Origin: Escherichia phage vB_EcoM-LTH02
Strand: one strand, 5' to 3'
Sequence record: PP430346
DNA length: 64,000 nt
Shown: positions 1 to 64,000 of the stretch, piece after piece
Position numbering within the stretch: position 1 is the stretch's first letter
How the letters are laid out: each line of letters begins with the position of its first letter
Notes under the pieces: model-generated
Databases searched by the model: none
Told to the model about the DNA's origin: nothing
What the model saw: the letters and a program-made list of their open reading frames with translations, nothing else
Program-made: the position numbers and the translations under genes

Positions 1-285
1 GGCCGGGAAAATCCATCAAAAGAGGCTTATATCAGTTTACAGAAAGAACTAGAAAGAGATTTAGAGGCTTCAGAATATAACATCGCCGCGAAAGTTGTAG
101 ATGCAAACGGTAGCACGGTTTTAGAGAGTTTTTATATTGGTTATGCTTTCGATTGGTGCTACAGTGACGGCGATGATTTAGATGACAGACTAAAAGAGGA
201 AGTGAACAACGCAGACGCAGAATCTGAAGTATTAGAACGCTTGGAAGCATTAAAAGATTCAGTGATGAATATCTTTAAGAACTAA
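1..285 (+). CDS. hypothetical protein, C-terminal fragment (gene begins upstream of window)
   Basis: Frame 1 is open from the window edge to TAA at 283-285 (94 codons, no internal stop); absent from ORF track only because it has no start codon inside the window. Confidence 0.5.
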   Translation, partial: GRENPSKEAYISLQKELERDLEASEYNIAAKVVDANGSTVLESFYIGYAFDWCYSDGDDLDDRLKEEVNNADAESEVLERLEALKDSVMNIFKN

Positions 286-376
286 ATAGATTTCTTTACA
301 CGGGGCTAACAAGCGGATATGATAGCCCCAGATAAAGAGATTTATCAAATTAACCCTTAAACTAGGAGATTCAAAA

Positions 377-673
377 ATGAAATTATCAAATAAAGTTAGG
401 GAAAACCTTAGCAAATTACTCAACAAAATTGATTTTATAGAGACATCAAGGAATAGTCATGATGTTATGGAATGGTTACACGGCAAAATAAAAGGCCGTC
501 GTGTAGTGATTTGCTTATGGAATAGTTGCAGGGAGTATAAAAAGCCTGTATTGCAAATTAATGTTTATGATGATACTTTTAAAAGTCCTGTAAAGTCTAA
601 AAGCGATTTATTAGAATCCTATGAGATAACTGTAAATGGCAAAGTATCACGTAAAGAGGAAACACCATGTTAA
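377..673 (+). CDS. hypothetical early protein (98 aa)
   Basis: ATG at 377 preceded by conserved leader CTTAAACTAGGAGATTCAAAA (SD AGGAG); ORF track. Confidence 0.6.
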   Translation: MKLSNKVRENLSKLLNKIDFIETSRNSHDVMEWLHGKIKGRRVVICLWNSCREYKKPVLQINVYDDTFKSPVKSKSDLLESYEITVNGKVSRKEETPC

Positions 674-999
674 TGACTGGTATCACTGCAATCATTGCCA
701 TTTTCGCGCTATATAAGGCATATAAAGCCTATAATCTAGCAAATAAGGCAATCACACAGCAAGTTAGCAATAACCTTGTAGAGAGCTTTCTAGGGCGTTT
801 AAGTGATGAGCAAATAAAGCGGCTAGAGATGAGCTTCAGATATAAAGCGAAAACCTATCAGATAAGTGACATCTTCAAAGATGATTTCCAGTTAGTTGAT
901 GATTATAATTCTCTGATAAATGCTTTAAACATCAGTGACTTGAAAGACTATCACGCTGTAATTGTTCAAGAATTGAGCAAACGAAAACAAAGTGTTTGA
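667..999 (+). CDS. hypothetical small protein with hydrophobic N-terminus (110 aa)
   Basis: ATG at 667 overlaps the stop of the upstream ORF (translational coupling); N-terminal MLMTGITAIIAIFALY looks like a transmembrane helix. Confidence 0.55.
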   Translation: MLMTGITAIIAIFALYKAYKAYNLANKAITQQVSNNLVESFLGRLSDEQIKRLEMSFRYKAKTYQISDIFKDDFQLVDDYNSLINALNISDLKDYHAVIVQELSKRKQSV

Positions 1000-1024
1000 C
1001 ACTGATTTTTAGATAGGTTAAATT
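996..1024 (+). promoter_or_regulatory. sigma70-like promoter (TTGACA-17-TAAATT), one of a repeated set
   Basis: TTGACA 996-1001, 17-nt spacer, TAAATT 1019-1024; the same architecture recurs at 2045-2073 and as the near-identical block AAAAGATGTTGACA upstream of the gene at 4275. Confidence 0.55.
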
Positions 1025-1034
1025 ACACATCAAC

Positions 1035-1055
1035 GGGGAGGGGATGACCTTCCCC
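1035..1055 (+). promoter_or_regulatory. conserved 5'-leader hairpin (GGGGAGGG-GATGA-CCTTCCCC) upstream of SD
   Basis: 8-bp GC-rich stem between predicted transcription start and SD; variants at 311-336, 1560-1588, 2075-2095, 2358-2390, 2690-2718, 3649-3669, 4210-4230, 4814-4832, 5149-5169. Confidence 0.5.
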
Positions 1056-1090
1056 ACTAAATAAAGTCCTTAAACTAGGAGATTCTAAAA

Positions 1091-1249
1091 ATGTTTTGTG
1101 CAGGTGATAAAGTTGTCTGGAATGATATAGATGACGGTTTATGTACGAAAGTTGTTGTTATCTTAGAAATTGATTATATCACTGGTGTTGCAACTGTAGC
1201 AGATAATGATATAATCTTTGATGTCTTAATTAGTGAACTGTCAAAATAA
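1091..1249 (+). CDS. hypothetical small protein (52 aa)
   Basis: ATG at 1091 directly after the conserved leader/SD module; below ORF-track size cutoff; translated by eye MFCAGDKVVWNDIDDGLCTKVVVILEIDYITGVATVADNDIIFDVLISELSK. Confidence 0.45.
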   Translation: MFCAGDKVVWNDIDDGLCTKVVVILEIDYITGVATVADNDIIFDVLISELSK

Positions 1250-1274
1250 AGTCCTTAAACTAGGAGATTCAAAA

Positions 1275-1547
1275 ATGTACACTACTAACAACGGTCGCAC
1301 CTTAAACGTAACCCTACGCCACTATGTGAACGGTGTAATGCACTTCGAGGATTTACAAGCTGAACAGCACATTTTGGATTGGCAACTTGCAGGATTCCAA
1401 AAAACTGCTACCGGATACGGGAAAAAGATTCCAACTAGCTGGAAAGTATACTACGAAGGCCGTTTGCGTAGAATTTATCAAGATGTATGCGGCAATAGCG
1501 CATCAAGTTACATCATAGTAAAAGGCAAAAAGCTGCATTTAGCATAA
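1275..1547 (+). CDS. hypothetical early protein (90 aa)
   Basis: ORF track 1233..1547; start moved to the ATG at 1275 that follows CTAGGAGATTCAAAA. Confidence 0.6.
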   Translation: MYTTNNGRTLNVTLRHYVNGVMHFEDLQAEQHILDWQLAGFQKTATGYGKKIPTSWKVYYEGRLRRIYQDVCGNSASSYIIVKGKKLHLA

Positions 1548-1632
1548 AGTACTTTACAAGGGGCTTATAAGTCTGTACAGTAAGCCCCAGATAAAGAGCT
1601 TTACCACTAAATCCTAAATTGGAGATTCAAAA

Positions 1633-2037
1633 ATGGCTATTAATAATCGTGAGTTATCTATCTTAAAAGCACGTTTGACCGTCAACCGGATTAATGTTAT
1701 CACATCATCAGCACCAGATGAAACACTGCAAAACATTATTGGGAAGATTCAAAGTATTATCTTAGACGTTGAAAGCGTAAAAAACTCATTGGCTGACGTT
1801 GCAGCCGGTATCACGCTAGACGGTGCACAACATGAGATGGCCGACATGTTAGGCAAATCAAAGGTAATGAATAAAGAGCTTGATTTAAAGATGTTCCGGT
1901 TTGCTGTTAAAGTGTGGCTATCCGTCGAGTATGACGCTAATTTTGCAATCGCTGATTTCTTTGCCACTTGGTTACAACGTAACTTAACAAATCATGATTT
2001 CCGTGATGTCTGTGATGCAATCTACGCAGAACTTTAA
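1633..2037 (+). CDS. hypothetical early protein (134 aa)
   Basis: ATG after hairpin plus TTGGAGATTCAAAA leader; ORF track. Confidence 0.6.
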   Translation: MAINNRELSILKARLTVNRINVITSSAPDETLQNIIGKIQSIILDVESVKNSLADVAAGITLDGAQHEMADMLGKSKVMNKELDLKMFRFAVKVWLSVEYDANFAIADFFATWLQRNLTNHDFRDVCDAIYAEL

Positions 2038-2044
2038 AAAGATG

Positions 2045-2073
2045 TTGACACTGATTTTTAGATAGATTAAATT
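2045..2073 (+). promoter_or_regulatory. sigma70-like promoter (TTGACA-17-TAAATT)
   Basis: TTGACA 2045-2050, 17-nt spacer, TAAATT 2068-2073. Confidence 0.55.
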
Positions 2074-2137
2074 ACTCATCAACGGGGAGGCAATAACCTC
2101 CCTGCTAAATAAAGTCCTTAAACTAGGAGATTCTAAA

Positions 2138-2335
2138 ATGGCTATTATTAACGGCTTAACCATTGAAACAACACACATCAAAGATATCAAAGTTGGTGAT
2201 GTAGTCCTTTCCCACGGCGTAGAAAAAACTGTCACTGCAAAGGATATCAAAGAGGATTCTTTCATGGGTAGAACTCTCTTCGGTGATTCTTATTGCTTAG
2301 GTTATCTTGCAGTTTTAAAAGTTGTCAAAAATTAA
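2138..2335 (+). CDS. hypothetical early protein (65 aa)
   Basis: Promoter-hairpin-SD module upstream (TTGACA 2045-2050); ORF track. Confidence 0.55.
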   Translation: MAIINGLTIETTHIKDIKVGDVVLSHGVEKTVTAKDIKEDSFMGRTLFGDSYCLGYLAVLKVVKN

Positions 2336-2425
2336 GTAATAAAGTACTTTACAAGGGGCTTAAAAGTTGGTATCTTAAGCCCCAGATAAAGAGCTTTACA
2401 CAGTCCTTAAACTAGGAGATTAAAA

Positions 2426-2674
2426 ATGATGAACTATTTCAATGTCCCTGATACCTGCCGACTATTGACACAAGAAGAAAACTTGGGTAAACCTTTTCTT
2501 TACCACATGCCAGACAACACACCAAAAACTTATAGTTACAATGTCAACCGTTTTACCGCATACGCTGCAAAGAACGGTTATAAGTTGGTCACTCAAAAAG
2601 TAATGCTGGTTACAACCGCTGACGAGATTCCTACAGTTGCAGTTAAACTAATTTTCTCAAAAAAAGTTAAATAA
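2426..2674 (+). CDS. hypothetical early protein (82 aa)
   Basis: Conserved leader CTAGGAGATTAAAA then ATG; ORF track. Confidence 0.55.
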   Translation: MMNYFNVPDTCRLLTQEENLGKPFLYHMPDNTPKTYSYNVNRFTAYAAKNGYKLVTQKVMLVTTADEIPTVAVKLIFSKKVK

Positions 2675-2759
2675 AGTACTTTACAAGGGGCTTATAGTTC
2701 GATAAAGTAAGCCCCAGATAAAGAGCTTTACCACTAAATCCTAAACTGGAGATTCAAAA

Positions 2760-3323
2760 ATGAAATGCTATCACGGAACTACCCTCAAAAACTTTGTAAA
2801 CCTGCTGAATGGTGGCGACAAGCCGGAAGGAATCTGGAACTGCTCATACATGGATGATTGTTTCTACGTTTACCCAATGAACAAGATTATCAAAACGGAA
2901 TGTCTGGAAGATGAGGAAGATTCTTACATTCGTGAACGCTGCATTCAAAACGCTTTAGAATCTGGGCTTATTACGGCAGCTTTCCAAATGGAAACGCAGG
3001 ACGTAATTGTCATTGAGATGGATATCCCAGAGGAAGAGCTAGAGGATGATTATTCTTGTGACAACATGAGCGATATCGCCAGCTTTACCGGACACTTTGA
3101 TAAAGGTTGGATTATTGGCCTTCACTCGACGAAATTTAGTGCGATGTATGCACCTTTCTTTGTACCAGATGCAACTAACCGCAATTTAGGCTATGTTGAC
3201 GATGATTTGTTAAGTATGGCGAAAATTGTACAGAATAGCGGTGATAGTTCCGTGTTTTGTGACTTGCTGGATAAAATCACGGCAAACATCACAGAGCGCA
3301 ATTTAAAAGACTTTTTAGGTTAA
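2760..3323 (+). CDS. hypothetical acidic early protein (187 aa)
   Basis: Conserved leader; product rich in D/E (EEELEDDYSCDNMSD, YVDDDLL). Confidence 0.6.
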   Translation: MKCYHGTTLKNFVNLLNGGDKPEGIWNCSYMDDCFYVYPMNKIIKTECLEDEEDSYIRERCIQNALESGLITAAFQMETQDVIVIEMDIPEEELEDDYSCDNMSDIASFTGHFDKGWIIGLHSTKFSAMYAPFFVPDATNRNLGYVDDDLLSMAKIVQNSGDSSVFCDLLDKITANITERNLKDFLG

Positions 3324-3386
3324 TCAGAACAAAGACACCAACTTCCAACTTAAGGCCCATACAGGGCCATTTAAAGGGCTTAAATC

Positions 3387-3620
3387 ATGCTTACAACCGT
3401 TTATCTTATCCTTTCTATTTGTAATGGTCATTCATGTGATTTTAAAGGGCTTGAGGAGTTTACAGGGAGTAAAGAAAATGCTATTCAAGTTTGCCAGATA
3501 GCAAGACAAGACTATCCCGCCAGTGATGATATTCAATGCTACTTTAAGACAGAAGATGAAGACGGCGTCTATTTTGACAGTGTTGATGGTCAATATGAAA
3601 TTATCATTGAAAAAGACTAG
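3387..3620 (+). CDS. hypothetical protein (77 aa)
   Basis: ORF track; preceded by hairpin GGCCCATACAGGGCC; weak SD. Confidence 0.45.
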   Translation: MLTTVYLILSICNGHSCDFKGLEEFTGSKENAIQVCQIARQDYPASDDIQCYFKTEDEDGVYFDSVDGQYEIIIEKD

Positions 3621-3711
3621 ACAAGCCTGATAAAAGTCTGTAAATTGTCAATCAACGGGGAGGGAATGACCTTCCCCACTAAGTAAAGTCCTTAAACTAG
3701 GAGATTCTAAA

Positions 3712-4053
3712 ATGGCTTATGTAACTGTAATTACCGATAAAGAAGATTCATCTTGGTCAACTCAAGTAAGTGATAAGATGTCACCTATGCAGTGCCTAAA
3801 ATACTTTGAGCAGTGGAACAAAGGCGAGGATGTCAGCCCCTTTCAAGTGATGCAAATCATCCATACAGATAACGAAGGGAACAAAACGACACTTAATAGC
3901 GAGTATTACGCAAATCGTTTTGAGAGTCGAGTTGAAACGATGAAGGGGCTGCGTGAGGCCGGATATGGGCACATTGCCGCCTTGTTATGGGATAGCCTAC
4001 TAAAAAATCAGCGTATCAGCTATGTAAAACCTGAAAAAATATTCATCAGTTAA
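3712..4053 (+). CDS. hypothetical early protein (113 aa)
   Basis: Promoter-hairpin-SD module (hairpin GGGGAGGGAATGACCTTCCCC), ATG at 3712. Confidence 0.6.
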   Translation: MAYVTVITDKEDSSWSTQVSDKMSPMQCLKYFEQWNKGEDVSPFQVMQIIHTDNEGNKTTLNSEYYANRFESRVETMKGLREAGYGHIAALLWDSLLKNQRISYVKPEKIFIS

Positions 4054-4274
4054 TCAATAACTTACAAAAAACTTTTAAAAAGATGTTGACAATCCCTCTT
4101 GACATTGGTAACTTTGTTCGAGGGGGTTATCTAAAAGGGATTAACTTAAAAGATTCTTTATAGATAGACTTAAAAAATTGCTTGCAATCAGATATCAAAA
4201 CAAGTAAATTACTCATCAACGGGGAGGCAATAACCTCCCTACTAAGTAAAGTCCTTAAACTAGGAGATTCTAAA

Positions 4275-4805
4275 ATGAACAAGTTCAAAGCTATCAACTA
4301 TATTCGTTCAAATAATGTAATGTCTAAGCCTGTTAAAGATACCTATGAATTTCGTTGTAATGGGGTACACTTTGCAACCATTACCAAATCAGAAAACGGG
4401 GCTTATTACGTTCATCGTCGTAATGTTGCAACCGTTGTAGTCTCTCATTTTATGCAAGCTGTCGCGGAACTTCTCCCGATGTTTTTAGGTCTTTATTTAG
4501 ATGAGTGTAAAAACGTTCACAGCCACGTTAAAAACCTTTTAAACGGTTATAAAATGGCTTATGAACGTTCTATCAAGTCACTAAACAAGTTTTACAATGC
4601 ACCTGCAAATACTGTTTCAATAGCCTATGCTGCAAATGGTGAGATGGTAAACTTATCCAATGTGGAAGAAATCAAGCTGCATGATTTACGCCCTAGCGGT
4701 TACTCTAAGACTCTCGGTGAAGGTTTAACGTTCAATATCAAGAACTTAGAGAAAACTTTAAAAGATATTGAAAAAGATATTGACGAGACAATCAAAAATC
4801 TGTAA
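4275..4805 (+). CDS. hypothetical early protein (176 aa)
   Basis: ORF track 4182..4805; start moved to ATG at 4275 after conserved CTAGGAGATTCTAAA leader. Confidence 0.6.
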   Translation: MNKFKAINYIRSNNVMSKPVKDTYEFRCNGVHFATITKSENGAYYVHRRNVATVVVSHFMQAVAELLPMFLGLYLDECKNVHSHVKNLLNGYKMAYERSIKSLNKFYNAPANTVSIAYAANGEMVNLSNVEEIKLHDLRPSGYSKTLGEGLTFNIKNLEKTLKDIEKDIDETIKNL

Positions 4806-4867
4806 ATTACTAATCAACGGGGGATGACCTCCCCCCACTAAATAAAAACCTAAACTGGAGATTCAAA

Positions 4868-5131
4868 ATGGAACACGTCGAACTGACCACACTTTTACAA
4901 ATTGCAACCGACAAAGAGGATGTAGCATTATTCCACCGCATCGAAAGTGATTTGTTCAATGGTGAAATCATTAAAGAATCTTATGAAGTTGTCGGATTCA
5001 AAGATGGTAAATCATTTGGATTCTTTGACCTCGACAAAGGCAAAGCGGTTACAAAATATGATGTTTTATCTTGTGAGATTCTGACAAAATACAACGAAAA
5101 AAGACTTGCAACATACGCCAACATGCAGTAA
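4868..5131 (+). CDS. hypothetical early protein (87 aa)
   Basis: Hairpin plus AAACTGGAGATTCAAA leader; ORF track. Confidence 0.55.
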   Translation: MEHVELTTLLQIATDKEDVALFHRIESDLFNGEIIKESYEVVGFKDGKSFGFFDLDKGKAVTKYDVLSCEILTKYNEKRLATYANMQ

Positions 5132-5199
5132 ATTACTAATCAACGGGGAGGGAATGACCTTCCCCACTAAGTAAAATCCTTAAACTAGGAGATTCTAAA

Positions 5200-5448
5200 A
5201 TGGCAACTATCCGCGCAACTGTCAATGCTTATGGCTGTTATACTCTGGACGTGAAATTTGATATTGGTGGGACTGATGAGTGTTTTTCATTAGTGAAGAC
5301 AGTTATCAAGCAAGTTATCCCAGATTATAACCCTACTGATGACTTCTGGAAAGATGCAGTAAAAGAGGCGTTGAACGATGAACATCATTACCATTATTGG
5401 GGTGACTTGATTGTCTCCCTGTACTACAATAAACAAGGTTACAACTAA
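5200..5448 (+). CDS. hypothetical early protein (82 aa)
   Basis: Conserved hairpin/SD module; last gene of the plus cassette, followed by an intrinsic terminator. Confidence 0.55.
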   Translation: MATIRATVNAYGCYTLDVKFDIGGTDECFSLVKTVIKQVIPDYNPTDDFWKDAVKEALNDEHHYHYWGDLIVSLYYNKQGYN

Positions 5449-5486
5449 TCGACGCAGCGGGGCTAAATAGCCCCAGATACCTTCAA

Positions 5487-5511
5487 AGCTCCTTTTCATA
5501 GGGGCTTTTTT
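5487..5511 (+). terminator. intrinsic terminator closing the early cassette
   Basis: Stem AGCTCC/GGGGCT with loop TTTTCATA followed by TTTTT; a second hairpin GGGGCTAAATAGCCCC sits at 5459-5474. Confidence 0.55.
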
Positions 5512-5977
5512 ACGTCTTATCGAATCTCTATACAATCCTTTCCCTTTCCTTCCCAGAATCTTACTAGACCTTAAAAGCAATAACTCTATAGCTTACTCTA
5601 TAACCTTTTATCAAATCAACTTAAATATAAGCCCATAACCCGAAAGGGAAGGGCAACCGTTTAAACGCTCTATAAAGCTCTATAACAGCCTTATCAACCT
5701 AACTTAAGGGATTGCATTAACTCACCCTTAAAAGCCCTTTATAAAGCTTCCTAGAGCCTTAAAAGAATCTTATAAGGGTGTAAGCTTTATCATCTCGTTA
5801 GCTATCTTGTGAACTACTAAAAATGGCTTGTTAGTGTCTTAAAAGTATGCTATAGGGGCTATAAAGTTACTCCAAAGTTACGTGAAAGGGGCTATAAAGT
5901 TACGTAAATGCTAGCCCCCTTAACATTTCTTTAACAATTTCTTAACAATCCCTACATAGTTATGCTTTTAAGGAACT

Positions 5978-7050
5978 TGTTAGCAACTTGTTAGCCCCTT
6001 GTTAAATCTTTGTTAAGACCACGTAAAAGCCTTGTAAGAGTCTTTGACATAGCCTTAAAAGCCCCTGTAAAGCCCTATAAATAGGTATCTGTACAGTTGG
6101 GGTGTAATTACTAGGAAGAGGCTTAAAAGAGCTTACAAAGAGCTATAGAGAGCTTTTAAGAGGGCTATTTAGAGAATCACTAAGAGGGAAAGGGAACGAT
6201 AAGAAAGAGATAGTGACCATGTTAATAGCTTGTTAAAAAGATTAAACACTTGTTAGAAACTTGTTAATTATCTTAACAAAATAACTCATAAAAATTAACT
6301 TGTTAGCTCTTGTTAGTCATCTGTTAAGAGACTATAAAGACCATGTAGCAACTGTTAAGAACTTGTTACAGCCTTGTTAGTTCTGTTAAGAGTCTGTTAA
6401 GACCTCTGAAGAGATGTTAAGAGGTTGAGAGAGTTGTTAAGAGATTGTTAATGATATTTTAAAATTCTGCAAAGGGGATGTTACAGGGATGTTAAGGGCT
6501 ACCAAGCAGATATACACCTTCTACAGATATTTTTGAGTTCCTTCAAAGACCCTAAAAAATGACTTGATAGTCCTATTTTATAAAAATTTTAAAATTCTGA
6601 ATAATTACCTAAACAGTCTTTTAAAAATACAGGCATAAACAGGCTTATAAGATACCTTGTTAATACCGTGTTAGACCTTGTGAGATAAGGTCTGTAAAGA
6701 TATTCCTGTTAAGTTTGTTAAAACAGTCTATATAGAGGCTTAGTAATACCTAGTGAACACCTATAGAGGGTAACATAGCTAACATAATGGGTTACTGTTA
6801 AGTAACACAGGTAACCTAGAGATTAAGAGGTGTATAGGGGCTTCTAAGAGGCTATAGAGAGATGGTTAAGGTGATTGTATAGGTTGTTAAGAAGGCTTGT
6901 TAGAAGGCTTGTTAGAGGGCTATTTAGAAGGTTTATACAGAAGGCTATTAAGACCACTAGATAGATACTAAGATACTATATAGTACTATATAACTATATA
7001 TAGAGAGTAAGCTTAAGAAGGTTGTTAAGAAGGATAGATATTTTATTCAC
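5978..7050. repeat. iteron-like array of TGTTA(A/G) repeats (more than 30 copies, one orientation, about 10-11 bp phasing)
   Basis: Copies at 6251, 6262, 6301, 6311, 6322, 6353, 6364, 6375, 6384, 6395, 6415, 6435, 6446, 6490 and further copies 5978-6030 and 6650-7050; spacings are 9-11 bp or multiples; no ORF above the track cutoff in 5581-7161. Confidence 0.7.
6968..7006. repeat. AT-rich block with three tandem ACTATATA units
   Basis: ATACTATATAGTACTATATAACTATATATAGAG; possible DNA-unwinding element next to the iteron array. Confidence 0.45.
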
Positions 7051-7161
7051 ATATGATGGTGACCCAGAGGTTGGGACAACCGATAAAATTTTATAAAAAT
7101 TATAAATTTCGTAAAATTTACTCAATAAAAAGCCCCCAATTAAGGAGGCTCTTAAGATATT

Positions 7162-7767
7162 TTAAATCAGTGTTTCCAGAACTGTCTTCAGTGATGACTT
7201 GGTTGTCTGATAAAAATGAGTAAATCCATTGTTGTTATCGAATACCTGCATCATGATATCATCTCCCTTGATTGGGTACACTCGGATATCATAGTGGAAC
7301 CCGTTAAAGACAGCAGAACCATTACAGAATGAACTAAAGTCATCCACTGAGATGTACTCTTCGTGACCTGTGATTTTTATACAAACACCTTTACTCGGTC
7401 TCTTAGGGTTGATATCTTCCATCACAGACATACTCTGTCCACCAAGAGATATCATAGTGACCACTTTACGGTTCTTCTGTCTAAAGTACATCTTAACTTT
7501 CTGTAAAGTATCTTCATAGAACGGATAAGACCTTTCTACAAAGATTCCTTCAAGTGGCTCTTTACCATTTTCAACTTCTCTGTTATGCCGTACTGCAAAG
7601 ATAATTTGTTCAAACCAGTCAAGATTTTCTTCGGATAGTGCTTCCCGAACATCATTCCAGTCAAGTACTAGGTAGTTACCTTCAACATCTTTTGAGTTAT
7701 CTTTTTTCATATCTATTACACCATTATCGTAAAACTTGGTAAGCTGGAACTGCAAACTTGTTGCCAT
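7162..7767 (-). CDS. hypothetical protein (201 aa)
   Basis: ORF track; ATG start verified; overlaps upstream ORF by 44 nt, so the true start may be the internal Met near 7710. Confidence 0.5.
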   Translation of the reverse strand: MATSLQFQLTKFYDNGVIDMKKDNSKDVEGNYLVLDWNDVREALSEENLDWFEQIIFAVRHNREVENGKEPLEGIFVERSYPFYEDTLQKVKMYFRQKNRKVVTMISLGGQSMSVMEDINPKRPSKGVCIKITGHEEYISVDDFSSFCNGSAVFNGFHYDIRVYPIKGDDIMMQVFDNNNGFTHFYQTTKSSLKTVLETLI

Positions 7768-8188
7768 TGTTCTTAATGAGGTCTTCTTCTGTTACTAAGA
7801 ATGTAAGACCAAACAAATGTAAATAGGTGCTATCACACTCAAATATCTTAAATAGGTATTTACCGTCATGATAAACAAATTCTACTACACCTTTTGCAAC
7901 AACCTCTCCAGTCTTGAAATCTTTAAGGCAGTATACATTACCAACTTTAGGAACTGTTTTCATCTCAGGTTCTTTTAGCTTCTCACCAACTTCTACATCA
8001 CCTAGTAAGTTAGAACTTTCAAAAGCTACATGTTGCATATAAGCCTCTGAGCATTCCCAGATAAAACAATGTACAAGAACCTTAGCTGCATGTCTTGAAC
8101 AATTCAACTTATCACAAATCTCTTTGTACATTTCATCTTTAGTTGAGTTATCAAGCATTGCTTTTTGAGCGACTTCTTTAATTTTCAT
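7724..8188 (-). CDS. hypothetical protein (154 aa)
   Basis: ORF track; ATG start verified. Confidence 0.5.
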   Translation of the reverse strand: MKIKEVAQKAMLDNSTKDEMYKEICDKLNCSRHAAKVLVHCFIWECSEAYMQHVAFESSNLLGDVEVGEKLKEPEMKTVPKVGNVYCLKDFKTGEVVAKGVVEFVYHDGKYLFKIFECDSTYLHLFGLTFLVTEEDLIKNNGNKFAVPAYQVLR

Positions 8189-8241
8189 TTCGCTACCTTC
8201 TAAGTTTCTACAAAGGGGCTATCAAGTAACCCCTCAAGTTA

Positions 8242-8466
8242 TTACTCAGACTTTTCAGCCTTCTTATCGGATTTCTTACTAGTCTTCTTCTCAGCTTTCT
8301 GTTCAGGTTCCTTCTCAGAAGTTTCCTTGATAATCATATCAAGAAGCTCTGATAAGTCACTCTTCAGTAGAGTAACAGGCTGCTCATTGTAGAAGTTTTT
8401 GTCAAGATAATCTTTGAACTCTTCAATAGAAGGAAATCCAAAAATTGGTACAGGTGTCTTAATCAT
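8242..8466 (-). CDS. hypothetical protein with lysine-rich C-terminus (74 aa)
   Basis: ORF track; ATG start verified. Confidence 0.4.
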   Translation of the reverse strand: MIKTPVPIFGFPSIEEFKDYLDKNFYNEQPVTLLKSDLSELLDMIIKETSEKEPEQKAEKKTSKKSDKKAEKSE

Positions 8467-8542
8467 TACTTAGTTTCTCCATAAGCATCTTTCAAGATTG
8501 CCTTGTTAATCATTTCAGCGATTGCAAAACGAACACATACAG

Positions 8543-9046
8543 CTATAATTGTAGGTTGCATTCTTTACTTACCTCTTCAAGTTTAACCTCAGAATCCTTA
8601 AGTCGTTTCTTATGAACTCTGAATCTCATTAGTGCTATGATGATACCAACTAAAGGGACAGAATACAAGTACCAAACATCATATACCTTTGCAGTAATCT
8701 GTGTAATGGTCAAGTCTTGAGCTATGGAACTGATTGCTGATACTGCCAGTAATGTTGCTAGGAAAAATGCCAGTACCATTACCGTACTTAAACAACCTCT
8801 GGCGTGGTGTTCATGCTTAATGCACTTATTCTTTTCGTCAACGACCCTGTTGTAGTCGTTTGTAAAGTCTCTGTAGAAAGCTTTCAAGTATTCTTTATTG
8901 TAGCCTTCAAAGCAACCTGTACCGTACCAATAATCACCACCAAAGTGTGCTATGATACCAGTATCTCCATTCGGTTTAGTTACTCTCAAAGATGTGTGAT
9001 GACGAGTATCTTGATAGTCTATTTTGTATCTTTCTTCGTAAATCAT
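8543..9046 (-). CDS. hypothetical membrane protein (two predicted TM helices)
   Basis: ORF track 8543..9076 begins at GTG; moved to ATG at 9046 (SD GAGGG upstream; abuts stop of upstream ORF); hydrophobic stretches LSTVMVLAFFLATLLAVSAI and YSVPLVGIIIALM. Confidence 0.5.
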   Translation of the reverse strand: MIYEERYKIDYQDTRHHTSLRVTKPNGDTGIIAHFGGDYWYGTGCFEGYNKEYLKAFYRDFTNDYNRVVDEKNKCIKHEHHARGCLSTVMVLAFFLATLLAVSAISSIAQDLTITQITAKVYDVWYLYSVPLVGIIIALMRFRVHKKRLKDSEVKLEEVSKECNLQL

Positions 9047-9276
9047 TTTCCAATCCCTCTCAATCGTTTGTTCCACTCAAGGTCAACAAGTCTTTGTAGG
9101 ACTTTCCCTCTAGGTGTTACACCTTTTAAATCTGCATCGTAGCAACGGTAAAAGTCACCTTCAGCGTGTTTACCATAGCATTTCCTGATATTCTGACTTC
9201 TACGATATTGTTCTAATAGAGACAGTCTGTAGTAATCTTCAACTGTAGTTAGTTTTTTCATTCTTTCACCACGCAT
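9043..9276 (-). CDS. hypothetical protein (77 aa)
   Basis: ORF track; ATG start. Confidence 0.45.
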   Translation of the reverse strand: MRGERMKKLTTVEDYYRLSLLEQYRRSQNIRKCYGKHAEGDFYRCYDADLKGVTPRGKVLQRLVDLEWNKRLRGIGK

Positions 9277-9344
9277 CTTCTTAAGAAACTAAAAAGGGAA
9301 CTACCTCTCGATAGCTCCCATCATAGTTAACATTGTATACTTGG

Positions 9345-9926
9345 TCAAGAGTATTTTTTAGGCAGTAATGCGCTACGCTTGTTGCTCTCTTCACTCAACA
9401 GTGCGATGAAGTCGTCACCTTTGCCTTTCCACGGGCTGAATGAAGGGATATGTTCACGAATAGCTTCAATCACTGTCTTCAGTGCTGTATTTTTCATCCA
9501 CCAGTCAGAATCTGCTGATGCTACAACATAGTACCCGCCATCATCAGTAAGGATTGGCTCTGAGATACATGGTGAAATAAGAGTGGTGATGATTGAGCCA
9601 TTGTTCATGTAGTATGTGCGTTTCATAACCTTTTCAAGAAGCTTGTGAAGGTCACCAAACAGTGTTACAAGCTCTTTATGGTCAATGTCTTTTTCGAGAT
9701 TTGCTCGATACTTCAAAAGTGCAGCATCAACTTCTCTGTCATTAAACTTGAAGTACTGGACTTCCTCAACAAGACAAACACTGATGTTGTTGACATTCAT
9801 AGTCAACTTGCAGACTTTTGCAGGAGAATTGATATTTGGTTGAAAAAGTGCAATACACCCTTCAATGTTTCCAAAATGTTGTACTAATGTCACTTGTGGA
9901 GTGATACTCTGTTGCTCTTCGGACAT
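9345..9926 (-). CDS. hypothetical protein (193 aa)
   Basis: ORF track; ATG start. Confidence 0.5.
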   Translation of the reverse strand: MSEEQQSITPQVTLVQHFGNIEGCIALFQPNINSPAKVCKLTMNVNNISVCLVEEVQYFKFNDREVDAALLKYRANLEKDIDHKELVTLFGDLHKLLEKVMKRTYYMNNGSIITTLISPCISEPILTDDGGYYVVASADSDWWMKNTALKTVIEAIREHIPSFSPWKGKGDDFIALLSEESNKRSALLPKKYS

Positions 9927-10270
9927 TACAGTTTCCTCATTAAATACTTTTTAAGTTGTGTGTTAGGTTTCTCAAAAACTTCTATAGAAGATATCTTGAC
10001 AGATTCACCACGCATACCTGTATGTTTGAAAATATAGTACTCCAACATACCTATATACTTTGCTGGTAAGTCATGCTTGACATACACCGTTACAGAATCT
10101 TCAAATTCAACAACCTTTGTACCATCTTTGTAGTTAAACTCTTTAGGATGGTCGTAGTTGTCGATATCATACATTAAAAAGAGTCTTTTCCGTTGCATAT
10201 CAAGCTTATTGGTTAAAGACTCTTTGATGTCTGAGAAGTTTTTGTACACTGTGACATGGAGCTTACTCAT
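9926..10270 (-). CDS. hypothetical protein (114 aa)
   Basis: ORF track; start overlaps the downstream gene. Confidence 0.5.
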   Translation of the reverse strand: MSKLHVTVYKNFSDIKESLTNKLDMQRKRLFLMYDIDNYDHPKEFNYKDGTKVVEFEDSVTVYVKHDLPAKYIGMLEYYIFKHTGMRGESVKISSIEVFEKPNTQLKKYLMRKL

Positions 10271-10556
10271 CGTTAAACTCTCTGACGAAGAAATAGTTGA
10301 CTTTATTATTGCCTACCATAAGGTCAAAGCAGGTATTCTCAAAAGGTTTGTTGTAGGCATCATATGAAGTGTACGTATCAGCTACTTGTTTAGTATTGAG
10401 CTTTTTACTTGATGGATTTAAGAGGCCACCATACAGTTTCTTTATAGCCTCTTCTACAACAGACCAGATAATTTCGTCAGTAATTTCTTCGTACAGGTCA
10501 AGTTCACGCTCTAGTGAGAAGTCACAAATAGGGAAAATAACCTGTACTTTACTCAT
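10263..10556 (-). CDS. hypothetical protein (97 aa)
   Basis: ORF track. Confidence 0.45.
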   Translation of the reverse strand: MSKVQVIFPICDFSLERELDLYEEITDEIIWSVVEEAIKKLYGGLLNPSSKKLNTKQVADTYTSYDAYNKPFENTCFDLMVGNNKVNYFFVREFNDE

Positions 10557-10951
10557 TAACGAATAACCTGTGAGACTTGAATTGCTTCAGTTACAGACAA
10601 ATCACCAACTTTCTCTTCTTTGATAAAAGTGAAGGTGAGTTCAACAGGCTCTTGCTCTTCTTGCTCAACCGGAATACCGTTAAGCTCATCAAAGATTGAT
10701 TGGGTAGTCCAGTCTTCCCCACCATCTGGATAGTGGATGGCATAAAGAGGGAACTCTAAATTATACCAAGCAAAAACAGGGCAACCATCTGCATCATCTC
10801 GGCATCTGTGGAGATATGTGTTTGTACCTTCAAAATGCAAATGGAGATTACCATTCTTCTCAAAGAGAAGAGCATCTTGCAGGTCTAGTTCCTCATTTTC
10901 GCTGTAACGGCTGACATCGACTTTAACGTGAATATGACTGTTATTATTCAT
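10556..10951 (-). CDS. hypothetical protein (131 aa)
   Basis: ORF track. Confidence 0.5.
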   Translation of the reverse strand: MNNNSHIHVKVDVSRYSENEELDLQDALLFEKNGNLHLHFEGTNTYLHRCRDDADGCPVFAWYNLEFPLYAIHYPDGGEDWTTQSIFDELNGIPVEQEEQEPVELTFTFIKEEKVGDLSVTEAIQVSQVIR

Positions 10952-11342
10952 AAAAACCTCTCTCTGCTTGTTCGATTTTTGCTTTTAGAACTTCACACCG
11001 TTCAATGTGATATCTGGCTTCATGTTCATGTGTCGCCAAAGTTCTTTCAAGAATGGTTTTATAGTAACCTGCAAGTTGCTCTCTTGTCAATGGGTTCTCT
11101 GAAATAATATCGAGACCACTTTCACCAAGAGTATTAAACTGCCCATGTTCATTTACATGATAAGTCTCAAACTTGAATAAACCGTTATTAGCAGATTCAA
11201 TAGGCGATAGTTCAACCAACTCAACAGTGAACATTGTGTGCACCCTATCACCAACTGTAACAATGTTACTTCCAATGATGCGTACAAGCGAACCATTACG
11301 AGTGTACTTAAAAGTCCCAAAGTCACTAGCCCAAAGCTTCAT
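10944..11342 (-). CDS. hypothetical protein (132 aa)
   Basis: ORF track; strong SD TAAGGAGAAAACT upstream of ATG. Confidence 0.55.
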   Translation of the reverse strand: MKLWASDFGTFKYTRNGSLVRIIGSNIVTVGDRVHTMFTVELVELSPIESANNGLFKFETYHVNEHGQFNTLGESGLDIISENPLTREQLAGYYKTILERTLATHEHEARYHIERCEVLKAKIEQAERGFYE

Positions 11343-11361
11343 AGTTTTCTCCTTAGAAAAT

Positions 11362-11383
11362 AAAAAAGGCTCCCGAAGGAGCC
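11362..11383 (-). terminator. intrinsic terminator downstream of the endolysin gene
   Basis: Hairpin GGCTCC-CGAA-GGAGCC followed on the minus strand by TTTTTT. Confidence 0.55.
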
Positions 11384-11393
11384 TATGAAGATA

Positions 11394-11858
11394 TTACTTT
11401 GGATATACACTGTCAAGATAAATGCCAGCTTCCATTCTACGTCTGTTTTTCAGGCCGTTTGAAGTGACCTTCTTACCTTTGACTGTGACCTTGTTCCACC
11501 ACTGCATAGCTTCTGCACAACCTACCTTGTTACCAGCATTGTGGCGCTTGATAAATGTAGAATCCTGCATAGCTGTGATACCGATGTTGTATGTTTCACT
11601 TACAAGTGCATCGAACTCGTTCTGAGAAGTTGGAACCTTGATAGCTTTATTCACTGCTGCAACGAACTTCTCAACATCTGCAAGAAGATACTGTTCAGCT
11701 TGTTCAGCAGTAATTTTCATACCCATCTTAACAGTTTTTCCGTCAATACGGATTGTACCATACCCGATTGTCGGGATTCCGGCAGAGTCTTCGTAAGCCT
11801 CTAACTTCAGACCTTCGAAGAACTTAATAGCTTCTAAACCTTTTCTTGAGAGTTGCAT
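11394..11858 (-). CDS. endolysin, T4-lysozyme-like muramidase (GH24)
   Basis: Catalytic-region signature EGLKLEAYEDSAGIPTIGYGT matches the Glu...Asp...TIGYG pattern of T4 e-type lysozymes; ATG overlaps stop of upstream gene (TAATG). Confidence 0.85.
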   Translation of the reverse strand: MQLSRKGLEAIKFFEGLKLEAYEDSAGIPTIGYGTIRIDGKTVKMGMKITAEQAEQYLLADVEKFVAAVNKAIKVPTSQNEFDALVSETYNIGITAMQDSTFIKRHNAGNKVGCAEAMQWWNKVTVKGKKVTSNGLKNRRRMEAGIYLDSVYPK

Positions 11859-12991
11859 TATGCCTCCCCTGCTGGGTTAACTGTAACTGTTGCCGCATTA
11901 GATGTTACAGAGCCACCTGCACCAGTAACTACACAGGTGTAGCTTCCTGCGTCAGCAGTGGTTGCACCTTCTTTGGTGTAAGTTGCAGCAGTTGCGTCTA
12001 GGATGTCTTCCTCACCCTTCTTCCACTGATAACCTGTCGCACCAGTAGCCACAACATTCAGCGTTAAGGTCTCACCTTCAGTGATTTCTTGATTGGTTGG
12101 CTGCTGAGTGATAACTGGCAAAGCATTTACCGTGATTGTTGCAGGGTTAGAAGTAACAGAACCTCCAGCACCAGTTACAACACAAGTATATGAGCCTGCA
12201 TCTGCTGGCAGTGCACCAGACTTGCTATAGGTAGCATTTGTAGCTGAAGGGATGTCAGAGCCATCTTTCTTCCACTGGTAACCTGTTGCACCTGTTGCAG
12301 TCACTGATAGACTGATGTTTCCACCTTCATTAATGGTCTGGCTAGAAGGTTGCTGTGTAATCACAGGCAGTGCGTTAACAGTAACCGTTGCTGCATCTGA
12401 GGTGACACTTGTTCCACCCTCTCCAGATACAACACAAGTGTATGAACCAGCATCAGAAGGTGCTACGGATTGTTTTGTGTAAGTTGCAGAAGTGGCACTG
12501 GGGATGTCCTCACCATCCTTCTTCCACTGATATCCAGTGGCGTTAGTTGCTAGAACACTTAAAGTAAGTGTGCCACCCTCATTGACTGTTTGGCCTGTTG
12601 GTTGCTGAGTAATTGCTGGTGGCTTAATAGCATCCTTCAGCTTAGCATTCAACATTGAGAACGGCTTAACTCTTGCCAACCATTCACAATACACTGTGTC
12701 AACGTCTTTACCATTGATGATTGCATACTGTAAATCCATGAAGAAATCAGCAGTCCTCATCTGTGCACCAACACTGTAAAGGAGTTCATCACTAAAAGGA
12801 ACTTTGTAGTCTGGTTTGTAGTCAAACTTCGCAACCTCTGCAATATCAGCTTCAGGCCAATATGAGCTATAGGTTAGCGGTAAAATAGCTTCTTGATATG
12901 TTCTAAAATCATATCTCTTACCAGCCTTTACATTTGCAACGAAACCTTTTACAAATTCTTTGAAGTCTGGGTAAGTCTTTGCTTTAATCAT
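11858..12991 (-). CDS. protein with N-terminal domain plus three tandem Ig-like (I-set-like) domains
   Basis: Three roughly 80-aa repeats each with P.ITQQP...EG..L.V.ATGATGYQWKK.G.DI..AT.ATY.K...DAGSYTCVV.G.GGSVTS..AT.TVN; matching roughly 255-bp DNA repeats at about 12010, 12266, 12518. Confidence 0.7.
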   Translation of the reverse strand: MIKAKTYPDFKEFVKGFVANVKAGKRYDFRTYQEAILPLTYSSYWPEADIAEVAKFDYKPDYKVPFSDELLYSVGAQMRTADFFMDLQYAIINGKDVDTVYCEWLARVKPFSMLNAKLKDAIKPPAITQQPTGQTVNEGGTLTLSVLATNATGYQWKKDGEDIPSATSATYTKQSVAPSDAGSYTCVVSGEGGTSVTSDAATVTVNALPVITQQPSSQTINEGGNISLSVTATGATGYQWKKDGSDIPSATNATYSKSGALPADAGSYTCVVTGAGGSVTSNPATITVNALPVITQQPTNQEITEGETLTLNVVATGATGYQWKKGEEDILDATAATYTKEGATTADAGSYTCVVTGAGGSVTSNAATVTVNPAGEA

Positions 12992-13359
12992 TTCTTTTTA
13001 GCCTCTAAACGTGCGTTTAATCTAAAATAGCCTTTATGTTGTGGAGACACATCACTAACAACAATGCCTTCAACTTTATAACCCTTACCAATTACATACT
13101 GGATATCCATAAGAAACGTACCAAGCCCAACAATGTGGAACATTGGGTATAGCAACTTATCTGAATCTGGGAGTTTAATTTCTGGGTTATAGGTGGGTTG
13201 TTCGGCGGTTGGTGTAATATCCTCTTCAGGCCATTTACTCATTCTCCATGTTAAAGGTGATGCAATAACATCGTTAAGATTGTATCTTTCACCATTCTCC
13301 ACGGAGTGGATATAGGATTGTAGGAAGCAATAAAAGTCTTTTGCACTCTTAGCCTTCAT
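12988..13359 (-). CDS. paralog of the N-terminal domain of the Ig-like protein
   Basis: Shared motifs AK..DF..F......V..G.RY, WPE.DI, SD.LLY, F.MD.QY.I, LNA.L with the first about 130 aa of 11858..12991. Confidence 0.55.
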   Translation of the reverse strand: MKAKSAKDFYCFLQSYIHSVENGERYNLNDVIASPLTWRMSKWPEEDITPTAEQPTYNPEIKLPDSDKLLYPMFHIVGLGTFLMDIQYVIGKGYKVEGIVVSDVSPQHKGYFRLNARLEAKKK

Positions 13360-13406
13360 TAAATATCCTTATAAACAGATAAAGGGGCATCAGCCCCTGT
13401 TTATAC

Positions 13407-13997
13407 TTAAGCTTTGGTCTTAAGTAGGTTCTTAAGTTTTTTGAGATTCATGCTCTCGTCAAACTTAAAACCAAATCCATTGACATAATCAATGAACTCG
13501 GATTTCTTACTAAGTGATAGTGCGTAACTCATATCAAAGTTATTACTTGTTTCTGCGTCTGGACTAGAGTTCACATCAAATGAAATTTCTGTAGGCTCTT
13601 GCTTGCTACTTCTCATATTATCAATCAATAGACAGGTGTAGTTCGCTGGATAGAAGTTAACACTCCCATCAACATACCCATACTTATTATTGTGAATAAG
13701 GCTGGAAAATACCTTAAGAAATGTTTCTGAGTCGTGGCATACAAGTTTGAATTGACTGCATTCCCCAAGAGCCACTAAAGAGTAAGGGCTTTCACTATCA
13801 ATGTCATAGTTTGGATTTGATGTTGTAACCGTCACACGCATCAAGTTATTAGCGATAGTCTTCTGCTTGAAAGAATTTGGGACATAGTGAAGACCTCTAT
13901 CACACTGATTAACTAACTCTTTCAATAGGTCATTTGCATATGGTGAATTAATTGATACAGAGCCATCACTATTATAATTAAAACTTACTGTTAACAT
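13407..13997 (-). CDS. hypothetical protein (196 aa)
   Basis: ORF track; ATG start. Confidence 0.5.
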   Translation of the reverse strand: MLTVSFNYNSDGSVSINSPYANDLLKELVNQCDRGLHYVPNSFKQKTIANNLMRVTVTTSNPNYDIDSESPYSLVALGECSQFKLVCHDSETFLKVFSSLIHNNKYGYVDGSVNFYPANYTCLLIDNMRSSKQEPTEISFDVNSSPDAETSNNFDMSYALSLSKKSEFIDYVNGFGFKFDESMNLKKLKNLLKTKA

Positions 13998-14224
13998 TTT
14001 TCAGTTCTCCTGCGATTTATGATTTTGCTGCAATAGAGAAACGAAGTAAACTCACTGGAAGAAACCATTAAGTGTTGTTCACTAGATTGAGCCATTGCCC
14101 TGAAATACATTCCAGTCAAAGCATCGTAGTGACTATTCTTTCCAATTGAGGTTATATAGCCATGACTCTTTGCAGTTTTATATAAATCTATAATATCTGC
14201 GATTTCTAATTGGGAACTACACAT
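13991..14224 (-). CDS. hypothetical protein (77 aa)
   Basis: ORF track; ATG start. Confidence 0.4.
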   Translation of the reverse strand: MCSSQLEIADIIDLYKTAKSHGYITSIGKNSHYDALTGMYFRAMAQSSEQHLMVSSSEFTSFLYCSKIINRRRTEKC

Positions 14225-14466
14225 AGATAATCCTCTTGTCTTCTGTAATTTTGAAAGAACAGGTACAGACCAATTTCAGAGGATGAATAGTAGAGTAACT
14301 CTACCCTTTTTGATTCCTTACAGTGATTGGTATTTTTACCTTTCTTCGGGTTGTTTGATTTTCTCATTAAGTCTCCTTTGTAGAACAAGGCAGACCTACA
14401 GCTTTAAGTAAGATGGTACAGTAATCCATACAACAAGTCAAGAACTATTGCAAGTTAAAAAAGTTG

Positions 14467-14490
14467 TTGACAAAGTACTTGACAAGGTGT
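14467..14490 (+). promoter_or_regulatory. conserved tandem-TTGACA motif TTGACAAAGTACTTGACAAGGTGT (copy 1)
   Basis: 23 of 24 identical to 56431-56454; both copies sit at minus-to-plus strand-switch regions 120-170 nt upstream of the first plus gene; TATAAATA at 14496-14503. Confidence 0.5.
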
Positions 14491-14616
14491 AGGCTTATAA
14501 ATACTTAGAAGATAACTTAAAAGGTTCCTCTAAAAAGGCTATTTAAACAGATATCTTTCTGGATATCTATCTTTTATCTTAAAAGCCTTTTAAGAGGTCT
14601 TATAAGAGGCATACCA

Positions 14617-14988
14617 ATGAAAAACAGAACAAACAAAGGCCAGTTTAAAAAAGGCCAGTCTGGAAACCCATCTGGAAGACCAAAAGGCTCTCGTAACAAA
14701 AGCTCACTCGTAAAAGCTCAACTGACCATTGATAATTCTGCTGAGTTCGCTGCAAAGCTGTTTGAGGCGATTGTTACAAGGGACGCGGCTAAGCTTGCAG
14801 AGTTCGGGTTAAACACAGATGACGTAACCATCAAGAGTATGATTGAGGTCGGTAAAACTATCTTTACTCACTCAGCAGGTGAGATGAAAGCACTTGCAGC
14901 AGACACTAAGAAGGCTCCTGATAATGGTGGTCAACAACAGACAGATAACAAACCAACGTTCTCTGCTGTAGCGACTCTCAAAAAATAA
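14617..14988 (+). CDS. hypothetical protein with N-terminal basic motif GQSGNPSGRPKGSRNK
   Basis: ORF track; SD AAGAGG 8 nt upstream of ATG. Confidence 0.55.
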   Translation: MKNRTNKGQFKKGQSGNPSGRPKGSRNKSSLVKAQLTIDNSAEFAAKLFEAIVTRDAAKLAEFGLNTDDVTIKSMIEVGKTIFTHSAGEMKALAADTKKAPDNGGQQQTDNKPTFSAVATLKK

Positions 14989-15000
14989 TTTTAAAAGGTG

Positions 15001-15035
15001 TTGACAGACTCTACAAAGTTGCTCTAAAGTCTGTC
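15001..15035 (+). promoter_or_regulatory. promoter (TTGACA-17/18-TAAAGT) overlapped by an 8-bp palindrome
   Basis: TTGACA 15001-15006; inverted repeat GACAGACT (15003-15010) / AGTCTGTC (15028-15035) could be an operator. Confidence 0.45.
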
Positions 15036-15069
15036 ACATCAAACAACAAATGAGAGAAGAGAGTAAAAT

Positions 15070-16485
15070 ATGAGCGAGTTATTTAAACATGCGCACCTTC
15101 ATGCAGGTCGAACTGAAAATGGTGCTGTAAACCATACTTCATCAATGTCTGCTCTGGTAGACTTCTACAAAGCCGCTGGCTCAAGCCGTAGTAATGTAGA
15201 AATCTTACCAGACCTGTTCTACAAAGCTTTGCGTGAGGATGTTGATGTTGCAGTTCGTATTTTACTGCATATGCGAGATGTACGAGAAGGTATGGGTGAG
15301 CGTAAAGCTTTCCGAACTGTTTTACTTCAAGCGATTGAAGATAAGTTTTTAGAGCCTACACAGGTTCTTCGCATTATGGATAAGATTGTAGAACTTGGTC
15401 GTTTTGATGACTTCAAAATCTTCATAGGTACTCGTTTTGAGACAGATGCCTTCAAACATTTAGAAGCAGCATTACTAGACCCTGCAACAGCAGGTTTAGC
15501 AGCTAAGTGGTTACCACGAGTAAAACCACGCCACAAACAGTTTGTAAAACGTTTCTGTAAGTTTGCAAACTTAAGCGAGAAAGAGTACCGCACACTGTTA
15601 TCTGCACTGTCTGATACGGTTGAGCAAAAAATCTCTGCTAATGAGTTTGGTAAGATTGACTACAGCAAGATTCCTTCACTCGCTGCTGCACGTTACCAAA
15701 AGCTCTTTAACCGTAAAGATGGGGAACGTTACAAAGCTTATATCGAGTCACTCTCAAAAGGTGAGGCTAAGATTAACGCTGGTGCTGTTTACCCATACGA
15801 TGTGATTAAATCTATTAAGTATGGTAATGCAGATGTTGCTAATGAGCAGTGGAAAGCACTTCCAAACTGGATGGCAGAAGGTGAAAACATCTTGTGTATG
15901 ACTGATGTTTCAAGCTCAATGTCTTGGGTGAATCTTGGCTCAATTACTGCCCTTGATATTGGTGTATCACTTGCCTTATATGTAGCAGAACGCAATACAG
16001 GTTGCTTTAAAGATGAGTTAATGGTCTATTCAACAAACCCTCATTTCATTGAACTGAGTGGTGATTTACGAAACCGTCATCGTCAGGTAATGCGTCATGT
16101 TGAATATGGTTCAACTAACTTACAAGCAGCTTTTGACCGTATTCTTGAGATAGGTAAGAGAAACAACTTGACTCAGAAAGATATGCCAAGTAAGCTTATC
16201 ATCTTCTCCGATATGGAGTTCAATCAGGTTGATGGAGCTAACGGTCGTACAAACTTTGAAGCAATTCAGAGTAAGTACAAAAAAGCTGGATATGAGATGC
16301 CACAACTAGTATTCTGGTACTTAGCAAACCGTAATGGTACTTGCGAAGTGTCTGTTAAGGATAATGGTGTAGCAATGGTATCAGGGTTCTCTCCAGCCAC
16401 TTTAAAAGCTCTGCTTGGTGGTGAGAAGTTTGACCCAATCAGCGTAATGCTCAAAGCAGTAATGATTGACCGTTACATCTGGTAA
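15070..16485 (+). CDS. vWA-domain protein with MIDAS motif, possibly Ro60/TROVE-like
   Basis: 471 aa; MIDAS D-x-S-x-S in ILCMTDVSSSMS followed by a vWA-like C-terminal region; N-terminal helical region with TENGAV...SALVDFY; gene lies immediately upstream of the tRNA array. The vWA call is from sequence; the Ro60/TROVE assignment is from my memory of the family and its position, not a search. Confidence 0.55.
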   Translation: MSELFKHAHLHAGRTENGAVNHTSSMSALVDFYKAAGSSRSNVEILPDLFYKALREDVDVAVRILLHMRDVREGMGERKAFRTVLLQAIEDKFLEPTQVLRIMDKIVELGRFDDFKIFIGTRFETDAFKHLEAALLDPATAGLAAKWLPRVKPRHKQFVKRFCKFANLSEKEYRTLLSALSDTVEQKISANEFGKIDYSKIPSLAAARYQKLFNRKDGERYKAYIESLSKGEAKINAGAVYPYDVIKSIKYGNADVANEQWKALPNWMAEGENILCMTDVSSSMSWVNLGSITALDIGVSLALYVAERNTGCFKDELMVYSTNPHFIELSGDLRNRHRQVMRHVEYGSTNLQAAFDRILEIGKRNNLTQKDMPSKLIIFSDMEFNQVDGANGRTNFEAIQSKYKKAGYEMPQLVFWYLANRNGTCEVSVKDNGVAMVSGFSPATLKALLGGEKFDPISVMLKAVMIDRYIW

Positions 16486-16495
16486 AAAGTTTTAA

Positions 16496-16527
16496 AAAGG
16501 GTATTGACAATGTGTTTGATACCCTTT
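16496..16527 (+). promoter_or_regulatory. hairpin (AAAGGGTAT/ATACCCTTT) after the vWA gene with an embedded TTGACA
   Basis: 9-bp inverted repeat enclosing TTGACA at 16504-16509. Confidence 0.4.
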
Positions 16528-16594
16528 AATATGTTCTACATAGAAACGAAATGAGAGCTTTTCTAAGATACTGAAAAATATTTTAAAAAAGTTC

Positions 16595-16623
16595 TTGACA
16601 ACCACTAAAAAATAATGTTAAAG
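16595..16623 (+). promoter_or_regulatory. candidate promoter of the tRNA operon (TTGACA-17-TTAAAG)
   Basis: TTGACA 16595-16600, 17-nt spacer, weak -10 TTAAAG; first tRNA begins at 16651; flanked by inverted repeat AACCACT/AGTGGTT. Confidence 0.45.
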
Positions 16624-16650
16624 TGGTTACATAGAGTTTGAAAAGTTTAT

Positions 16651-16727
16651 CTCTGTTTAGCTCAGCTTGGTAGAGCGTTCCGTTTGGGGCGGTAAGGCCG
16701 GAGGTTCAAGTCCTCCAACAGAGACCA
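16651..16727 (+). tRNA. tRNA-Pro (anticodon TGG)
   Basis: Cloverleaf by eye: acceptor CTCTGTT/AACAGAG, D GCTC..GAGC, anticodon loop TTTGGGG, T-arm GGAGG-TTCAAGT-CCTCC, CCA encoded. Confidence 0.75.
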
Positions 16728-16734
16728 AATTAAT

Positions 16735-16812
16735 GTTCCAGTAGACAAAATGGTAAAGTCACCACTCTTTCAAAGTGGATATTTGAGGGTTCAAATCCCT
16801 TCTGGAACGCCA
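16735..16812 (+). tRNA. tRNA-Glu (anticodon TTC)
   Basis: Acceptor GTTCCAG/CTGGAAC, anticodon stem CCACT/AGTGG with loop CTTTCAA, T-loop TTCAAAT, CCA encoded. Confidence 0.75.
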
Positions 16813-16819
16813 GTTTTGA

Positions 16820-16892
16820 CAGAAGACCAATTGCAGCAAACTTAATCTTATTCATCTGACACGAAATCGGACAAAGAAGAGATTTGGTCTGG
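16820..16892 (+). ncRNA. structured element of the AGACC/GGTCT stem family (a)
   Basis: 5' CAGAAGACCAA-TTGCAGCAA ... TTGGTCTGG 3'; terminal 7-bp stem AGACCAA/TTGGTCT; lies between tRNA-Glu and tRNA-Met. Confidence 0.45.
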
Positions 16893-16903
16893 TCATTAAG
16901 AAT

Positions 16904-16980
16904 TGCGGGTATAGAGAAAGGGCGTCTCACATGTCTCATTAGCATGGTATCGGCAGGTTCGACTCCTGCACCCGCCTCCA
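16904..16980 (+). tRNA. tRNA-Met-like (anticodon CAT), irregular
   Basis: Anticodon stem CATGT/GCATG with loop CTCATTA, D-stem GAGA/TCTC, T-arm GCAGG-TTCGACT-CCTGC, 3' ACCCGCC-T-CCA; the acceptor pairs only with a T1/C72 mismatch or an extra nucleotide before the D-stem. Confidence 0.5.
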
Positions 16981-16986
16981 ATTTTG

Positions 16987-17046
16987 CAGAAGACCGTATT
17001 CAGCAACAAACTACTTTTTGCGGATAAAAGAAAAAACACGGTCTGG
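16987..17046 (+). ncRNA. structured element of the AGACC/GGTCT stem family (b)
   Basis: CAGAAGACCG-TATTCAGCAA ... CGGTCTGG; stem uses CG where elements a and c use CAA/TTG (compensatory change). Confidence 0.45.
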
Positions 17047-17057
17047 CAATGTATTAA

Positions 17058-17134
17058 GGTTAGGAAGCACATAAGGTATGTGCGGTCGCCTGTTAAGCGA
17101 ATGGCACAGGGTTCGAATCCCTGACTAACCGCCA
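17058..17134 (+). tRNA. tRNA-Asn (anticodon GTT)
   Basis: Acceptor GGTTAGG/ACTAACC, D GCAC..GTGC, loop CTGTTAA, T-arm CAGGG-TTCGAAT-CCCTG, G-CCA. Confidence 0.75.
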
Positions 17135-17143
17135 AATTTAAAT

Positions 17144-17231
17144 GTGTCGTTATCCCGTAGATGGTAGCGGTGGGGACTGTAAATCCCTTGTCATTGAGAC
17201 TCGGTAGGTTCGACTCCTACACGGCACACCA
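17144..17231 (+). tRNA. tRNA-Tyr (anticodon GTA), class II
   Basis: Acceptor GTGTCGT/ACGGCAC, loop CTGTAAA, long variable arm, T-arm GTAGG-TTCGACT-CCTAC, A-CCA. Confidence 0.7.
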
Positions 17232-17237
17232 AATAAA

Positions 17238-17315
17238 GGTTATGTAGTTTAATCTGGTTAAAATACTCCCCTGTCACGGGAGATGATGAGGGTTCAAATC
17301 CCTTCGTAACCGCCA
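17238..17315 (+). tRNA. tRNA-Asp (anticodon GTC)
   Basis: Acceptor GGTTATG/CGTAACC, anticodon stem CTCCC/GGGAG with loop CTGTCAC, T-loop TTCAAAT, G-CCA. Confidence 0.75.
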
Positions 17316-17402
17316 AATTATAATAAGTATTTCAAGATGATGTTTTGAGAGGGCTATTTAGCCCCTCCCTTAAAGAGTTCTTACGAGTATTCTTTAAAGG
17401 AG

Positions 17403-17479
17403 CAGAAGACCAAATTCAGCAAGTACGTATGATATTTTCAAGCCAATTTAATTTTGAAAAAATTTAAAACTTGGTCTGG
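17403..17479 (+). ncRNA. structured element of the AGACC/GGTCT stem family (c)
   Basis: CAGAAGACCAA-ATTCAGCAAG ... TTGGTCTGG; internal hairpin TTTTCAA...TTGAAAA. Confidence 0.45.
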
Positions 17480-17492
17480 CTCAACAAATTTA

Positions 17493-17624
17493 CAGAAGAC
17501 CGTTTACAGCAAAACTTAAACAATCTATTTCTCCGGTAAAGAAAAGGCGAAGGTTCGATTCCTTCACTCGGCAGATGTCGAGTTGGTGTAATGGTAGCAC
17601 TTAAGATGATAAACAACGGTCTGG
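17493..17624 (+). ncRNA. YrlA-like (Y-RNA-like) candidate: terminal stem plus circularly permuted tRNA-like module
   Basis: Terminal stem AGAAGACCGTT (17495-17504) / AACGGTCT (17615-17622); inside, in this order: hairpin TTTCT-CCGGTAA-AGAAA (17528-17544), canonical T-arm GAAGG-TTCGATT-CCTTC (17549-17565), closed acceptor-like stem ACTCGGC-AGAT-GTCGAGT (17566-17583), D-arm GTGT-AATGGTA-GCAC (17586-17600). Confidence 0.55.
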
Positions 17625-17631
17625 TAATTAT

Positions 17632-17763
17632 CTTTGTAGATAAGTTATTAAGCTTACCTGTGAGTATGCGACCACAAAGGGTGAAAGGGTAAATTCTAGA
17701 TTTAAACCCAACAAGGCACATCGCTACAGACCTTAAGCAAGTCTGGGTAGCTTATCTACAAAG
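17632..17763 (+). ncRNA. structured region closed by a 13-bp long-range inverted repeat
   Basis: CTTTGTAGATAAG (17632-17644) pairs with CTTATCTACAAAG (17751-17763); encloses hairpin CAGACC-TTAAGCAA-GTCTGG (17726-17745). Confidence 0.4.
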
Positions 17764-17773
17764 ATAATTTAAT

Positions 17774-17849
17774 GGAAGTGTAGCAGAATGGTGATGCGGC
17801 AGACTTTTAATCTGACAGGCGATGGGTTCGAATCCCTCCACTTCTACCA
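17774..17849 (+). tRNA. tRNA-Lys (anticodon TTT)
   Basis: Acceptor GGAAGTG/CACTTCT, loop CTTTTAA, T-loop TTCGAAT, A-CCA; T-stem weak (3 bp). Confidence 0.65.
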
Positions 17850-17853
17850 ATAT

Positions 17854-17930
17854 GGTTCAGTCGCAGATAAGGTAATGCAAGGGTCTCATAAACCCTATGA
17901 ATGTGGGTTCGATTCCCATCTGAACCTCCA
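17854..17930 (+). tRNA. tRNA-Met or Ile2 (anticodon CAT)
   Basis: Acceptor GGTTCAG/CTGAACC, anticodon stem AGGGT/ACCCT with loop CTCATAA, T-arm GTGGG-TTCGATT-CCCAT, T-CCA. Confidence 0.75.
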
Positions 17931-17931
17931 A

Positions 17932-18007
17932 GCTGGTATAGTTAAGAAGGTTATAACACTCCCCTGATAAGGGAACATCGGTGGTTCGATTCCACCTACC
18001 AGTACCA
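17932..18007 (+). tRNA. tRNA-Ile (anticodon GAT)
   Basis: Acceptor GCTGGTA/TACCAGT, D GTTA..TAAC, loop CTGATAA, T-arm GGTGG-TTCGATT-CCACC, A-CCA. Confidence 0.75.
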
Positions 18008-18022
18008 ATTTCAATAAAGTTG

Positions 18023-18051
18023 TTGACATTGAGATGTGACCACTTTATAGT
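18023..18051 (+). promoter_or_regulatory. internal promoter in the tRNA region (TTGACA-17-TATAGT)
   Basis: TTGACA 18023-18028, 17-nt spacer, TATAGT 18046-18051; about 200 nt non-tRNA leader follows before tRNA-Arg. Confidence 0.6.
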
Positions 18052-18254
18052 AACCTTAGTTTTCGTTGCGTAGCGTCTATTTTGCAAATTTAAAATAAAT
18101 GCAAACGACAATGTTTTTCTGGCAGTAGCTTGATAGGCTAAACACCAGTGAGGTCTTCCAATCCCTCATCAAAGAATTTGGCGTACTCGCCCACGGTATG
18201 ATTAATAAGGTGGGCATCTTTAAGGGCTTTCTAAGAGAGTCTTTAAAGATTAAT

Positions 18255-18331
18255 GCACCCTTAGTTCAATTGGATAGAGCAACGGTCTTCTAAATCGTTA
18301 GTTACAGGTTCGAATCCTGTAGGGTGTGCCA
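18255..18331 (+). tRNA. tRNA-Arg (anticodon TCT)
   Basis: Acceptor GCACCCT/AGGGTGT, D GTTC..GAGC, loop CTTCTAA, T-arm ACAGG-TTCGAAT-CCTGT, G-CCA. Confidence 0.75.
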
Positions 18332-18473
18332 AATAGTTAGCAGATTGCTTAGACGACCTTATCGGGTCTCCGTGTAAGGAGGTGGTCTGTATCTCATGTT
18401 TTCCAGAACATGTAAATAATCTGAGAAGGGGCTTTACAGTGTTGCGAAAATACGGTAAGCTTCGAATTATAGT

Positions 18474-18556
18474 GTGGGACGATGTTAAGACTCTAAGGCA
18501 TGAGCAACGGCCTCCAAAACCGTTTCAAAGGGGTTCAACTCCTCCGTCCCATGCCA
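18474..18556 (+). tRNA. tRNA-like, possibly Trp (anticodon CCA), irregular
   Basis: Acceptor GTGGGAC/GTCCCAT, T-arm AGGGG-TTCAACT-CCTCC, G-CCA; anticodon arm ACGGC-CTCCAAA-ACCGT; 9 nt instead of 2 between acceptor and D-stem, total 83 nt. Confidence 0.4.
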
Positions 18557-18569
18557 AAGTCTTATTAGG

Positions 18570-18659
18570 GGTAGGTAGCGGCTAATGGTAGCCAAACTGT
18601 CTTGAAAACAGTTGCCACTGTAGAGATACGGTGAGGGTTCGACTCCTTTACTTACCGCC
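18570..18659 (+). tRNA. tRNA-Ser (anticodon TGA), class II
   Basis: Acceptor GGTAGGT/ACTTACC, anticodon stem ACTGT/ACAGT with loop CTTGAAA, long variable arm, T-arm GAGGG-TTCGACT-CCTTT; 3' end reads G-CC-T, so CCA is not fully encoded. Confidence 0.7.
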
Positions 18660-18814
18660 TAATAAGATTTAAAGCCAAGCTTCATTCGGATGTTGCTTTG
18701 GTATCCCTCGTGTATTGTCGTACACGCACAGTAAAGCACCTAGTAGGTGTCACGGAGAAGAGATAATATCAAGCTCTCCAAAGGTTCTAGTCACCGGATT
18801 AAACAAGACTATGC

Positions 18815-18836
18815 AAAGACCAAATTAGGTCTTTTT
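18815..18836 (+). terminator. terminator-like hairpin using the AGACC/GGTCT stem
   Basis: AAAGACC-AAATTA-GGTCTTT followed by TT. Confidence 0.4.
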
Positions 18837-18915
18837 AGAGGGCTTCTAAGGTTATTACAGCTTGTTGTGGAACCTTGTTGCTTAGGTTCTTAGAAGTTCT
18901 CTAAAAAGATTTAAT

Positions 18916-18992
18916 GCACCTATAGCCCAATTGGTAGAGGCAGCAGACTTAGAATCTGCTCAGTGTGAGTTCGAATCTCTCTAGGTGTACCA
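18916..18992 (+). tRNA. tRNA with anticodon TAG (Leu by anticodon; short variable arm)
   Basis: Acceptor GCACCTA/TAGGTGT, anticodon stem GCAGA/TCTGC with loop CTTAGAA, T-loop TTCGAAT, A-CCA; 77 nt. Confidence 0.65.
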
Positions 18993-18999
18993 AATTAAT

Positions 19000-19075
19000 G
19001 CAGGTGTAGCAAAATGGTTATGCGGCTGACTCTTAATCAGTAAGACGATGGGTTCAATTCCCTCCACCTGTACCA
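19000..19075 (+). tRNA. tRNA-Lys (anticodon CTT)
   Basis: Acceptor GCAGGTG/CACCTGT, loop CTCTTAA, T-loop TTCAATT, A-CCA; paralog of tRNA-Lys(TTT). Confidence 0.65.
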
Positions 19076-19081
19076 AACATT

Positions 19082-19157
19082 GGGGATGTAGTTTACATGG
19101 TTAAAACATAAGTTTTGCAAACTTAAGTACAGGGTTCAATTCCCTGCTTCTCCACCA
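19082..19157 (+). tRNA. tRNA-Ala (anticodon TGC)
   Basis: D GTTT..AAAC, anticodon stem TAAGT/ACTTA with loop TTTGCAA, T-arm CAGGG-TTCAATT-CCCTG, 3' CTTCTCC-A-CCA. Confidence 0.7.
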
Positions 19158-19163
19158 ATTAGT

Positions 19164-19238
19164 GCATCCATAGTTTAAACGGGAAAATTACAGTCTTCCA
19201 AACTGAGGTTGAGGGTTCGATTCCCTCTGGATGCTCCA
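19164..19238 (+). tRNA. tRNA-Gly (anticodon TCC)
   Basis: Acceptor GCATCCA/TGGATGC, loop CTTCCAA, T-arm GAGGG-TTCGATT-CCCTC, T-CCA. Confidence 0.75.
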
Positions 19239-19244
19239 AACAAT

Positions 19245-19321
19245 GCTGCTTTCGTATAATTGGCTATTACACATCCCTTGTAAGGATGGAAATGCAGGTT
19301 CGAGTCCTGTGAGCAGCACCA
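19245..19321 (+). tRNA. tRNA-Thr (anticodon TGT)
   Basis: Acceptor GCTGCTT/GAGCAGC, anticodon stem CATCC/GGATG with loop CTTGTAA, T-loop TTCGAGT, A-CCA. Confidence 0.75.
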
Positions 19322-19325
19322 ATTC

Positions 19326-19411
19326 AGAGGTCAAGTGAAAGACCGCTGGTGTCAACTGAAGACCGTAACAAATTCCACGGAGTTGAGTTAGCGGCACAAC
19401 TTCAGACCTCT
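19326..19411 (+). ncRNA. multi-stem structured element between tRNA-Thr and the next tRNA
   Basis: Nested stems AGAGGTC (19326-19332) / GACCTCT (19405-19411); CCGCT (19343-19347) / AGCGG (19390-19394); TCAACT (19352-19357) / AGTTGA (19381-19386); apical loop carries GAAGACCGTAACAAATTCC, related to the 5' arms of elements a-d. Confidence 0.45.
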
Positions 19412-19416
19412 TCCAT

Positions 19417-19491
19417 ACTCGCTTAGTTTATATGGTAAAACACCACCCTTACAAGATGAAGAAAAAGGTTCAAGTCCTTTAGTGAGTACCA
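19417..19491 (+). tRNA. tRNA-like, anticodon probably TAC (Val); weak anticodon stem
   Basis: Acceptor ACTCGCT/AGTGAGT, D GTTT..AAAC, T-arm AAAGG-TTCAAGT-CCTTT, A-CCA; anticodon region CCACC-CTTACAA-GATGA forms only 3 of 5 pairs. Confidence 0.45.
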
Positions 19492-19492
19492 T

Positions 19493-19570
19493 GTTCCAGT
19501 ATCCCAATTGGCAGAGGATGCAAGCTCAAACCTTGTACTAGTGACGGTTCGAATCCGTCTTGGAACACCA
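19493..19570 (+). tRNA. tRNA with anticodon CAA (Leu by anticodon; short variable arm)
   Basis: Acceptor GTTCCAG/TTGGAAC, anticodon stem GCAAG/CTTGT with loop CTCAAAC, T-arm GACGG-TTCGAAT-CCGTC, A-CCA. Confidence 0.65.
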
Positions 19571-19575
19571 ATTTT

Positions 19576-19651
19576 GCAGGATTAGTTCAAATGGATAGAG
19601 CAACAGTCTACGAAGCTGTTAATAGGGGTTCGAATCCCTTATCCTGCGCCA
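19576..19651 (+). tRNA. tRNA-Arg (anticodon ACG)
   Basis: Acceptor GCAGGAT/ATCCTGC, D GTTC..GAGC, loop CTACGAA, T-loop TTCGAAT, G-CCA. Confidence 0.75.
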
Positions 19652-19670
19652 ATTTAAAGAGGCTATTTAG

Positions 19671-20228
19671 ATGAGATATTTGAAGTATGCTTCATGGATT
19701 TTCTTAGCTTTGTTAGAGCCATTTGCAGCAATCTTAGCAGTTATCTTAGCACCTTTCGTAGTTCCATTTTACAGTGAGAAGAAAGGACACTTACCTTTCG
19801 GATTTAGATGGATGGAAACTTACGACAACCCGATTGATGGTGATGAAGGTCACGTCAAACGATGGGCTAAGATTAGAAAGATTGGTAAGCTTGGTATCTA
19901 TATGCAGAGAGTCGGTTGGCTCTGGAGAAACAAAGCTTATAACTTCTCTTATCATGTGTTAGGAAGAGATGTGAAAGATGTTACTAAGTGGAAAGGTAAT
20001 ATTAATGTAAGTTCTAACCCTGAAGATAATCAGACAGGTTATCTCCTAATGTGGAACAGTAATGCTTGGGGATTATTCGCTTTTATCCCATCAATTAAAG
20101 TCTTTGGTAAACAATTCTACTGGAGAATTTATGTTGGATGGAAACTTAAAAGTGTTGTCCCAAAAGAAAGAGCATTCTCAAGGGAAAGAGTTATGTTGGC
20201 ATTCTTTATTCATCCACTAAGAAAGTAA
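19671..20228 (+). CDS. hypothetical Trp-rich membrane-anchored protein embedded in the tRNA array (185 aa)
   Basis: ATG at 19671 with SD in AAGAGGCTATTTAG; N-terminal hydrophobic helix WIFLALLEPFAAILAVILAPFVV. Confidence 0.55.
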   Translation: MRYLKYASWIFLALLEPFAAILAVILAPFVVPFYSEKKGHLPFGFRWMETYDNPIDGDEGHVKRWAKIRKIGKLGIYMQRVGWLWRNKAYNFSYHVLGRDVKDVTKWKGNINVSSNPEDNQTGYLLMWNSNAWGLFAFIPSIKVFGKQFYWRIYVGWKLKSVVPKERAFSRERVMLAFFIHPLRK

Positions 20229-20236
20229 AGATTTAA

Positions 20237-20312
20237 AGGGGATTAGTTTACAAGGTTAAAACCTCGGTCTTTGAAATCGAAGAAGTTGGTTCAATTCCAA
20301 CATCCCCCGCCA
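20237..20312 (+). tRNA. tRNA-Gln (anticodon TTG)
   Basis: Acceptor AGGGGAT/ATCCCCC (A1/C72 mismatch), D GTTT..AAAC, anticodon stem TCGGT/ATCGA with loop CTTTGAA, T-arm GTTGG-TTCAATT-CCAAC, G-CCA. Confidence 0.7.
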
Positions 20313-20314
20313 AT

Positions 20315-20393
20315 GCTCCATTACTCCAATTGGCAGAGAGGCCAGACTTAAAATCTGTGTTATGTATCGGTTCGAATCCGATATGGAGTACCA
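20315..20393 (+). tRNA. tRNA with anticodon TAA (Leu by anticodon; short variable arm)
   Basis: Acceptor GCTCCAT/ATGGAGT, loop CTTAAAA, T-arm ATCGG-TTCGAAT-CCGAT, A-CCA. Confidence 0.6.
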
Positions 20394-20398
20394 AATTT

Positions 20399-20474
20399 AG
20401 CGGTATAGCATAACTGGCAATGCAGCAGTCTCTGAAGCTGTCTTATTAAGGTTCAAATCCTTATGCCGCTGCCA
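20399..20474 (+). tRNA. tRNA-Gln (anticodon CTG)
   Basis: Acceptor AGCGGTA/TGCCGCT, D GCAT..ATGC, loop CTCTGAA, T-arm TAAGG-TTCAAAT-CCTTA, G-CCA. Confidence 0.7.
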
Positions 20475-20505
20475 CTTCTAAGGGTTCTTACGAGAGTCCT
20501 TAAAT

Positions 20506-20581
20506 GTGGCCTTATCATAAAAGGTAATGACCCATGCTGTGAACATGGTCTATACGGGTTCAAATCCCGTAGGTCACCCCA
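20506..20581 (+). tRNA. tRNA-His (anticodon GTG)
   Basis: Acceptor GTGGCCT/AGGTCAC, D TCAT..ATGA, anticodon stem CCATG/CATGG with loop CTGTGAA, T-arm ACGGG-TTCAAAT-CCCGT, discriminator C then CCA. Confidence 0.75.
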
Positions 20582-20586
20582 ATTTA

Positions 20587-20663
20587 TAGTCCAAGTAGCT
20601 TATATGGTTAAAGCGCGTGTCTGAAAAACATGAGAAGAGGGTTCAAATCCCACTGGACTACCA
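20587..20663 (+). tRNA. tRNA-Phe-like (anticodon GAA), irregular acceptor/D junction
   Basis: D GCTT..AAGC, anticodon stem CGTGT/ACATG with loop CTGAAAA, T-loop TTCAAAT; acceptor TAGTCCA/TGGACTA pairs perfectly but leaves a nonstandard junction and 3' end. Confidence 0.55.
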
Positions 20664-20679
20664 ATTTCAAAGGTGCTTA

Positions 20680-21414
20680 ATGAAAGAGATGACAGAACAA
20701 GGTAAGGAGATTTTTAATCTCTTAAAAACCGGTAGAGGGTTTTCTAATCCCCTTATTACTGGTGCAGCAGTTCTCGGTGGAACCGTAGCTGCCTCTACAT
20801 CACTTGTAAGCTCTATTAGCTCTGTAACAGACCCTACAATAAAAGATAAGCTTATTGCTGCTGGACTTACAACAGTTCTGCTTAATAGCTTTACAACGAG
20901 TCTGACAAGCACTACATCAACCACTAAGACATTGACAGATTACGGTCAAAAATCAATTGATGAGTTTTCATCACGTATGCAGGTAGCAAAAGGATATTCC
21001 AATGTTATGGGTGCAGCAGGAGAGCAAGTTGGTTGTACACCATTTAGTGGTATTATGGGTGTTGCTACAGAGTATGGTCAAAAAGCTATTGACACAATTA
21101 ACAGCACACTAGACAGTGTTAACGGTGTGTTAAGTGACTTACAGGATGCTATTGATGAAGGTCTTGATACCATTTCTGATTTAGCTAACCAAGCTGTTAG
21201 CAAGATTAATGAAGGTATCTCAAAGATTACAGCTTATGCAGATGAAGTTGTGCAGATGATTGAAGAAGAAGCTGCCCTTATTGCAGAGTACCTTAAAACG
21301 AATATCAATGGGTTCTTAGCAGGTATCTTACCAGACTGGTTTGATGATGCTTGTAAAACTGGTGTAATTGATACTATTGCAACACCAGAAATGAAGAACG
21401 CATTACAGAAATAA
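20680..21414 (+). CDS. hypothetical Ser/Thr-rich protein (244 aa)
   Basis: ORF track 20617..21414 starts at GTG inside tRNA-Phe; moved to ATG at 20680; stop lies 1 nt before tRNA-Ser(GCT). Confidence 0.55.
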   Translation: MKEMTEQGKEIFNLLKTGRGFSNPLITGAAVLGGTVAASTSLVSSISSVTDPTIKDKLIAAGLTTVLLNSFTTSLTSTTSTTKTLTDYGQKSIDEFSSRMQVAKGYSNVMGAAGEQVGCTPFSGIMGVATEYGQKAIDTINSTLDSVNGVLSDLQDAIDEGLDTISDLANQAVSKINEGISKITAYADEVVQMIEEEAALIAEYLKTNINGFLAGILPDWFDDACKTGVIDTIATPEMKNALQK

Positions 21415-21415
21415 T

Positions 21416-21508
21416 GGAAGATTAACCCTAAAAGGTAAGGGAGCAGTTTGCTAAACTGCCAGTAGCTGAGAAATCGGTGTACCAGTTCAAGTCTGGTATC
21501 TTCCTCCA
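21416..21508 (+). tRNA. tRNA-Ser (anticodon GCT), class II
   Basis: Acceptor GGAAGAT/ATCTTCC, anticodon stem GCAGT/ACTGC with loop TTGCTAA, long variable arm, T-arm ACCAG-TTCAAGT-CTGGT, T-CCA. Confidence 0.7.
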
Positions 21509-21512
21509 ATTT

Positions 21513-21588
21513 GAATCCGTGACAGAAATGGCTATGTGCCTGTCTGCAAAACAGGTTTATAAGGGTTCGAGTCCCTTCGGATTCTCCA
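21513..21588 (+). tRNA. tRNA-Cys (anticodon GCA)
   Basis: Acceptor GAATCCG/CGGATTC, anticodon stem CCTGT/ACAGG with loop CTGCAAA, T-arm AAGGG-TTCGAGT-CCCTT, T-CCA. Confidence 0.75.
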
Positions 21589-21625
21589 AGTTATTTTACT
21601 CTCTCTCAATTAAAATAATAATAAT

Positions 21626-21686
21626 GCCCTGCTATAAGTATTCTTCCTTTCGCTACCGAAGAGTATTTTTAGACAGGGCTTTTTTA
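21626..21686 (+). terminator. intrinsic terminator after the tRNA array
   Basis: GCCCTG ... CAGGGC stem followed by TTTTTT; a second hairpin GACGGT-CTCTGT-ACCGTC plus TTTTTT lies at about 21752-21775. Confidence 0.55.
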
Positions 21687-21810
21687 CAGAGTTATACTTT
21701 ATAAGAAGACTTATACAGTATGTCTCTGACGTACATTGTGGTTTCTCCTTGACGGTCTCTGTACCGTCTTTTTTAAGGGGAAACATGGTTAATTATTTGG
21801 AGAAAACATA

Positions 21811-22011
21811 ATGAGCGAGACCGTTTACAAAGAACTTTATGAAGCTAATAAGAAGCTGGAATTTATGCAGAATACTATTATGGCAATTGCAGACAGATTA
21901 TCTGTAGCAACAGGTATTGATATTAAAGAAGCATCTATGGATGCACTTCTTGATGCTGTTGATGCAAAGTTCGAAGTTAAGAAAGAAGAGACTGCTACAG
22001 ACTCTGAATAA
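21811..22011 (+). CDS. hypothetical protein (66 aa) upstream of large terminase
   Basis: ORF track; SD GGAGAAAAC; position is compatible with, but does not establish, a small terminase subunit. Confidence 0.45.
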   Translation: MSETVYKELYEANKKLEFMQNTIMAIADRLSVATGIDIKEASMDALLDAVDAKFEVKKEETATDSE

Positions 22012-22032
22012 TTCTATTTGCGGAGGTGCTTA

Positions 22033-23634
22033 ATGGACTTAAATGCTGTTAAGCAGAAGCGAGTGGAAGATGTTAGGAAAGTCCTAGCTGGAGAGTTGGG
22101 GCTTTCTGATGAAGTAAAAGAAATTATCAAATCATTCGGTAAAGACCCCTCTAAATTCCTTCCAACTCAAATTCTGACTTTATTAAGATACACACCAGAC
22201 CAAGTTAGACTTATCTTCAAATTGATGACTGATAAGAACTATGTAGCCCCTCAGCCGGGTTCTCAAGAGGTCTTTTTAAATACTAATGCTGACTTGGTTC
22301 TATATGGTGGTGCTGCTGGTGCTGGTAAAACTGCTGCATTGTTAATGGACTCTTTAAGGTTTATTGAAGACCCTAACTATAATGCTGTATATTTCCGTAG
22401 AAATACAACACAGTTACAAGGTGGTTTATGGCCTGCTGCAAAGAAACTATTTGGTAAGTTTGGCGGGGTTCCTCATGAGCAGAAGATGACTATCACATTC
22501 CCTTCTGGGGCAACTATTAAGTTCACCTACCTAGAACTTGAAAAGCACGCTGAAGGTCATCAGGGTATTGAATACTCAGCTATCTACTTTGACGAAGGTA
22601 CACACTTCTCTGCTTCACAGATTTCATACCTACAGACCCGTCTTCGTTCTGGTGCTGAAGGTGATTCATACATGAAGATTTCTATGAACCCAGATAGAGA
22701 CCACTTCATTTATGATTGGGTAGAGCCATTCTTAGATGAAGAAGGTTACCCAGACCCTGAGAAATGTGGTCGTATTCGTTGGTATGTCATGAATGATGGT
22801 GTGATGGTTTCTGATTGGGAGAGAGACAAGATTCTTGAAATGTTCCCTCTTGAGATTCCTCAGACATACACCTTCATCTCTGGTACGATTGATGATAACC
22901 CAATTCTTGACTTCTTAGAGCCTAAATATCGTGGTAAGTTGGAAAACAACACACCTGTAAACGTTGCAAGACTTCGTTTCGGTAACTGGAAGGCTCGTGC
23001 AGAAGGTTCAAACTATTGGCAAAGACAATGGTGTGAGATTGTTGATTCACTACCAGAAGATGTGTTTGATGTCAGAGCATGGGACTTAGCAGCGACTTTA
23101 CCATCTGAAATTAACCCTAACCCAGACTGGACAGCGGGTGTTAAGATGGGTAAATCTAAAAAAGACGGTTGCTATTATATCATTGATGTAGTAAGATTTA
23201 GAGATAGACCCTCTGGAGTCGAAACACAAATTAATTTGACTGCTGAAAGTGACGGTAAGCGAACTGGTATTTTTATCCCTCAAGACCCAGGCGCTGCTGG
23301 TAAATCCTATGCAACATCCCTCATCAGGAAACTTGCCGAGAAAGGTTATCGCGCAAGAGCTAAACCAACAAATAAAGATAAAGTTACCCGCTTTGCGGGA
23401 TTTTCTGCTGCTTCTGAAGCTGGACTTGTAAAAGTCTTGAGAGGTAGTTGGAATGAAGCTTACTTTCAAGAACTTGAAGGTTTTTGTGGCGATGGTAAAA
23501 CTAAAGATGACCAAGTGGATGCTACCAGTGATGCTTTCAACAGTCTTAACGAAGTTAAATTATTCAAGCCACCATCAATGGGTGCTCACACAGACTTAGT
23601 GAGAGGAAACCCATATGAGGGGCTTAGACGTTGA
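22033..23634 (+). CDS. terminase large subunit
   Basis: Walker A LYGGAAGAGKTAAL, Walker B-like AIYFDEGTHF, C-terminal nuclease-type region; start moved from TTG 22018 to ATG 22033 (SD GGAGG). Confidence 0.85.
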   Translation: MDLNAVKQKRVEDVRKVLAGELGLSDEVKEIIKSFGKDPSKFLPTQILTLLRYTPDQVRLIFKLMTDKNYVAPQPGSQEVFLNTNADLVLYGGAAGAGKTAALLMDSLRFIEDPNYNAVYFRRNTTQLQGGLWPAAKKLFGKFGGVPHEQKMTITFPSGATIKFTYLELEKHAEGHQGIEYSAIYFDEGTHFSASQISYLQTRLRSGAEGDSYMKISMNPDRDHFIYDWVEPFLDEEGYPDPEKCGRIRWYVMNDGVMVSDWERDKILEMFPLEIPQTYTFISGTIDDNPILDFLEPKYRGKLENNTPVNVARLRFGNWKARAEGSNYWQRQWCEIVDSLPEDVFDVRAWDLAATLPSEINPNPDWTAGVKMGKSKKDGCYYIIDVVRFRDRPSGVETQINLTAESDGKRTGIFIPQDPGAAGKSYATSLIRKLAEKGYRARAKPTNKDKVTRFAGFSAASEAGLVKVLRGSWNEAYFQELEGFCGDGKTKDDQVDATSDAFNSLNEVKLFKPPSMGAHTDLVRGNPYEGLRR

Positions 23635-23650
23635 TAGCTAGGTGAGAAGA

Positions 23651-25117
23651 ATGGCAGAAATTACAGAAACACAAGAAAGCTTACCACCATTTAGAATGGG
23701 TGAAGTAGGTTCTTTGGGTCTGAAGGTTAAGAATGGAAGAATCTATGAAGAACCTCGTCAGGCACTAAGGTTCCCTGAAAGTATTAAAACTTTCCAATTA
23801 ATGATGCGTGACCCTGCTGTAGCAGCATCTGTAAATATTATTAAGATGTTTGTCAGAAAAGTCAACTGGAGATTCGTACCTCCAAAGGGAAAAGAGCAAG
23901 ACCCTAAAATGCTTGAAAGAGCAGACTTCTTTAATTCTTTAATGGATGACATGGAGCATGATTGGGCAGATTTTATTAACTCTGTAATGTCATTCTGCAC
24001 TTATGGGTTCTGTGTTAACGAAAAGGTTTATAAGAAACGTCAGGGTAAAAAAGGAAAGTACCAGTCAAAATTTGATGATGGTCTAATTGGGTGGGCTAAA
24101 TTACCAATCAGAAACCAATCAACACTTGATAAGTGGTATTTTGACGAAGACTTTAGAAAAGTTACTGGTGTCAGACAAAATCTAAGAAATGTTTCACATA
24201 TTGCTGGAGCAATTAATCTTGGAGAAAGACCACTAACAAGAAAACTCCCACGAGCTAAATTCATGCTGTTTAAGTATGATGATGAGTATGGTAACCCAGA
24301 AGGTCGTTCACCATTACTTAACGCTTATGTACCGTGGAAGTATAAAGTACAGATTGAAGAGTATGAAGCTGTTGGTGTTTCAAGAGACTTAGTAGGTATG
24401 CCAAAGATTGGTTTACCACCAGATTATCTGGATGAAAATGCAGAACCTGAAAAGAAAGCTTTCGTACAATACTGCAAAACTGTTGTTAATGATATGATTG
24501 CTAACGATAGAGCAGGTTTAATCTGGCCTAGATATATCGACCCAGATACTAAAGAGGATATTTTTGAGTTCTCATTAGTTTCTAGACAGGGTGCTAAAGC
24601 ATATGACACAGGTTCTATTATTGACAGATATTCCAAGCAAATTATGATGGCATTTATGTCAGATGTTCTTGCTATGGGTCAGTCAAAATATGGTTCATTC
24701 TCTCTTGCAGATTCTAAGACAAGCCTATTAGCTATGTCAGTAGATATTCTGCTGAAGCAAATTAAGAACGTAATTAACCGTGATTTAGTTGCACAGACTT
24801 ATGCTCTTAATATGTGGGATGATGAAGAACATGTTCAAATCACATATGATGATATCGAAACTCCAGACCTTGAAGCAATTGGTTCTTATATTCAGAAGAC
24901 TGTTGCAGTAGGTGCTTTGGAAGTTGACAAAGAGCTATCTAACAAACTTAGAGAGCATATTGGTCTTCCTCCTGCTGATGAGTCTCAGCCAGTATCTGAA
25001 AAGCTTTCTCCAAATAGCCAAAGCCGTTCAGGAGATGGTTATAAGACCGCTGGAGAAGGTACTGCAAAGACACCTTCAGCGAAAGACCCAAGCACAGCAA
25101 ATAAGGCAAATAAATAA
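23651..25117 (+). CDS. portal protein
   Basis: About 490 aa, immediately downstream of large terminase and upstream of the prohead protease (conserved order); start moved to ATG 23651. Confidence 0.7.
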   Translation: MAEITETQESLPPFRMGEVGSLGLKVKNGRIYEEPRQALRFPESIKTFQLMMRDPAVAASVNIIKMFVRKVNWRFVPPKGKEQDPKMLERADFFNSLMDDMEHDWADFINSVMSFCTYGFCVNEKVYKKRQGKKGKYQSKFDDGLIGWAKLPIRNQSTLDKWYFDEDFRKVTGVRQNLRNVSHIAGAINLGERPLTRKLPRAKFMLFKYDDEYGNPEGRSPLLNAYVPWKYKVQIEEYEAVGVSRDLVGMPKIGLPPDYLDENAEPEKKAFVQYCKTVVNDMIANDRAGLIWPRYIDPDTKEDIFEFSLVSRQGAKAYDTGSIIDRYSKQIMMAFMSDVLAMGQSKYGSFSLADSKTSLLAMSVDILLKQIKNVINRDLVAQTYALNMWDDEEHVQITYDDIETPDLEAIGSYIQKTVAVGALEVDKELSNKLREHIGLPPADESQPVSEKLSPNSQSRSGDGYKTAGEGTAKTPSAKDPSTANKANK

Positions 25118-25617
25118 TGGCTGAAGTTATCTCTATTTCAAATGCTACACGAGTGCATTCGTATAGAGGTGTCCTTATCATTACTGATAAACTATCTGTA
25201 GAGGCTGGCTCAAGGGTCAGCCTTTCAGGTTATGTTAGTGATGGTGGAGTCTCTGACGTTTTCACTATTTGTAGGTTACTTGATGCACCAATGAGTGGAA
25301 AACCGTTTATTTCAGGAAATTGTAGTGAAATTGTTAAAATTCCATTTGACAGTTCATGCCTTTTGGGTGTAAAGTTATATAACTGCGAGAATAAACGTAT
25401 CAATGTTAATAGCATTGAAGCCGCTTTCATTACCCTCGACACTGCATTTCAATCTCCAATGGCAGTTAATAAAGAAACAAACAGACTTGAATACATTTTT
25501 TCACAAAATGATTACAAAGTACTTGTCAAAGGTAAAGTATATGATATGATTGTAAATGTGGTAGATGAATCTGGTAACCATTCAACAGTCCTTAAACAAA
25601 AAGTAAGGTTTAATTAA
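25117..25617 (+). CDS. hypothetical protein (166 aa)
   Basis: ORF track; start overlaps portal stop. Confidence 0.5.
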   Translation: MAEVISISNATRVHSYRGVLIITDKLSVEAGSRVSLSGYVSDGGVSDVFTICRLLDAPMSGKPFISGNCSEIVKIPFDSSCLLGVKLYNCENKRINVNSIEAAFITLDTAFQSPMAVNKETNRLEYIFSQNDYKVLVKGKVYDMIVNVVDESGNHSTVLKQKVRFN

Positions 25618-25949
25618 TGGGAACATTAACTATTGATGGTAAGAATAAAATCCTCGCCACGCTAACCCCAACGACTATTATTTTACACAATGTAGACCCA
25701 ACGGCAGACCCTACAGCAAATAAGGTTACTCAGCCAGTGGCTATTTATTTTTCTGAACCGGATAATGGCTTAATTGCCTCAGAAGACACAGTTAATATTA
25801 CTGTTCCAGCTTCTGCAACGGTCTCACACTATAGCTTGTGGGATGCTAACGATAAATGCGTGGCAACTGGTGCTCTTAGCAAACCTCAATTCTTTGCTGA
25901 AGAAGGTATCTATGTTATCTCTTCAGTCTCTGTAGATTTAAACAAATAG
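25617..25949 (+). CDS. hypothetical protein (110 aa)
   Basis: ORF track. Confidence 0.5.
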   Translation: MGTLTIDGKNKILATLTPTTIILHNVDPTADPTANKVTQPVAIYFSEPDNGLIASEDTVNITVPASATVSHYSLWDANDKCVATGALSKPQFFAEEGIYVISSVSVDLNK

Positions 25950-25960
25950 GGTGAGTAAAA

Positions 25961-27307
25961 ATGAGTTCGAATATCTTCAGACTTGCTGATAGATTATTCA
26001 ACCAACCTTTACTAGCCACTGAATCATTAGCTCACTCAGCAGCAACTTATGTGAATAACAGATTGCTGGGTGATGTCCAAGCAGCAGTAAACTTTGATAA
26101 ACCCAAAGGTGAAGCAAGAAGTCTTTTAAAAGTAAAAGATGACATTGCTATTATCCCTATTATGGGTGGTTTAACTCATCGTATGACATTCATTGATGCA
26201 ATGTGTACAGGTGGTCTAAGCTCTTATGAAGGTTTACGTAGAGGCTTTGACGAAGCTTTAGCAGATGAGTCAATCAAGACTATTGTTCTGCATATTGATT
26301 CTGGTGGTGGTGAAGCTTCAGGTTGCTTTGAATTAGCACGTCACATTATGGCTTCAAGAGGCCAAAAGAAAATTATTGCTTATGTAGATGAGTTCGCTTG
26401 TTCCGCTGCATATGCTCTTGCATCTTCTGCTGAAGAAATTATTGCATCACCAGATGCAGATGTTGGTTCTATTGGTGTAATCATGGTTCATCAGGAATTA
26501 ACTAAGGCATTTGAAAAGAATGGCGTAACAATTAACGTCATCAAAGCTGGTGAGTTTAAAGGTATGGGTTCACCATTCCAAGCACTTTCAGAAGAAAGCA
26601 AAGAAAGACTTCAAAAGAGAATTAATGATACCTACGCAACCTTTACAGGTTTTGTAGCCGAATCTCGTAATCTCTCTGAAGAAGCTGTAAAGAATACTGA
26701 GGCGAATGTTTATTCTGCTCAGGAAGCTCTTGAACTTGGTTTAATTAACTCAATCATGTCTCAAGATGATTTCTTAAATTACTTACAAGGTTCTGAAGAG
26801 GCTCCTGTAAGTTTAAACGTTAACAATTCAGGTGAAGAAATGACTGAACAAGAAAAGCAAGAACTAGAAGCTTTGCGTCTTCAGGTTGCTCAAATGAAAG
26901 CTAAAGAACAGGAAGCTGCTTTGTCAGATTTGACTAATAAGATTTCTGCTTCTGCTGAAGCTTTTGGATTTGATGCAAAAGAAGCTGCAACGACTATTTT
27001 AGGTGCTGGTCTTGATAACCCTCTGAGTGTTCTGTTTATGAATGCTATGGAAGGTGCTAACCAGAAACTTAATGAAACTATCGCATCCCATGCTTCTGCA
27101 ATGGAAGAAAAAGAATCAGAGATTACCAAGCTGAAAGAAACTGCTGGTGCTGTTCTTGAACATTCCAACGCTATGGAAGAAATGGGTAATGACGGCGAAG
27201 CTGATTTGGTTGAAGAAGAAAAAGAACCAGCTAAGAATGCTTCCGAAGACACCGCTGAACAACGCAAACTGGCTCTCCAGAATGCTCTAAAATCTCTTAT
27301 CAAATAA
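25961..27307 (+). CDS. prohead protease (S49/SppA-like) fused to a coiled-coil scaffolding domain
   Basis: HIDSGGGEASG and DEFACSAAYALASSAEEI..GSIGV resemble S49 motifs; C-terminal half is Ala/Glu-rich coiled coil (EQEKQELEALRLQVAQMKAKEQEAA). Confidence 0.7.
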   Translation: MSSNIFRLADRLFNQPLLATESLAHSAATYVNNRLLGDVQAAVNFDKPKGEARSLLKVKDDIAIIPIMGGLTHRMTFIDAMCTGGLSSYEGLRRGFDEALADESIKTIVLHIDSGGGEASGCFELARHIMASRGQKKIIAYVDEFACSAAYALASSAEEIIASPDADVGSIGVIMVHQELTKAFEKNGVTINVIKAGEFKGMGSPFQALSEESKERLQKRINDTYATFTGFVAESRNLSEEAVKNTEANVYSAQEALELGLINSIMSQDDFLNYLQGSEEAPVSLNVNNSGEEMTEQEKQELEALRLQVAQMKAKEQEAALSDLTNKISASAEAFGFDAKEAATTILGAGLDNPLSVLFMNAMEGANQKLNETIASHASAMEEKESEITKLKETAGAVLEHSNAMEEMGNDGEADLVEEEKEPAKNASEDTAEQRKLALQNALKSLIK

Positions 27308-27318
27308 GGAACACAATA

Positions 27319-27696
27319 ATGGCATATCAAGGTTTTACTAAGTTAGGTAAAAGAGAACCTCTGAATGATATCATTCTTTGGGAACAGGTTACCCCAACAG
27401 GCCACTCTCGTAAAGAGTACACCCCAGTTGCTTCAACAGAATACCGTGTAGGTGAAGTTCTGAAAGCAGACGGTACTAAAGTTACAGCAGGACAAGAAGC
27501 TCAGGCTGATTCAGTATGTATCGTTAATTTCTACGCAGACCTGCAACTGTCTTACCACGGTCAGTTGAAAGTTGTTGGTATCCACCGTGATGCAGAACTA
27601 AAAGACCTGCTAATTCTTGAATCAAGCGTTGATGCTGATGAAGTCAAGAAAGCTCTGGCTGCTAAAGGCATTGATTTCGTACCAACTGGCCTGTAA
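27319..27696 (+). CDS. head decoration protein (lambda gpD-like position)
   Basis: 125 aa between protease/scaffold and major capsid gene, the position of lambda D; assignment is positional. Confidence 0.45.
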   Translation: MAYQGFTKLGKREPLNDIILWEQVTPTGHSRKEYTPVASTEYRVGEVLKADGTKVTAGQEAQADSVCIVNFYADLQLSYHGQLKVVGIHRDAELKDLLILESSVDADEVKKALAAKGIDFVPTGL

Positions 27697-27729
27697 TAAC
27701 AATAATAAGACATTCTGGAGAATTTTACA

Positions 27730-28836
27730 ATGTTGACTAATTCTGAAAAAAGCAGATTTTTCCTTGCTGACCTGACTGGTGAAGTCCAGTCTATCCCAAA
27801 TACTTATGGGTATATTTCCAACTTAGGTCTGTTCCGTTCAGCACCAATCACCCAAACTACTTTCCTTATGGACTTGACTGATTGGGATGTTAGCTTGCTT
27901 GATGCGGTAGACCGTGATAGCCGTAAAGCAGAGACTAGCGCACCTGAGCGTGTTCGTCAAATCAGCTTCCCAATGATGTACTTCAAAGAAGTTGAAAGCA
28001 TCACTCCTGATGAAATTCAGGGTGTACGTCAGCCAGGCACTGCAAACGAGCTTACTACTGAAGCTGTAGTACGTGCTAAGAAGCTGATGAAGATTCGTAC
28101 CAAGTTCGATATTACTCGTGAGTTCCTGTTTATGCAAGCTCTGAAGGGTAAAGTTGTCGATGCTCGTGGTACTCTGTACGCTGACCTGTACAAGCAGTTC
28201 GATGTTGAGAAGAAGACTGTTTACTTCGACCTTGACAACCCTAATGCGGATATCGACGCTTCTATTGAAGAACTGCGTATGCACATGGAAGATGAAGCTA
28301 AGACTGGCACTGTAATCAACGGTGAAGAAATTCACGTAGTTGTTGACCGTGTGTTCTTCAGCAAGCTGACTAAACATCCTAAGATTCGTGATGCTTATCT
28401 TGCACAGCAGACTCCGCTGGCTTGGCAACAGATTACTGGTTCTCTGAGAACTGGTGGTACTGACGGCGTTCAGGCTCATATGAACACCTTCTACTACGGT
28501 GGTGTTAAGTTTGTCCAGTACAACGGTAAGTTCAAGGACAAGCGTGGTAAGGTTCACACTCTGGTGAGCATTGATAGCGTAGCAGATACTGTTGGTGTTG
28601 GTCATGCTTTCCCTAACGTTTCTATGCTGGGTGAAGCAAACAACATCTTCGAAGTGGCATATGGTCCATGTCCTAAGATGGGTTATGCAAATACACTTGG
28701 TCAGGAACTGTACGTATTCGAATACGAAAAAGACCGTGACGAAGGTATTGACTTTGAAGCTCACTCTTACATGCTGCCATACTGTACTCGTCCTCAGTTG
28801 CTGGTAGATGTTCGCGCTGACGCCAAAGGTGGCTGA
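27730..28836 (+). CDS. major capsid protein (lambda gpE-like)
   Basis: 368 aa, size and position typical; gene order protease-decoration-capsid matches lambda-type head modules. Confidence 0.75.
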   Translation: MLTNSEKSRFFLADLTGEVQSIPNTYGYISNLGLFRSAPITQTTFLMDLTDWDVSLLDAVDRDSRKAETSAPERVRQISFPMMYFKEVESITPDEIQGVRQPGTANELTTEAVVRAKKLMKIRTKFDITREFLFMQALKGKVVDARGTLYADLYKQFDVEKKTVYFDLDNPNADIDASIEELRMHMEDEAKTGTVINGEEIHVVVDRVFFSKLTKHPKIRDAYLAQQTPLAWQQITGSLRTGGTDGVQAHMNTFYYGGVKFVQYNGKFKDKRGKVHTLVSIDSVADTVGVGHAFPNVSMLGEANNIFEVAYGPCPKMGYANTLGQELYVFEYEKDRDEGIDFEAHSYMLPYCTRPQLLVDVRADAKGG

Positions 28837-28856
28837 TAAACTTAGGAGGGTTATGA

Positions 28857-29306
28857 ATGTGTTATACAGGCGACCCAGCCAATAACCCTCTTGATAGAGT
28901 AAGAATCCTCTGCACAGACACCAATAATGACGAAATTCTTATTGAGCAGTCTGTGCTAGAGTGGTTCTATCTAGAATCTGGAAAGGATGAAAAGAAAGCA
29001 GCCATCAAAGCTCTTAAATATTTACTCTTTCAAGTAGCCAAGATGGGAGATGAGAAGGTTGGTGGTGTTTATTTACGTAACTCTTCCAGATTCAAATCTC
29101 TGAAAGCTGTTTATGATGACCTTGTTAAAAGCTCTGTTTCAGGACTACCCTATGCAGGTGGTATTAATCAGTGTGATATTGACATGCGTCGTCAGAATCC
29201 TTGCTCTGTCAAGAAATACACAGAATATGGTGATGCTGCCAGATACGAAGGCAGAGATTACTGCAACCGTGTTAATGGCGTATTTATTATCGAGCGAGAT
29301 GAATAA
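28857..29306 (+). CDS. hypothetical head completion/connector protein
   Basis: ORF track; SD AGGAGGG 6 nt upstream; positional. Confidence 0.5.
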   Translation: MCYTGDPANNPLDRVRILCTDTNNDEILIEQSVLEWFYLESGKDEKKAAIKALKYLLFQVAKMGDEKVGGVYLRNSSRFKSLKAVYDDLVKSSVSGLPYAGGINQCDIDMRRQNPCSVKKYTEYGDAARYEGRDYCNRVNGVFIIERDE

Positions 29307-29788
29307 TGGTTAAAAGGGTTATTCACCCCGCTAGAGCAAAATTAGTCGGGGCTATGAAGAACTTGCAAACGGCTAATGCTCAAGTTGGGTATTTTCAAGA
29401 ACAAGGTCAACATAGCTCTGGTTTTTCTTATCCTGCTTTAATGTATTTACAAGAAGTTATTGGGGTTCCTTCAGCTTCTGGTAAAGTATATCGTAGGTTG
29501 TTTGAAATCACTATGATGCTAAACAAACAGGCCTTGTTAGAGCAGACTAAGAAGAATCTATATAAGCAACTTAGCAGTCTCAACACAGACCCTTCAAATA
29601 CCTTAGAAGCATTTGCAAAGAATGCTCAAAAGGCAATTAAAAGAGGTTTTGGTAATTCTGCTATCCTCCCTCCTAACGCACCTTCCACAGTCAAGAAAAA
29701 AGGCTTTAATGCACCTCTTGTTGAGACAGGTGACTTAAGAGATAACCTTGCTTATAAAATTTCTACTAAGAAGGGTATTAAAAAATGA
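29306..29788 (+). CDS. hypothetical head-tail joining protein
   Basis: ORF track; overlapping stop/start. Confidence 0.5.
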   Translation: MVKRVIHPARAKLVGAMKNLQTANAQVGYFQEQGQHSSGFSYPALMYLQEVIGVPSASGKVYRRLFEITMMLNKQALLEQTKKNLYKQLSSLNTDPSNTLEAFAKNAQKAIKRGFGNSAILPPNAPSTVKKKGFNAPLVETGDLRDNLAYKISTKKGIKK

Positions 29789-30186
29789 GACTCTTAAACA
29801 GACACAGCTTTGTAGTAAAGCGTAAAGTCTCTGAAGACGGTTATTATAATGATGATGGTGATTGGGTAGCTTCACAAGATATTGTAGAGGTTAACTGTAA
29901 AGGTAATATCCAGCCATACATCAAAGGTTCTGTAAAGAATGGTACACAGATTGCTTTACCGGAAGGTGTTAGGCTTACCGATACAAGAATCCTGTATACC
30001 ACATATAAACTTAGAACTTCAGATGATGTAGAGTGGAATGAGTCTGACATTGTTATGATTGATGGTCATGAGTATGAAGTATTTATGACTATGGATTGGT
30101 CACAGCAATTAGCCCATACGTCCCATTATGAATATATCATTATTAGAAGGGATAAAATGAATGCAGTTAGAAACAGCAGAACTTGA
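29785..30186 (+). CDS. hypothetical head-tail joining protein
   Basis: ORF track. Confidence 0.5.
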   Translation: MRLLNRHSFVVKRKVSEDGYYNDDGDWVASQDIVEVNCKGNIQPYIKGSVKNGTQIALPEGVRLTDTRILYTTYKLRTSDDVEWNESDIVMIDGHEYEVFMTMDWSQQLAHTSHYEYIIIRRDKMNAVRNSRT

Positions 30187-30760
30187 AAAAGGTCTAGTTA
30201 GAACCTTAGTGGATGTTATTGGTCACAGACTAGCTCGTGATAAGAATAATAGACCAAATGTAATTAGAGCTTACCCTTCTGATAACTCAAATGACAAAGG
30301 TTTAAAACCTGACCAGCCATTTATTACCGTATATTGTCAAGATGCTGCAACACCTTATGGTTGGGTTCTTGATAAGTTTGTTGAGGATGATGTAGTTTGC
30401 TACAGAATTGCTTTTCAGATTCCAGTATTAATTACGGTAAATGGTAAAGGTGCTCACAGCATTATGCTTGAGCTTAAACAACGATTAGAGATGAGTTCAG
30501 TCAGAGATTTAATTCTTGAAGAGACAGGAGCTACAGTTCTAGATACTGGAGCTATCCCAAATGACTATACTTATCTTAATACAGATTTCGAAAATTCTGC
30601 ACCTCTTGTTGTAACTCTTGTAAAAAATTCAGTCCTGAAAGATGAACGTGGAAGTATTATTGAACGTGTCATCGTTGATGGTGAATTAGTTTACGAAGAA
30701 GGACAAGAGCCACCAGAATATACTATCCATCTAGATGTAGACTCCAAAGGGGTAAAATAA
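30161..30760 (+). CDS. hypothetical tail completion protein
   Basis: ORF track. Confidence 0.5.
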   Translation: MQLETAELEKGLVRTLVDVIGHRLARDKNNRPNVIRAYPSDNSNDKGLKPDQPFITVYCQDAATPYGWVLDKFVEDDVVCYRIAFQIPVLITVNGKGAHSIMLELKQRLEMSSVRDLILEETGATVLDTGAIPNDYTYLNTDFENSAPLVVTLVKNSVLKDERGSIIERVIVDGELVYEEGQEPPEYTIHLDVDSKGVK

Positions 30761-32113
30761 ATGTGGAATCCAATTGTTAATGTAGATATTACATTGAACA
30801 CCGCAGGAACTACAAGAGAAGGTTTTGGGCTACCACTATTTTTAGCTTCAACAGATAACTTTGAAGAAAGAGTCCGTGGTTACACTTCCTTAACTGAAGT
30901 TGCTGAAGATTTCGATGAGAATACTGCTGCATATAAGGCTGCTAAACAACTTTGGAGTCAAACTCCTAAAGTAACTCAGCTTTATATTGGTAGACGTGCT
31001 ATGCAGTACACTGTATCAATTCCTGATGCCGTTACCGAAAGTACAGACTACTCAATTACTGTAGCTGCTGGCGGTGGAATTTCTCAACCATATCAGTATA
31101 CAGCAATAGAGTCAGATACTGCTGAAAAAGTATTGCAACAGTTTAAGACACAGATTGAAGCTGACCCAACAATCAAAGATAAGGTTTCTGTGAACGTAAC
31201 TGGTAGTGGTGCTTCTGCCACAATGATTATTACCAAAGCTGGTGATAATGACTTTGTGAAAGTAACAACCACAGCACAGACTGTATATATTGCAAGCACA
31301 ACTGCTGATACAGCATCAACTGCTCTGGCAGCTATTGAAGCTTATTCAACTGACTGGTATTTCATTGCAGCAGAAGATAGAACTCAACAGTTTGTCTTAG
31401 CAATGGCTTCTGAGATTCAGGCTCGTAAGAAAATCTTCTTCACTGCTAACTCTGATGTAGCAGCACTGCAAGGCACAGAATTAAACAGTGCAAATGATGT
31501 TCCAGCACAGCTTGCTAAGAACATGTACACCCGTACAGTTTGCTTGTGGCATCACACAGCAGCAGAAGACTATCCAGAGATGGCATACATTGCTTATGGT
31601 GCTCCATATGATGCAGGGTCAATTGCTTGGGGTAATGCTCAGTTGACTGGTGTAGCTGCTTCTCTACAGCCAGCTAATAAGAGACCTCTGACAAGTATTC
31701 AGAAGTCTGCTTTAGATGCACGTCACTGTAACTTTATTGACCTTGATGGTGGTGTTCCAGTGGTTCGTAGAGGGATTACTTCTGGTGGGGAATGGATTGA
31801 CATCATCCGTGGTGTTGACTGGTTAGAATCAGACCTGAAAACTTCTCTGAGAGACTTGCTAATTAACCAGAAGGGTGGTAAGATTACTTATGATGATACT
31901 GGTATTACTCGTATTCGTCAAGTCATTGAAACCTCTCTACAAAGAGCAGTCAACAGAAACTTCCTGTCATCTTACACAGTTAATGTTCCTAAAGCCTCTC
32001 AAGTTGCTTTGGCAGACAAGAAAGCTCGTATCCTGAAAGATGTTACCTTCGCAGGTATCTTAGCAGGTGCTATCTTGGATGTTGACTTGAAAGGTACAGT
32101 GGCTTACGAATAA
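30761..32113 (+). CDS. tail sheath protein (putative)
   Basis: 450 aa gene directly upstream of a roughly 150-aa tube-sized gene and the chaperone/tape-measure block, the conserved contractile-tail order. Confidence 0.55.
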   Translation: MWNPIVNVDITLNTAGTTREGFGLPLFLASTDNFEERVRGYTSLTEVAEDFDENTAAYKAAKQLWSQTPKVTQLYIGRRAMQYTVSIPDAVTESTDYSITVAAGGGISQPYQYTAIESDTAEKVLQQFKTQIEADPTIKDKVSVNVTGSGASATMIITKAGDNDFVKVTTTAQTVYIASTTADTASTALAAIEAYSTDWYFIAAEDRTQQFVLAMASEIQARKKIFFTANSDVAALQGTELNSANDVPAQLAKNMYTRTVCLWHHTAAEDYPEMAYIAYGAPYDAGSIAWGNAQLTGVAASLQPANKRPLTSIQKSALDARHCNFIDLDGGVPVVRRGITSGGEWIDIIRGVDWLESDLKTSLRDLLINQKGGKITYDDTGITRIRQVIETSLQRAVNRNFLSSYTVNVPKASQVALADKKARILKDVTFAGILAGAILDVDLKGTVAYE

Positions 32114-32128
32114 TAGAGGTAAATTGGA

Positions 32129-32575
32129 ATGGCTATGTATCAGCAATATTCCCCTAAAGACGTTGTATGTAGCTGGAATGGTATTGCCATTGAAGGCTTT
32201 GCCCCAGACTCATTCTTACGTCTACAGAGAACATCACCGCTTATCACACCAGTTGTAGGTGCGGGTGGTCAGGTTGCTCTGACAAGAAATGCAGACAAGA
32301 CAGGTACTATTGAGATTGAGCTAATGCAGACTTCTCTCTCTAATCAGATGCTTTCTGCAATTCAAGCTAAACAAGACAATATGGAACTTGAAGAAGATAT
32401 CTCTTCTAACTTCGTAATCTACGACCCATCAGGCTCTGTTCTGGCAACTGGTATCAATGCTTGGTTGCAGGAACTACCACAGATTGAACTTGGTCGTGAC
32501 CAGAACTCTAAAACTTGGATTTTTGGTTGTGAGAAGCTAGACTACACTTCTACAATTCCAGCGTCAAGTGTTTAA
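32129..32575 (+). CDS. tail tube protein (putative)
   Basis: 148 aa between sheath and chaperones; followed by hairpin plus T-run at about 32590-32625. Confidence 0.5.
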   Translation: MAMYQQYSPKDVVCSWNGIAIEGFAPDSFLRLQRTSPLITPVVGAGGQVALTRNADKTGTIEIELMQTSLSNQMLSAIQAKQDNMELEEDISSNFVIYDPSGSVLATGINAWLQELPQIELGRDQNSKTWIFGCEKLDYTSTIPASSV

Positions 32576-32648
32576 TAAATCCTATAAGGGGGAGACTTTA
32601 AAAGGTCTTCCCCTTTTTTGTTTCTTTTAAAAGTATTAAGGAATCACA

Positions 32649-33047
32649 ATGAAAACAGAATCTAGAGTAATTAATGGTAAGAAAGTAAATATCGTTCTGC
32701 TTGGGGCAAGAGATGGTATTAAGATGTCTATGAAGTTGGGTAAAATTGTTGTTCCAACTTTTGCACAGATGCTATCAAGTCTGACTGATAAAGATAAGAA
32801 AGAAGCTCCAATGGTTCCATTTAAAGAACTTGTTGAAGCTTGTTTTGACAGAATTGAAGAAATTAACCTTGAAGAAATGGCTACCCTGTTATTTCAAGGG
32901 GCAACTGTTGATGACTTCCCACTTAATATTGATACATACTTCCAAGCAAACTATGGTGAATTTATTGATTACTTAGCATTTGCGCTGGAGGCAAATTTCG
33001 GAAGTTTTTTCGAAGCAAGCATTTTCAAAAGCCTAACTTCTCAGTAA
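32649..33047 (+). CDS. tail assembly chaperone (G-like)
   Basis: Acidic 132-aa protein immediately upstream of the tape measure gene; contains slippery heptamer T_TTT_TTC near its 3' end. Confidence 0.5.
   Translation: MKTESRVINGKKVNIVLLGARDGIKMSMKLGKIVVPTFAQMLSSLTDKDKKEAPMVPFKELVEACFDRIEEINLEEMATLLFQGATVDDFPLNIDTYFQANYGEFIDYLAFALEANFGSFFEASIFKSLTSQ
33005..33011 (+). other. candidate -1 programmed ribosomal frameshift site (T_TTT_TTC)
   Basis: Heptamer in X_XXY_YYZ register of 32649..33047; the -1 frame from here is open and is the frame of 33050..33289. Confidence 0.45.
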
Positions 33048-33049
33048 AC

Positions 33050-33288
33050 ATGGGTAACACTCTACAGACACCACTGACTGATGCTGCTGTAGAGGCAACC
33101 TATGAAGAAGCAGACGAGATGAAATTTGTGCTTGCTATTTATGGTATGGAAGGGTGTAAAGAAACACTTGACCAACTCTTTGCTATGACATTCTCTGATT
33201 TATTATCATTGAGACAATTTCTTGAAATTCAGAGGTCGTATAAAGAGGAAATTGCTTACAACGAACTTAGAAGAGCAGGAAAAATGTA

Positions 33289-33289
<1 letters not shown>
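33050..33289 (+). CDS. tail assembly chaperone extension (GT-like, probably made by frameshift)
   Basis: ORF in the -1 frame relative to 32649..33047; ends with stop overlapping the tape measure ATG (TAATG). Confidence 0.4.
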
Positions 33290-41305
<8,016 letters not shown>

Positions 41306-41307
41306 TA

Positions 41308-42495
41308 ATGGCAGTAGGTGAAATTCAAATTAGTGCCTTGCCTCAAGCAGCCTTACCAATTGACCTTAGTGATATCTTCCATCTTAAGCAGGGTATTGAG
41401 GATAAGAGATGTACTCTTGAGCAATTACTTGCTCCACACTCAAGCCTAAAAAATAACCCTCATGGTGTTACTAAAACACAAATTGGTTTAGATAATGTTA
41501 TTAATGCTCTTCAGTTAGTCGCTGCAAATAACTTATCAGATATTGTTAATGTAGCTGAGGCAAGAGCAAATCTACAGATTATGTCTTCAGAAGAGGTTAA
41601 TAACCTTGTCCAGCAACATATCAAGGACAAGAGTAACCCACACAATACAACTAAGGCACAGGTTGGTTTAAGTAATGTCCAGAACTGGACAACATCTAAT
41701 CTGTATAACGAAGATGCAGATAAGTATGCTACAGCAAGAGCAGTAAATAACTTGTACAAGGCTGTTCAGGCTTCTTATCCAGTAGGTACTATCCATCTTT
41801 CTATGAACTCTGCAAACCCCTCTACATACTTAATTTGTGGAGGTACTTGGGAGTTGGTTTCAAAAGGTAGGGCATTGGTTGGTTATGACTCTGATACAAG
41901 GCCAGCAGGTTCTGTATTTGGTGCTTCAACTGTCACTTTGTCAGTTAATAACATGCCTCAACACTCACATTCTGTGTCTCTTAGTGGTGGCGGTCACACT
42001 CATAATGCAACTGTTTCAATTTCAGCTTTTGATTATGGAACTAAGACTACCAACTCTTTTGACTATGGAACAAAGACCACTAACACAACTGGTAACCATA
42101 ATCACGTTGGCAGTGGGTCAACAAGTGCTGCTGGTGCTCACAACCACAGATTGACCTATGAAGCAGGTGGTGGTCTATCGGAAAGACCTGCAATGGTCTG
42201 GTCTACAAGGAATGACCAATCATGGTACTCAGCAGATGCTGTCTGTGAAGTCGCTGGTTCGCACACCCACTCTTTTAGCGTTACCACTAATACAACTGGT
42301 AACCATAATCATACGGTGGGTATTGGTGCTCATAGCCATACAGTTGGTATTGGTTCACACACACACAATGGTACTGTGGCAGTTTCTTCTTCTGAGCATA
42401 CACATAGTGGAAACACTAATAGTGTTGGTGGTGGACAAGCTTTCAACATTGAACAGCCATCATTCGTACTGTATGTATGGCAGAGAACAGCTTAA
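41308..42495 (+). CDS. tail fiber protein with C-terminal HxH repeat domain
   Basis: C-terminal third holds many H-x-H motifs (HSHSVSLSGGGHTHNAT, GNHNHVGSG, GAHNHRL, GSHTHSFS, GAHSHTVGIGSHTHNG, EHTHSG) and ends QPSFVLYVWQRTA. Confidence 0.65.
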   Translation: MAVGEIQISALPQAALPIDLSDIFHLKQGIEDKRCTLEQLLAPHSSLKNNPHGVTKTQIGLDNVINALQLVAANNLSDIVNVAEARANLQIMSSEEVNNLVQQHIKDKSNPHNTTKAQVGLSNVQNWTTSNLYNEDADKYATARAVNNLYKAVQASYPVGTIHLSMNSANPSTYLICGGTWELVSKGRALVGYDSDTRPAGSVFGASTVTLSVNNMPQHSHSVSLSGGGHTHNATVSISAFDYGTKTTNSFDYGTKTTNTTGNHNHVGSGSTSAAGAHNHRLTYEAGGGLSERPAMVWSTRNDQSWYSADAVCEVAGSHTHSFSVTTNTTGNHNHTVGIGAHSHTVGIGSHTHNGTVAVSSSEHTHSGNTNSVGGGQAFNIEQPSFVLYVWQRTA

Positions 42496-42541
42496 TTTCT
42501 TTACAGGGGCTTTATAGCCCCTTTTAAGAGGAAAATTTATA

Positions 42542-44926
42542 ATGGCAGATTACAAATTGAGTGAATTAAACTCAATCGACACAATCCGTTCAGATGACCT
42601 TCTTCATGTCAGAGTTAAAAAGAGACCTGAAATGCTGGGTGATGAAGACCGTCGAATGACCTATCAAGATTTCTTAGCATCTTTTAAGCTTGAGAGATTT
42701 GTTCAGATTATTGGTAGTACCATGACGGGTGATTTAGGTATTGTTAAGTTACTTTATGGTGGTAAGACAGTATTTGACCCTACAGGCTCTTCTGAGATTA
42801 ATATTGGGGATGTTTTAAAGACTTTTAAAATTAACGCAAATGGTCTTAAGCTAACTATTGCAGATGCTTCAAGGTCGGCAACTGTTTATCATACCCTGAA
42901 TAAACCAAGTCCTAATGAGCTTGGGATGAGAACTAATGAAGAGAATGATGCAAGATACTCAAGATTAGCTGCAAATAACATCTTTACCTTCCAACAGGTT
43001 ATTCAAGCAAACGGTGAAGCCATTAGGTTAAAAAACTCTTCTGAGAACTCACCGCTGTATATTAGAGGTCAGGATAGCACTGGTGCTAATAGGTGGTATG
43101 TAGGTAATGGTTCAGGGAATGATGATGTTATTATCCACAACTACAAGACAGGTTGTGAAGTTAATCTGTCTAGTGTTGCTGCTATTAGCAAAACACTAAG
43201 AATCACTGGTCAAGTTCAACCATCTGACTTCTCTAACTTAGATGCTAGATATTTTACTCAGACAGTAGCTAATCAGAGATTTGCACAGTTAGCTGCTAAT
43301 AATAATTTTACTGGAACAAACACGTTTAGTAGAAACCTACTTATCATCAGTGACAGTGCTGCTTTAAGGTTGAAAAATACTGTAGCAAATGCTGCGCTAT
43401 ACGTTAAAGCCGAAGCTAATGATGGTTCTGGTAAGTGGTATGTAGGAAATGGTGATAATACATCTGCTGTATTCCTCAGCAACTATGTATATGGTTCTTA
43501 TCTTAGACTTGACAATGGACATGTCGCAGTCAACCAGAACTTCAGAATCACTGGTCAAGTTCAACCTTCAGATTGGGCTAACATTGACTCTAGATACATC
43601 CCAGCCGCAACTTTGAGTAACCTACCTAAACTTAATGTTGCTAACACATTTGTGAATGTGCAAACTATTGTATCAAATAATGAAGGCGTAGTATTGAGGA
43701 ACTTAACACAGGGACAGCCACAATATATCCGTGGTGTTGATACTGCGAATGTATCTAGGTGGTGGGTAGGTGTTGGTGGCACAAATTCTACTGATGTAGC
43801 ATTAAACAACAGCTACTCTGGGACTCAAATTACTCTTATGTCCTCAGCGATTAAAGCTAATAAGAATCTAACCATTACTGGTCAAGTACAACCATCTGAT
43901 TGGTCTAACTTAGATGCTAGATACTTTGTTAAGACTCAGTTATTAAATCAATCCTTGATGACTGTATCTGTAGATAATCTTGAAAACCCTTCAGCATTTA
44001 ATCTTGGGTATTCAGGTTTTGTCAGAAACAACAGTGTGACTAGTGGTCTGAAAGAGTTGGCAATTCATGTTGCTCACTCTAATAAGTCTGCTGCACACGC
44101 AAGGGGTATCTCTTTTGTATACGGTTCAAACGGTTTGGCAACATTCACCTATGCCTATGACAAAAATGGTGACTATGCCGGAGAGGCACAGCTTTACACA
44201 ACTGATTTTAAACCAACCCCTTCAGATATCGGTGCATACACTAAAGCTGAGACTGACCAGAAGATTGCACAGGCAGTAAGTGACTCTACAGACCTTAATA
44301 AAATCTACCCAGTTGGTATTGTAACGTGGTTTAACAGTAATGTTAACCCTAACACAGCGTTGCCTGGGTTAACTTGGACGTACCTGAACAATGGTGTTGG
44401 TAGAACTATCAGAATCGCAGCAGCAAACGGTTCAGATGTTGCTACAACTGGTGGTTCAGACTCTGTAACTTTAGCTGTTGGTAACTTACCATCACACACT
44501 CACAGTTTCTCTGCTACCACTTCATCTTTTGATTATGGTACGAAGGGCACTAATAGTACTGGTGGTCATACTCACTCTGTAAGTGGTACAACAAGTGCTG
44601 CTGGTAACCACGCTCACCACTTAGGTCTGCTATTGGTTAATGGTGGTGATGCTTTGTACGGATATACAACAGTTGGTAACAGCCTCCCTAGAACGCTTGA
44701 CTGGCTTGATAGAAGAGATAACAAGTTCCCTAACACTAACACAACTGGTAACCATACACACACATGGTCTGGTACTACAAGCGGTGCTGGCGACCATTCC
44801 CACTCTGTAGGTATTGGTGCTCACAGCCACACAGTTAGTGGTAACACTGGTAGTACAGGTTCTGGTTCGGCATTTAGTGTTACTAACCAGTTCTACAAGT
44901 TAATGGCTTGGGTAAGAACTGCTTAA
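42542..44926 (+). CDS. long tail fiber protein with three internal repeats and C-terminal HxH repeat domain
   Basis: Three roughly 110-aa repeats each ending ITGQVQPSD(F/W)(S/A)N(L/I)D(A/S)RY (DNA at about 43204, 43548, 43873); C-terminus [50 protein letters not shown], ending [11 protein letters not shown]. Confidence 0.7.
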
Positions 44927-45005
44927 TCCCTTGTTGACTGATTGTCAAGATGGTGTTAATATTTTTTATGGGTATTCTCACCATCTTGGCTGATGAGGTG
45001 ATTAA

Positions 45006-45203
45006 ATGCCTACAATCCTAGCAATTCTTCTAAAAAATCTAGGTAGCTTCTTCTGGAAACTCATTTTATCCCTTCTAAGTGAATACATGATTGAGAAAGT
45101 GTTCTTTAGGCTTGCAAGATACCTTGCGAGTAAAACAGACACACCTATTGATGATGAGTTCGTAGATAACTTAGAAAAAGCTTTTAAGGGGGAGAATAAA
45201 TGA
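45006..45203 (+). CDS. hypothetical small membrane protein (65 aa)
   Basis: Hydrophobic N-terminus PTILAILLKNLGSFFWKLILSLL. Confidence 0.4.
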   Translation: MPTILAILLKNLGSFFWKLILSLLSEYMIEKVFFRLARYLASKTDTPIDDEFVDNLEKAFKGENK

Positions 45204-45571
45204 AGTGGCTAGAGGAAGCTTTTAAAAATAATATTGGTGCAATTGTAGTTGGTATTTTTAGTGTTATTGGGATGTATACCACCATGCAAGTCTCGGATGG
45301 TAAGCAAGAAGTGTCTATCACAACAAAGTTACAGCAGTTAGATAATTATTCCAAAAGTAATTATTCAGCTATTCGTGATTTACAGTCTGATATGAGGCTG
45401 CTTCAGCTAGGGATGGAGAACCAGAAAGTCCAGTTAGAGAATGTTAAGGGTGAGAACGCAAAACTTACTAAGACTCTTGATAAATTCTCTGATAGTGTGA
45501 ACAATCTGGCTCAATCAGTATCAGCCCTCCAAGCTATTACTGAAAAGAACACAAAGAATACTGAAAAGTAA
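45200..45571 (+). CDS. hypothetical membrane-anchored coiled-coil protein (123 aa)
   Basis: TM segment IGAIVVGIFSVIGMYTT then coiled-coil region. Confidence 0.45.
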   Translation: MKWLEEAFKNNIGAIVVGIFSVIGMYTTMQVSDGKQEVSITTKLQQLDNYSKSNYSAIRDLQSDMRLLQLGMENQKVQLENVKGENAKLTKTLDKFSDSVNNLAQSVSALQAITEKNTKNTEK

Positions 45572-45576
45572 AGTTT

Positions 45577-45605
45577 AAGGCTCCTTTTTACGGGAGCCTT
45601 TTTTG
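45577..45605. terminator. bidirectional intrinsic terminator between convergent genes
   Basis: AAGGCTCC-TTTTTACG-GGAGCCTT followed by TTTTG. Confidence 0.6.
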
Positions 45606-45607
45606 TT

Positions 45608-46507
45608 TTATTTACCTACTGACAAAGGTGCTTCAATCTTTCCTGCATGTTGGTAATTGTTAATACCACCGATAAAGTCACTTGCAGTGAGATGTTTTAA
45701 GTCACTTAAAGTGTTAAGCTGTAAACCAATCTCAAAAGTCGGTGCATGAAACTCTTCATTGTTCATCAGTTCATAAACCTGCTTCATATGATTCTGATAA
45801 ATCTGAGTATCTCCAAAAACACCTATCAAGTACCGTGGAGTGTATCCAGTCATCTTACAAAGAACTTCCAGAATAAATCCATAAGATGCAATATTAAACG
45901 GAAGTCCTAAAAAGGTGTCTACAGAACGCTGATACCATTGTAAGTCAACTTCACCCTCGTTAGTGATATAAATCTGAAACAGAACATGACAAGGTGCTAG
46001 AGCCATTGAGTTTGCTGCAATATCTGCTGCATTCCAAGCATTAACAAGCATGTAACGGTCTGTGATATCACCCTTCATCTTCGTTACTAAGGTCTCTAAC
46101 TGGTCTACAACACAGCCGTTATGACCTTCAAAGTTTCTCCACTGAACCCCATAAATCCTTCCACCTGCATCTTCTAACCAATCTTGCTCAGAAGAGTAAT
46201 TAGAGCTTAACCAGCGTTTAAAATCATCTGACCAGATTGTCCAACGTTCACCATCATTTTCACCCCAAGTACGGTAACGGAGTTCACCAAGCTTATTCTC
46301 ACCGTTCAGGAACCATAAAGCTTCCCCAATAACTTGCCGTGTAAACACCTGTTTAGATGTTAAGAGAGGGAAACCAGTTCGCATATCAAAACGAAACTGA
46401 GGTGGAGCAAATGCAGAGATAACATCTCCAGTTCGTGTAGTACGCAGTTCACCAACTGATAAAACATGGTTCAGGATATTTTTGTAACTTGAATCTGCTT
46501 GTGACAT
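45608..46507 (-). CDS. thyA: thymidylate synthase
   Basis: Active-site region ALAPCHVLFQIYI and DTFLGLPFNIASYGFIL match conserved ThyA motifs. Confidence 0.9.
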   Translation of the reverse strand: MSQADSSYKNILNHVLSVGELRTTRTGDVISAFAPPQFRFDMRTGFPLLTSKQVFTRQVIGEALWFLNGENKLGELRYRTWGENDGERWTIWSDDFKRWLSSNYSSEQDWLEDAGGRIYGVQWRNFEGHNGCVVDQLETLVTKMKGDITDRYMLVNAWNAADIAANSMALAPCHVLFQIYITNEGEVDLQWYQRSVDTFLGLPFNIASYGFILEVLCKMTGYTPRYLIGVFGDTQIYQNHMKQVYELMNNEEFHAPTFEIGLQLNTLSDLKHLTASDFIGGINNYQHAGKIEAPLSVGK

Positions 46508-46508
46508 A

Positions 46509-47054
46509 TCAAAAGTGTCCTTTTACTTGTGGAACATAAATTTCAAAAGTTGCTTTACCATCCTCTGATGGTTTTGATTGTACCTTTGTAAATACACGGT
46601 TATCATACAGCTTCTCAAAGAAGTTTTCAAAAGGTAAATGCACAGTGGCCTCTTCAGTAACTTTATGGAAAACTGTATGGAACACCACACCAGCATACGG
46701 TAAAGCATTGACAAGGACACCTGCACCACCAATTACAAAGACATCTTCATCAATAGAGCTATCAAGATACTTCAAAAATGCTCCAAATGAATCTTTACTG
46801 GCTTTAGCATACATTACATCATCTTTGCCAAAGTCTATACCTAAGTATGGTACAGAATTTGTTAAGATGAGGTTTGCACGTTCTGGTAAAGGTTTACTAC
46901 CCAGAGTCTTAAAAGTCTCATTACCCATCACTACTAAGTTATTTTTAGTGAGTCTCTTAAACTCTTGCATATCCTGTTTATGTCGAGGCCACGGCATACC
47001 AGTTGGAGTACCAAACTCACCATTTTCACCACTTGCAAAGATTAATTTAATCAT
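46509..47054 (-). CDS. folA: dihydrofolate reductase
   Basis: N-terminal MIKLIFASGENGEFGTPTGMPWP, MGNETFKTLG and VIGGAGV motifs; adjacent to thyA. Confidence 0.8.
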   Translation of the reverse strand: MIKLIFASGENGEFGTPTGMPWPRHKQDMQEFKRLTKNNLVVMGNETFKTLGSKPLPERANLILTNSVPYLGIDFGKDDVMYAKASKDSFGAFLKYLDSSIDEDVFVIGGAGVLVNALPYAGVVFHTVFHKVTEEATVHLPFENFFEKLYDNRVFTKVQSKPSEDGKATFEIYVPQVKGHF

Positions 47055-47311
47055 TTTGTAAACCCTCTCTTAATGAACCAGTTGATAACAGTCTTCACAG
47101 CTTTATTGCTATGATAGATTAAGTGTGGTGTAGGTTGGTATGAACCATAAGCCCAGAATGATAGGTGCTCACCACAACCAACACATGTAGTACTCTCTTC
47201 AGCTATATGACCATTAACAATCATATGAACTTCACCTTGTAAGTCTGTACATCCACAATGTGGACAACGAATGGGTGTTCCATCAGACTCATAGCAGTGT
47301 TCAATTTTCAT
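47051..47311 (-). CDS. zinc-ribbon protein (86 aa)
   Basis: CPHCGC...CVGCGEH four-cysteine motif. Confidence 0.5.
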   Translation of the reverse strand: MKIEHCYESDGTPIRCPHCGCTDLQGEVHMIVNGHIAEESTTCVGCGEHLSFWAYGSYQPTPHLIYHSNKAVKTVINWFIKRGFTK

Positions 47312-47827
47312 TTATTTAACCTCAAAAACTGGTTCAAGAACCAATATAAAGTCTACACAGTCATCTTCTTCATCCAGAATACCATCAAAGTTCTTAGGAA
47401 CGAAGTCGAAGAGGCTCATAACAAAGCAGTCAGAAGTAACTCTAATAGTGCCTCCCATATTCTCTACAGTCAACACTGTACGACTTTCTTTTACCTCTCT
47501 CAGAAGATTACTCACAAAGTCATCTAAGAAGTACTTCATCAGTGACTTAAAACCTTTAGGGTAATCTGTACCAGAGTATGTTTCAATCTGAGGTACAAGC
47601 TTAACATTTATACTAGTCTTTGCTAAGAACGTGCTAGAGAACATACTATCAGGTAACTTGCAAACAGTCTTTCCAGTGCCTTCATGCTCAATCTCAACAA
47701 AACCAGCTTCATCACCACACGTAACTATTTTAAAAGATGCTTCATTCTCATACTGTGAAGCCATGAACTTTTTAAGCATCACTTTAAGGAAATCTGCATG
47801 AGCATCTTGTAAGTAGATATCAATCAT
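47312..47827 (-). CDS. hypothetical protein (171 aa)
   Basis: ORF track; ATG start. Confidence 0.5.
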   Translation of the reverse strand: MIDIYLQDAHADFLKVMLKKFMASQYENEASFKIVTCGDEAGFVEIEHEGTGKTVCKLPDSMFSSTFLAKTSINVKLVPQIETYSGTDYPKGFKSLMKYFLDDFVSNLLREVKESRTVLTVENMGGTIRVTSDCFVMSLFDFVPKNFDGILDEEDDCVDFILVLEPVFEVK

Positions 47828-47840
47828 AATTCATCACCTA

Positions 47841-48200
47841 TTATGGGAACAGACACTTGATGTCATCATTTTTGAAAACAAAGCTTGTGTAGTTGTGACC
47901 GTCAACATCCAACCAAACAGCCTGAACATCTACACCATCAAGATTCTGGTAAAGCTCTTTGATGAAGTGGTCTTTCACAATCTGACTGCTAGTTGTTTCC
48001 AGCTTAATGTTTGAGATTGCTGAACCTACAGCCATATAACCCATGACGCGTTTCTTCTCAGTATGCTTAATCTTACCATCTTTGTAGGCCATAATGAGAT
48101 TGGAAAGAATCTTCACACCATAATACTTTTCAAGGTGAGTTGGTACACCATAAAAGCCTAATGCGAAGTTTTCAGAGTGGATAATGTTTTCACGTTTCAT
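47841..48200 (-). CDS. hypothetical protein (119 aa)
   Basis: ORF track; ATG start. Confidence 0.5.
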   Translation of the reverse strand: MKRENIIHSENFALGFYGVPTHLEKYYGVKILSNLIMAYKDGKIKHTEKKRVMGYMAVGSAISNIKLETTSSQIVKDHFIKELYQNLDGVDVQAVWLDVDGHNYTSFVFKNDDIKCLFP

Positions 48201-48201
48201 A

Positions 48202-48501
48202 TTAATCTGCCAACCTTAAATTAAAATTAACACCAAATTTTTCACATACTTCCAACATAAACTCAAGAGAGACATTACCAGTGAGGTTGATTATGTTGGA
48301 TACACGAGCCTGAGAGATACCACAAATTTTAGCAACTTGCTCTTGAGAAAGACCTCTGGATTTAATCTCTCTCTTAAAACGATGTGCAACGAAGTCTCTC
48401 ATTTCGTCTACATCCATTGGACAAATATAACTCTCCATTTCAGCCTCTCTGTCAGCCTCCCAATCATCTTGTGGAGCATAAGGGTCAAAAACCTCATTCA
48501 T
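48202..48501 (-). CDS. helix-turn-helix (XRE-like) DNA-binding protein
   Basis: LSQEQVAKICGISQARVSNIINL helix-turn-helix; track start is TTG at 48531, moved to ATG at 48501 with SD GGAAGAAG. Confidence 0.6.
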   Translation of the reverse strand: MNEVFDPYAPQDDWEADREAEMESYICPMDVDEMRDFVAHRFKREIKSRGLSQEQVAKICGISQARVSNIINLTGNVSLEFMLEVCEKFGVNFNLRLAD

Positions 48502-48706
48502 CTTTCTTCTTCCGTTTTCGTGAAGTGTCAATCAATGAATCTATGTTTGTAGCCCTAACCTTTTCACGTTCATCGTTAAGATAATCATCAAGAGCCTTTT
48601 CAATCTGTGAATCATCTTGACAGATAACTGTAAAGACTGTAAAGCCGTCTGTATCGTCAATTATCTTACCATAACCGCTTCTGGGATGTAACTTTTTAAG
48701 AGCCAT
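48494..48706 (-). CDS. hypothetical small protein (70 aa) directly upstream of the HTH gene
   Basis: ORF track; ATG start; 3' end overlaps the HTH gene start. Confidence 0.45.
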   Translation of the reverse strand: MALKKLHPRSGYGKIIDDTDGFTVFTVICQDDSQIEKALDDYLNDEREKVRATNIDSLIDTSRKRKKKDE

Positions 48707-48707
48707 A

Positions 48708-49091
48708 TCAAATACCTGTGCAGCTTCTGTTTTCTAAGAAATACTCAACACCATACATAGCTTTTTGCATCAAATCTTCTTTAAACTGAATACGATGATT
48801 GAGCATAGCCTGTACATCAATATCATCAGGGTGCTTCTCTTTAATATTTGCAGATTGCAGGAAATACTCTGCAAGAACACGATACTGATAGTCAGTTACC
48901 TTATCAGTCATCTCTGTTAAAGACTCTTCAGAGATTGGTTTAAGTAACTCACCATTAGCTAGAGCAACACCTTTAACAATCTGGCAAGTATCTTCTGGAA
49001 CACCTGATAAGTCCACATTTGGAAGTTCTGTTGCATTGACTGGTAAATTCATTGCCATAACCATTGCAGCAGCTAATAAAATCTTTTTCAT
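48708..49091 (-). CDS. secreted/periplasmic protein with N-terminal signal peptide
   Basis: MKKILLAAAMVMAMNLPVNATE has signal-peptide character (basic n-region, hydrophobic core, A-x-A-like site). Confidence 0.55.
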   Translation of the reverse strand: MKKILLAAAMVMAMNLPVNATELPNVDLSGVPEDTCQIVKGVALANGELLKPISEESLTEMTDKVTDYQYRVLAEYFLQSANIKEKHPDDIDVQAMLNHRIQFKEDLMQKAMYGVEYFLENRSCTGI

Positions 49092-49612
49092 AATGACCTC
49101 AAAGTTATATTAAATTTTGTATTACGTTGAGTATAAAAATAAGCTATAACACCTGACTTGTCAACAGATTTTATAGCTTATTTTGGCAGATTTTTTTATA
49201 AGGCTACTGCCATCCTTCCATACATTACCTTACCACACCCTACCATACCTAACCAAACTACACCATACAATACCTTGTTAAAAGACCTTGTTTAAATGCC
49301 TTTTAAAAAGGTAAGTCTCATTTTAATGTAGCTGAGACTAACTACCCATACATTACCTTACCATACCAGACCTCACCCTACCTTAACTTACCTTACTCTA
49401 TCCTACCAAACACCACTTAAAAACCCTCTTAGAAGACTCTTAAGTGATGTAATCGGATTTTTATGTAGCTCCGATTAACTACCCATACCAAGCCTAACCT
49501 GACCGCACCAAACTTTACAACACCACACCATACCTGACCATACCAAACCTCATTAAAAGACCCTCTTAAAGACCTTTTAAAAAGGAGCCTCCGAAGAGGC
49601 TACCTAGTCAAC
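49092..49612. repeat. repeat-rich intergenic region R1 (three modules)
   Basis: Plus-strand CCATAC/CCTTACC pyrimidine tracts, each followed by a hairpin with conserved loop (minus-strand GCTACAT(T/A)AAAA); modules shared with R2, e.g. TTGGCAGATTTTTTTATAAGGCTACTGCCATCC at about 49186 and 50718. Confidence 0.6.
49576..49601 (-). terminator. intrinsic terminator downstream of gene 49613..50053
   Basis: AGCCTC-CGAA-GAGGCT hairpin followed on the minus strand by TTTTT. Confidence 0.5.
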
Positions 49613-50053
49613 TTAGAAAGGCTTTCTACGTTGCTTGTTAATGTTAGCTTTCATAGCAGCTAAGTGGTTTTGCTGTTCAATTAGTCGTGAACGTTCTTGG
49701 TGGCTAAGTGCCATAGTGTTCACATTCTCAATCGCTTGAGTGGCTTGCTTTAAAGCACGACCAATCTTACCAGACATTTTACGTTTTGCAATAGTTGCTT
49801 GATGTTTAGGTTCAACCACACGATAACCAACACCCATTGAAGCAACCAGATAAATCTTCTCTTCTTTAAGAAGTTTTTCAATGAACTTCTCAAGCCGGTT
49901 TAGACGTGTAAGCGCATAAGCCTTCATCTCATCTTCGTACTTAACAATGTCGCCTTGATAAGTTGGCTTCACAATACCTAAGAAGGTATCCATCTCAGAG
50001 TGTGATACAGTGTCACCGTAACTAAACTTTGCTGCTAATGCTTTTGTATTCAT
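49613..50053 (-). CDS. hypothetical protein (146 aa)
   Basis: ORF track; ATG start; flanked by R1 and R2 together with 50056..50643. Confidence 0.5.
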   Translation of the reverse strand: MNTKALAAKFSYGDTVSHSEMDTFLGIVKPTYQGDIVKYEDEMKAYALTRLNRLEKFIEKLLKEEKIYLVASMGVGYRVVEPKHQATIAKRKMSGKIGRALKQATQAIENVNTMALSHQERSRLIEQQNHLAAMKANINKQRRKPF

Positions 50054-50055
50054 AA

Positions 50056-50661
<606 letters not shown>

Positions 50662-50856
50662 TTAGTTGATTGTTAAGTTGTTTGTAAAGAACCCTCAACA
50701 GAAGACTCTTTAGAAACTTGGCAGATTTTTTTATAAGGCTACTGCCATCCTTCCATACATTACCAAACAGTACTGTGCCACAACACACCATACCCAACCC
50801 CACCTAACTCTACCACACCTCATTAAAAGACCTTGTTTAAAGACCTTTTAAAAAGG

Positions 50857-51058
50857 TAAGTCTCATTTTAATGTAGCTGAGACTAACTACCCTTACCAGA
50901 CCTAGCCTTGCCTTACCATACCGTACTTTACCTTACCGTACCGTACTTTACCCTACCGTACCGGACAATACTTAACCCGACCTCGCCCTACCGGACATCA
51001 CTTAAAAACCCTCTTAGAAAGACTCTTAAGTGATGCTGGTGAGTACCCGTTGGTTTAT
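50857..51058 (-). ncRNA. candidate G/U-rich small RNA (promoter-to-terminator unit without ORF)
   Basis: Minus-strand transcript would carry GGTA(A/C)GG repeats and end in hairpin AGTCTC-AGCTACATTAAAAT-GAGACT followed by TTTTT; longest ORF is 8 codons. Confidence 0.4.
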
Positions 51059-51065
51059 GCTGCTC

Positions 51066-51094
51066 AGTATACTCACCAAATTTTCTATGTCAAC
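51066..51094 (-). promoter_or_regulatory. minus-strand promoter (TTGACA-17-TATACT)
   Basis: Reverse complement of 51089-51094 is TTGACA; 17-nt spacer; reverse complement of 51066-51071 is TATACT. Confidence 0.6.
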
Positions 51095-51100
51095 AACTTT

Positions 51101-52201
51101 TTATTCGTAGTCTCGAATAACTAACCCAACAGGGAACTGTAAAGAACCTTTACGAGTCATCTTCTGGAACTGAACCGTCAAAGGTTTCCCGATAAACTCT
51201 TCAGGATGTTCAGCAAGATACTGTTTCTTCTCATGAGTAGTCTTCCATGAGACATCCACAAAGACGTTAGGAAGAGTCTCTACAACAAACTTGCCATGAC
51301 CACGCTTATCAGTCTTTACACCAGTCACTTTAAACTCTTCAGTGTGCATCTTCTTGTGCTTAATCAAGAAGTATGAACGGTGACAACACTCATAGAAGGA
51401 GTCTTCAGAGATTGAACGGTACATTGCACCTTCAAACTTAGCTTCAACCCACTTATCATGAGCTTCATCAAACTCTTCCCAAGAATTTACACGACGAGAC
51501 TTAACAGGGACAACTTTGCAGCCATCTCTAAAGTCATTCAATGGTGAAGTCTCAATAATATCTCTACGCTCAGGCCACGTTTTAGTACTGTCACAGATAT
51601 CATACCAGTAGAACTGGAGTAGATGTCGGTCTGGATTGTCAGCATTCTTAATCATAGACACAATATCTTCTAAGTCCCAACCATGAGCATAAATCTCACC
51701 ATCAAAATCTTCGACCTGTGGATGCAATTTAAGCAACAAAAGTAAATCTGGGATTAGTTCTGCTGGGACGTTGTAAACAGTATTCTCACGAGAATAAGCC
51801 GTGAAGCTAACTGAATCAGCATCCCTTGAAATTCTACAACGGACACCATCAAGTTTTGGTTGAGCATCAGCAGGGAACTTCAAATACTTTGCATGACTAA
51901 CCTTTGCAGCATCATGAGCAAGCTGTACACCTACCTTTTCAGTGTTCTGTGCAGACTCTTTTGTGTAAGCATAACCTTTACGGTCAACTTGCTTTTTATA
52001 CTTAGCAGCAACTTCAAAGAGAGCTTGCTGTTCAGCATTACGCCCATTCTTTTTACCGATGTTCTTCGGTTCTGCTGTATACTCTTCAAACATCATCTTG
52101 CCATTTTCTTTACCGTAGGTTGTAATAACTTTGTCACCTACAGCAACGCATGACCAGACGTTAAAAGAGCCGTCTTTATTTTGTTTGTACAGTATTGTCA
52201 T
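51101..52201 (-). CDS. ATP-dependent DNA ligase
   Basis: Motif I KLDGVRC (K-x-D-G-x-R adenylation motif); start moved from 52237 to ATG at 52201 (SD GAGGAA; avoids overlap with upstream ORF). Confidence 0.75.
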   Translation of the reverse strand: MTILYKQNKDGSFNVWSCVAVGDKVITTYGKENGKMMFEEYTAEPKNIGKKNGRNAEQQALFEVAAKYKKQVDRKGYAYTKESAQNTEKVGVQLAHDAAKVSHAKYLKFPADAQPKLDGVRCRISRDADSVSFTAYSRENTVYNVPAELIPDLLLLLKLHPQVEDFDGEIYAHGWDLEDIVSMIKNADNPDRHLLQFYWYDICDSTKTWPERRDIIETSPLNDFRDGCKVVPVKSRRVNSWEEFDEAHDKWVEAKFEGAMYRSISEDSFYECCHRSYFLIKHKKMHTEEFKVTGVKTDKRGHGKFVVETLPNVFVDVSWKTTHEKKQYLAEHPEEFIGKPLTVQFQKMTRKGSLQFPVGLVIRDYE

Positions 52202-52202
52202 T

Positions 52203-52394
52203 TTATTCCTCTGAGTGATACCAAGTATTGCAAGCATTACATGCGTAAAGCTCTAAGTCATTTTTATCTGGTTTATGAAAACAGTTTGCTCCGCAGTGGC
52301 AACGAAACGGCTTTCCACCAACTGTCAGGATGAAGGATTGAACCTTTCCATCAGGAGTCCGTACAGCATTTTTATGCTTGTCTTCTTTATTCAT
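52203..52394 (-). CDS. zinc-finger protein (63 aa)
   Basis: CHCGANC...CNACNTWYH cysteine/histidine cluster. Confidence 0.45.
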   Translation of the reverse strand: MNKEDKHKNAVRTPDGKVQSFILTVGGKPFRCHCGANCFHKPDKNDLELYACNACNTWYHSEE

Positions 52395-52550
52395 TTGTGA
52401 TATTGCCTTTGTCAGATTTCATATAGGACATGTTACTATGCCTTTTAATAAAATGTACAACGCATTTTGGTGTATCTTTTGTGTCTTTGATGTGCAATCT
52501 ATCGAAACTGTGTACTGTGAAGGTTGCATCTGTCATTGTTTGCTTAGGTT

Positions 52551-52757
52551 TCATTTTCTCTTACCACCAATCTCTACGTCAATAACTTGAACATCACCAG
52601 CAACATCAAACTTATGAATGATGCTTTCCACAGTGTAAGTCCAACCCTCGATTCGAACCAACTCACCTTCTCGTGGGACGATTGGGTTACGTTGGGCTAC
52701 CGTTGTAGTGGAGTGAACAGTATCATAACAGTAGATATAGTTTACTAGAACTTCCAT
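52551..52757 (-). CDS. hypothetical protein (68 aa)
   Basis: ORF track 52551..52856 overlaps the lipoprotein gene; start moved to ATG at 52757 with SD GAGGTG. Confidence 0.4.
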   Translation of the reverse strand: MEVLVNYIYCYDTVHSTTTVAQRNPIVPREGELVRIEGWTYTVESIIHKFDVAGDVQVIDVEIGGKRK

Positions 52758-52767
52758 CTTGAACACC

Positions 52768-53004
52768 TCACTCAATAACAGTAGTGTGTGATTGACCATT
52801 TTTACCATAGCTATAAGATGTTGTTGTTTGAGAGTTTGGACATCTGACAACAACAATGTCTCTGCTTATGGCATCACCATGTAACTTATAGACTTTGCAA
52901 TCTTGCATCTCTGGTGGGAGGCTATAAGAAGCGTTTTTGTCCTCGTAAGAGGGATTACAGCCAGATAGAAAGATAACACTAAGCACAATTACTGCTTTCC
53001 ACAT
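52768..53004 (-). CDS. small lipoprotein (78 aa precursor)
   Basis: Track start is GTG at 53028; ATG at 53004 with SD AGGAGA gives MWKAVIVLSVIFLSGC, a signal peptide with lipobox L-S-G-C; mature part has 3 more Cys. Confidence 0.55.
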   Translation of the reverse strand: MWKAVIVLSVIFLSGCNPSYEDKNASYSLPPEMQDCKVYKLHGDAISRDIVVVRCPNSQTTTSYSYGKNGQSHTTVIE

Positions 53005-53190
53005 AATACTTCTCCTGTTACTGTTCACGATGTTCTACTTCTCTGTACGTTCGTCGATAGTTTATAATAAGCTGTGCTAACTCGTTGCTTTTAACATCTG
53101 AACGTAGGAGTTGCCAATCAAAACCTTTACCGACTCTTCCATATAAACTAAAGAATTTTAGTTTGCGTTTCATTTTGGTATCTCCAATAC

Positions 53191-53403
53191 TCAGATGTCA
53201 ATGCTAATACGTTCACCCTTAAGGACTCCTGTACGGTCCCTTGCAATCTTACCGTCAACAATAAGGATATGTGCAGACCTTAAAGATTCGCCATTAAAAG
53301 CTTTTACGAACTTACAAGGCATTACCACAATAGACATCTCCTGAATCAACTCTGGAGTATAGCAATTGTCGTGAAGTTGCTGAATAACGTCTGCAAGTGT
53401 CAT
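53191..53403 (-). CDS. hypothetical protein (70 aa)
   Basis: Track start TTG; moved to ATG at 53403 with SD GGAGA. Confidence 0.4.
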   Translation of the reverse strand: MTLADVIQQLHDNCYTPELIQEMSIVVMPCKFVKAFNGESLRSAHILIVDGKIARDRTGVLKGERISIDI

Positions 53404-53609
53404 TTTTGATGTCTCCAATATTCAATGTCAATAAGTTCTTGTGCAATGCTTTTCAGATTGCCTTTCAAGAAAACCTTCTCAGAACCTGAAAGAGATGAAT
53501 TGTCAATTAGCCTGTTCATTCTCTCAAACAACTTCTGCTTACGATTCTTGATAGTCTCCTTTGAAGCACCTTTCATCATCGCTGCATGGGTTCTTCCACG
53601 GTGGCTCAT
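53400..53609 (-). CDS. hypothetical basic protein (69 aa)
   Basis: ORF track; ATG with SD AGGAGGG. Confidence 0.45.
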   Translation of the reverse strand: MSHRGRTHAAMMKGASKETIKNRKQKLFERMNRLIDNSSLSGSEKVFLKGNLKSIAQELIDIEYWRHQK

Positions 53610-53670
53610 AAGCCCTCCTATATAAGATATTGTATAAGGTACTCTTCCATGAGCACCTTGTCAATACTAA

Positions 53671-56370
53671 TTAGTGTACCTCAAGCCAGCTTTTACCAAC
53701 CTTACCAGTACCTGTAACAAGTGTTTCTTTCTTAAGACCTAAGTTCTTAGAAGCTTGTCCATAATACCAGTCAGTAACTGCTTTCACTTCTGCCGTCATA
53801 CTCTCTGGACATTCCCAACTTGTTTCATCGTGATATGCACAGAGCAAACGAGCACCAATAGCTGGTTGACGACCATTTAACTTCATTAAACCTTCGTCAA
53901 TCATACGACGACAAGCGAGGTTAATTGCCTCATTTTGAATCTGAGCCTCTGAACCCATCAAAAGATAGTTCAACAGTTTGTGTGGAGATTTACACCACAA
54001 CCAAGCTCCAGCAACCTTTACAAATCCCCCTTTAGAAATTGCAGCAGTCTTACCAAACACCTCTTCAAGTGCCTTTTTAGTCGCTTTGTAGTCAGCTTCC
54101 AAGTCATCTAACAGCTTCTTAATTTTAGGCAAACGAATAAAGTAAGTCTGTTTAGTCAGTGCACCTTCCTGAGTAGTTGCAGCTTTAATTGTCTTAGCAA
54201 ACTTCTCATCCCCTGCACCGAACAGTAGCGCATAGATACCATTCTTAGCTTTCTTACGACCCTTACTAATCTCATGAAGAAGATTCTCATCCTGAGTAGC
54301 TCGACAAGTCAAGATATCCTGCTCATCATTCAAGCTAAAGTAAATACTGTTCAGTGTGTGTGCATCAGTCCCTGAATAGACAACGTAAAGGTCATTCTCA
54401 GAGTCATAGCGAAGGTACTTATCAATCTCTGGATTGAGGTACTCATCAAAGTGTTTGCAATAATAGCGTCCATCTTCTTGACGAATAAACTCAATCTCTT
54501 CTTTACCTTGCGTAACCGCTTTGGTGAAGTCTTTGTCACCCATAAAGTTACAAAGAAGAACTAGCTGGGCTGAGTTCATGTCTACAGAGACAACGTTAGT
54601 ACCTTCTTCACAAATCCACACTGCCCTCATTGGTTCCCCATAGACAGCAGCACCAGACGGTACGTTTACAATACCATATTGTGTCATACGTCCAGTTGAA
54701 GTACCAAATACCATTGCACCAGCACTAAGGCGACCATCAGGACGAATCTGGTTCAACCAACCTTTTTCATCATCCTTTGAGTTCTCAATAGTTCTACGTC
54801 GGTGCATCAAAGTATAGTATCTCGCAATCTTCTGTCCAAGCTCACCTTCAATCGTATCATAAGATGATTCAGTAAGTTTTGGTGAAGTACGGATTAAGCA
54901 AGGCTCAAGCAAATCTGTGTACTTCTTCACAGACCAGTTATGTTCAATGTACTGGACACCTTCGTGTTCAACATAACTCAAACCACACCGCTCCACCATC
55001 TCATCCCACTTAGGATGTTTTGTAATCATCTTTTTGTTGTCTTTGAAACGACAAACCTTAACAGGACGACCATCTGAGTCTTTCTTATAGTTCCAGTCAT
55101 CTGGAATCCAACCAACTGATTTTAAGTAGTCTTTAACAACTGCTACCTGAGTCATACGAGAAACTTCGAACTCAATTGGTGTATAAGGTGCATCAATCAA
55201 ACCTGTGTAGCGACTTGACTCAAGCTCAAAGTGATTAACAACATGGCTGTTATAGTACTTCACAGTTTTAACTGTTTTTACTGGCTTCCAGTCTTTGCAT
55301 TTCTTACCAATCTTTGCATTCAACTCATTACAAATTGCACGAGCATCCTTCATTGCTACAAAACCTTCCTTGTACTCTTCACCAGTTACAGAGTTGGTTG
55401 GTGTATAGCAATTCCGCTTTTCAATGTTAAAAATCTTTGTAGTTGGCTTACCAAATGGCTTGATTTCATATGTCTGCATCTCACCGTTACGTACCTGTTG
55501 ACGATACTTTGTCTTAGGGTACTTGGTAATTCTCTTCAGCCCATCTGCATGACCGAATGCTTCAACATACTCATTCCAAGCTTTTGCAAACTCTTCTCCA
55601 GTAACTTTACCTTTGGTCTTAATAGTTGGTGGAAGGTGTGGTTCAACTTCCGAAGCAAGCTCATTAGTCAACTTGTCAAGTTCCTTTACATGGAACTCCA
55701 TAAGCTCTTTATCAGCTTTCCAACCATTGATAGCCTGTTGACTCATCCAGAAAGATGTTTCTTTAGCTCGCATGTAGGTTTCATAAGTATCTACGCCACA
55801 CTTCTTTAGCTTGAGATATTCATTATCCAGTGCGCGTTTAGTTTTGGCGTTAATACGGATATCTTCCACAACACGAGTGAAGATTTCTGCATTCCACACA
55901 CCCCAATGTTCAATCTCTGGTTTACGTACACCAACACGAGCACCCCATGCAGCCAAGCCATGAGCACCTTTATAACCTTTTGGAGTTGGTCTATCCATCC
56001 ACTGAACACGGGACTGGATAAGAGAATCCTGAAAGAAATTACTCCACGGCTTACACTTTGGATTATCAAAGTTCCACAAATCAGGTGCAATGTGATTGAA
56101 AACCCACCAGTCATACCCTAGACCATTATGGATGCAAAGCCGTTTTGCCTTTAACGCAAACTCAACACCTTCACGCAAACCACCCTTAATGTACTTGGTA
56201 TACTTGTGACCGAGGATAGGCTCATCTGTAAAGACCCATACAGGTGGCTCTTCATCGTCAGATTTATAGTCTGCGAAAGCCATTACGTGTACTTTAGTGA
56301 ACTCAAGGAGTAAACCATCAGTTTCTGTATCACCAACTAAATGTAAGTTTTTAAAATCTACGTTTTCCAT
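53671..56370 (-). CDS. DNA polymerase, family A (T7 gp5-like) with 3'-5' exonuclease domain
   Basis: Exo I VGDTETDGLL; polymerase motifs GTSTGRMTQ, NGIYALLFGAGDEKF, LCAYHDE resemble T7 TGRATHAFPN, FIYGFLYGAGDEKIG, HDE; start moved to ATG at 56370 with SD GAGGGAG. Confidence 0.9.
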   Translation of the reverse strand: MENVDFKNLHLVGDTETDGLLLEFTKVHVMAFADYKSDDEEPPVWVFTDEPILGHKYTKYIKGGLREGVEFALKAKRLCIHNGLGYDWWVFNHIAPDLWNFDNPKCKPWSNFFQDSLIQSRVQWMDRPTPKGYKGAHGLAAWGARVGVRKPEIEHWGVWNAEIFTRVVEDIRINAKTKRALDNEYLKLKKCGVDTYETYMRAKETSFWMSQQAINGWKADKELMEFHVKELDKLTNELASEVEPHLPPTIKTKGKVTGEEFAKAWNEYVEAFGHADGLKRITKYPKTKYRQQVRNGEMQTYEIKPFGKPTTKIFNIEKRNCYTPTNSVTGEEYKEGFVAMKDARAICNELNAKIGKKCKDWKPVKTVKTVKYYNSHVVNHFELESSRYTGLIDAPYTPIEFEVSRMTQVAVVKDYLKSVGWIPDDWNYKKDSDGRPVKVCRFKDNKKMITKHPKWDEMVERCGLSYVEHEGVQYIEHNWSVKKYTDLLEPCLIRTSPKLTESSYDTIEGELGQKIARYYTLMHRRRTIENSKDDEKGWLNQIRPDGRLSAGAMVFGTSTGRMTQYGIVNVPSGAAVYGEPMRAVWICEEGTNVVSVDMNSAQLVLLCNFMGDKDFTKAVTQGKEEIEFIRQEDGRYYCKHFDEYLNPEIDKYLRYDSENDLYVVYSGTDAHTLNSIYFSLNDEQDILTCRATQDENLLHEISKGRKKAKNGIYALLFGAGDEKFAKTIKAATTQEGALTKQTYFIRLPKIKKLLDDLEADYKATKKALEEVFGKTAAISKGGFVKVAGAWLWCKSPHKLLNYLLMGSEAQIQNEAINLACRRMIDEGLMKLNGRQPAIGARLLCAYHDETSWECPESMTAEVKAVTDWYYGQASKNLGLKKETLVTGTGKVGKSWLEVH

Positions 56371-56430
56371 TTTTACTCCCTCTAAAATCATTAACCTCAT
56401 ACATTACTGCAAAAAATTATAAAAAGCAAG

Positions 56431-56454
56431 TTGACAATGTACTTGACAAGGTGT
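56431..56454 (+). promoter_or_regulatory. conserved tandem-TTGACA motif TTGACAATGTACTTGACAAGGTGT (copy 2)
   Basis: 23 of 24 identical to 14467-14490; at the DNA polymerase (minus) to plus-gene strand switch. Confidence 0.5.
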
Positions 56455-56627
56455 TAATCTTTGCGAAGTGGGTTTTTACTTAAAAGGTTACTTAACAGTT
56501 TAACTATACAGATACTTTAAAACTCTTAAAAGATTATTTAATAGCTTTTAAAAAGCTTTAAAGTATAACGTATAGAATACGTTAAGATAAGAGATTAAAA
56601 CTTAATAGTTACTTAAAAGAGGCTTAC

Positions 56628-57050
56628 ATGCAGAAAATGTTTGTTCACCCAGACATAGCTGACTTTGTTAGAGCTTTGCAGAAGTTGGAAGAACTTGACA
56701 TTGCTGCTCAACGGGAATATGCTCACCATCACAGGAGAATGGTTGATATACAACATGAAATAGAGTTGTCTGAAAACTATGAAGATGACTTAAAATGCTC
56801 TGTGTTTGAGCATATGAAAGATGTTGCTACAGCGAGACGTAAAGCTAAAGACACAGTTGCTTTACTAGATTCTCTTAAAAAGAGGTTGCAAAGTGGTACA
56901 GACCTGTGTAATCTAGCATCACTGATTAATGATGTTGAAACTTCTTGGGATAGACATTACTATCCACGTTCTGAAAAGACACTTGACTTTTCTTCATCCG
57001 AAAACTTAAAATGTTCTAGAAAGAAACTTAACCAACTGAGAGAGAAATAA
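56628..57050 (+). CDS. hypothetical protein (140 aa)
   Basis: ORF track; SD AAGAGG. Confidence 0.5.
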   Translation: MQKMFVHPDIADFVRALQKLEELDIAAQREYAHHHRRMVDIQHEIELSENYEDDLKCSVFEHMKDVATARRKAKDTVALLDSLKKRLQSGTDLCNLASLINDVETSWDRHYYPRSEKTLDFSSSENLKCSRKKLNQLREK

Positions 57051-57051
57051 T

Positions 57052-57864
57052 ATGAACACTACTGTAGACCAGATGCTTGAAGAAAAAGGTATTGATGAAG
57101 CATTCTTAATCAATGCCGTAGAAAGCATGGCTATGATTCTTCGTGGAAACAACTACACAGAACAGTTTATGCCTGCAAGCTATAACCTGCCTAAAGACAA
57201 GTCTGATAATGGTGCTTTTGCAGAACAGGTTAATATGATGCTGTGTGACAAAAAACTTGCTTTAGCATCTATTGTTGTAGGTGTTGATGCTCTTGCAGAG
57301 TTCATTTTTTATGAGATGCAGAAAAATGACTATATTGCCATGACCTCTGAAGAAAAAGACTCGTTACTGCTCTTAGGTTATGATGAGCTAGTTGACCTGT
57401 TAATTTCGTCAACGAGTGCTGTTATGGCTGCTCTTGAGAAGCGCATGGAAGAGAAGTTGTCACGATATGAAAAACTTGATTGGGGTGTAGAAGAGTTAAG
57501 CCCACGAATCAAAGAGATTATCCAGCAAACCAAAGACTCTTTAGCAGAAGCTGTGAAAGATGATTCTGTAGCTGATGTAGAACCACTACAGGTGAAGGTT
57601 GCTTTGATGATTCCAGCTATCTCTACGATGATGAATATCGTTGCACTAATCCAGCTTTCACAGATGATGGGTGCAAGCATTGAGTTCATTGAGAGCATGA
57701 CTGGTGGTGTGAGTATGCAAGCAATCAATGATGTTTTGGTAAGCATCGGTGCTTCAATCATTGAAGAGAAGCTGCGCATTAACTTTGGTGATGATTTTGT
57801 GAAGCAAATCTCAGCTATGGCTGAAAAAGAACACTCACAGATTACCAGTGACCAACTGCACTAA
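57052..57864 (+). CDS. hypothetical protein (270 aa)
   Basis: ORF track; coupled to upstream gene. Confidence 0.5.
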   Translation: MNTTVDQMLEEKGIDEAFLINAVESMAMILRGNNYTEQFMPASYNLPKDKSDNGAFAEQVNMMLCDKKLALASIVVGVDALAEFIFYEMQKNDYIAMTSEEKDSLLLLGYDELVDLLISSTSAVMAALEKRMEEKLSRYEKLDWGVEELSPRIKEIIQQTKDSLAEAVKDDSVADVEPLQVKVALMIPAISTMMNIVALIQLSQMMGASIEFIESMTGGVSMQAINDVLVSIGASIIEEKLRINFGDDFVKQISAMAEKEHSQITSDQLH

Positions 57865-57925
57865 GTCTTTATAAATCTTACAAGCCTCCTTAGTTGGGGG
57901 CTTTTTAGTAATTAAGGGAGATAAA

Positions 57926-58669
57926 ATGAGTAGTATTATCGCATTTACTGGAAAGGCACGTTCTGGAAAAGATACCTCATGCTCTATTGTTAAGAATATT
58001 CTAGAAGATGAGTATGGCTACAATGTTGCAGTAATGGCCTATGCAGACAATCTTAAGCTATCTGCATCAAAGATATTTGACTTGACGTGGAATGACCTGT
58101 ACGGTGAAACTAAAGAGACTCCACAGGTTTTTGATTTATCATACTCTGAACTTATGCCTAAAGTTACAGAAGCTATGGAGTTTACCTTCAGAGATGAACG
58201 TTACCATATGGACTTCAAGCTTATATCAGAGTTAACCGGACGATTAATCATGGAACTTAAGAAGGTAGCTAAACCGACTCTATTGACACGTCTAGGGTTT
58301 AGTAAAAAGTATAAATTCTCGTCAAGGCAAATTCAACAGATTTGGGGTACTGAAGTTATCCGTAAAGTTATGGGTGACAAATTCTGGGCTAAAGACCTTG
58401 AAAAACGAATGGCTCGCTTCTTTGAATCTTGTTCACTTATGAATCAAGAGGGTGTTGTTTTAATCAGTGACTTAAGGTTTGACTCTGAAGCTGAGTGGCT
58501 GAGTAGATTTGCACACCAGACTATTGAAGTAAAAAGAGACAATGTGGACAAGGTTTCATCACATGTTTCAGAAAATGGAATTTCTACCAAATATGCGCGT
58601 GACATTATCCATAATAATGGTACTCTTGCAGACCTTGAAAGTAAGCTAAGAGCTATCCTGAAAATTTAA
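57926..58669 (+). CDS. deoxynucleoside monophosphate kinase (T4 gp1-like)
   Basis: N-terminal P-loop IIAFTGKARSGKDT resembles T4 gp1 LIFLSGVKRSGKDT. Confidence 0.75.
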   Translation: MSSIIAFTGKARSGKDTSCSIVKNILEDEYGYNVAVMAYADNLKLSASKIFDLTWNDLYGETKETPQVFDLSYSELMPKVTEAMEFTFRDERYHMDFKLISELTGRLIMELKKVAKPTLLTRLGFSKKYKFSSRQIQQIWGTEVIRKVMGDKFWAKDLEKRMARFFESCSLMNQEGVVLISDLRFDSEAEWLSRFAHQTIEVKRDNVDKVSSHVSENGISTKYARDIIHNNGTLADLESKLRAILKI

Positions 58670-58677
58670 AAGAGAGA

Positions 58678-58878
58678 ATGAAGATGAGAGTAAAAGATAA
58701 TTTTAAGGTTATTGACCATCGTTTAGTGGAACTCTCATCTCTTTCCAATGAGGTAATGATTGAACGTCTTAAGAGAGTTGAATCACGAAGGAAAGAGATT
58801 GCAGATGAGATTCATGAACTGGACAAGATTGAAAATGGATTGAAGGCAGAACTACAACGAAGAGGTGCTAATGTCTAA
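58678..58878 (+). CDS. hypothetical small coiled-coil protein (66 aa)
   Basis: ORF track. Confidence 0.4.
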   Translation: MKMRVKDNFKVIDHRLVELSSLSNEVMIERLKRVESRRKEIADEIHELDKIENGLKAELQRRGANV

Positions 58879-60856
58879 AGGTCGTAAATTGAAAGAGGCT
58901 GGTCAGTTTATTGGTCATTGTGCATGTCCACGTTGTGGTTCATCAGATGCTGGTTCAATCTACCATCATGACGATGGTTCTTATTCGATGACTTGCTTTA
59001 GCTGTAACAAAGGTTTCCCAGAGTGGGATTTTGATAAAGGACAAATCGTGAGCACTTATTCTACTGGTTCAGATAATAAAAACCGTACTTTCCGTGGAAT
59101 GGATTTAGATGATGTAAAAGAAAACCTAGAAGCAATGGATTTGAAAGACAGGAAGATTCCTGCAAAAGTCCTTGAGCGTTTAGGTATTAAGGTTGACATT
59201 GATAGTGACGGTGAAATTGATGCGCATTTCTATCCAACTTACAAACGTAATGAAGATGGCAAGCTAGAACATGTTGGCTACCGTGTTCGTCACCGTTACC
59301 CAGAAGACCATCCAAAAGAACACCTACGTGGCAAGTTAAAAGACTTTTCAGGTGGTGTTGGGGATATTAAAGGTGAACTGGCAATGTTCGGTTCATGGAT
59401 TGCTCCAGAAGGTGGTAACCGTTTATTCATCTGGGAAGGTGAGATGGAATGTGCTACAGCAATCTACATGACTTCTCTGGCAATTAAAGATAAGTCTCGT
59501 CGTAAGAATTACTGTCACGTATCTGTACCATCAGGTGCAAACATTAAGTCTATCAAAGACAACTATCAGTACATTACATCATTTGACGAGATTTACTTGT
59601 GCTTTGATAATGATGAAGCAGGTGCTAAAGCAACAAAAGAGGCTGCTGGCATCTTACCTATTGAGAAGGTTCGTTTGTTCCAGTATCCAGAAGGTGTAAA
59701 AGACCTTAATGAATGGTGGACAAAGTTCTATAAAGAGAAAGACACAGTTCTGGAAGGATTTAAGCAGCGTATCTACAATGCACCTCGTTACTGCCCTGCT
59801 GGTATCAAGAATTTCGCAGACGGTTTTGAGGCAATGAAGAATCGTGGTCAGATTCCATTGATTCCTTTCCCAGAGTCTTTCGGGGATTTGAACAGGCTGA
59901 CTTATGGTGGTTATGGTTTAGGTGAGATTACAACTATTGCAGCACCATCTTCAGTAGGTAAGTCAGCTTACACTCGTGAGATGATTTATTCAGCTTGGAA
60001 AGAAACTGATTACAATATCGGTGTAATTCCTGTAGAAGACACCTATGAAGAGTTGATGGAGATGCTCTGTGCAATTCACCTAAGCAAGCAGATTTCTGAG
60101 ATTCCTTATGACGAACGTAATTGGGATGAATTAAAGGAAGCACACGCAGAACTATCTAAAGGTCGTCGTATCCACATCGTAGACCATCAAGGGGCAATTG
60201 ACCAAGATAACCTGCTTGAATTTGTTGACTATCTTGTTAACAGTTTAGACTGTAAGATTATTATTCTTGACCCTATTACGTTGGCTCTGTCACGTTCAGA
60301 TACGGATGAAGAGGAAGTTTTGTCTGAACTATTGCGTCGTTGCAAACGCTATCAGTATGCACAGGTTAACGTCTGTCACGTTCGTAAGAGTGCAGGTGGT
60401 CAGAAAGCTAACTCTGAAGGTGGAGATATCTCTGAAGAGGATATTAAGGGTTCTGGTGCATACTTCCAGATTTCCATGAACAACATTCTGTTAATGCGTA
60501 ACAAGGTTGACCCAGACCCTGTTAAGAAAAACTTGACAAAAATCAAGTTAACTAAGTGTCGTCGTCATGGTAAGTCAACAGGTATCGCTGGTCATACTTG
60601 GTACAATCCAGACACAGGACGTCTTATCAAAGCTTCTGGGTGTGGTGTTGACATTGATGGTGCAGCAGAGAATATTCGTCAACAGTTTGGTATTGGTGAA
60701 GCTGAAGACCATTATGATGACTCTTTACCTCATTACGAGGATGAAGTGTTTGACCGTGAGACTGGTGAAGTTTATACTGAAGAACAGCGTCAAAGCTCAA
60801 CGATTCCACCTGTATTAAGTGAGGATGCAGATGACTGCCCATTCGAAACTGAGTGA
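58869..60856 (+). CDS. DNA primase-helicase (T7 gp4-like)
   Basis: N-terminal zinc ribbon CACPRCGSSD...CFSCNKG, TOPRIM-like FDNDEAGAKA, helicase Walker A AAPSSVGKSAYT; start moved from GTG 58865 to ATG 58869 (SD AAGAGGTG). Confidence 0.85.
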
Positions 60857-60953
60857 TAGTTATAAAAGAGAGGGGTTCATACCCTTCTTTGAAGAAAAAA
60901 GTTTAAATGAATTTCAGGAAGAGTGTTTGACAAAGGTTGATAGGTTCTATAGA

Positions 60954-61112
60954 ATGCTCTACATGAAATGTGATGGAGGCGTTGAGGTAGAAGAAAAGTT
61001 CCATCACAGCATAATCACAGTCACTATTACTATACCTAAACATAATATTGGTTGGCTGTTTATAATTAAAGAAAATGTGTTTGAATATCAAGTATATCGG
61101 AGAATATCATGA
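60954..61112 (+). CDS. hypothetical small protein (uncertain start)
   Basis: ORF track 60819..61112 begins at GTG inside the primase gene; first ATG past the primase stop is 60954; stop overlaps next ATG (ATGA). Confidence 0.25.
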   Translation: MLYMKCDGGVEVEEKFHHSIITVTITIPKHNIGWLFIIKENVFEYQVYRRIS

Positions 61113-61258
61113 AACACTCTAAAGCATTTGAACAAGTTTTTGGGGATTCCTTAAAAGCCACTGCTGGTAAACCAGCAAAATACTATGAAGAGAAGCGTGT
61201 AAGAACTGGAAAAACTGCACGTAAAGCAGCTTCTAAAGATAAGCACAACTTCCAGTAA
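61109..61258 (+). CDS. hypothetical small basic protein (49 aa)
   Basis: ATG at 61109 overlapping upstream stop; below track cutoff; translated by eye MKHSKAFEQVFGDSLKATAGKPAKYYEEKRVRTGKTARKAASKDKHNFQ. Confidence 0.35.
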   Translation: MKHSKAFEQVFGDSLKATAGKPAKYYEEKRVRTGKTARKAASKDKHNFQ

Positions 61259-61330
61259 TTAATATTTGACAATAGAGTATCAACAAATTAGAATTGGTAC
61301 TCTTCATAAATTGAGATAGAGGTTTAAATA

Positions 61331-62188
61331 ATGTCTAAAGTTGTTAAAATGAAAGCTCCGGTAGAGAAGTACAATGGTACTGAACGTCAAACTCTGCGTT
61401 ACCTTCTGAAAGATGTCTGGTTTTATTACCTGAACACTTCACCACGTCCGGGAAAAGGTAAATCCATTGATAAGAAATTCCCAGGCAAAGACTGTAACTA
61501 CAGTGTTTCAATTCTGGCAGAAGATGGTAACAAGCTGTTTAAAGAGTTTACTAAGTCTAAGAAAAACCCAGAAGGTTGGGATAAAGTTACTACTGAAGCA
61601 GTTGATGCAGATGACTTCGAAGAGAAGTTTGGTTGCAAACCACCATTTGAAGCAGACACTTACTACATCTTGAAAGTAAGTCGTGCAGCAGCTTATAAAG
61701 ATGGTGCTGTGTGGACAGCTAAACAGTCATTCCCTGTAATGCTGATTGAAGAAGTAAATGGTAAGCGTGTAGCTGTTAAACAGCCGATGAAGAAAATCAA
61801 AGCTCAAGCATCTGACAAACATGAAGATGACAAGAACTATGATGTAATTCATCCAGATATTGCAGTCGGTAATGGTTCTTTTGGTAGTGTGATTCTTTCT
61901 ACTCACTTCTACACTTTTGAGAACAATGTTCTGACAAAACCTATTCAGGAACAGTTTATCATTGATACCCTTGTACCTTACACTGGTGGTAACGGTACTA
62001 ACGGTGAACCTGAACTGGATGAAGACGAACTGGCTATGCTTGGTCTTGATGGTGTTGAAGATAACGGTGAAATCACTGAAGAAGACGCAAAAGACCACAA
62101 ACCTGCTAATGATTCTGATGATGGTGACGATGAAGACTTGCCAGACCCAGATGACGAAGAAGATGAAGACTTCGATACAGAAGACTAA
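61331..62188 (+). CDS. single-stranded DNA-binding protein (putative)
   Basis: Acidic C-terminal tail DDGDDEDLPDPDDEEDEDFDTED with a penultimate aromatic residue, as in phage SSBs; sits in the replication module. Confidence 0.5.
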   Translation: MSKVVKMKAPVEKYNGTERQTLRYLLKDVWFYYLNTSPRPGKGKSIDKKFPGKDCNYSVSILAEDGNKLFKEFTKSKKNPEGWDKVTTEAVDADDFEEKFGCKPPFEADTYYILKVSRAAAYKDGAVWTAKQSFPVMLIEEVNGKRVAVKQPMKKIKAQASDKHEDDKNYDVIHPDIAVGNGSFGSVILSTHFYTFENNVLTKPIQEQFIIDTLVPYTGGNGTNGEPELDEDELAMLGLDGVEDNGEITEEDAKDHKPANDSDDGDDEDLPDPDDEEDEDFDTED

Positions 62189-62250
62189 TCTCTAAAAGTT
62201 ACTTTAAAGCCCTGTACTTAGTATGGGGCTTTTTCATATGGAGAGCCACA

Positions 62251-63291
62251 ATGGAGAAGTATACACTAACAAAACTTCCCGATTCAGTTACACATGTCTT
62301 TATCGACTCTGACAGTATTGCCTATAAAGGTGCTTGTGTAGTTGAGAAAGCAAAATATAAGTATGTCAATAAACTCACAGCAGAAGAATCTGAATCATTT
62401 GATAATGCAAAAGATGCTGCAAGATGGTTAGCAGACCAGAGAATCCTTGTAGAAGAACTTGGCCTAACATTTGATGAAGATGAATGGGAAAGACAGACTT
62501 GGAAAGAAGCTAAGAGTGAAAAAGAAGCTATCATGGCTACTCAGCAGGTTCTTCAGGAATGGCTTAAGGTTGTTGGTAAAGAAAGAACTTGGGTAGGTTA
62601 CTTGACAGAGAAGGGTGTACATAAGCATAAAGACGTTAAAGGTCTTGAACACCAATATCAAGGTAACCGTAAAGATGCTGTCACACCAACGCACTTAGTT
62701 GCTTGTCGTGAATATCTTTTATCCAGACCAGAGTTCAAACTCTTAAAGGGTGGATTCGAAGCTGACTCAATCGTAATTGCTAAAGCTGAAAAGATGGGTA
62801 AGAAAGCTGCTCTTATGAGTATTGACAAAGACCTTCGACAAGCTGAAGGAACCTATTGTATTGATATGACTTATGAAAAATCACCACTAATTTTTATCGC
62901 TGATAATAATGTTGGTGATATCTGGGATTGTCCTATCAAATCAAAACCAAAAGCTGCAAAAACAGTTGGTGTAGGTTTTAAATTCTTGTGTTATCAGGCT
63001 GTTGCTGGAGATAATGCAGACAACTACTTCGGCCTTAAAGGTGCTGGAAAAGTAGCTGTGATGAATGCTTTAGATGGTAAAGAGACCTATAAAGAGTGTC
63101 TTGATGCTATCTATGAACTCTATGCTAAAAAAGAGTCTTACACCTATGTGTCATGGGATGGACAGACTGTCACAAAGACACCATTAGAGCTAATGGAACA
63201 GCATTTCTGGATAGCATATCAAGAGAGAAATCCAAAAGATAATTTCTCTTTTAAGAAATATAATTGGGAGCCGTGTATGAATGAAGATTAA
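62251..63291 (+). CDS. 5'-3' exonuclease / flap endonuclease (FEN-like)
   Basis: N-terminal HVFIDSDSIAYKG, acidic cluster GFEADSIVIAKAEKMGK, H3TH-like FGLKGAGKVAV. Confidence 0.6.
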   Translation: MEKYTLTKLPDSVTHVFIDSDSIAYKGACVVEKAKYKYVNKLTAEESESFDNAKDAARWLADQRILVEELGLTFDEDEWERQTWKEAKSEKEAIMATQQVLQEWLKVVGKERTWVGYLTEKGVHKHKDVKGLEHQYQGNRKDAVTPTHLVACREYLLSRPEFKLLKGGFEADSIVIAKAEKMGKKAALMSIDKDLRQAEGTYCIDMTYEKSPLIFIADNNVGDIWDCPIKSKPKAAKTVGVGFKFLCYQAVAGDNADNYFGLKGAGKVAVMNALDGKETYKECLDAIYELYAKKESYTYVSWDGQTVTKTPLELMEQHFWIAYQERNPKDNFSFKKYNWEPCMNED

Positions 63292-63778
63292 AGGATTTGG
63301 CAATTGTCCTACCTATGGTCATTGGGTATCTTTATGTGGGGAAGTTGACCCCACTAAACATTTTGGTTTTGTCTATTTAGTACACTGTAAGAAAACCGGG
63401 CAATATTATATTGGAAAGAAACAGCTTAATAGCGTGACCAAAAGAAAAGTTGCTGGCAAGACTCGGAAGAAGGTAGTCACTAAGGAGAGTGATTGGATGA
63501 CTTATGAGACTTCTTCTGAGTATATTAAAAAGGATATTGAGAGCTTTGGAAAAGAATTTTTTGACTTTTACATTATCCAAACCTACTACACAAAAGGCGG
63601 TCTAGTTTATGGCGAAGCAAACCTTCAACATAAATTCGATGTCATGACAAAAAGGATTGACTCTAAGCTCAGACTCTTCTACAATGCCAATATTGCAGCA
63701 ATTAAGTTTATTACTAAAGAAACTTATGAAGATGCTGAAAAAAGAATCCATAAGGTAATGAAAGCAAGCTGTGCTTGA
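63281..63778 (+). CDS. GIY-YIG endonuclease-like protein (candidate homing endonuclease)
   Basis: FGFVYLVHCKKTGQYYIGKK fits GIY-x(9-11)-YIG; ATG overlaps the last 11 nt of the exonuclease gene. Confidence 0.55.
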   Translation: MKIKGFGNCPTYGHWVSLCGEVDPTKHFGFVYLVHCKKTGQYYIGKKQLNSVTKRKVAGKTRKKVVTKESDWMTYETSSEYIKKDIESFGKEFFDFYIIQTYYTKGGLVYGEANLQHKFDVMTKRIDSKLRLFYNANIAAIKFITKETYEDAEKRIHKVMKASCA

Positions 63779-63799
63779 TAACTATTGAGAGAGAATAAA

Positions 63800-64000
63800 A
63801 TGTTTAACAAAAGTAAAGCTGTGAGTCATGTAGCAAAGGTTGACAGCAAGATTGAAGAACTTGAGCGCATTCTTGCAAATGCCAGAGAGTCAATAATTAA
63901 AGAAGTTGAAGCTGTTGAATCTCAAATGCAGCACCTAATGCTTAAACGTCAAGAGTTACGTGAGCATCTGGAATATATTGAAACACGAGAGCTAAAAGTT
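63800..64000 (+). CDS. hypothetical coiled-coil protein, N-terminal fragment (continues past window)
   Basis: ATG at 63800 with SD GAGAGAGAA; open to the window end. Confidence 0.45.
   Translation, partial: MFNKSKAVSHVAKVDSKIEELERILANARESIIKEVEAVESQMQHLMLKRQELREHLEYIETRELKV

Follow-up and report, generated by a model that had tools for sequence, protein, structure and literature searches.

A Ro60-like protein and candidate Y-RNA-like partner RNAs encoded beside it in Escherichia phage vB_EcoM-LTH02

The 471-aa protein encoded just ahead of the tRNA array of the Felix O1-like Escherichia phage vB_EcoM-LTH02 and the small RNAs encoded beside it are likely to form a divergent ribonucleoprotein of the Ro60/Y-RNA type. 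The protein side of this proposal is not new: a Ro60-like identity is already known from gp130 of phage Bas63 and from mycobacteriophage homologs annotated as "Ro-like RNA binding protein", and a claim at the protein level therefore adds little alone. Apparently undescribed is the RNA side, a directly testable candidate ligand with a defined stem and CAGCAA box that was present in most loci examined. The window analysed was a stretch of 64,000 nucleotides of the phage DNA (record PP430346), in which the following features were located. R1 denotes the covariance model of the CAGCAA-stem RNA.

15001 to 15030, plus strand: promoter-like site made up of TTGACA, an 18-nt spacer and TAAAGT, 40 nt ahead of the ATG (consensus scan, 10/12)
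15070 to 16485, plus strand: gene of the 471-aa protein, ATG start (ORF check of the window)
15070 to 15870, plus strand: N-terminal alpha-helical part, residues ~1-267, predicted to correspond to the HEAT-repeat (TROVE) ring of Ro60 (structure model)
15892 to 16434, plus strand: vWA domain with complete MIDAS motif (Pfam DUF7788, VWA_2, hhalign)
16504 to 16532 and 16595 to 16624, plus strand: two promoter-like sites in the gap that separates the gene from tRNA-Pro (consensus scan, 10/12 each)
16651 to 21588, plus strand: array of 26 tRNA genes with E1-E4 embedded (ARAGORN, Rfam)
16817 to 16895, plus strand: E1, CAGCAA-stem small RNA element between tRNA-Glu and tRNA-Met (fold; R1 41.5 bits, E 2.9e-7)
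16984 to 17049, plus strand: E2, CAGCAA-stem small RNA element between tRNA-Met and tRNA-Asn (fold z-score -2.5; R1 39.2 bits, E 9.9e-7)
17400 to 17482, plus strand: E3, CAGCAA-stem small RNA element, kept in relatives (fold; R1 40.5 bits, E 4.8e-7)
17490 to 17627, plus strand: E4, CAGCAA-stem element enclosing a YrlA-type permuted tRNA-like module at 17549-17600 (fold, structural scanner)

By sequence comparison, 15070 to 16485 is a real gene. More than 2,840 homologs of its product were found, PHROG 850 (phrog_850) matched over the full length (8.4e-183), and Pfam returned DUF7788 (2.5e-43, 148.4 bits against a cut-off of 27.1, residues 275-455) and DUF2828 (2.8e-29, 102.7 bits, cut-off 29); NCBIfam gave no meaningful match. 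These matches make the protein a member of the phage-wide DUF2828/DUF7788 family (PF11443 and PF25043; PHROG 850). Promoter-like sites in the region were in total no more numerous than in shuffles (consensus scan), and a function for those at 15001 to 15030 and 16504 to 16624, read from their consensus, is suggestive only.

The protein shared 458 of 471 residues (97%) with Bas63 gp130 (Escherichia phage JohannRWettstein, MZ501086), and the Bas63 locus is syntenic with the window, with a DUF5681 gene upstream and tRNA-Pro/Glu downstream. On identity and synteny, the LTH02 protein is the ortholog of gp130. In 2024 gp130 was reported to have a Ro60-like structure and to lie directly upstream of tRNA genes, some of which "tRNAs" were proposed to be possible Y RNAs (PhageMaP preprint, PMC11482910). 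Its deletion sensitised Bas63 to Ppl, complementation likewise showed its protective effect, and the gene transferred protection to T7: gp130 alone, plasmid-borne or inserted into T7, rescued T7 on Ppl hosts (PMC11482910). By orthology, the LTH02 protein would have the same anti-Ppl role. As a transferable counter-defence gene, gp130 is relevant to therapeutic phage design. The RNA elements were not identified in the Bas63 work, nor was a family-wide linkage of RNA and gene reported there.

A sequence-only reading of this gene had described a MIDAS signature in a vWA-like C-terminal half and a helical N-terminal region, and had put the protein forward as a candidate phage Ro60. Both descriptions held. 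The signature, ILCMTDVSSSMS, occupies residues 273-284, and the five MIDAS residues D279, S281, S283, T349 and D381 were invariant in a 45-sequence family alignment that reached down to 40% identity. In hhalign they lined up with the Ro60 motifs DVSGSM, GGTDC and TDNET; the match to the Ro60/Rsr profile covered residues 232-449 with all five aligned (90.5% probability, E 1.3e-6), and Pfam VWA_2 matched weakly (4.6e-4). Judged from these profile comparisons, the vWA/MIDAS domain is homologous to that of Ro60. The string TENGAV...SALVDFY was present at residues 15-33, and in the predicted structure a helical N-terminal part (residues ~1-265) is followed by an alpha/beta vWA part. The model thus predicts a closed ring of alpha-helical HEAT-like repeats and then a vWA domain, as in Ro60/Rsr. 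Aligned to Ro60 were 395 residues of it, and Foldseek gave a TM of 0.55-0.65 for the full-length model; the N-terminal helical part is needed to account for both values. The comparison with a Ro60/Rsr structure, suggested at that stage, came out in favour of the Ro60-like identity, as did the vWA profile match.

The assignment of the N-terminal ring rests on this predicted structure, its sequence similarity to TROVE being non-significant. Pfam TROVE (PF05731), which canonical Ro60 proteins carry together with PF25045, did not match at E ≤ 1, so that an HMM search proposed for both domains yielded the vWA side only. The N-terminal 235 residues compared with the TROVE part of the Ro60/Rsr alignment gave E 0.33 and a probability of 0.2% (hhalign), and we therefore claim no sequence homology for the ring. 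Searching the PDB with the single sequence found nothing; what the family profile returned were non-significant Ro60 matches (E 0.39-0.54) located at the MIDAS motif. The last N-terminal helix, INAGAVYPYDV, matched Ro60 LKRGRIHPxDAL in hhalign. The TROVE-like N-terminus of the earlier reading is thus retained as a predicted fold and not as a sequence assignment.

The position of the gene just before the tRNA array was also as described: tRNA-Pro begins at 16651, 166 nt past the stop codon, and the 26 tRNA genes run on the same strand to 21588. Within the array, E1-E4 (16817-17627) lie 332-1,142 nt downstream of the gene, again on its strand. They are paralogous, sharing a covarying stem followed by the CAGCAA box, and are kept in 16 Felixounavirus-like loci, E1 at the same position. 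The outer helix of E2 covaries among relatives (UUUGC/GCAA versus UUUAC/GUAA). R1 matched E4 in its 5' part only, with E 0.3. E1-E4 are candidate Y-RNA genes on the same strand near a Ro-type gene, of a variant type that carries the CAGCAA box.

E4 starts 1,005 nt past the stop codon and hence, like YrlA, lies within 4 kb of a Ro-type gene on the same strand. The structural scanner found GAAGG-UUCGAUU-CCUUC, then ACUCGGC-AGAU-GUCGAGU, then the D-arm GUGU-AAUGGUA-GCAC. This order of T-arm, 7-bp closed acceptor-like stem and D-arm is that of the Rfam YrlA (RF02553) consensus. E4 orthologs showed three different yet complementary acceptor-like stems, so the closed stem covaries. From sequence and fold, E4 has a permuted tRNA-like module inside a long terminal stem, as YrlA does. 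RF02553 did not match at E ≤ 10 in 14000-22500 or 16480-17780, and an Rfam search of the window gave no Y_RNA or YrlA match even at E ≤ 10. The GNCGAA(N0-1)G box was absent from its expected position in E4, where UAC-AGCAA (the CAGCAA box) was found instead; GGCGAAG at 17546-17552 overlaps the T-stem of E4, a different structural position from that of the YrlA box. RF02553 and the ET08 locus served as positive control for YrlA detection. An element of the MiniLon locus scored 37.7 bits with this model, against 37.4 bits for the accepted YrlA of ET08. Permuted YrlA-type modules inside CAGCAA elements were found in the window, in loci L019, L074, L078, L060, L034, L086 and L091, and in MiniLon. 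Scanner matches in L017, L018 and L047 were discarded since each spans two adjacent ordinary tRNAs, and those in L067 and at L074:12112 were judged dubious. Weak Rfam matches to tmRNA, tRNA-Sec and miRNA-like families in the gaps of the array were put down to noise or tRNA-likeness.

The presence of the gene together with the RNA in related phages had been named as a check, and this co-occurrence was found, well beyond the 16 close relatives. R1 matched at E ≤ 0.01 in 47 of 65 distant loci, the other 18 giving no such match within the flanks examined. All 84 matches at E ≤ 1 lay on the strand of the gene, and of the 62 at E ≤ 0.01, 60% fell within 1 kb of it, a zone that makes up 11.8% of the sequence. 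On the strand of the gene, the stem-plus-CAGCAA pattern occurred no more than 500 nt away in 35/65 distant loci, and on the opposite strand in 0/65. Held-out loci were positive for R1 in four cases out of four. Among very divergent phage lineages in GenBank, R1 matched in 5/6 at E ≤ 0.01 and the pattern adjoined the gene in 6/6; a Campylobacter locus was found by the pattern only and not by R1. No R1 matches were obtained in the T4 tRNA region, the T5 tRNA region or a canonical Ro locus. The R1 stem was 99.2% paired compared with 62% in shuffles and showed compensatory changes at all seven pairs, counts that are partly circular because the training set was picked by complementarity. This circularity does not touch the held-out tests or the biases in strand and position, and alignment A3, selected for perfect stems, was left out of the pair counts.

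Even where protein identity had fallen to 26-37% and the hosts belonged to different phyla, RNA and gene remained linked, in every case on the same strand. The RNA was seen beside the gene in Felix O1-like, KVP40-like and Listeria P100-like phages, in phages of Staphylococcus, Enterococcus and Campylobacter, and in cluster L mycobacteriophages. The elements are arranged in tandem, two to five at a time, often directly past the stop codon or ahead of the start codon of the gene, and some lie 6-9 kb away inside tRNA/tmRNA clusters. A partnership with tRNA arrays was rejected as a general rule: in only 28 of 60 distant loci did the gene lie within 10 kb of a tRNA or tmRNA, and the RNA tracks the gene instead. 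No description of a CAGCAA-stem RNA family was found in the literature searched. The RNA thus travels with the gene across very different phages and is apparently undescribed.

The closest parallel is the bacterial Ro60 protein Rsr with its RNAs YrlA/YrlB or Yrn1 and the RYPER complex (Chen et al. 2014, PMC4201824); the ring and vWA/MIDAS fold of Rsr is also the one predicted for the LTH02 protein. In both systems the small RNAs are encoded on the strand of the protein gene and no more than a few kb from it, one RNA carrying a permuted module in a long terminal stem and the others, like YrlB, lacking it. The two differ in their domains, DUF2828 and DUF7788 in LTH02 but TROVE and PF25045 in Rsr, with no detectable sequence similarity in the ring. 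They differ also in the conserved box, which is CAGCAA in the LTH02 RNAs and GNCGAA(N)G in the Y RNAs of Rsr, and in the embedding of the LTH02 RNAs in a tRNA array, unlike Rsr Y RNAs. In Thermus phage phiLo, phiRo60 binds phage-encoded Y-like RNAs with a CGAA box (Hu et al. 2025, PMC12135203). That protein (PDB 9l5y, 9kop), however, is a recognisable TROVE protein only 15-17% identical to the one from LTH02; its RNAs Yrl1 and Yrl2 carry CGAA and lie upstream of the gene, and phiRo60 binds host PNPase in vitro (PMC12135203). MiniLon gp57 (Lumosvirus type) is a full-length homolog with 34% identity, already annotated as Ro-like, and is followed by three CAGCAA-stem elements, among them the one that scored as YrlA in Rfam. 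ET08-type proteins (cluster C, Bxz1/ET08, with YrlA), by contrast, belong to the canonical TROVE type, and no CAGCAA element occurs at their locus. Encoded between tRNA genes as E1-E4 are, the species 1 and 2 RNAs of T4 and RNA1-3, RNAI-IV and RNAX of T5 are small stable RNAs, some of them tRNA-like; T4 and T5, however, lack a DUF2828 gene.

If Ro60 and its Y RNAs are taken as the model, the ribonucleoprotein might work as follows. E1-E4 would be transcribed with the tRNA array and cut out of its first kilobase. Each would present a terminal helix and then, on the 5' side, an NUW-CAGCAA box as candidate protein-binding site, where Y RNAs have their GNCGAA/CGAA box; E4 would add its tRNA-mimic module. 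The RNA helix may dock on the outside of the ring, with bound RNA gating the central cavity or tethering the ring to other factors, while the cavity would accept single-stranded 3' ends. Binding of E1-E4 by the protein, the CAGCAA box as recognition element and the way in which the complex defeats Ppl are all inferred. Our leading guess for the last is that 3' ends, or else a nuclease, are capped or sequestered. On the evidence of its linkage to the gene, the CAGCAA-stem RNA is probably the binding partner of the protein, and we propose it as a candidate for this role. Ppl itself is a 3'-5' ssDNA exonuclease sensing 3'-OH ends, which are made by homing endonucleases; it acts on DNA, not the target one would expect of a particle for RNA quality control.

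Rescue of T7 by gp130 alone implies that phage RNAs are not required for the anti-Ppl phenotype, unless host RNAs substitute for them or overexpression bypasses the need. Whether expressed from a plasmid or carried by T7 itself, gp130 restored plaquing in the absence of Felixounavirus RNA, which would suit a protein that inhibits Ppl by itself, threading and capping ssDNA 3'-OH ends or binding Ppl via its MIDAS face. The CAGCAA elements would then act in cis on the transcript, as sites for its processing, stability or autoregulation, rather than in trans as partners. The trigger of Ppl by 3'-OH ends and the binding of single-stranded 3' ends in the Ro60 cavity agree with such an inhibitor, and elements placed at the stop or start codon of the gene agree with UTR signals. 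Action by the protein alone is nevertheless compatible with a ribonucleoprotein, since Ro60, although regulated by Y RNAs, does not need them for every one of its activities. Moreover, tandem sets, placement 6-9 kb away in tRNA/tmRNA clusters and a tRNA mimic of the YrlA type recognised by Rfam fit stable trans-acting RNAs and not UTR signals. We regard a protein acting alone beside cis-acting elements as unlikely, while leaving it some weight.

Stable RNAs are classic in the tRNA clusters of phages (T4 species 1 and 2, T5 RNA1-3 and RNAI-IV), and the elements might accordingly be autonomous RNAs, such as decoys for host nucleases or by-products of tRNA processing, whose only tie to the gene is synteny and which its product does not bind. 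Seventeen distant loci, however, have the RNA beside the gene and no tRNA within 10 kb, the T4 and T5 tRNA regions contain no such element, and same-strand linkage that reaches across host phyla at such low identity is the pattern of Ro60 and YrlA. Autonomous RNAs are an improbable explanation on these grounds. Finally, the missing TROVE match, the non-significant N-terminal profile comparison and the predicted nature of the structure could be read as signs that the protein is a vWA/MIDAS protein of a generic kind, its helical N-terminus only superficially Ro60-like and the AlphaFold model misleading; we give this very little credence.

Returning to the proposed ribonucleoprotein, we lean somewhat towards a wider reading: DUF2828-type Ro60-fold proteins and CAGCAA-stem RNAs may constitute a widespread, undescribed phage ribonucleoprotein family in phages of Proteobacteria, Firmicutes, Actinobacteria, Cyanobacteria and Campylobacter. 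Its recognition box would be NUW-CAGCAA, as against GNCGAA/GGUCCGA in known Y RNAs. Its RNAs would be minimal (~55-65 nt) or tRNA-mimic (YrlA-type), in many cases concealed within tRNA arrays or wrongly annotated as small ORFs, and the complex might serve as a general device for counter-defence or nucleic-acid end-handling, with resistance to Ppl as one read-out. If the RNAs bind the protein, they would define a second, sequence-divergent Ro60/Y-RNA branch with a different recognition code, and the way in which gp130-type proteins defeat the Ppl exonuclease would become approachable with defined components. An explanation would then also be at hand for many of the gaps without annotation in the tRNA arrays of phages, and for some spurious small ORFs; the Bas63 record carries small opposite-strand ORFs in the region of E3 and E4.

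The open reading frame proposed by the sequence-only reading at 15070-16485 was exact (+ strand, ATG start, 471 aa), the peptide strings attributed to it were found, and it indeed lies just before the tRNA array, the first tRNA beginning 166 nt past the stop codon on the same strand. ARAGORN, in agreement with Rfam, placed 26 tRNA genes on the gene's strand from 16651 to 21588. The phage is a Felix O1-like myovirus (Felixounavirus); dozens of Escherichia, Salmonella and Shigella phages match an 8-kb stretch around the gene at 96-98% identity, and 17380-17780 shares 100% identity with Enterobacteria phage UAB_Phi87. The upstream neighbour of the Ro60-like gene is the following:

14617-14988, + strand, DUF5681 gene, 123 aa

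This gene is kept upstream on the same strand in the window and in three relatives (L083-L085, 53-63% protein identity), and may be functionally linked to the Ro60-like gene.

The product had been put forward as a candidate Ro60/TROVE-like protein with a MIDAS signature in a vWA-like C-terminal half. Pfam returned DUF7788 (residues 275-455, 2.5e-43) and DUF2828 (2.8e-29), with VWA_2 below threshold and no TROVE match at E ≤ 1; NCBIfam and a single-sequence PDB search yielded nothing. PHROG 850, labelled 'RNA-binding protein', covers the protein end to end (8e-183), and the family counts more than 2,840 matches, the majority on big phage contigs. In a 45-member family alignment reaching down to 40% identity, the MIDAS residues D279, S281, S283, T349 and D381 were invariant, as were many basic and aromatic residues in the N-terminal half. 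When the profile of this alignment was compared with PDB sequences, Ro60 chains were the sole near-matches and were not significant (E 0.39-0.54). As Ro60/Rsr reference we used the Xenopus Ro60 sequence, verified against the PDB, and 20 aligned Rsr homologs; all collected Rsr homologs carried PF05731 and PF25045. Profile-profile comparison matched the DUF2828 family to Ro60/Rsr with 90.5% probability and E 1.3e-6 over residues 232-449 only, that is, the last ring helix (INAGAVYPYDV vs LKRGRIHPxDAL) and the vWA domain, where the five MIDAS residues all align. The N-terminal 235 residues gave E 0.33 against the TROVE part. Since that part was unmatched and the match was limited to the C-terminal region, the protein is best described as having a predicted Ro60 fold, with a C-terminal half homologous to that of Ro60, and not as a TROVE member by any of the sequence tests run. 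The Ro60-like architecture and the MIDAS signature thus held, whereas the TROVE assignment by sequence did not.

Homologs were found by tblastn in 709 cultured-phage records, including phages of Escherichia, Salmonella, Vibrio, Listeria, Staphylococcus, Campylobacter, Enterococcus, Bacillus, Aeromonas and Mycobacterium. In GenBank the gene appears as 'RNA-binding protein', 'vWFA protein' or 'DUF2828 family protein', and for the mycobacteriophage homologs (31-34% identity) the annotation reads 'Ro-like RNA binding protein'. The PhageMaP preprint of 2024 studied Bas63, a Felixounavirus (PMC11482910), whose gp130 alone, plasmid-expressed or placed in T7, brings back T7 growth on hosts with the E. 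coli defence Ppl (PMC11482910). The window protein is the ortholog of this validated anti-Ppl factor: bas63_0130 is identical at 458/471 residues, and the neighbours are alike. Pairs of a phage Ro60 protein and Y-like RNAs encoded by the phage are established as well, for mycobacteriophage YrlA (PMC4201824) and for phiLo phiRo60 with Yrl1/Yrl2 (PMC12135203). In view of this preprint, the mycobacteriophage annotation and these pairs, the earlier Ro60-partner interpretation is supported as right but not new, being published for a 97%-identical ortholog and embedded in phage annotation. What is added here is a family of CAGCAA-stem RNAs, of which we found no description in Rfam 15 or the searchable literature, and which makes the idea of a candidate partner a specific experiment.

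Reading and folding the array gaps gave four elements, annotated in no GenBank record:

16817-16895, + strand, element E1
16984-17049, + strand, element E2
17400-17482, + strand, element E3
17490-17627, + strand, element E4

Their ends fold alike. A 4-bp outer helix is copy-specific yet complementary (UGAC/GUCA, UUGC/GCAA, GAGC/GCUC, UUAC/GUAA); inward of it follow an AGA/G internal loop, a 7-8-bp helix AGACCNN/NNGGUCU and, on the 5' side, NUW-CAGCAA. The interior of E4 consists, in this order, of a T-arm (GAAGG-UUCGAUU-CCUUC), a 7-bp tetraloop-closed stem (ACUCGGC-AGAU-GUCGAGU) and a D-arm (GUGU-AAUGGUA-GCAC). The same permuted tRNA order is the defining feature of YrlA, as judged against the RF02553 consensus. 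All four elements recur at matching positions in 16 Felixounavirus-like loci, and among the orthologs three unrelated sequences, each complementary, make up the closed acceptor-like stem of E4. Rfam gave no Y RNA or YrlA match in 14000-22500 even at E ≤ 10, which is informative because the same database holds YrlA (RF02553) and recovered that of mycobacteriophage ET08 just upstream of its canonical Ro gene (37.4 bits). In Bas63, two small opposite-strand CDSs, bas63_0137 and bas63_0138 (37749-38023, corresponding to window ~17400-17720), overlie E3/E4; they are probably spurious ORF calls on top of structured RNA genes.

We then considered 80 fetched loci, each encoding a relative of the window protein. 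A simple pattern, in which the two strands of a 7-bp stem are separated by 3 nt, CAGCAA and a further 20-200 nt, was present no more than 500 nt from the gene and on its strand in 35/65 distant loci (39-46% protein identity) versus 0/65 on the opposite strand, and within 1 kb in 39 versus 1. The stem start AGR, a U two bases ahead of CAGCAA and a G after the 3' strand were conserved although not demanded by the pattern. A scanner for permuted tRNA-like modules recovered E4 and the ET08 YrlA control, and found modules near the gene in loci L019, L074, L078, L060, L034 and L065, non-artefactual matches being all on the gene's strand. When their flanks were folded, a terminal stem followed by (A)CAGCAA was common to most, L065 being without it.

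A covariance model of the minimal RNA, R1, was trained on 38 minimal elements selected for complementarity. Across the 64-kb window its only matches were E1-E3, with E values of about 3e-7 to 1e-6, and the 5' portion of E4; over 1.17 Mb of loci it gave 84 matches at E ≤ 1, 100% on the gene's strand. RNA elements and gene co-occur in related phages, the association asked about at the outset, with an R1 match at E ≤ 0.01 in 47/65 distant loci. The zone up to 1 kb from the gene, 11.8% of the sequence, held 37 of the 62 such matches, and most others lay in tRNA/tmRNA clusters 6-9 kb off. Held-out loci of intermediate divergence (53-63% identity) were positive in 4/4 cases, with 10 R1 matches (E ≤ 0.02) scattered among the tRNAs downstream of the gene, and contained permuted tRNA-like modules too. 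In an alignment of 69 elements, which is model-fitted and derives from complementarity-selected training, the stem was 99.2% paired versus 62% in shuffles and 26-48% with the partner strand slid, and 7/7 stem pairs had compensatory changes. In six very divergent GenBank lineages (26-37% identity; Mycobacterium, Listeria, Campylobacter, Staphylococcus, Enterococcus and Synechococcus phages), tandem pattern matches adjoined the gene, on the same strand, in 6/6; R1 reached E ≤ 0.01 in 4/6, was weaker in Synechococcus (E 0.083) and had no match in Campylobacter. As negative controls, the tRNA regions of T5 and T4 (50 kb each) and the canonical-Ro ET08 locus, stretches that encode no homolog, were free of R1 matches at E ≤ 1. 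The 'stable RNAs of unknown function' of the T5 and T4 clusters, being unmatched by the model, are therefore a different kind of array-embedded RNA.

Adjacency of the Ro60-like gene to tRNAs is frequent, not general: a tRNA or tmRNA lay within 10 kb in 28/60 distant loci, on the gene's strand every time, and 17 loci had the RNA with no tRNA in the flanks. A tmRNA stands 5-8 kb downstream on the same strand in L032, L046, L048, L050, L051, L057, L075 and L076, accompanied in L032, L050, L051, L075 and L076 by tRNA-Met and CAGCAA-stem elements.

In Mycobacterium phage MiniLon, a 'Ro-like' (DUF2828-type) gene has three CAGCAA-stem elements after its stop codon. The middle one (6523-6651 of that locus, L087) encloses a tRNA-like module scoring 37.7 bits (E 1.2e-4) with the Rfam YrlA model, the same as the accepted ET08 YrlA, and the D-arm of an Enterococcus element (L091, 22-149) is the same as E4's. 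On these grounds the best view of the CAGCAA-stem RNAs is that they form a variant branch among the Y RNAs of bacteria and phages: some are minimal, as YrlB is, others mimic tRNA, as YrlA does, and CAGCAA takes the place of the GNCGAA(N)G or CGAA of the known ones. The CAGCAA box, invariant in E1-E4 and all family members, equals two glutamine codons, and the phage has tRNA-Gln(UUG) and tRNA-Gln(CUG); AGCAA is repeated inside many loops of family members. Anticodon base-pairing or pure protein recognition may each account for it.

By analogy with Ro60, the RNA helix and CAGCAA box would bind the outer face of the ring, gating or tethering it, and the ring cavity would take single-stranded 3' ends. 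The main argument against such RNA dependence is that gp130 alone protects T7 (PMC11482910). Ppl is an ssDNA 3'-5' exonuclease released by NTP depletion, and senses 3'-OH ends from phage homing endonucleases (2026 review, PMC12904381). Such endonucleases abound in Felixounaviruses; a role against Ppl, by capping ends or sequestering a nuclease, would therefore be attractive, if speculative. In Listeria phage LMTA-34 (L088), a tRNA array flanks the gene on one side and an RNA-repair cluster on the other; the array holds the first two of these features:

941-1039, drum RNA
3428-3979, ROOL RNA
7075-11455, downstream HD phosphohydrolase, RtcB-type 'tRNA splicing ligase' and RNA ligase

This neighbourhood resembles bacterial rsr-rtcBA and, by that likeness, points to RNA-end metabolism. 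The drum RNA (50.2 bits) is above the gathering score and the ROOL RNA (88.5 bits) just below.

The window's array holds further structures, all on the + strand. Right after E4, an unannotated, near-perfect terminal stem of ~24 bp surrounds ~100 nt (17626-17769; MFE -48.3 kcal/mol, z -5.7, 0/200 shuffles equally stable); it might represent a further structured RNA or what is left of a mobile element. A stable hairpin at 19326-19411 (MFE -30.7 kcal/mol, z -3.5) occupies the tRNA-Thr/tRNA-Val gap and includes CUGAAGACC, like the 5' strand of E1-E4 but for one mismatch. A second short inverted-repeat family, of the type CUUUAAGRGnUUCUnAnGAGAGUCnUUAAAG, lies in gaps at ~17369-17399, ~18218-18248, ~18830-18909 and ~20475-20505 and may represent processing or terminator-like hairpins. 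At 17949-18254 and 18476-18550 we saw weak tmRNA-like Rfam matches (E 0.003-0.005) and a tRNA-like stretch (tRNA-Sec model, E 0.6) that was not called by ARAGORN. A sigma-70-like promoter match (11/12) lies within the array at 18023-18051.

Follow-up and report, generated by a model that had tools for sequence, protein, structure and literature searches.

Four elements among the tRNA genes downstream of a DUF2828 gene

We analysed a 64-kb stretch of DNA (the window) from the Felix O1-like Escherichia phage vB_EcoM-LTH02 (PP430346), in which the gene for a DUF2828 protein is followed, 330–1140 nt downstream and on the same + strand, by four elements lying in a cluster of tRNA genes (a–d, Table 1). 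The motif CAGAAGACC-N5-CAGCAA is present in exactly four copies (0 mismatches), at 16820, 16987, 17403, and 17493, and each of them has a matching GGUCUGG downstream.

Table 1. Features of the vB_EcoM-LTH02 locus (positions in the window)
Feature	Position	Strand	Details
Gene for Ro60-like protein, 471 aa (fold predicted)	15070..16485	+	Pfam DUF2828 and DUF7788/vWA; MIDAS DVSSS
Two sigma-70-like promoter sites (putative)	16504-16532, 16595-16624	+	consensus scan, 10/12 matches each; TTGACA -35 boxes
Element a	16817-16895	+	tRNA-Glu/tRNA-Met interval; outer helix 16817-20/16892-95; stem 16824-30/16884-90; CAGCAA 16834-39
Element b	16984-17049	+	tRNA-Met/tRNA-Asn interval; outer helix 16984-87/17046-49; stem 16991-97/17038-44; CAGCAA 17001-06
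Element c	17400-17482	+	past tRNA-Asp; outer helix 17400-03/17479-82; stem 17407-13/17471-77; CAGCAA 17417-22
Element d	17490-17627	+	outer helix 17490-93/17624-27; stem 17497-504/17615-22; CAGCAA 17507-12; tRNA-like insert
V hairpin of d	17528-17544	+	fold
T arm of d	17549-17565	+	fold
Closed acceptor hairpin of d	17566-17583	+	fold
D arm of d	17586-17600	+	fold

Folding gives all four the same plan: a 4-bp outer helix, an asymmetric internal loop with AGA on the 5' side and G on the 3' side, and a stem of 7–8 bp (AGACCNN/NNGGUCU), past the 5' strand of which come one to three variable bases, an invariant CAGCAA, and a variable insert, with CUG at the 3' side. From a to d, the outer helices read UGAC/GUCA, UUGC/GCAA, GAGC/GCUC, and UUAC/GUAA; the inner helix is AGACC followed by AA, GU, AA, and GUU, each paired to its complement plus GGUCU; and the bases preceding CAGCAA are UUG, AUU, AUU, and UA. 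The outer helix, whose sequences were not chosen for pairing, co-varies among the four paralogues as well as within orthologous element b (UUGC/GCAA versus UUAC/GUAA). Across 38 phage members, whose sequences had been selected for pairing, double changes are present at 7/7 stem pairs (109 cells in total), and between phages the stem sequence can be fully replaced with pairing retained. Single-sequence folding energies of a–d are unexceptional (z from -0.75 to -1.94), and the case for structure is therefore built on comparative evidence. Elements a–d are syntenic in the Ounavirinae loci extending far enough; one close relative (L011) has lost d, which is thus dispensable there.

An earlier, sequence-only reading of this DNA had proposed a stem family of at least four members with co-varying closing pairs. 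The family is borne out by the four exact motif copies, the single fold plan, synteny, and recurrence in distant phages, while the co-variation was correct in substance, the strings quoted for it including the last C/G of the constant part. Of the checks it suggested, comparison with related phages came out in favour of structure, as the outer helix of b and the stem pairs change with pairing kept, while fold prediction did so for the common plan of a–d but not for their energies. The outer helix, which also co-varies, had been missed.

A tRNA-like domain is found in d alone, and a, b, and c are without it. The order V, T-arm, closed-acceptor, D-arm in d is the architecture of bacterial YrlA Y RNAs. 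When 16 such elements from diverse phages were aligned, RNAalifold recovered the T, AS, and D helices with compensatory changes in 13/16 pairs, and the Rfam tRNA model gave a partial match (22 bits) on the V/T part of d. Judged by this covariation across 16 phages, the insert of d is a predicted tRNA mimic of YrlA type, which agrees with the full tRNA-like module claimed earlier for one of the inserts. The insert of b is an inner hairpin with a UGCGGAU loop, and this UGCGGAU hairpin is also present in element 1 of mycobacteriophage LilDestine.

The neighbouring protein has a predicted Ro60 fold

Pfam TROVE (PF05731) was not matched by the phage protein, the only matches being DUF2828, DUF7788, and a sub-threshold VWA_2. 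Its AF2 model (pLDDT 87) is all-helical over residues 1–262 and alpha/beta over residues 274–464, and when this model was compared with the PDB by Foldseek, the best 11 matches were all Ro60, with TM 0.48–0.64. Full-length matches include, at E from 6e-8 to 2e-6, Ro60 of X. laevis (2i91/1yvr), D. radiodurans (2nvo), and Thermus phage phiLo (9kop, 9l5y), the last two structures occupying ranks 2 and 3. A link to Ro60 was not found at the sequence level (sequence profile versus PDB Ro60, E 0.15). The MIDAS residues D279, S281, and S283 (DxSxS) are invariant. The protein is assigned to PHROG 850, "RNA-binding protein"; its homologues are present in 709 phage records of one phage collection, and in mycobacteriophages they carry the label "Ro-like RNA binding protein". 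According to the structural model, the DUF2828/vWA protein has the Ro60 fold, a HEAT-repeat ring with a C-terminal vWA domain bearing a MIDAS, a relationship that holds at fold level only.

Two promoter-like sites (Table 1) separate the protein gene from the first tRNA and are likely to be the start of the tRNA/element transcript, although such consensus matches are not enriched relative to shuffled sequence. On the + strand before 21718, no terminator-like site was detected except for a hairpin at 16496-16527. This hairpin overlaps the first promoter-like site.

Elements accompany DUF2828 genes across phages

Elements with an in-register stem and CAGCAA adjoin homologues of the DUF2828 gene, on the gene strand, in 69/89 sources, and the hosts of the phages that bear them include enterobacteria, Aeromonas, Campylobacter, Listeria, and Mycobacterium among others. 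When CAGCAA lies near the gene and on its strand, it is accompanied by an in-register 7-bp stem in 61% of cases (159/259); on the opposite strand the share is 9.7% (27/279), and for CAGCAA inside the gene it is 10% (9/87). The exact in-register element is absent in 20/89 sources, some of which are recovered by a covariance model, R1, built from 38 elements. A search of 561,699 nt on both strands with R1 (E<=0.1) returned 79 matches in 48/71 sources, all of them (79/79) on the gene strand. In the window, R1 matches a (16818-16896, 38.2 bits, E 2.9e-4), b (16985-17050, 39.4 bits), and c (17401-17483, 35.1 bits) only.

In Listeria, Campylobacter, and Aeromonas phages the elements precede the gene, and in Felix-like, Klebsiella, and Mycobacterium phages they follow it; copy number reaches seven per locus, and what family members in other phages share is structure and a 9-nt motif only. 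Searches of the window and three related loci with Rfam at gathering thresholds found only tRNAs. By these sequence comparisons, the elements form a widespread, previously undescribed family of predicted small RNAs that is absent from Rfam.

For other sequences in the tRNA region put forward earlier as relatives, membership of this family is unsupported. The supposed minimal versions at 17726-17745 and 18815-18834 and the element at 19326-19411 have no CAGCAA, no R1 match, and weak or unrelated folds. Of the two minimal versions, the former forms the apex of an inserted 149-nt hairpin and, being identical wherever present, is uninformative, while the latter is a simple hairpin, conserved but for a variable loop. 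The element at 19326-19411 is structured (z -3.0) and has GAAGACCGU-AACAAAUU, but besides CAGCAA and an R1 match it lacks a GGUCUG partner.

A probable phage counterpart of the Ro60–Y RNA particle

We consider it probable that a–d are small non-coding RNA genes of a single family and that their products serve as cognate partners of the upstream Ro60-like (DUF2828/vWA) protein, which they would bind; together they would then make up a phage version of the Ro60–Y RNA ribonucleoprotein. The sequence-only reading had offered three interpretations, namely Y-RNA-like decoys, processing or termination signals of the tRNA precursor, and small mobile elements. The Y-RNA-like character, though not a decoy role, is strongly supported by the flanking gene with its Ro60 fold, by the coupling across phyla, and by the YrlA-type module in d; the other two, taken up below, found no support.

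The RNAs would be transcribed together with the tRNAs from the promoter-like sites at ~16504 and ~16595, and may be released by processing of the flanking tRNAs, with RNase P acting at the 5' end of the next tRNA and 3' trimming past the CCA of the preceding one. The protein-recognition module, a presumed counterpart of the stem by which Y RNAs bind Ro, would consist of the terminal stem, with conserved AAG...CUG at its ends, and of the single-stranded (U)UACAGCAA beside the 5' strand. The effector module would be the variable insert: a tRNA mimic in d and, in b, the UGCGGAU-loop hairpin, which is conserved as far as a mycobacteriophage.

The most likely role of such a particle is to act on RNA, probably tRNA, during infection as a counter-defence. 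In the felixounavirus Bas63, the orthologue gp130, described as Ro60-like and encoded immediately before the tRNAs, counters Ppl defence, and the authors of that study guessed that some of the "tRNA genes" might be Y RNAs (PMC11482910). In the same work, growth on Ppl hosts was regained with gp130 alone, whether transferred to T7 or supplied by a plasmid, and with no phage RNAs present, so that either the anti-Ppl activity is RNA-independent or host RNAs can substitute. The present analysis pinpoints candidates for the Y RNAs hidden among Felix O1-like tRNA genes, and it provides DUF2828 (PHROG 850), a large uncharacterised phage protein family, with concrete candidate RNA partners. The biology of Ro60 and Y RNAs would thereby be extended by a second recognition code, consisting of a stem and UUACAGCAA, in which tRNA-mimic modules recur.

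Alternative explanations

It is improbable, in our estimation, that the elements work on their own, apart from the neighbouring protein, as decoys or sponges that engage host factors (for example, nucleases that target tRNA or enzymes that modify it). Mimicry of a tRNA by d would suit such a role, as would the activity of gp130 in T7 without the RNAs and the link drawn between phage tRNA clusters and evasion of anticodon nucleases in work cited in PMC11482910; but decoys leave unexplained why elements without a tRNA-like part share the stem and CAGCAA module, and why this module tracks the DUF2828 gene across phyla.

The invariable placement on the gene strand, often directly before the start codon (Listeria L007, Campylobacter L006, Aeromonas L005), could also point to autoregulatory protein-binding sites or leaders on the DUF2828 mRNA rather than separate RNAs, and in KVP40-like Vibrio phages (L004, L024, L025) one AAGACAUUUUACAGCAA indeed sits in the 5' UTR just ahead of the ribosome-binding site. 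Such a cis-regulatory function is nevertheless decidedly improbable, since elements lie past the stop codon in Klebsiella and Mycobacterium phages as well as in the window, where promoter-like sites and tRNA genes intervene; a locus can hold up to seven copies, the tRNA-like domain of one copy has no obvious cis role, and the amoebal RNAs that share the signature (see below) are free and abundant.

A third possibility is that the elements have no partner protein and are structural spacers of the tRNA precursor that guide its processing, insulate its parts, or act as pause/termination hairpins. Those of the window occupy exactly the gaps between tRNA genes, 7–12 nt from the tRNA ends, and in 27/60 other loci tRNA genes share the strand of the protein gene and lie no more than 3 kb from it. 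This we hold to be very improbable: many loci have elements beside the protein gene with no tRNA genes nearby (e.g. L003, L028, L031-L035, L039, L046, L071, and L076), which also leaves the earlier processing/termination reading unsupported; no U-tract follows the elements, and no + strand terminator-like site coincides with a–d; most tRNA junctions of the cluster are just 1–10 nt long and element-free; and a hairpin spacer needs neither an invariant single-stranded CAGCAA nor conserved AAG/CUG ends. Next to no credence can be given to small mobile or repeat (MITE-like) elements spread inside the tRNA region, as although four similar copies lie inside 800 bp and the neighbouring 149-nt hairpin (17625-17773) behaves as a presence/absence insertion, the copies hold fixed syntenic positions in the Ounavirinae loci examined, show no target duplications and no terminal inverted repeats beyond the stem, have unrelated inserts, differ exactly where pairing allows, and share with their relatives in other phages nothing beyond the structure and short motif described above.

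Comparison with known RNA families

Bacterial YrlA RNAs have the V-T-AS-D order, and their genes adjoin that of Ro60 and share its strand (Chen et al. 2014, PMC4201824; RF02553). The phage elements are likewise encoded beside, and on the strand of, a gene for a Ro60-fold protein; their 5' and 3' ends pair, with a stem in place of the anticodon stem; the insert of d follows the order V hairpin, T arm, closed acceptor-like hairpin, D arm; and shorter partner RNAs without the tRNA-like part (a, b, and c) accompany d, in a manner resembling YrlB. The Rfam YrlA model matches an element of Klebsiella phage FBKp34 (39.6 bits, E 3.5e-5), a further relative (32.9 bits), and a LilDestine element (21.7 bits, E 0.026), with scores far below the gathering threshold of 69 bits, and gives no match to element d of the window at E<=10. 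The phage protein also differs in being DUF2828 and not a member of Pfam TROVE, and four copies are placed inside a tRNA operon in this phage. Elements a–d lack the motif through which known Y RNAs bind Ro and which YrlA carries (GNCGAAN0-1G, CGAA); NNN-CAGCAA stands there instead, so that the phage motif is (U)UACAGCAA past a 7-bp stem.

Ro60 of Thermus phage phiLo binds two small RNAs of neighbouring genes, Yrl1 and Yrl2, and can recruit host PNPase (PMC12135203). The two systems are alike in having a phage-encoded Ro60-fold protein with small RNAs encoded alongside, two of them in phiLo. Unlike the protein studied here, phiLo Ro60 is a recognisable TROVE protein, its RNAs have the CGAA motif, and no tRNA operon is involved.

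A further likeness is to the Class I RNAs (RF01414) of dictyostelid social amoebae, reported to be absent outside Dictyostelia (Kjellin et al. 2021, PMC7919456). These RNAs have been without known function since 2004, and reports tie them to multicellularity; they are free and abundant, the RRM protein Rnp1A/CIBP is the one protein proven to bind them, and pull-down with Class I RNA DdR-21 yielded four proteins, of which one, DDB_G0281243, has no known function. Among Rfam families other than tRNA and YrlA, RF01414 is the only one with weak matches that fall on the elements: in 133 kb, 11/11 of its matches coincide with elements, offset by 1–7 nt. Scores are 21.4 bits for b (16992-17045), 12.8 bits for d, and 31.9 bits for the best phage member, the range for phage elements (12–32 bits) not reaching the gathering threshold of 41.5 bits.

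Amoebal and phage RNAs share a short terminal stem of variable sequence with compensatory changes, UUACAGCAA immediately 3' of its 5' strand (with the departures given below), a variable A-rich remainder often ending RGAAA(A)C(C), a length of about 45–80 nt, and numerous copies per genome. The ends are AAG...CUG(U) in both (cagAAGacc...ggtCUGg in the window, as genomic sequence with predicted RNA ends), and in most other phage members AAG...CUGU or CUGA. The 11-nt Class I motif, CCUUACAGCAA, adjoins the 5' strand and has near-invariant U3, C6, C9, A10, and A11. Set against it, the phage elements have an invariant CAGCAA and a linker shorter by 1 nt, while U3 is present in a and d and absent in b and c, other phages mostly having UUA before CAGCAA. 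Further differences are a 6-bp stem with a 4-nt linker in amoebae versus 7 bp and 3 nt in phages, and the organisation of the amoebal RNAs as separate genes with their own upstream promoter element, DUSE, a context that the phage elements lack. On the question of a Dictyostelium DUF2828 protein, the literature search gave nothing beyond one preprint, and motif searches of partial proteomes from the supplement of one paper, directed at DUF2828 and DDB_G0281243, returned nothing relevant.

That the phage elements and the dictyostelid Class I RNAs are one RNA family, with the common job of partnering DUF2828-type Ro60-like proteins, is a proposal that we advance tentatively, leaning slightly against it. 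Were it correct, Class I RNAs would be Y-RNA-like RNAs with phage relatives, DDB_G0281243 would be the obvious candidate for their partner, and one would expect RNA partners of this kind also for the DUF2828 proteins found in eukaryotes and giant viruses. A 20-year-old orphan RNA class would then be provided with a candidate protein partner as well as a mechanism and an evolutionary origin.

Four elements of one fold lie between the tRNA genes

The region is 98% identical to that of Felix O1-like phages (Felixounavirus, Ounavirinae) and holds 26 tRNA genes, every one on the + strand, between 16651 and 21588 (ARAGORN); over this region Rfam, at its own thresholds, returned no family other than tRNAs. 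CAGAAGACC-N5-CAGCAA occurs in the window with zero mismatches at exactly four sites (16820, 16987, 17403 and 17493), and folding gives one common structure for all four surrounding sequences, elements a-d. The sequence-only reading of four AGACC/GGTCT-stemmed elements between tRNA genes is confirmed, and by the present results considerably enlarged. Their outer helix of 4 bp is different in each but always complementary (UGAC/GUCA, UUGC/GCAA, GAGC/GCUC and UUAC/GUAA), and encloses an asymmetric internal loop (5' AGA / 3' G) and an inner stem of 7-8 bp, in which AGACC plus NN(N) pairs with its complement plus GGUCU. The 5' stem strand is followed by 2-3 unpaired bases, an invariant CAGCAA and a variable insert, and a G stands behind the 3' strand.

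Single-sequence folding energies of the elements are ordinary (z -0.75 to -1.94), and the evidence therefore has to be comparative. Across 17 Ounavirinae sources, with sequences chosen by the constant motif and independently of pairing, the four elements lie between the same tRNA genes with their positions kept. The outer helix of orthologous element b alternates there between UUGC/GCAA and UUAC/GUAA. Promoter-like sites at 16504 and 16595 (consensus scan), together with the absence of a + strand terminator-like site downstream of them before 21718, fit co-transcription of the elements with the tRNAs.

Coordinates of the elements and of other features in the window and in related loci
Feature	Source	Coordinates	Strand	Description
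DUF2828/vWA gene	window	15070-16485	+	471 aa; stop 166 nt upstream of first tRNA
Element a	window	16817-16895	+	refined coordinates
Element b	window	16984-17049	+	refined coordinates
Element c	window	17400-17482	+	refined coordinates
Element d	window	17490-17627	+	refined coordinates
Three neighbouring hairpins	window	17316-17402		between tRNA-Asp and element c; z -4.7 vs shuffles
Long hairpin	window	17625-17773		149 nt, near-perfect; 24-bp perfect terminal inverted repeat; z -5.85
Promoter-like site	window	18023-18051		within tRNA cluster; best of the region, TTGACA-17-TATAGT
tRNA-like sequence	window	18476-18553		acceptor GUGGGAC/GUCCCAU, discriminator G, CCA encoded
Hairpin without CAGCAA	window	18813-18838		AAAGACC-loop-GGUCUUU
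ROOL RNA-like match	L007 (Listeria phage VAfA18)	1427-1978		89.8 bits, just below threshold 99.1
RtcB-type RNA ligase gene	L007	5700-7019		1.2 kb downstream
Single AAGACAUUUUACAGCAA	L004, L024, L025 (KVP40-like Vibrio phages)	~2964-3000		DUF2828 5' UTR, right before ribosome-binding site
tmRNA, phage-encoded	L062 (uncultivated viral contig)	806-1210		within 3 kb of DUF2828 gene
Anticodon-CUA tRNA	L068 (uncultivated viral contig)	5919-5994		called tRNA-Pyl, amber-reading type; <3 kb from DUF2828 gene
Element d T arm fused to tRNA-Lys	L011 (close relative)	5462-5641		3' part of the tRNA
tRNA-Asp(GUC) with insert	L002 (Klebsiella phage FBKp34)	8003-8116		complete, 114 nt; ~38-nt insert between D and anticodon arms

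The elements track a protein gene across phages

Beside the homologue of the window's DUF2828 gene, Klebsiella phage FBKp34 and Mycobacterium phage LilDestine each carry three elements of the same plan. Their stems are entirely unlike (GAAGNU... and UGGACNC..., respectively), (U/A)ACAGCAA is unchanged, and one element of each phage has a tRNA-like insert. The sample was then widened by 80 IMG/VR loci and five further annotated phages and put to a fixed-register test, which asked that all seven bases at -10 to -4 before CAGCAA be paired (7/7) with a partner no more than 170 nt away. It was passed by 159/259 occurrences near the gene and on its strand (61%), as against 9/87 inside the gene (10%), 14/74 farther off (19%) and 27/279 on the opposite strand (9.7%), and 69 of the 89 sources had one or more elements that passed. 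In Listeria, Campylobacter and Aeromonas phages the elements, up to seven of them, precede the gene; in Felix-like, Klebsiella and Mycobacterium phages they follow it. Of 60 non-Ounavirinae loci, 27 had tRNA genes no more than 3 kb away, on the same strand without exception; many element-bearing loci have none, and we conclude that the elements track the protein gene and not tRNA clusters.

Alignment of 38 diverse short members gave the consensus W-G-R-N4-N3-CAGCAA ... N4-Y-C-Y-G, in which all seven stem pairs change on both sides, a count that describes the family and is not a proof of it, as these members were chosen for pairing. When both strands of 561,699 nt were scanned with a covariance model of these members, 79 matches reached E<=0.1. 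They came from 48 of 71 sources, without exception on the gene strand, and many were not part of the training set. In the window it matched elements a, b and c only, and neither the proposed minimal versions nor the element at 19326-19411 can be kept as family members. One minimal version lies in the hairpin at 18813-18838, which is conserved in relatives, where its loop is free to vary and its stem shows G-U changes; it lacks CAGCAA and stands outside the family. The other is the tip (CAGACC-UUAAGCAA-GUCUGG) of the long hairpin, which 10 Felixounavirus loci carry in identical form and which L001, L011, L018-L021 and L023 lack; its behaviour is therefore that of an insertion or deletion, perhaps a mobile one.

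Other RNA features were seen in passing. In VAfA18 the ROOL-like match lies ~640 nt upstream of the first of three elements and of the DUF2828 gene. The AAGACAUUUUACAGCAA of the Vibrio phages, for which a convincing 3' partner was not found, may be an autoregulatory site. The tRNA-like sequence at 18476-18553 was not called by ARAGORN and matched Rfam only as tRNA-Sec at 23 bits. Its anticodon loop is CUCCAAA (CCA = Trp), the stem is closed by a C-A mismatch and the D region is over-long; the sequence may be a divergent tRNA-Trp. Behind the promoter-like site of the tRNA cluster, ~200 nt (to 18254) gave weak tmRNA-like matches in Rfam (E 0.002-0.003, far sub-threshold).

The neighbouring gene encodes a Ro60-like protein

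The product of the gene carries Pfam DUF2828 and DUF7788/vWA and belongs to PHROG 850 ('RNA-binding protein'); DUF2828 appears in the literature in plant genes and mimivirus-like sequences. Sequence methods alone gave no link from the DUF2828 protein to Ro60. When its AlphaFold2 model (31 homologues used, mean pLDDT 87) was compared with solved structures, the best 11 were all Ro60, matched over the full length (E 6e-8 to 2e-6, TM 0.48-0.64), including those of Xenopus (2i91, 1yvr, 1yvp), Thermus phage phiLo (9kop, 9l5y) and Deinococcus Rsr (2nvo). The MIDAS residues are invariant. The protein has full-length homologues in 709 phage records, spread over phages of Escherichia, Salmonella, Klebsiella, Vibrio, Aeromonas, Campylobacter, Listeria, Staphylococcus, Enterococcus, Bacillus and Mycobacterium, those of mycobacteriophages being annotated as 'Ro-like RNA binding protein'.

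In Felixounavirus Bas63, gp130 was described as 'structurally similar to Ro60'; its gene immediately precedes the tRNAs, and it counters Ppl defence (PMC11482910, 2024 preprint); its assignment as counterpart of the window gene rests on that description and on the conserved Ounavirinae gene order. The authors speculated that some annotated tRNA genes could be Y RNAs, and did not identify the spacer elements. As gp130 alone rescued T7 on Ppl hosts (PMC11482910), this activity does not require phage RNAs.

Of the readings offered from the sequence, those as termination or processing signals in the tRNA precursor and as small mobile elements conflict with how the family is distributed, with its synteny and with the conservation of its motif. 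Best supported is the Y-RNA-like one, in which the elements are putative partners of the phage Ro60-like protein. The stem and UUACAGCAA would form a shared protein-binding module and the variable insert an effector module, with the RNAs presumably freed by tRNA processing. The family is found neither in Rfam 15 nor in the searchable literature.

Inserts, the tRNA-like module and YrlA

Certain inserts are preserved across wide distances: LilDestine also has the UGCGGAU hairpin loop of element b, and the viral locus L077 also has AAGCCAAUU of element c. The insert of element d opens with a hairpin (UUUCU-CCGGUAA-AGAAA). A canonical T arm (GAAGG-UUCGAUU-CCUUC) comes second, then an acceptor-like helix of 7 bp with a closing tetraloop (ACUCGGC-AGAU-GUCGAGU), and last a D arm (GUGU-AAUGGUA-GCAC). 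The full tRNA-like module proposed as an insert is present, in V-T-AS-D order, and element d is a tRNA with joined acceptor ends and the element's own stem in place of the anticodon stem. From a MAFFT alignment of sixteen long members of different phages, made on sequence with no guide from structure, RNAalifold predicted both the T and D arms and the closed acceptor-like helix, with compensatory changes in 13 of 16 pairs; the module is general in the family.

Two loci join such sequences to tRNAs. The L011 fusion has lost the remainder of d together with the long hairpin and the tRNA's 5' part, and T arms apparently recombined to produce this deletion. The insert in the FBKp34 tRNA-Asp, AACUUCU-UAG-AGAAGUU-UUACAGCAU, is a locally closed copy of the stem and UUACAGCA module within a real tRNA.

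YrlA is a tRNA-mimicking Y RNA on the same strand as the adjoining bacterial Ro60 gene, with the order V-T-AS-D (Chen et al., PMC4201824) that the phage tRNA-like members share; its recognition motif GNCGAAN0-1G is missing from the phage elements. The Rfam YrlA model matched the FBKp34 member at 39.6 bits (E 3.5e-5) and the LilDestine member at 21.7 bits, and gave no score on element d.

Resemblance to the Class I RNAs of Dictyostelium

With tRNA, tRNA-like and YrlA models set aside, RF01414 (dictyostelid Class I RNAs; consensus GaUcuC-CUUACAGCAA-...-GagAuC-UG) was the only Rfam family that repeatedly matched the elements. Two scans of 17 loci (133 kb, both strands, 4227 families) gave 11 weak matches to it (23-32 bits vs the threshold of 41.5), all on the gene strand and all 11 with ends 1-7 nt from the stem ends of an element; elements b and d of the window and two LilDestine elements were matched further.

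Published descriptions of Class I RNAs (PMC7919456), of which 37 sequences were examined, agree with the phage family feature by feature. Class I RNAs are 42-65 nt long, as against ~45-80 nt for short phage members, and have a terminal stem of 6 bp whose structure is kept and sequence is not, the phage stem of 7-8 bp behaving alike. By the 5' strand they carry the 11-nt CCUUACAGCAA, where the phage elements have N1-3 plus CAGCAA, mostly UUACAGCAA; the ends are AAG ... CUGU and AAG ... CUG(U/A/G), respectively, and the remainder is variable in both. An interior RGAAA(A)C(C) before the 3' strand is also common to both, and the geometry is 1 nt apart (6-bp stem and 4-nt linker in amoebae, 7 bp and 3 nt in phages). 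A sequence-only profile of phage members aligned to 19 of 21 amoebal RNAs, from the motif into the interior, compared with 1.4% of shuffles aligning at all, and at least 6.8 bits were reached by 10/21 vs 1/21,000 shuffles, the 21 being close paralogues and thus few independent data points.

The published report that only Dictyostelia have Class I RNAs comes from a search that included no phage (PMC7919456), and we found no text that mentions them together with Y RNAs. DDB_G0281243, a protein with no known function, was among four that a Class I RNA pulled down. We regard the link as a strong resemblance, seen in sequence and predicted structure, and homology as a possibility. As putative partners of a Ro60-like protein the elements would extend the Ro60-Y RNA particle type, and their link to the amoebal Class I RNAs would, if true, be the more far-reaching.

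Follow-up and report, generated by a model that had tools for sequence, protein, structure and literature searches.

A permuted tRNA-like RNA and three short siblings as candidate Y-RNA-like partners of a Ro60-like protein in an Escherichia phage tRNA array

YrlA RNAs, which occur in bacteria and mycobacteriophages, are defined by a GNCGAAN0-1G box (PMC4201824) that lies near the 5' end and is the presumed Ro60 contact. Their 5' and 3' ends pair and enclose a T arm, a closed acceptor-like stem-loop that varies in length, a U-purine linker and a D arm. YrlA is bound by Rsr/Ro60 and modified by TruB and DusA. In M. smegmatis, RNase P cleaves it and a CCA is added, and YrlA mimics tRNA (PMC4201824); a dimeric tRNA has been proposed as its origin in a study that also alludes to circularly permuted tRNA genes (10.1101/312249). 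Metazoan and Deinococcus Y RNAs and the Yrl1 and Yrl2 RNAs of Thermus phage phiLo combine a terminal stem that binds a Ro60 ring with a variable effector module, with several paralogues beside the Ro gene, and the phiLo Ro60 binds the phage Yrl RNAs and host PNPase (PMC12135203). In Bas63, a Felixounavirus, gp130 is a Ro60-like protein that is encoded immediately upstream of a tRNA stretch and counters the Ppl defense; that Y RNAs hide among the Bas63 tRNAs was a guess by the authors (PMC11482910). Because gp130 alone, either plasmid-borne or inserted in T7, rescues plaquing on the Ppl strain (PMC11482910), the Ppl phenotype can do without the phage RNAs.

We analyzed a 64,000-nt stretch of the Felix-O1-type Escherichia phage vB_EcoM-LTH02 (PP430346; hereafter the window), in which a first-pass annotation had described positions 17493-17624 of the + strand as a YrlA-type RNA. 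This 132-nt element, hereafter unit 4, consists of a handle shared with other RNAs and a circularly permuted tRNA body (R1 137 bits, R2 109 bits). Its ends pair, as had been proposed, through an 8-bp terminal stem in which AGACCGTT (17497-17504) faces AACGGTCT (17615-17622). The 5' half of the handle (17497..17512) comprises the stem strand AGACCGUU (17497-17504) and the single-stranded box UACAGCAA (17505-17512), and the 3' half (17615..17624) reads AACGGUCU and then GG. Between them, in the order described before, lie an anticodon-arm-like or variable hairpin TTTCT-CCGGTAA-AGAAA (17528-17544, with AGGC next, to 17548), a canonical T arm GAAGG-TTCGATT-CCTTC (17549-17565), an acceptor-like 7-bp hairpin ACTCGGC-AGAT-GTCGAGT (17566-17583) with the 4-nt loop AGAU and no CCA, and a U8-like UG linker followed by the D arm GTGT-AATGGTA-GCAC (17584..17600, D arm 17586-17600), all on the + strand. 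The MFE fold recovered every one of these helices. Neither ARAGORN nor Rfam called a tRNA on the intact element, in agreement with the earlier view that it is no conventional tRNA gene; Rfam returned a partial tRNA match spanning the anticodon and T arms (22 bits), and on the window neither its gathering nor its E-value thresholds brought up YrlA or Y_RNA. When the two halves were re-joined at the D/anticodon junction and a CCA was added, ARAGORN reported a complete tRNA-Thr(GGU), and de-permuted family sequences were full tRNAs by the same program in four distant phages. The body is a complete tRNA, open at the D/anticodon junction and shut at the acceptor end, exactly as first described; it is the retained anticodon-arm-like hairpin that fixes the opening point at this junction. 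The elbow nucleotides are kept (T loop UUCGAUU, D loop AAUGGUA, linker UG), and in most homologues the linker after the acceptor-like stem is UA. The Levitt pair would be a non-canonical A15-C48, and the place of the anticodon stem may be taken by a short inner helix, AUCU/AGAU.

Folded as a single sequence, unit 4 is not stable beyond chance (z = -1.85; 12 of 200 shuffles were as stable), so the case against chance is a comparative one. Homologues span Escherichia, Klebsiella, Mycobacterium and Bacillus phages as well as metagenomes. Across 34 matches in distant phages, 95.4% of cells were paired, compared to 63% in shuffles and ~40% in slid controls, counts that are somewhat inflated since the alignment was fitted to the covariance model. 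The compensatory changes sought in homologous phages were present: 25 of 28 pairs had double changes family-wide, in a family many of whose matches come from related contigs and hence are not independent. All seven handle pairs of the terminal stem changed on both sides. The acceptor-like stem occurs in three entirely different versions within the Ounavirinae, each complementary, and family-wide it had double changes at 7/7 pairs and was 97% paired; its loop ranges from 4 to ~19 nt among members, and some lack the hairpin. The T arm is unchanged throughout the Ounavirinae and had double changes at 4/5 pairs family-wide (98% paired), while the D arm, identical in the Ounavirinae except for one loop base, was 100% paired across the family. 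The least conserved helix is the anticodon-like hairpin (75-80% paired). The window, SUSP2, LilDestine and L014 have it with 5 bp and a 7-nt loop, and the loop reads CUGGUAA in SUSP2 and Sf13, CUGUUAA in LilDestine and CUGCUAA in L014; Moogle and HP1 have a hairpin with a 5-nt loop instead, and others have none.

Unit 4 is one of four paralogous RNAs with a common handle, a feature of the locus that the first-pass annotation had overlooked. The four start at 16820, 16987, 17403 and 17493, and the tRNA module is found in the last only. Unit 1 (16820..16892, + strand, 73 nt; CAGA-AGACCAA-UUGCAGCAA...UUGGUCU-GG) lies between tRNA-Glu and tRNA-Met, scored 33.5 bits with R2 (E 1e-5) and is also kept in Moogle, SUSP2, ESh22 and L013. 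Unit 2 (16987..17046, + strand, 60 nt; CAGA-AGACCGU-AUUCAGCAA...ACGGUCU-GG) lies between tRNA-Met and tRNA-Asn and scored 33.6 bits with R2; Rfam aligned it over its full length to Dicty_Class_I_RNA at 21.4 bits. Unit 3 (17403..17479, + strand, 77 nt; CAGA-AGACCAA-AUUCAGCAA...UUGGUCU-GG) scored 31.0 bits with R2 when filters were off and is kept in 9/9 aligned Ounavirinae. Common to all four are the AGACCNN/NNGGUCU end pairing, the CAGA and GG flanks and the unpaired UNCAGCAA box that comes next, and the stems covary between the window paralogues (AA/UU versus GU/AC). Among 47 distinct family members, the 5' handle consensus is AGRWUNN-UUWCAGCAA, in which C15, G17, C18, A19 and A20 each have a conservation of 94% or more, and the 3' consensus is NNAWYCU-G-N, in which C286, U287 and G288 are 87-94% conserved. 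Handle position G6 is 94% conserved; the window has the tail CUGG, other members CUGU or CUGA. A close relative, L013 (63% protein identity), has units 1-3 and no tRNA-like unit, indicating that unit 4 is dispensable in some lineages.

The first-pass annotation had also pointed to a vWA/MIDAS gene about 1 kb upstream. This reading frame (15070..16485, + strand) stops 1008 nt before unit 4 on the same strand and encodes a 471-aa Ro60-like protein with an N-terminal helical-repeat ring and a C-terminal vWA domain carrying MIDAS residues. In Pfam it matched DUF7788 (2.5e-43), DUF2828 (2.8e-29) and, weakly, VWA_2, and it did not match TROVE; it falls in PHROG 850, 'RNA-binding protein'. A phmmer search of the PDB found no match at E<=10, and kinship to Ro60 thus had to be sought by fold. 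With the AF2 model (pLDDT 81), the best 10 Foldseek matches in the PDB were all Ro60, Rsr or TROVE structures, phage Ro60 included (~510-565 columns, E 4e-10 to 4.5e-7), and the Ro60/Rsr matches ran over the full length at TM 0.51-0.63. The TROVE-like fold looked for in the upstream protein is therefore predicted, although Pfam TROVE itself is not matched. The MIDAS residues of the DxSxS...T...D motif (D279, S281, S283, T349 and D381) are invariant among homologues, and those in mycobacteriophages carry the annotation 'Ro-like RNA binding protein'. By tblastn, the DUF2828 family comprises 709 phage records, and the protein's homologues were all phage among the best 120-150 listed. Literature searches on DUF2828, UCP015417 and PF11443 returned passing plant and tardigrade mentions only, and those on Felix O1 with 'Ro-like' found nothing. 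Genus and gene position suggest that the 15070..16485 protein and Bas63 gp130 are orthologous.

Members of the RNA family keep close to the Ro-like gene, and to its strand, in phages that are unrelated to one another. The covariance model yielded 54 matches, every one on the strand of the Ro-like gene; 51 lie off tRNAs and 44 within 1.6 kb. The 51 non-tRNA matches sit in only 33 of the 77 loci that carry the Ro-like protein. In Mycobacterium phage LilDestine the match lies 98 nt downstream of the gene in a locus without tRNAs, in Klebsiella FBKp34 an R1/R2 match adjoins the gene, and in Bacillus phage Izhevsk the match is found 2.2 kb upstream, inside a tRNA array. At least 30 more metagenomic phages have a match adjoining the gene. 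Ro-like loci in other phages also hold RNA ligases, RtcB, a CCA-adding enzyme and phosphoesterases. Three dimeric tRNAs (L019 854-983, L019 2609-2736 and L085 8384-8522) were removed from the covariance-model matches, and the match at L013 8648-8788 is a real tRNA-Ile.

The window array holds 26 tRNAs, including tRNA-Thr(UGU), and unit 4 is close to none of them, ruling against a recent copy of a resident phage tRNA. A 129-nt tRNA-Thr with a long insert, of the kind tRNAscan reports (~17445-17573), was likewise rejected, as its 5' acceptor strand pairs poorly, whereas the GTCGAGT a little farther downstream makes a perfect pairing. Two sigma-70-like promoter matches precede the first tRNA on the + strand (16504-16532 and 16595-16624; consensus scan, 10/12 each). 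The total of such matches did not exceed that in shuffles, and it is by position that 16504..16624 is the probable start of the transcript carrying the four RNAs; no terminator-like site was found on the + strand from these matches to 18007. Unit 4 is adjoined by a 145-nt long-stem structured RNA (17626..17770, + strand; z = -5.4) that lacks the handle. Between its Felix-type and Moogle/SUSP-type versions, 5 closing-stem pairs and 11/47 predicted pairs overall showed compensatory changes.

How does unit 4 compare to YrlA? Paired ends, T arm, closed acceptor-like stem-loop, U-purine linker and D arm are those of YrlA, the elbow nucleotides are conserved, and both have a UUCRANY T loop and GG in the D loop. 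Shorter sibling RNAs lie alongside, as YrlB does. Like YrlA genes, which are found within ~4 kb of a Ro60 orthologue on its strand, unit 4 lies on the same strand and about 1 kb downstream of a gene for a Ro60-fold protein, here of the DUF2828/DUF7788 and not the TROVE type. RF02553, the YrlA family of Rfam, aligned significantly and over the full length to unit 4 homologues (38.2 and 39.6 bits, below the gathering score of 69). The search with this model that the first-pass annotation had called for gave no match over 17300-17790 of the window, even at E<=10. In place of GNCGAAN0-1G near the 5' end, unit 4 has UACAGCAA within a 5' region that reads CAGAAGACCGUUUACAGCAA, and across the family a UWCAGCAA box abuts the 5' stem strand; the sole GGCGAAG of unit 4 falls where the V region meets the T stem, and ESh22 and Moogle do not conserve it. 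In YrlA the opening is in the anticodon loop and there is no anticodon hairpin (10.1101/312249), whereas unit 4 retains an anticodon-arm-like hairpin and, unlike YrlA, sits among the tRNAs of a phage array, together with three paralogues that consist of the handle only. This difference in opening point had escaped the first-pass annotation. The YrlA-type label thus holds for the stem-enclosed, permuted tRNA-like layout and fails as a family assignment. Since it is YrlA-like yet lacks the GNCGAA motif and scores below the Rfam threshold, unit 4 represents, judged from sequence, a new Y-RNA-like subfamily and not YrlA proper. The metazoan, Deinococcus and phiLo RNAs, for their part, differ in having a GGUCCGA/CGAA bulged-helix motif, no complete tRNA body and a canonical TROVE-type Ro60.

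The handle also resembles the dictyostelid Class I RNAs (RF01414), which share a 6-8-bp end-joining stem with a basal G-C pair, (CC)UUACAGCAA right after the stem, CUG-N after the 3' strand, a variable body and, for the short units, a total length of ~60 nt; the near-invariant U3, C6, C9, A10 and A11 are all present. The 11-nt Class I box CCUUACAGCAA reads GUUUACAGCAA in unit 4 (9/11) and UUGCAGCAA or AUUCAGCAA in units 1-3, and is exact in phage units of L043, L047, L053 and L012. RF01414 aligned over the full length to 13 phage units near the Ro-like gene at 15.5-29.6 bits (12/13 at 21 bits or more) and was the top non-tRNA family in those loci; none reached the gathering score of 41.5, the best being 29.6 bits and window unit 2 scoring 21.4. 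At 132 nt, unit 4 does not fit the Class I length of 42-65 nt. Class I RNAs, moreover, belong to eukaryotes, are driven by a DUSE promoter of their own, have been reported from Dictyostelia only and bind the RRM protein Rnp1A (PMC7919456); none has a tRNA-like body, and the phage copies are in a bacterial-type tRNA operon. Our literature search on Dictyostelium with TROVE or Ro60 found no paper connecting them. An unlikely proposal is that the stem-(CC)UUACAGCAA-CUG handle is what DUF2828-type Ro-like proteins recognize and marks out a class of Y-like phage RNAs, widespread but unannotated, in which some RNAs are bare and others bear a permuted tRNA; the abundant dictyostelid Class I RNAs would be its eukaryotic members.

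Collectively, these data support the first-pass reading in part: its core, unit 4 as a stem-enclosed, circularly permuted tRNA-like RNA and candidate partner of a Ro-type protein, stands. We favor, at a probability of roughly 0.7, the reading that it is the tRNA mimic among four Y-RNA-like RNAs encoded within a tRNA array, just past the gene for a Ro60-like ring protein. The four RNAs would share a transcript with the tRNAs, from which tRNA-processing nucleases would free them. The shared handle would be the binding site of the Ro-like protein, and the variable body would serve as an effector module, by analogy with the Rsr-YrlA and Rsr-Yrn1-PNPase particles. In unit 4 this body would mimic the L shape of a tRNA and would recruit or occupy some tRNA-recognizing factor, candidates being an exoribonuclease, RNase P, an enzyme that adds CCA or modifies tRNA, or a tRNA-directed defense factor of the host. 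Such a model would imply a role in tRNA or RNA quality control or in counter-defense during infection.

Four other explanations were weighed. Unit 4 might be a tRNA decoy or sponge, alone or with a non-Ro protein, that acts against a host tRNA-targeting nuclease or modification enzyme, its handle serving stability or processing. A complete tRNA elbow, an anticodon-like loop (CUGNUAA) that recurs in distant phages, and a place among 26 arrayed tRNAs, an arrangement believed to oppose tRNA-directed defenses (PMC11482910), would suit such a role, as would the effect of gp130 on Ppl without the RNAs. We consider it improbable, however, because it leaves unexplained why three body-less paralogues carry the same handle and why unrelated phages, tRNA-free loci included, keep the RNAs on the strand of the Ro-like gene and at a similar distance from it.

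Units 1 and 2 occupy tRNA-tRNA spacers, starting 6-8 nt past a CCA and stopping 11 nt short of the tRNA that follows, and one could regard the RNAs as cis-acting spacers of a polycistronic tRNA precursor that insulate its processing or folding. The tRNA-like part would then be a by-product of tandem tRNA duplication, and the dimeric-tRNA model of YrlA origin (10.1101/312249) does fit the order of its parts. Spacers would nonetheless not account for RNAs that adjoin the Ro-like gene with no tRNA nearby, as in LilDestine, for a single-stranded CAGCAA box conserved across phages of different bacterial phyla, or for strong covariation of the tRNA-like body over the same range, which makes this explanation very unlikely.

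Permuted tRNA genes, known from the red alga Cyanidioschyzon merolae and relatives, have the 3' half ahead of the 5' half and acceptor ends joined by a short linker. Their anticodon and identity are fixed, and they mature by way of a circular intermediate and a splicing endonuclease acting at a bulge-helix-bulge; we know of no such endonuclease in bacteria. The tmRNA made from permuted ssrA genes is a two-piece molecule. Unit 4 likewise has all four arms, 3' half first, and could itself be such a gene if RNase P and 3' processing opened the acceptor loop, CCA were added, and the two-piece or nicked tRNA-Thr (GGU), kept in one complex by the terminal stem, were charged and used in translation. 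Its acceptor end has the expected 7-bp stem, G1-C72 and an A at the would-be discriminator position, and M. smegmatis YrlA is RNase P-cut and CCA-tailed (PMC4201824), yet the 4-nt acceptor loop has no CCA, which the nearby tRNA-Asp gene (17238-17315) encodes, and in some members the acceptor hairpin is wholly missing. Most other window tRNAs have ARAGORN spans of 75-78 nt, compatible with an encoded CCA. De-permuted forms are called full tRNAs in the four distant phages and several homologues have a textbook C-U-NNN-A-A loop, but the 'anticodon' differs among them (GGU, GUU, GCU, AUA), the hairpin is swapped in Moogle and HP1 and lost elsewhere, the window copy has C33 and not U33, and the phage already encodes tRNA-Thr(UGU). 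The ends, moreover, form a plain 8-bp helix common to three paralogues without a tRNA body, and linkage to the Ro-like gene holds in a tRNA-free locus. We regard a permuted tRNA gene as highly improbable.

A decayed tRNA remnant, which the first-pass annotation had raised, or part of the 85-aa minus-strand ORF 17464-17721, which overlaps unit 4 and which several GenBank records, wV8 and UAB_Phi87 among them, list as a hypothetical protein, is barely credible: Rfam does score fragmentary tRNA only, but every helix has compensatory changes over a wide phylogenetic range, so this is no remnant, and the ORF was rejected since it is at most 38 aa or gone in six relatives with intact RNA structure (Moogle, SUSP2, Sf13, HP1, ESh22 and mistaenkt).

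Unit 4 and its siblings provide candidates with exact coordinates for the Y RNAs of the Felixounavirus counter-defense protein gp130, until now a guess of the PhageMaP authors. The large DUF2828 protein family comes with its own conserved RNA family, which is missing from Rfam and which GenBank records wrongly label a 129-nt tRNA-Thr or a minus-strand ORF. Ranging naturally from a bare handle to a handle that carries a tRNA mimic, the RNAs offer a means to dissect how Ro-type rings use RNA adaptors, and a unit 4 that still has its anticodon arm supports a dimeric-tRNA origin of tRNA-like Y RNAs. The handle also makes a testable tie to the dictyostelid Class I RNAs, the mechanism of which has long been in question; if true, that link would mean common descent or a transfer, might point to a Ro-like partner in the amoebae as well, and would overturn the view that these RNAs are unique to their clade.

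The 132-nt element at 17493-17624 (+), proposed in the first-pass annotation as a YrlA-type Y RNA, contains all of the parts listed there at their positions, and the MFE fold reproduces them. By inspection and in this fold, an 8-bp terminal stem (17497-17504 with 17615-17622, +) encloses, on the same strand, a hairpin UUUCU-CCGGUAA-AGAAA followed by AGGC, the T arm GAAGG-UUCGAUU-CCUUC, a 7-bp acceptor-like stem with the loop AGAU followed by UG, and the D arm GUGU-AAUGGUA-GCAC. A 4-bp inner helix AUCU/AGAU (17523-17526 with 17604-17607, +), identical in FBKp34 and AUUUA/UAAAU in Moogle, could possibly close a five-way junction as the equivalent of the anticodon stem; the MFE fold prefers CUUA/UAAG over this pairing. 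Neither ARAGORN nor Rfam calls a tRNA at the element. The annotation had counted a fragment-only tRNA score against its own reading, and such a match is what Rfam models give (partial, 22 bits), a complete tRNA being absent. With the halves joined again at the D/anticodon junction and a CCA added, ARAGORN called a complete tRNA-Thr(GGU), and re-joined equivalents from three distant phages were called as Thr-GGU, Ser-GCU and Asn-GUU. The description as a circularly permuted tRNA body is therefore accurate. The 129-nt tRNA-Thr(GGT) annotated with tRNAscan-SE in the GenBank records of ASO1B, REP5 and REP11 (~17445-17573; locus L001 2466-2594) fails comparison and is an artefact of this body.

Single-sequence thermodynamic stability is unremarkable (z = -1.85), so the case for the element rests on comparative data. 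Neither the T arm nor the D arm varies across nine Ounavirinae (Felixounavirus, Mooglevirus and Suspvirus), and the acceptor-like stem occurs in three versions (ACUCGGC/GUCGAGU, ACACGUU/GGCGUGU and ACCCUUC/GAAGGGU), without CCA and with loops of varying length. The "anticodon" hairpin is variable, with loops CCGGUAA, CUGGUAA or CUAUAAA, or is swapped for a hairpin with a 5-nt loop. R1, a covariance model built from the Ounavirinae sequences, picked up full-length homologues well beyond the subfamily, in Mycobacterium phage LilDestine, Klebsiella phage FBKp34, Bacillus phage Izhevsk and many metagenomic phages. In an alignment of 34 hits, 95.4% of cells are paired versus 63% in shuffles and ~40% with slid partners, figures that are somewhat inflated by model fitting, with the gap to the controls still large. 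Compensatory changes in homologous phage regions, which the annotation had suggested looking for, are abundant: 25 of 28 pairs carry changes in both partners. Pairing is 97-100% in each of four helices (terminal stem, T arm, acceptor-like stem and D arm) and only 75% in the variable hairpin, the weakest. On these comparisons, 17493-17624 is a genuine structured RNA that has been conserved.

The element is one of four paralogues. CAGAAGACC occurs exactly at 16820, 16987, 17403 and 17493 (+) and GGTCTGG at 16886, 17040, 17473 and 17618 (+), and the paired motifs delimit four stem-closed RNAs of 73, 60, 77 and 132 nt (units 1-4; 16820-16892, 16987-17046, 17403-17479 and 17493-17624). Each has the layout CAGA-AGACC(NN)-(U)NCAGCAA ... 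(NN)GGUCU-GG, a handle of paired ends and a single-stranded CAGCAA box, and the two variable stem pairs covary among paralogues (AA/UU versus GU/AC). Only unit 4 carries the tRNA body. With filters off, the four units are the top matches in 14000-22000 to R2, a second covariance model, and all weaker ones overlap real tRNAs. The consensus of the handle, drawn from 47 distinct members of the family, reads WWWA-AGRWUNN-UUWCAGCAAW ... NNAWYCU-G-N. A relative (L013 7748-8422; 63% protein identity) keeps units 1-3 and the downstream long hairpin and has no unit 4, which is thus dispensable or was lost in that lineage. In FBKp34 (L010 6003-6148), a 114-nt "tRNA-Asp" (Rfam tRNA, 47.7 bits) has a ~40-nt insert containing UUUUACAGCA, where the family model scores 37.8 bits; here a tRNA may bear a handle-like unit or be fused with one.

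The annotation had also placed a vWA/MIDAS protein gene upstream and had counted a missing TROVE-like fold against its reading; a fold of the Ro60 type is predicted. The product of ORF 15070-16485 (+) matches Pfam DUF7788 and DUF2828, VWA_2 weakly, and PHROG 850 ("RNA-binding protein"), and has no sequence-level match in the PDB. The ten best PDB structural neighbours of its AlphaFold model (pLDDT 81) are all of Ro60 type, with E values of 4e-10 to 4.5e-7 and near whole-chain alignment; they include Thermus phage phiLo Ro60, D. radiodurans Rsr, Xenopus Ro60 and human Ro60. The MIDAS residues are invariant across 34 homologues. By tblastn the family is present in 709 phage records, mycobacteriophage members being annotated "Ro-like RNA binding protein", and its gene neighbours in other phages include RNA ligases, RtcB, CCA-adding enzyme and phosphoesterases. 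One phage contig carrying a DUF2828 gene also has a full-length tmRNA (L084 12792-13235; 81.5 bits).

We searched R2 over 77 loci centred on the Ro-like protein (IMG/VR, GenBank and Logan). All 54 matches at E<=0.01 lie on the strand of the Ro-like gene. Three were discarded as artefacts of dimeric tRNAs, a known false-positive class (PMC4201824); the remaining 51 are spread over 33 loci, with 44 lying within 1.6 kb of the gene. In LilDestine the RNA begins 98 nt past the Ro-like gene's stop codon in a locus without tRNA genes, and it is therefore the protein, rather than tRNA arrays, that the RNA family is associated with.

In the window, a 26-gene tRNA array begins ~165 nt after ORF 15070-16485, and 17316-17773 (458 nt; 99.8% identical to Felixounavirus genomes including UAB_Phi87 and ekra) is a gap within it. 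Promoter-like sites lie at 16504 and 16595 and no plus-strand terminator was seen before 18007, positions that would fit co-transcription of the units with the tRNAs. Between tRNA-Asp and unit 3, a GC-rich hairpin, GAGAGGGC-UAUUU-AGCCCCUC, with a conserved flank (17347-17402, +) is kept in 9/9 Ounavirinae and drew no terminator flag. Directly 3' of the tRNA-like RNA and before tRNA-Lys lies a 145-nt structured element (17626-17770, +; z = -5.4), a ~24-bp stem around a branched top, in which 5 pairs of the long closing stem differ by compensatory changes when Felix-type phages are compared with those of the Moogle/SUSP type. It has neither the CAGCAA handle nor an Rfam match, and L013, which has no unit 4, has it too. 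In some relatives HNH homing-endonuclease genes lie between array tRNAs (for example L008, phage mistaenkt, 1855-2283 and 4087-4539), and these insertions account for two-piece BLAST matches and differences in array length.

Measured against the definition of YrlA in PMC4201824 and 10.1101/312249, the proposed identity held for the kind of RNA and failed for the family. Unit 4 shares with YrlA the closing stem, the order of T arm, closed acceptor-like stem, U-purine linker and D arm, the elbow nucleotides, shorter siblings and a nearby Ro-type gene on the same strand. However, the covariance-model check suggested in the annotation gave no RF02553 match at E<=10, the GNCGAAN0-1G box is absent, and the element has an anticodon-arm-like hairpin that YrlA lacks; its family also has another handle and a DUF2828-type partner. 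On two homologues the Rfam YrlA model aligns full-length at 39.6 and 38.2 bits, below its gathering score of 69. Three defining features thus fail, and we conclude that the element, which may act in the manner of YrlA, forms a distinct subfamily of the Y-RNA/YrlA theme. The retained anticodon arm fits a published model in which two tRNAs in tandem gave rise to YrlA-like RNAs, the first supplying the T arm and the second the D arm (10.1101/312249).

We found no earlier description of the RNAs of units 1-4 in the literature. According to a PhageMaP preprint, the Felixounavirus Bas63 has a structurally Ro60-like protein, gp130, which is encoded directly upstream of the tRNA stretch and counters Ppl defence; the authors go no further than to suggest that "some tRNA genes are possibly Y RNAs" (PMC11482910). 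gp130 alone rescued T7 on the Ppl strain (PMC11482910), and the anti-Ppl phenotype therefore needs no phage RNAs of this family. In Thermus phage phiLo, a phage Ro60 was shown to bind Yrl RNAs and host PNPase (PMC12135203). Building on the established anatomy, covariation, paralogy, protein fold and genomic linkage, we propose that tRNA-processing enzymes would cut the RNAs out of the tRNA precursor, that the Ro-like ring would bind the stem and CAGCAA handle, and that the L-shaped tRNA mimic would be an effector module engaging a tRNA-recognising enzyme or defence factor. Three other roles could be suggested instead, those of a functional permuted tRNA, a stand-alone decoy or a precursor spacer, but none of them accounts for both the common handle and the link to the protein. 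Nor does a relic or a minus-strand ORF; the 85-aa ORF overlapping the RNA at 17464-17721 (-), which the records of wV8, UAB_Phi87 and further phages list as a hypothetical protein, is interrupted, leaving <=38 aa, or is missing in Moogle, SUSP2, Sf13, HP1, ESh22 and mistaenkt, and is thus probably a spurious gene call.

The handle units also resemble Class I RNAs, reported as unique to Dictyostelia: RNAs of 42-65 nt with a 6-bp stem of the 5' and 3' ends, an invariant 5' G, an 11-nt box CCUUACAGCAA adjoining the 5' stem strand and a 3' CUGU (PMC7919456). The Rfam model RF01414 (Dictyostelium Class I RNA; consensus GaUcuC-CUUACAGCAAU...GagAuC-UG) aligns full-length to the short phage units, and the exact 11-mer recurs in several of them. 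It scores 21.4 bits on unit 2 of the window, 25.2, 23.6 and 15.5 bits on three FBKp34 units, 28.2 and 25.4 bits at L043 and L053, and 21.0-29.6 bits on five tandem units of Aeromonas phage LAh_6, none reaching the gathering score of 41.5. The LAh_6 array (L012 2991-3898), at least 5 units of ~55-63 nt with stem and CAGCAA, lies immediately upstream of the DUF2828 gene. All RF01414 matches are on the strand of the Ro-like gene, and, tRNAs aside, no Rfam family ranks higher at those loci. The resemblance, which may come from homology, transfer or convergence, is statistically real, and the link to dictyostelid Class I RNAs is potentially far-reaching.

Follow-up and report, generated by a model that had tools for sequence, protein, structure and literature searches.

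Type I leucine tRNAs and a non-canonical candidate tryptophan tRNA in the tRNA gene array of a Felixounavirus

The window analysed here, a stretch of 64,000 nt from Escherichia phage vB_EcoM-LTH02 (PP430346), is Felixounavirus (Felix O1-like) genome sequence with 96–98% identity to Felixounavirus genomes. It carries an array of tRNA genes (Table 1), called with ARAGORN and the Rfam tRNA model (gathering score 29 bits). The array tRNAs are all on the + strand, all encode CCA except tRNASer(UGA), and their isotypes are complete apart from a canonical Trp. An earlier note, made from the sequence, had described leucine tRNAs with short variable arms and several irregular cloverleafs in this region, and both observations are confirmed. 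The long arms that it had seen in Ser and Tyr are present as stem-loops in both tRNASer and in tRNATyr.

Table 1. Features of the tRNA gene array and what supports them
Feature	Coordinates	Strand	Evidence
tRNA gene array	16651..21588	+	26 ARAGORN tRNAs and one that ARAGORN misses; Rfam; annotated homologue C600M2
Irregular tRNA(CAU), Met	16904..16980	+	ARAGORN
tRNATyr(GUA), class II, long arm (comparator)	17144..17231	+	88 nt
Non-canonical tRNATrp (best reading), unannotated	18474..18556	+	Cloverleaf fold, covariation, CM search
tRNASer(UGA), class II, long arm (comparator)	18570..18659	+	90 nt; ARAGORN, Rfam
Type I tRNALeu(UAG)	18916..18992	+	ARAGORN Leu(tag), 77 nt with CCA; Rfam 58.9 bits
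tRNAVal(UAC), weak anticodon stem	19417..19491	+	Rfam 55.8 bits
Type I tRNALeu(CAA)	19493..19570	+	ARAGORN Leu(caa), 78 nt; Rfam 43.6 bits
Type I tRNALeu(UAA)	20315..20393	+	ARAGORN Leu(taa), 79 nt; Rfam 47.5 bits
tRNAPhe(GAA)	20588..20663	+	Rfam 45 bits
tRNASer(GCU), class II, long arm (comparator)	21416..21508	+	93 nt; ARAGORN, Rfam

ARAGORN called the three genes with Leu anticodons (TAG, CAA and TAA) exactly where the earlier note had placed them. Their variable regions (positions 44–48, standard numbering) are stemless and comprise 5 nt in tRNALeu(UAG), 6 nt in tRNALeu(CAA) and 7 nt in tRNALeu(UAA), the range of 5–7 nt first read by eye. In tRNALeu(UAG), the D stem has 3 bp, the D loop reads CAAUUGGUAGA, U48 is the last nucleotide of the variable loop, and A73 is followed by an encoded CCA; the other two share its type of D arm, U48 and A73. 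Since the genes have only 74–76 nt without CCA, a long arm is impossible, which rules out canonical long-arm structures that had been mis-folded. None of the three has the stem-loop arm of at least 10 nt typical of class II tRNALeu. All have the features of type I tRNALeu, namely a Leu anticodon, a stemless variable region of about 4–8 nt and a Leu-type core (A14, A15:U48, G18G19, the extended D loop AAUUGGYAGA, A73 and a normal T loop). When Leu tRNAs from five phage lineages were aligned with E. coli tRNALeu (whose sequence was checked against 5426 genomes), A73, A14, G18, the U48-equivalent column and the T loop were invariant. The class II tRNALeu of E. coli (leuQPV and others) shares the D arm, A14, A15:U48, G18G19, A73 and the T loop with the phage genes but has 87 nt and a stem-loop variable arm where the phage tRNAs have a loop of 5–7 nt. 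The phage tRNAs resemble E. coli tRNALeu shorn of its long arm, with the D arm, T loop and A73 kept.

The short arm is not peculiar to this phage, nor to phages in general: many unrelated phages carry it, and so do bacteria. The Leu(TAG) gene matched, without gaps through the variable region, 297 phage records, including phages of Mycobacterium, Streptomyces, Enterococcus, Lactobacillus and Pseudomonas, crAss-like phages, and Cronobacter and Klebsiella phages of about 149 kb. Confirmed carriers of short Leu tRNAs further include T5-like, KVP40-like, Bixzunavirus and Samistivirus loci, and the tRNALeu of coliphages from two families are exclusively type I. In Mordin and Arno162, a T5-like Leu(TAG) allele sits inside the Ounavirinae array. 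No match to Leu(TAG) was found by blastn in 5426 E. coli genomes. A pattern scan detected short-arm tRNALeu in at least 120 IMG/VR contigs, and a genome scan in at least 120 bacterial loci, mostly of Actinobacteria; type I tRNALeu was also found within tRNA arrays of bacteria and, in Actinobacteria, as lone genes on the chromosome. The statement that bacterial tRNALeu is class II, from which the earlier note started, therefore holds as a rule but has exceptions, among them these bacterial loci and the type I tRNALeu(CAA) of S. coelicolor (PMC6614811). A literature search found no mention of short-arm tRNALeu in phages, and none of the papers searched combined the terms "type I tRNALeu" and "phage".

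The variable regions of tRNALeu fall into two groups, with 4–8 nt in type I and at least 11 nt in class II, and nothing at 9–10 nt. Conservation was counted over 170 viral and 146 bacterial type I members, using features that lie outside the search pattern: A73 is found in 160 and 142 of them, respectively, a 5-nt variable loop in 144 and 139, and U48 in 169 and 145. At loci with short Leu tRNAs, every tRNASer has at least 81 nt and every tRNATyr at least 79 nt. Besides SerRS, bacterial TyrRS uses the variable arm. For SerRS the arm is a major identity element (review, PMC9976931), and because the Ser and Tyr arms serve their synthetases in this way, only Leu would be free to lose it.

The doubt on leucine identity implied by the earlier note is not supported. 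All the determinants that E. coli LeuRS is reported to use (A73, A14, A15:U48, G18G19 and the D loop) are present, and the long arm, which tRNALeu has everywhere but in animal mitochondria according to this 2023 identity review, is reported to be dispensable (PMC9976931). E. coli LeuRS recognizes its tRNAs by A73 and the D/T elbow, ignoring both arm and anticodon, so charging of the three tRNAs with leucine by the host LeuRS is the most likely mechanism. Once charged, they would read UUA, UUG and CUA, and probably further CUN codons. Leu codons of the UUA, UUG and CUA type are used 2–3 times as much in the AT-rich phage as in its host; over 55 ORFs of the window, the Leu codon shares are 27.7% for TTA, 11.6% for CTA and 13.7% for CTG.

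Published evidence on charging by E. coli LeuRS points both ways. The S. coelicolor type I tRNALeu(CAA) was proven biochemically to be leucylated by its own LeuRS (Fan et al. 2019, NAR, PMC6614811), but its transcript was not leucylated by purified E. coli LeuRS, which the authors regard as specific to type II and whose leucine-specific domain reportedly prefers a large variable loop in its tRNAs (PMC6614811). Together with the pseudogene labels that some pipelines assign to short-arm Leu genes (the tRNAscan-based GenBank annotation of AYO145A flags Leu(TAG) as "tRNA-Pseudo"), these results would suit tRNAs that the host LeuRS refuses and that are either charged by another synthetase or left uncharged as decoys, regulators or sponges. 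We consider such a switch of identity quite improbable: the LeuRS determinants are all kept and are conserved family-wide outside the search pattern, and none for a different synthetase is apparent (G3:U70, for example, is missing, and A73 takes the place of the serine element G73). Moreover, the three anticodons serve about half of the Leu codons of the phage, so mischarging would be ruinous. The only tRNALeu genes of phage OSYSP (MF402939.1) are two of type I, each 77 nt long, and a tRNALeu(CGA) derived from this record reportedly makes E. coli read TCG as leucine (PMC13596443). The sequence is not printed in that paper, and we infer the type I body of this tRNA from the gene set of the record. 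Leucylation by the host enzyme thus remains the preferred reading.

Among known systems, the S. coelicolor tRNALeu(CAA) resembles the phage genes in its Leu anticodon, its short variable loop and the class II tRNAs in the same compartment (PMC6614811), and the bacterial type I members recovered here have the D arm GCCCAAUUGGCAGAGGC and A73 in common with them. It differs in being a chromosomal actinomycete gene with a LeuRS adapted to it and A73 unused, whereas the phage has an enterobacterial host whose LeuRS reportedly rejects the Streptomyces tRNA, and all three of its Leu tRNAs are type I. The T5-like OSYSP, from which the "viral tRNALeu(YGA)" for swapping genetic codes in E. coli was derived, has Leu genes with the same D loop, U48 and A73 and infects the same host; OSYSP belongs to another phage family, however, its genes have modest identity to the Felix-type ones, and the short arm goes unmentioned in its papers examined. 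The animal mitochondrial tRNALeu(UUR) also belongs to type I and is identified through A73 and A14 (PMC9976931), but has a dedicated mitochondrial LeuRS, a degenerate floppy body and an unrelated sequence.

For the element with anticodon CCA, the long acceptor-to-D junction that had been noticed is upheld: the cloverleaf contains 9–10 unpaired nt at this point. The 5′ strand of the acceptor spans 18474–18480 (to 18481 with an 8-bp stem) and is followed by the invariant connector GAUGUUAAG(A) at 18481–18490. The D stem has 3 bp (18491–18493 with 18502–18504) and an 8-nt loop. The anticodon (18514–18516) is part of the loop CUCCAAA, at whose base C.A (31:39) is unpaired, and G73 and CCA are kept. 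ARAGORN made no call here, the Rfam tRNA model gave no match at E≤5, the best Rfam result was tRNA-Sec only (23 bits, E=0.38), and none of the sequence records examined annotates the element. Across relatives, 99.5% of the cells at paired positions are paired, and 8 of the 20 pairs show compensatory changes, a count reached in none of 500 shuffles; alignments slid as a control had no compensatory pairs, and the pattern points to purifying selection on the helices. The single-sequence fold is modestly better than shuffles (z = −1.5). A covariance model (CM) search scored 111.7 bits at this site and at most 41 bits for any ordinary tRNA. A pseudoknot or an extended D stem involving the connector was judged by eye and set aside, and covariation backs the CNC/GNG D stem. 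A G8-C65 pair is possible and invariant, and both an 8/4 fold and a 7/5 fold with A49.C65 are compatible with the covariation. The element does not fit a standard 7/5 cloverleaf with a 2-nt connector, nor, with a variable region of 4–5 nt and G73 combined with the CCA anticodon, the long-arm, serine-type identity of 8/4 tRNAs.

The element is best read as the tRNATrp of the phage. The CCA anticodon and G73, the major TrpRS determinants (PMC9976931), are invariant in 11 distinct sequences of this family. The gene lies 13 nt upstream of a tRNASer gene, and its leader and trailer sequences resemble those of neighbouring tRNAs. No other Trp tRNA is present in any of the five Ounavirinae arrays examined, which makes it the only Trp decoder of the array, and in phage D1-2 this very slot is taken by another tRNATrp; on these grounds we infer charging with tryptophan and use on the ribosome. 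Erwinia phage phiEa104 encodes a canonical tRNATrp with an identical anticodon-arm 15-mer, CGGCCUCCAAAACCG, and the gene probably arose from an ordinary Ounavirinae tRNATrp whose acceptor-to-D connector gained 7 nt by insertion. Canonical tRNATrp (E. coli trpT, phiEa104) shares the loop CUCCAAA, G73 and, in most alleles, A1-U72, but has a connector of 2 nt in place of 9–10 nt and lacks the 3-bp D stem with 8-nt loop; 31:39 is unpaired in the phiEa104 tRNATrp too. The allele is missing from about 10% of related phages. In an IMG/VR scan for the exact connector motif, the Trp-like element appeared in Ounavirinae-type contigs only; the other matches inspected contained no Trp-like sequence, and some lay in coding-like sequence or a tandem repeat. 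When 1.39 Mb of viral loci rich in tRNAs was searched with a covariance model, no other tRNA bearing the insertion was detected.

In structure, the Trp gene comes closest to the 8/4 allo-tRNA-like genes, irregular tRNAs (Mukai et al. 2017) with an extra loop at the same acceptor/D junction, which, according to PMC7609411, could not be charged in vitro by E. coli synthetases. An 8/4 drawing of the Trp gene is possible, but the allo-tRNA-like genes combine a long variable arm with serine-type elements, frequently with G-1 as well, and come from soil metatranscriptomes, whereas the Trp gene has a short arm and Trp determinants and comes from a cultured coliphage. Their failure to be charged could favour a tRNA-like RNA with a non-decoding job, either as a decoy for a host tRNA-targeting nuclease or as a ligand for a protein, of phage or host, that reads GAUGUUAAG. 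The invariance of the connector while the stems vary suggests sequence-specific recognition beyond the needs of a tRNA body, and a second tRNA-like RNA, unable to be a tRNA, lies 900 nt upstream. We nevertheless hold a non-decoding role to be unlikely, given that the CCA anticodon, the loop core, G73 and the CCA end are strictly kept, that the gene supplies the sole missing isotype, that the slot is occupied in D1-2 by a different allele that is clearly a tRNATrp, and that the gene is homologous to the canonical phiEa104 tRNATrp.

The remaining irregular tRNAs decode Val, Met and Phe. The poor pairing noted in the Val anticodon stem corresponds to two C.A mismatches (27.43 and 30.40) in 5 bp; the one at 30.40 is conserved through Ounavirinae as U.U or C.A, and C27.A43 is an addition of this phage. 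Offset acceptor/D junctions had been described in two genes, and both tRNA(CAU) and tRNAPhe indeed have 3-nt connectors, but tRNAPhe starts at 20588 and not at 20587. In tRNA(CAU), 1x72 is unpaired (U.C here, A.C in Arno162), and U37 and U73 are present; it has no Rfam match even at E≤5, and the Met tRNA(CAU) of Felix O1 has a Cove score of 28.9. Its acceptor pairs 2–6 presumably match E. coli tRNAfMet, and it may be initiator-like. tRNAPhe has A7.C66 and a weak T stem, and its orthologues in Mooglevirus show compensatory acceptor changes.

Low or absent tRNA-model scores, the "pseudo" calls in the Felix O1 and AYO145A annotations and the absence of the Trp allele from some relatives might indicate that the Trp-like, Val, Met, Phe and even Leu genes are decaying pseudogenes carried along in the array. 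This is very improbable. Every helix of the Trp gene is kept by compensatory changes, compensation is also seen in the Phe acceptor and in T stems, and CCA and the discriminator are retained. The odd features (the Trp connector, Val 30.40 and Met 1x72) are conserved across genera at 76–92% identity. Because relatives share the oddities of the array and compensatory changes maintain them, they do not reflect chance, and the conservation across relatives argues against pseudogenes for Val, Met and Phe as well. Judged from sequence, the irregular cloverleafs thus appear to be conserved working genes.

Why these forms arose is a separate matter, compatible with the reading above. Loss of the arm, with opened anticodon stems, could represent escape from host toxins that read class II tRNAs or anticodon stem-loops. 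The toxins AbiEii (abortive infection) and MenT3 are reported to prefer long-arm class II tRNAs (bioRxiv 10.64898/2026.01.19.700257), Septu cleaves the variable loop of tRNATyr (abstract of PMC13096335), phage tRNAs are reported to evolve away from RNases of host defence (PMC13596443), and three unrelated phage lineages have an open 31:39 pair in tRNATrp. This origin seems doubtful, as no defence system is known to attack tRNALeu via its arm and type I accounts for only 6 of 44 tRNALeu in a neutral (unselected) viral sample, a rough figure. The ordinary single genes on actinobacterial chromosomes also imply that the type I form need not be a phage invention. A broader version, to which we give similarly little credence, is a rebuilt, private tRNA set, still charged by the synthetases of the host yet invisible to its tRNA-targeting defences; the supposed changes are the arm taken off every Leu, Trp 31:39 opened and an extra loop added, the Val stem loosened and the initiator-like Met remodelled.

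Overall, we consider it likely that the array contains three genuine type I tRNALeu charged by the host LeuRS, irregular genes that work, and the phage tRNATrp; expression, charging and decoding are predicted from the structures, conservation, covariation, family distribution and codon usage observed. The Leu set adds new members to the known type I tRNALeu, and the Trp gene is the newer item. Both are probably conserved, working genes that annotation tools miss or label as pseudogenes: tRNAscan-based pipelines call short-arm Leu genes pseudogenes, and Felix O1-type phages are wrongly listed without a Trp tRNA because all the annotation tools run miss this tRNATrp. Coliphages with type I tRNALeu only, set against the view that EcLeuRS charges only type II, offer a direct test of how far E. 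coli LeuRS needs the arm, and the "firewalled" E. coli strains with swapped codes depend on a viral tRNALeu that is apparently type I. That only Leu loses its arm while anticodon stems are loosened suggests testable links to tRNA-targeting defence. If the set were indeed a private one, short-arm tRNALeu would spread among unrelated phages and mobile tRNA arrays through resistance, and the tRNATrp of 83 nt would become the first elongator tRNA with an extra loop (possibly 8/4) to work in E. coli.

The segment at 16500-21700 is 96–98% identical to about 240 Felix O1-like genomes (Felixounavirus, Ounavirinae; hosts E. coli, Salmonella and Shigella). ARAGORN called 26 tRNA genes at 16651-21588, all on the + strand and all with an encoded CCA except Ser(tga); 24 of them reached the gathering score of the Rfam tRNA model, and a homologous GenBank record is annotated with the identical tRNA set. 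The array also contains two ORFs, annotated in relatives as a putative membrane protein and as a holin or hypothetical protein. The spacer after tRNAIle carries a promoter-like TTGACA...TATAGT as well as Rfam hits below threshold for permuted tmRNA (29.6 bits, E=0.003) and for tmRNA (15.9 bits, E=0.002), which are probably due to chance.

Features of the tRNA array and its spacers, by position
Feature	Position	Strand	Description
Intergenic repeat units	16812-16900, 16979-17052, 17395-17482, 17485-17630		bracketed by CAGAAGACC-N6-CAGCAA and GGTCTGG
Met gene	16904-16980	+	3-nt connector, U37, U73
Permuted or "capped" tRNA-like RNA	17493-17624		in the fourth repeat unit
Large hairpin	17626-17769		22-nt arms, 95% complementary, 100 nt apart; between the repeat units and tRNALys
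Spacer after tRNAIle	17949-18254		
CCA-anticodon element	18474-18556	+	83 nt
Spacer	18660-18915		256 nt
Inverted repeat (within this spacer)	18824-18915		27 nt, 85% complementary, arms 38 nt apart; directly upstream of tRNALeu(tag)
tRNALeu(tag)	18916-18992	+	74 nt without CCA; variable region 5 nt, stemless
tRNAVal	19417-19491	+	
tRNALeu(caa)	19493-19570	+	75 nt without CCA; variable region 6 nt, stemless
ORF	19671-20228		185 aa
tRNALeu(taa)	20315-20393	+	76 nt without CCA; variable region 7 nt, stemless
ORF	20680-21414		244 aa

The CCA-anticodon element, which has an extra unpaired connector between the acceptor and D stems, received no ARAGORN call, its best Rfam match was tRNA-Sec at 23 bits, and no related GenBank record inspected annotates it as a tRNA. 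Its single-sequence fold is a cloverleaf modestly better than shuffles (z = -1.5). Of 257 related records, 230 carry the element with at least 86% identity; in Pectobacterium phage Arno162 its identity is 77%. Across eleven distinct sequences, 99.5% of the cells are paired and compensatory changes occur in 8 of the 20 pairs; none of 500 shuffles did as well, and slid controls lacked compensation. The connector GAUGUUAAG, the anticodon CCA, the loop core YUCCAAM, G73 and the CCA end are invariant, while 31:39 is C.A or C.C. A drawing with an 8/4 arrangement (G8-C65) and one with 7/5 and A49.C65 are equally consistent with the data.

This element is best read as the putative tRNATrp of the phage, because Trp is the sole isotype missing in five out of five Ounavirinae arrays examined, the element lies 13 nt upstream of tRNASer with flanks like those of its neighbours, the ordinary 76-nt tRNATrp of Erwinia phage phiEa104 has an identical 15-nt anticodon-arm sequence, and a different tRNATrp fills the identical slot in Salmonella phage D1-2. 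The latter gene (MN481367.1; L413:1541-1611 in our fetched locus) is unusually short, at 71 nt with CCA; it is labelled tRNA-Pseudo in GenBank and is followed by a 135-aa ORF. The tRNATrp reading is also supported by a covariance model of the extra-loop form, which gave family members 111.7 and 88.6 bits and no other tRNA more than 41 bits across 1.39 Mb of viral tRNA loci. Canonical tRNATrp, with a 7-nt gap in the alignment, led the non-members. An exact-motif scan of IMG/VR points the same way: among the matches inspected, the element occurred only in Ounavirinae-type contigs. The 3' side of its D stem, its anticodon arm and its T arm (18502-18543) share 71% identity with tRNAArg(tct) next to it (18277-18318; repeat family D13). 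The nearest precedent is the irregular 8/4 tRNAs of Mukai et al. 2017, as summarised in PMC7609411, which carry an extra loop at the same junction and could not be charged by E. coli enzymes, a reason for caution here. With its extra loop, the predicted tRNATrp represents a new tRNA variant.

The other irregular genes singled out in the earlier note are indeed irregular. The poorly paired anticodon stem of tRNAVal reflects a 30.40 mismatch kept in all relatives compared, as U.U or C.A, with an additional C27.A43 mismatch in this phage. The offset acceptor/D junction of the Met gene corresponds to its 3-nt connector; 1x72 is unpaired in all relatives compared, the gene lacks the three G-C pairs of the initiator anticodon stem, and its acceptor pairs 2-6 are those of E. 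coli tRNAfMet. The acceptor of tRNAPhe shows compensatory changes among relatives. The possibility that such genes are pseudogenes finds some backing in tRNAscan-based records, which label several of them, and Leu(TAG), in this way; the conservation of the irregular features in relatives speaks against these labels.

Upstream, the permuted tRNA-like RNA has its T arm first, followed by the acceptor 3' strand; a 4-nt loop then leads to the acceptor 5' strand and the D arm. Its 7-bp acceptor helix is kept in 13 distinct homologues, with three fully compensated versions, and the Mooglevirus version retains G-CCA after the 3' strand. It had no Rfam match at E<=5; the architecture recalls that of the bacterial Y-RNA-like YrlA. 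Conservation of the neighbouring large hairpin in Mooglevirus is limited to its 3' part.

For the three genes with Leu anticodons, our positions agree exactly with those read by eye in the earlier note, and its description of them as short-armed also stands, as prediction software did not return long arms. The two Ser genes (90 and 93 nt) and the Tyr gene (88 nt) of this array do carry long arms, as the note had reported, and these form stem-loops. In all three Leu tRNAs a 3-bp D stem closes an 11-nt loop, CAAUUGGYAGA; the last variable position is U, the T loop is standard and the discriminator is A73. The reference E. coli tRNALeu(CAG), found 100% identical and annotated tRNA-Leu in 5426 of 5426 complete E. 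coli genomes, has the D arm GCG-GAAUUGGUAGA-CGC, A15:U48 and A73, and its long arm, missing from the aligned phage genes, is essentially the sole difference between them. The determinants of E. coli LeuRS (EcLeuRS) are A73, the A15:U48 pair, G18G19 and A20a, the anticodon and long arm both being irrelevant; the enzyme still charges variants from which the long arm and the anticodon arm have both been removed (PMC9976931). Given this determinant set, the predicted leucine identity of the three phage tRNAs is well supported.

The host LeuRS would then charge them. Against this counts the failure of EcLeuRS to charge a Streptomyces type I (short variable loop) tRNALeu transcript (Fan et al. 2019, PMC6614811); in favour count the retained determinants and an indirect in vivo result, in which a "bacteriophage-derived (GenBank MF402939.1) tRNALeu(CGA)" causes TCG codons to be decoded as leucine in a recoded E. 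coli, according to the available text of PMC13596443. A whole-record scan of MF402939.1, the T5-like phage OSYSP, found just two genes for tRNALeu, each of type I and 77 nt long. We infer that the engineered tRNA has a type I OSYSP body, its sequence not being printed in that text. Among 55 ORFs of the window, TTA, CTA and CTG account for 27.7%, 11.6% and 13.7% of Leu codons. In E. coli these shares are ~13%, ~4% and ~50%, a difference that fits a decoding role for the Leu tRNAs.

Leu alone would be free to drop the arm, given the arm's part in tRNASer identity and its use by bacterial TyrRS; the bacterial LeuRS instead contacts the elbow and A73. In cytosolic tRNASer the long arm is described as the major identity element (PMC9976931). 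Arm loss may have been favoured by compaction, by simpler discrimination among class II (long-arm) tRNAs or by escape from class II-preferring toxins, such as the reported AbiEii and MenT3 (bioRxiv 10.64898/2026.01.19.700257) and Septu, which is reported to target the variable loop of tRNATyr (PMC13096335); these are leads, not findings.

Leu(tag) had no blastn match in complete E. coli genomes. It matched 297 phage records, nearly all gap-free over the variable region and annotated tRNA-Leu, from phages of, among others, Mycobacterium (91 records), Streptomyces (54), Enterococcus, Lactobacillus, Pseudomonas, Acinetobacter, Rhodococcus, Gordonia, Cronobacter and Klebsiella, and from a crAss-like phage. 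ARAGORN on fetched T5-like, KVP40-like (Vibrio), Bixzunavirus and Streptomyces phage loci confirmed short Leu genes, of 74-77 nt, beside Ser/Tyr genes of 84-90 nt. In Citrobacter phage Mordin (L368:3973-4050) and Pectobacterium phage Arno162 (L367:3557-3634), a T5-like Leu(tag) allele replaces the Felix-type one, both short-armed, which suggests that tRNA-gene cassettes are exchanged between phage families.

A pattern combining D loop, Leu/Phe anticodon loop and T loop with class I spacing matched at least 120 IMG/VR contigs. Among the matched loci listed, 170 of 212 Leu genes were 77 nt or shorter, while all Ser were at least 81 nt and all Tyr at least 79 nt. The short genes share features outside the pattern: A73 (160/170), a 5-nt variable loop (144/170) and U48 (169/170). 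No Leu gene of the listed loci had a variable region of 9–10 nt, so the short and long classes are discrete. Of the 44 Leu genes in a viral sample picked without regard to Leu, 6 belonged to type I, a common yet minority form. ARAGORN also called "tRNA-Ile(tat)" genes of 87-91 nt in dense arrays (L254:2817, L307:7191 and several IMG/VR loci), which probably represent long-arm tRNAs of the allo-tRNA(UAU) type described in PMC7609411.

According to Fan et al. 2019, bacterial tRNALeu is almost all type II, phages being unmentioned, and in S. coelicolor a single LeuRS charges both the one type I species, tRNALeu(CAA), and the four of type II (PMC6614811). Our literature search found no other biochemical study of bacterial type I tRNALeu, and none of the searchable papers combined "type I tRNALeu" with "phage". 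In the Felix O1 genome paper the Leu genes are listed with no remark on their structure. The short-arm Leu genes of this phage add new members to a kind already known, if little noticed, and their function is probably ordinary. The same pattern matched at least 120 bacterial loci. Of those listed, about 90 were lone chromosomal tRNALeu(UAA/CAA/UAG) genes of 74-76 nt in Actinobacteria (Nocardia, Rhodococcus, Mycobacterium, Corynebacterium, Arthrobacter, Bifidobacterium and others; L244-L363), the remainder belonging to dense arrays of tRNA genes in cyanobacteria, Acidobacteriota, Planctomycetota and other groups. Type I tRNALeu is not confined to phages, and its actinobacterial occurrence reaches far past the single Streptomyces case in the literature.
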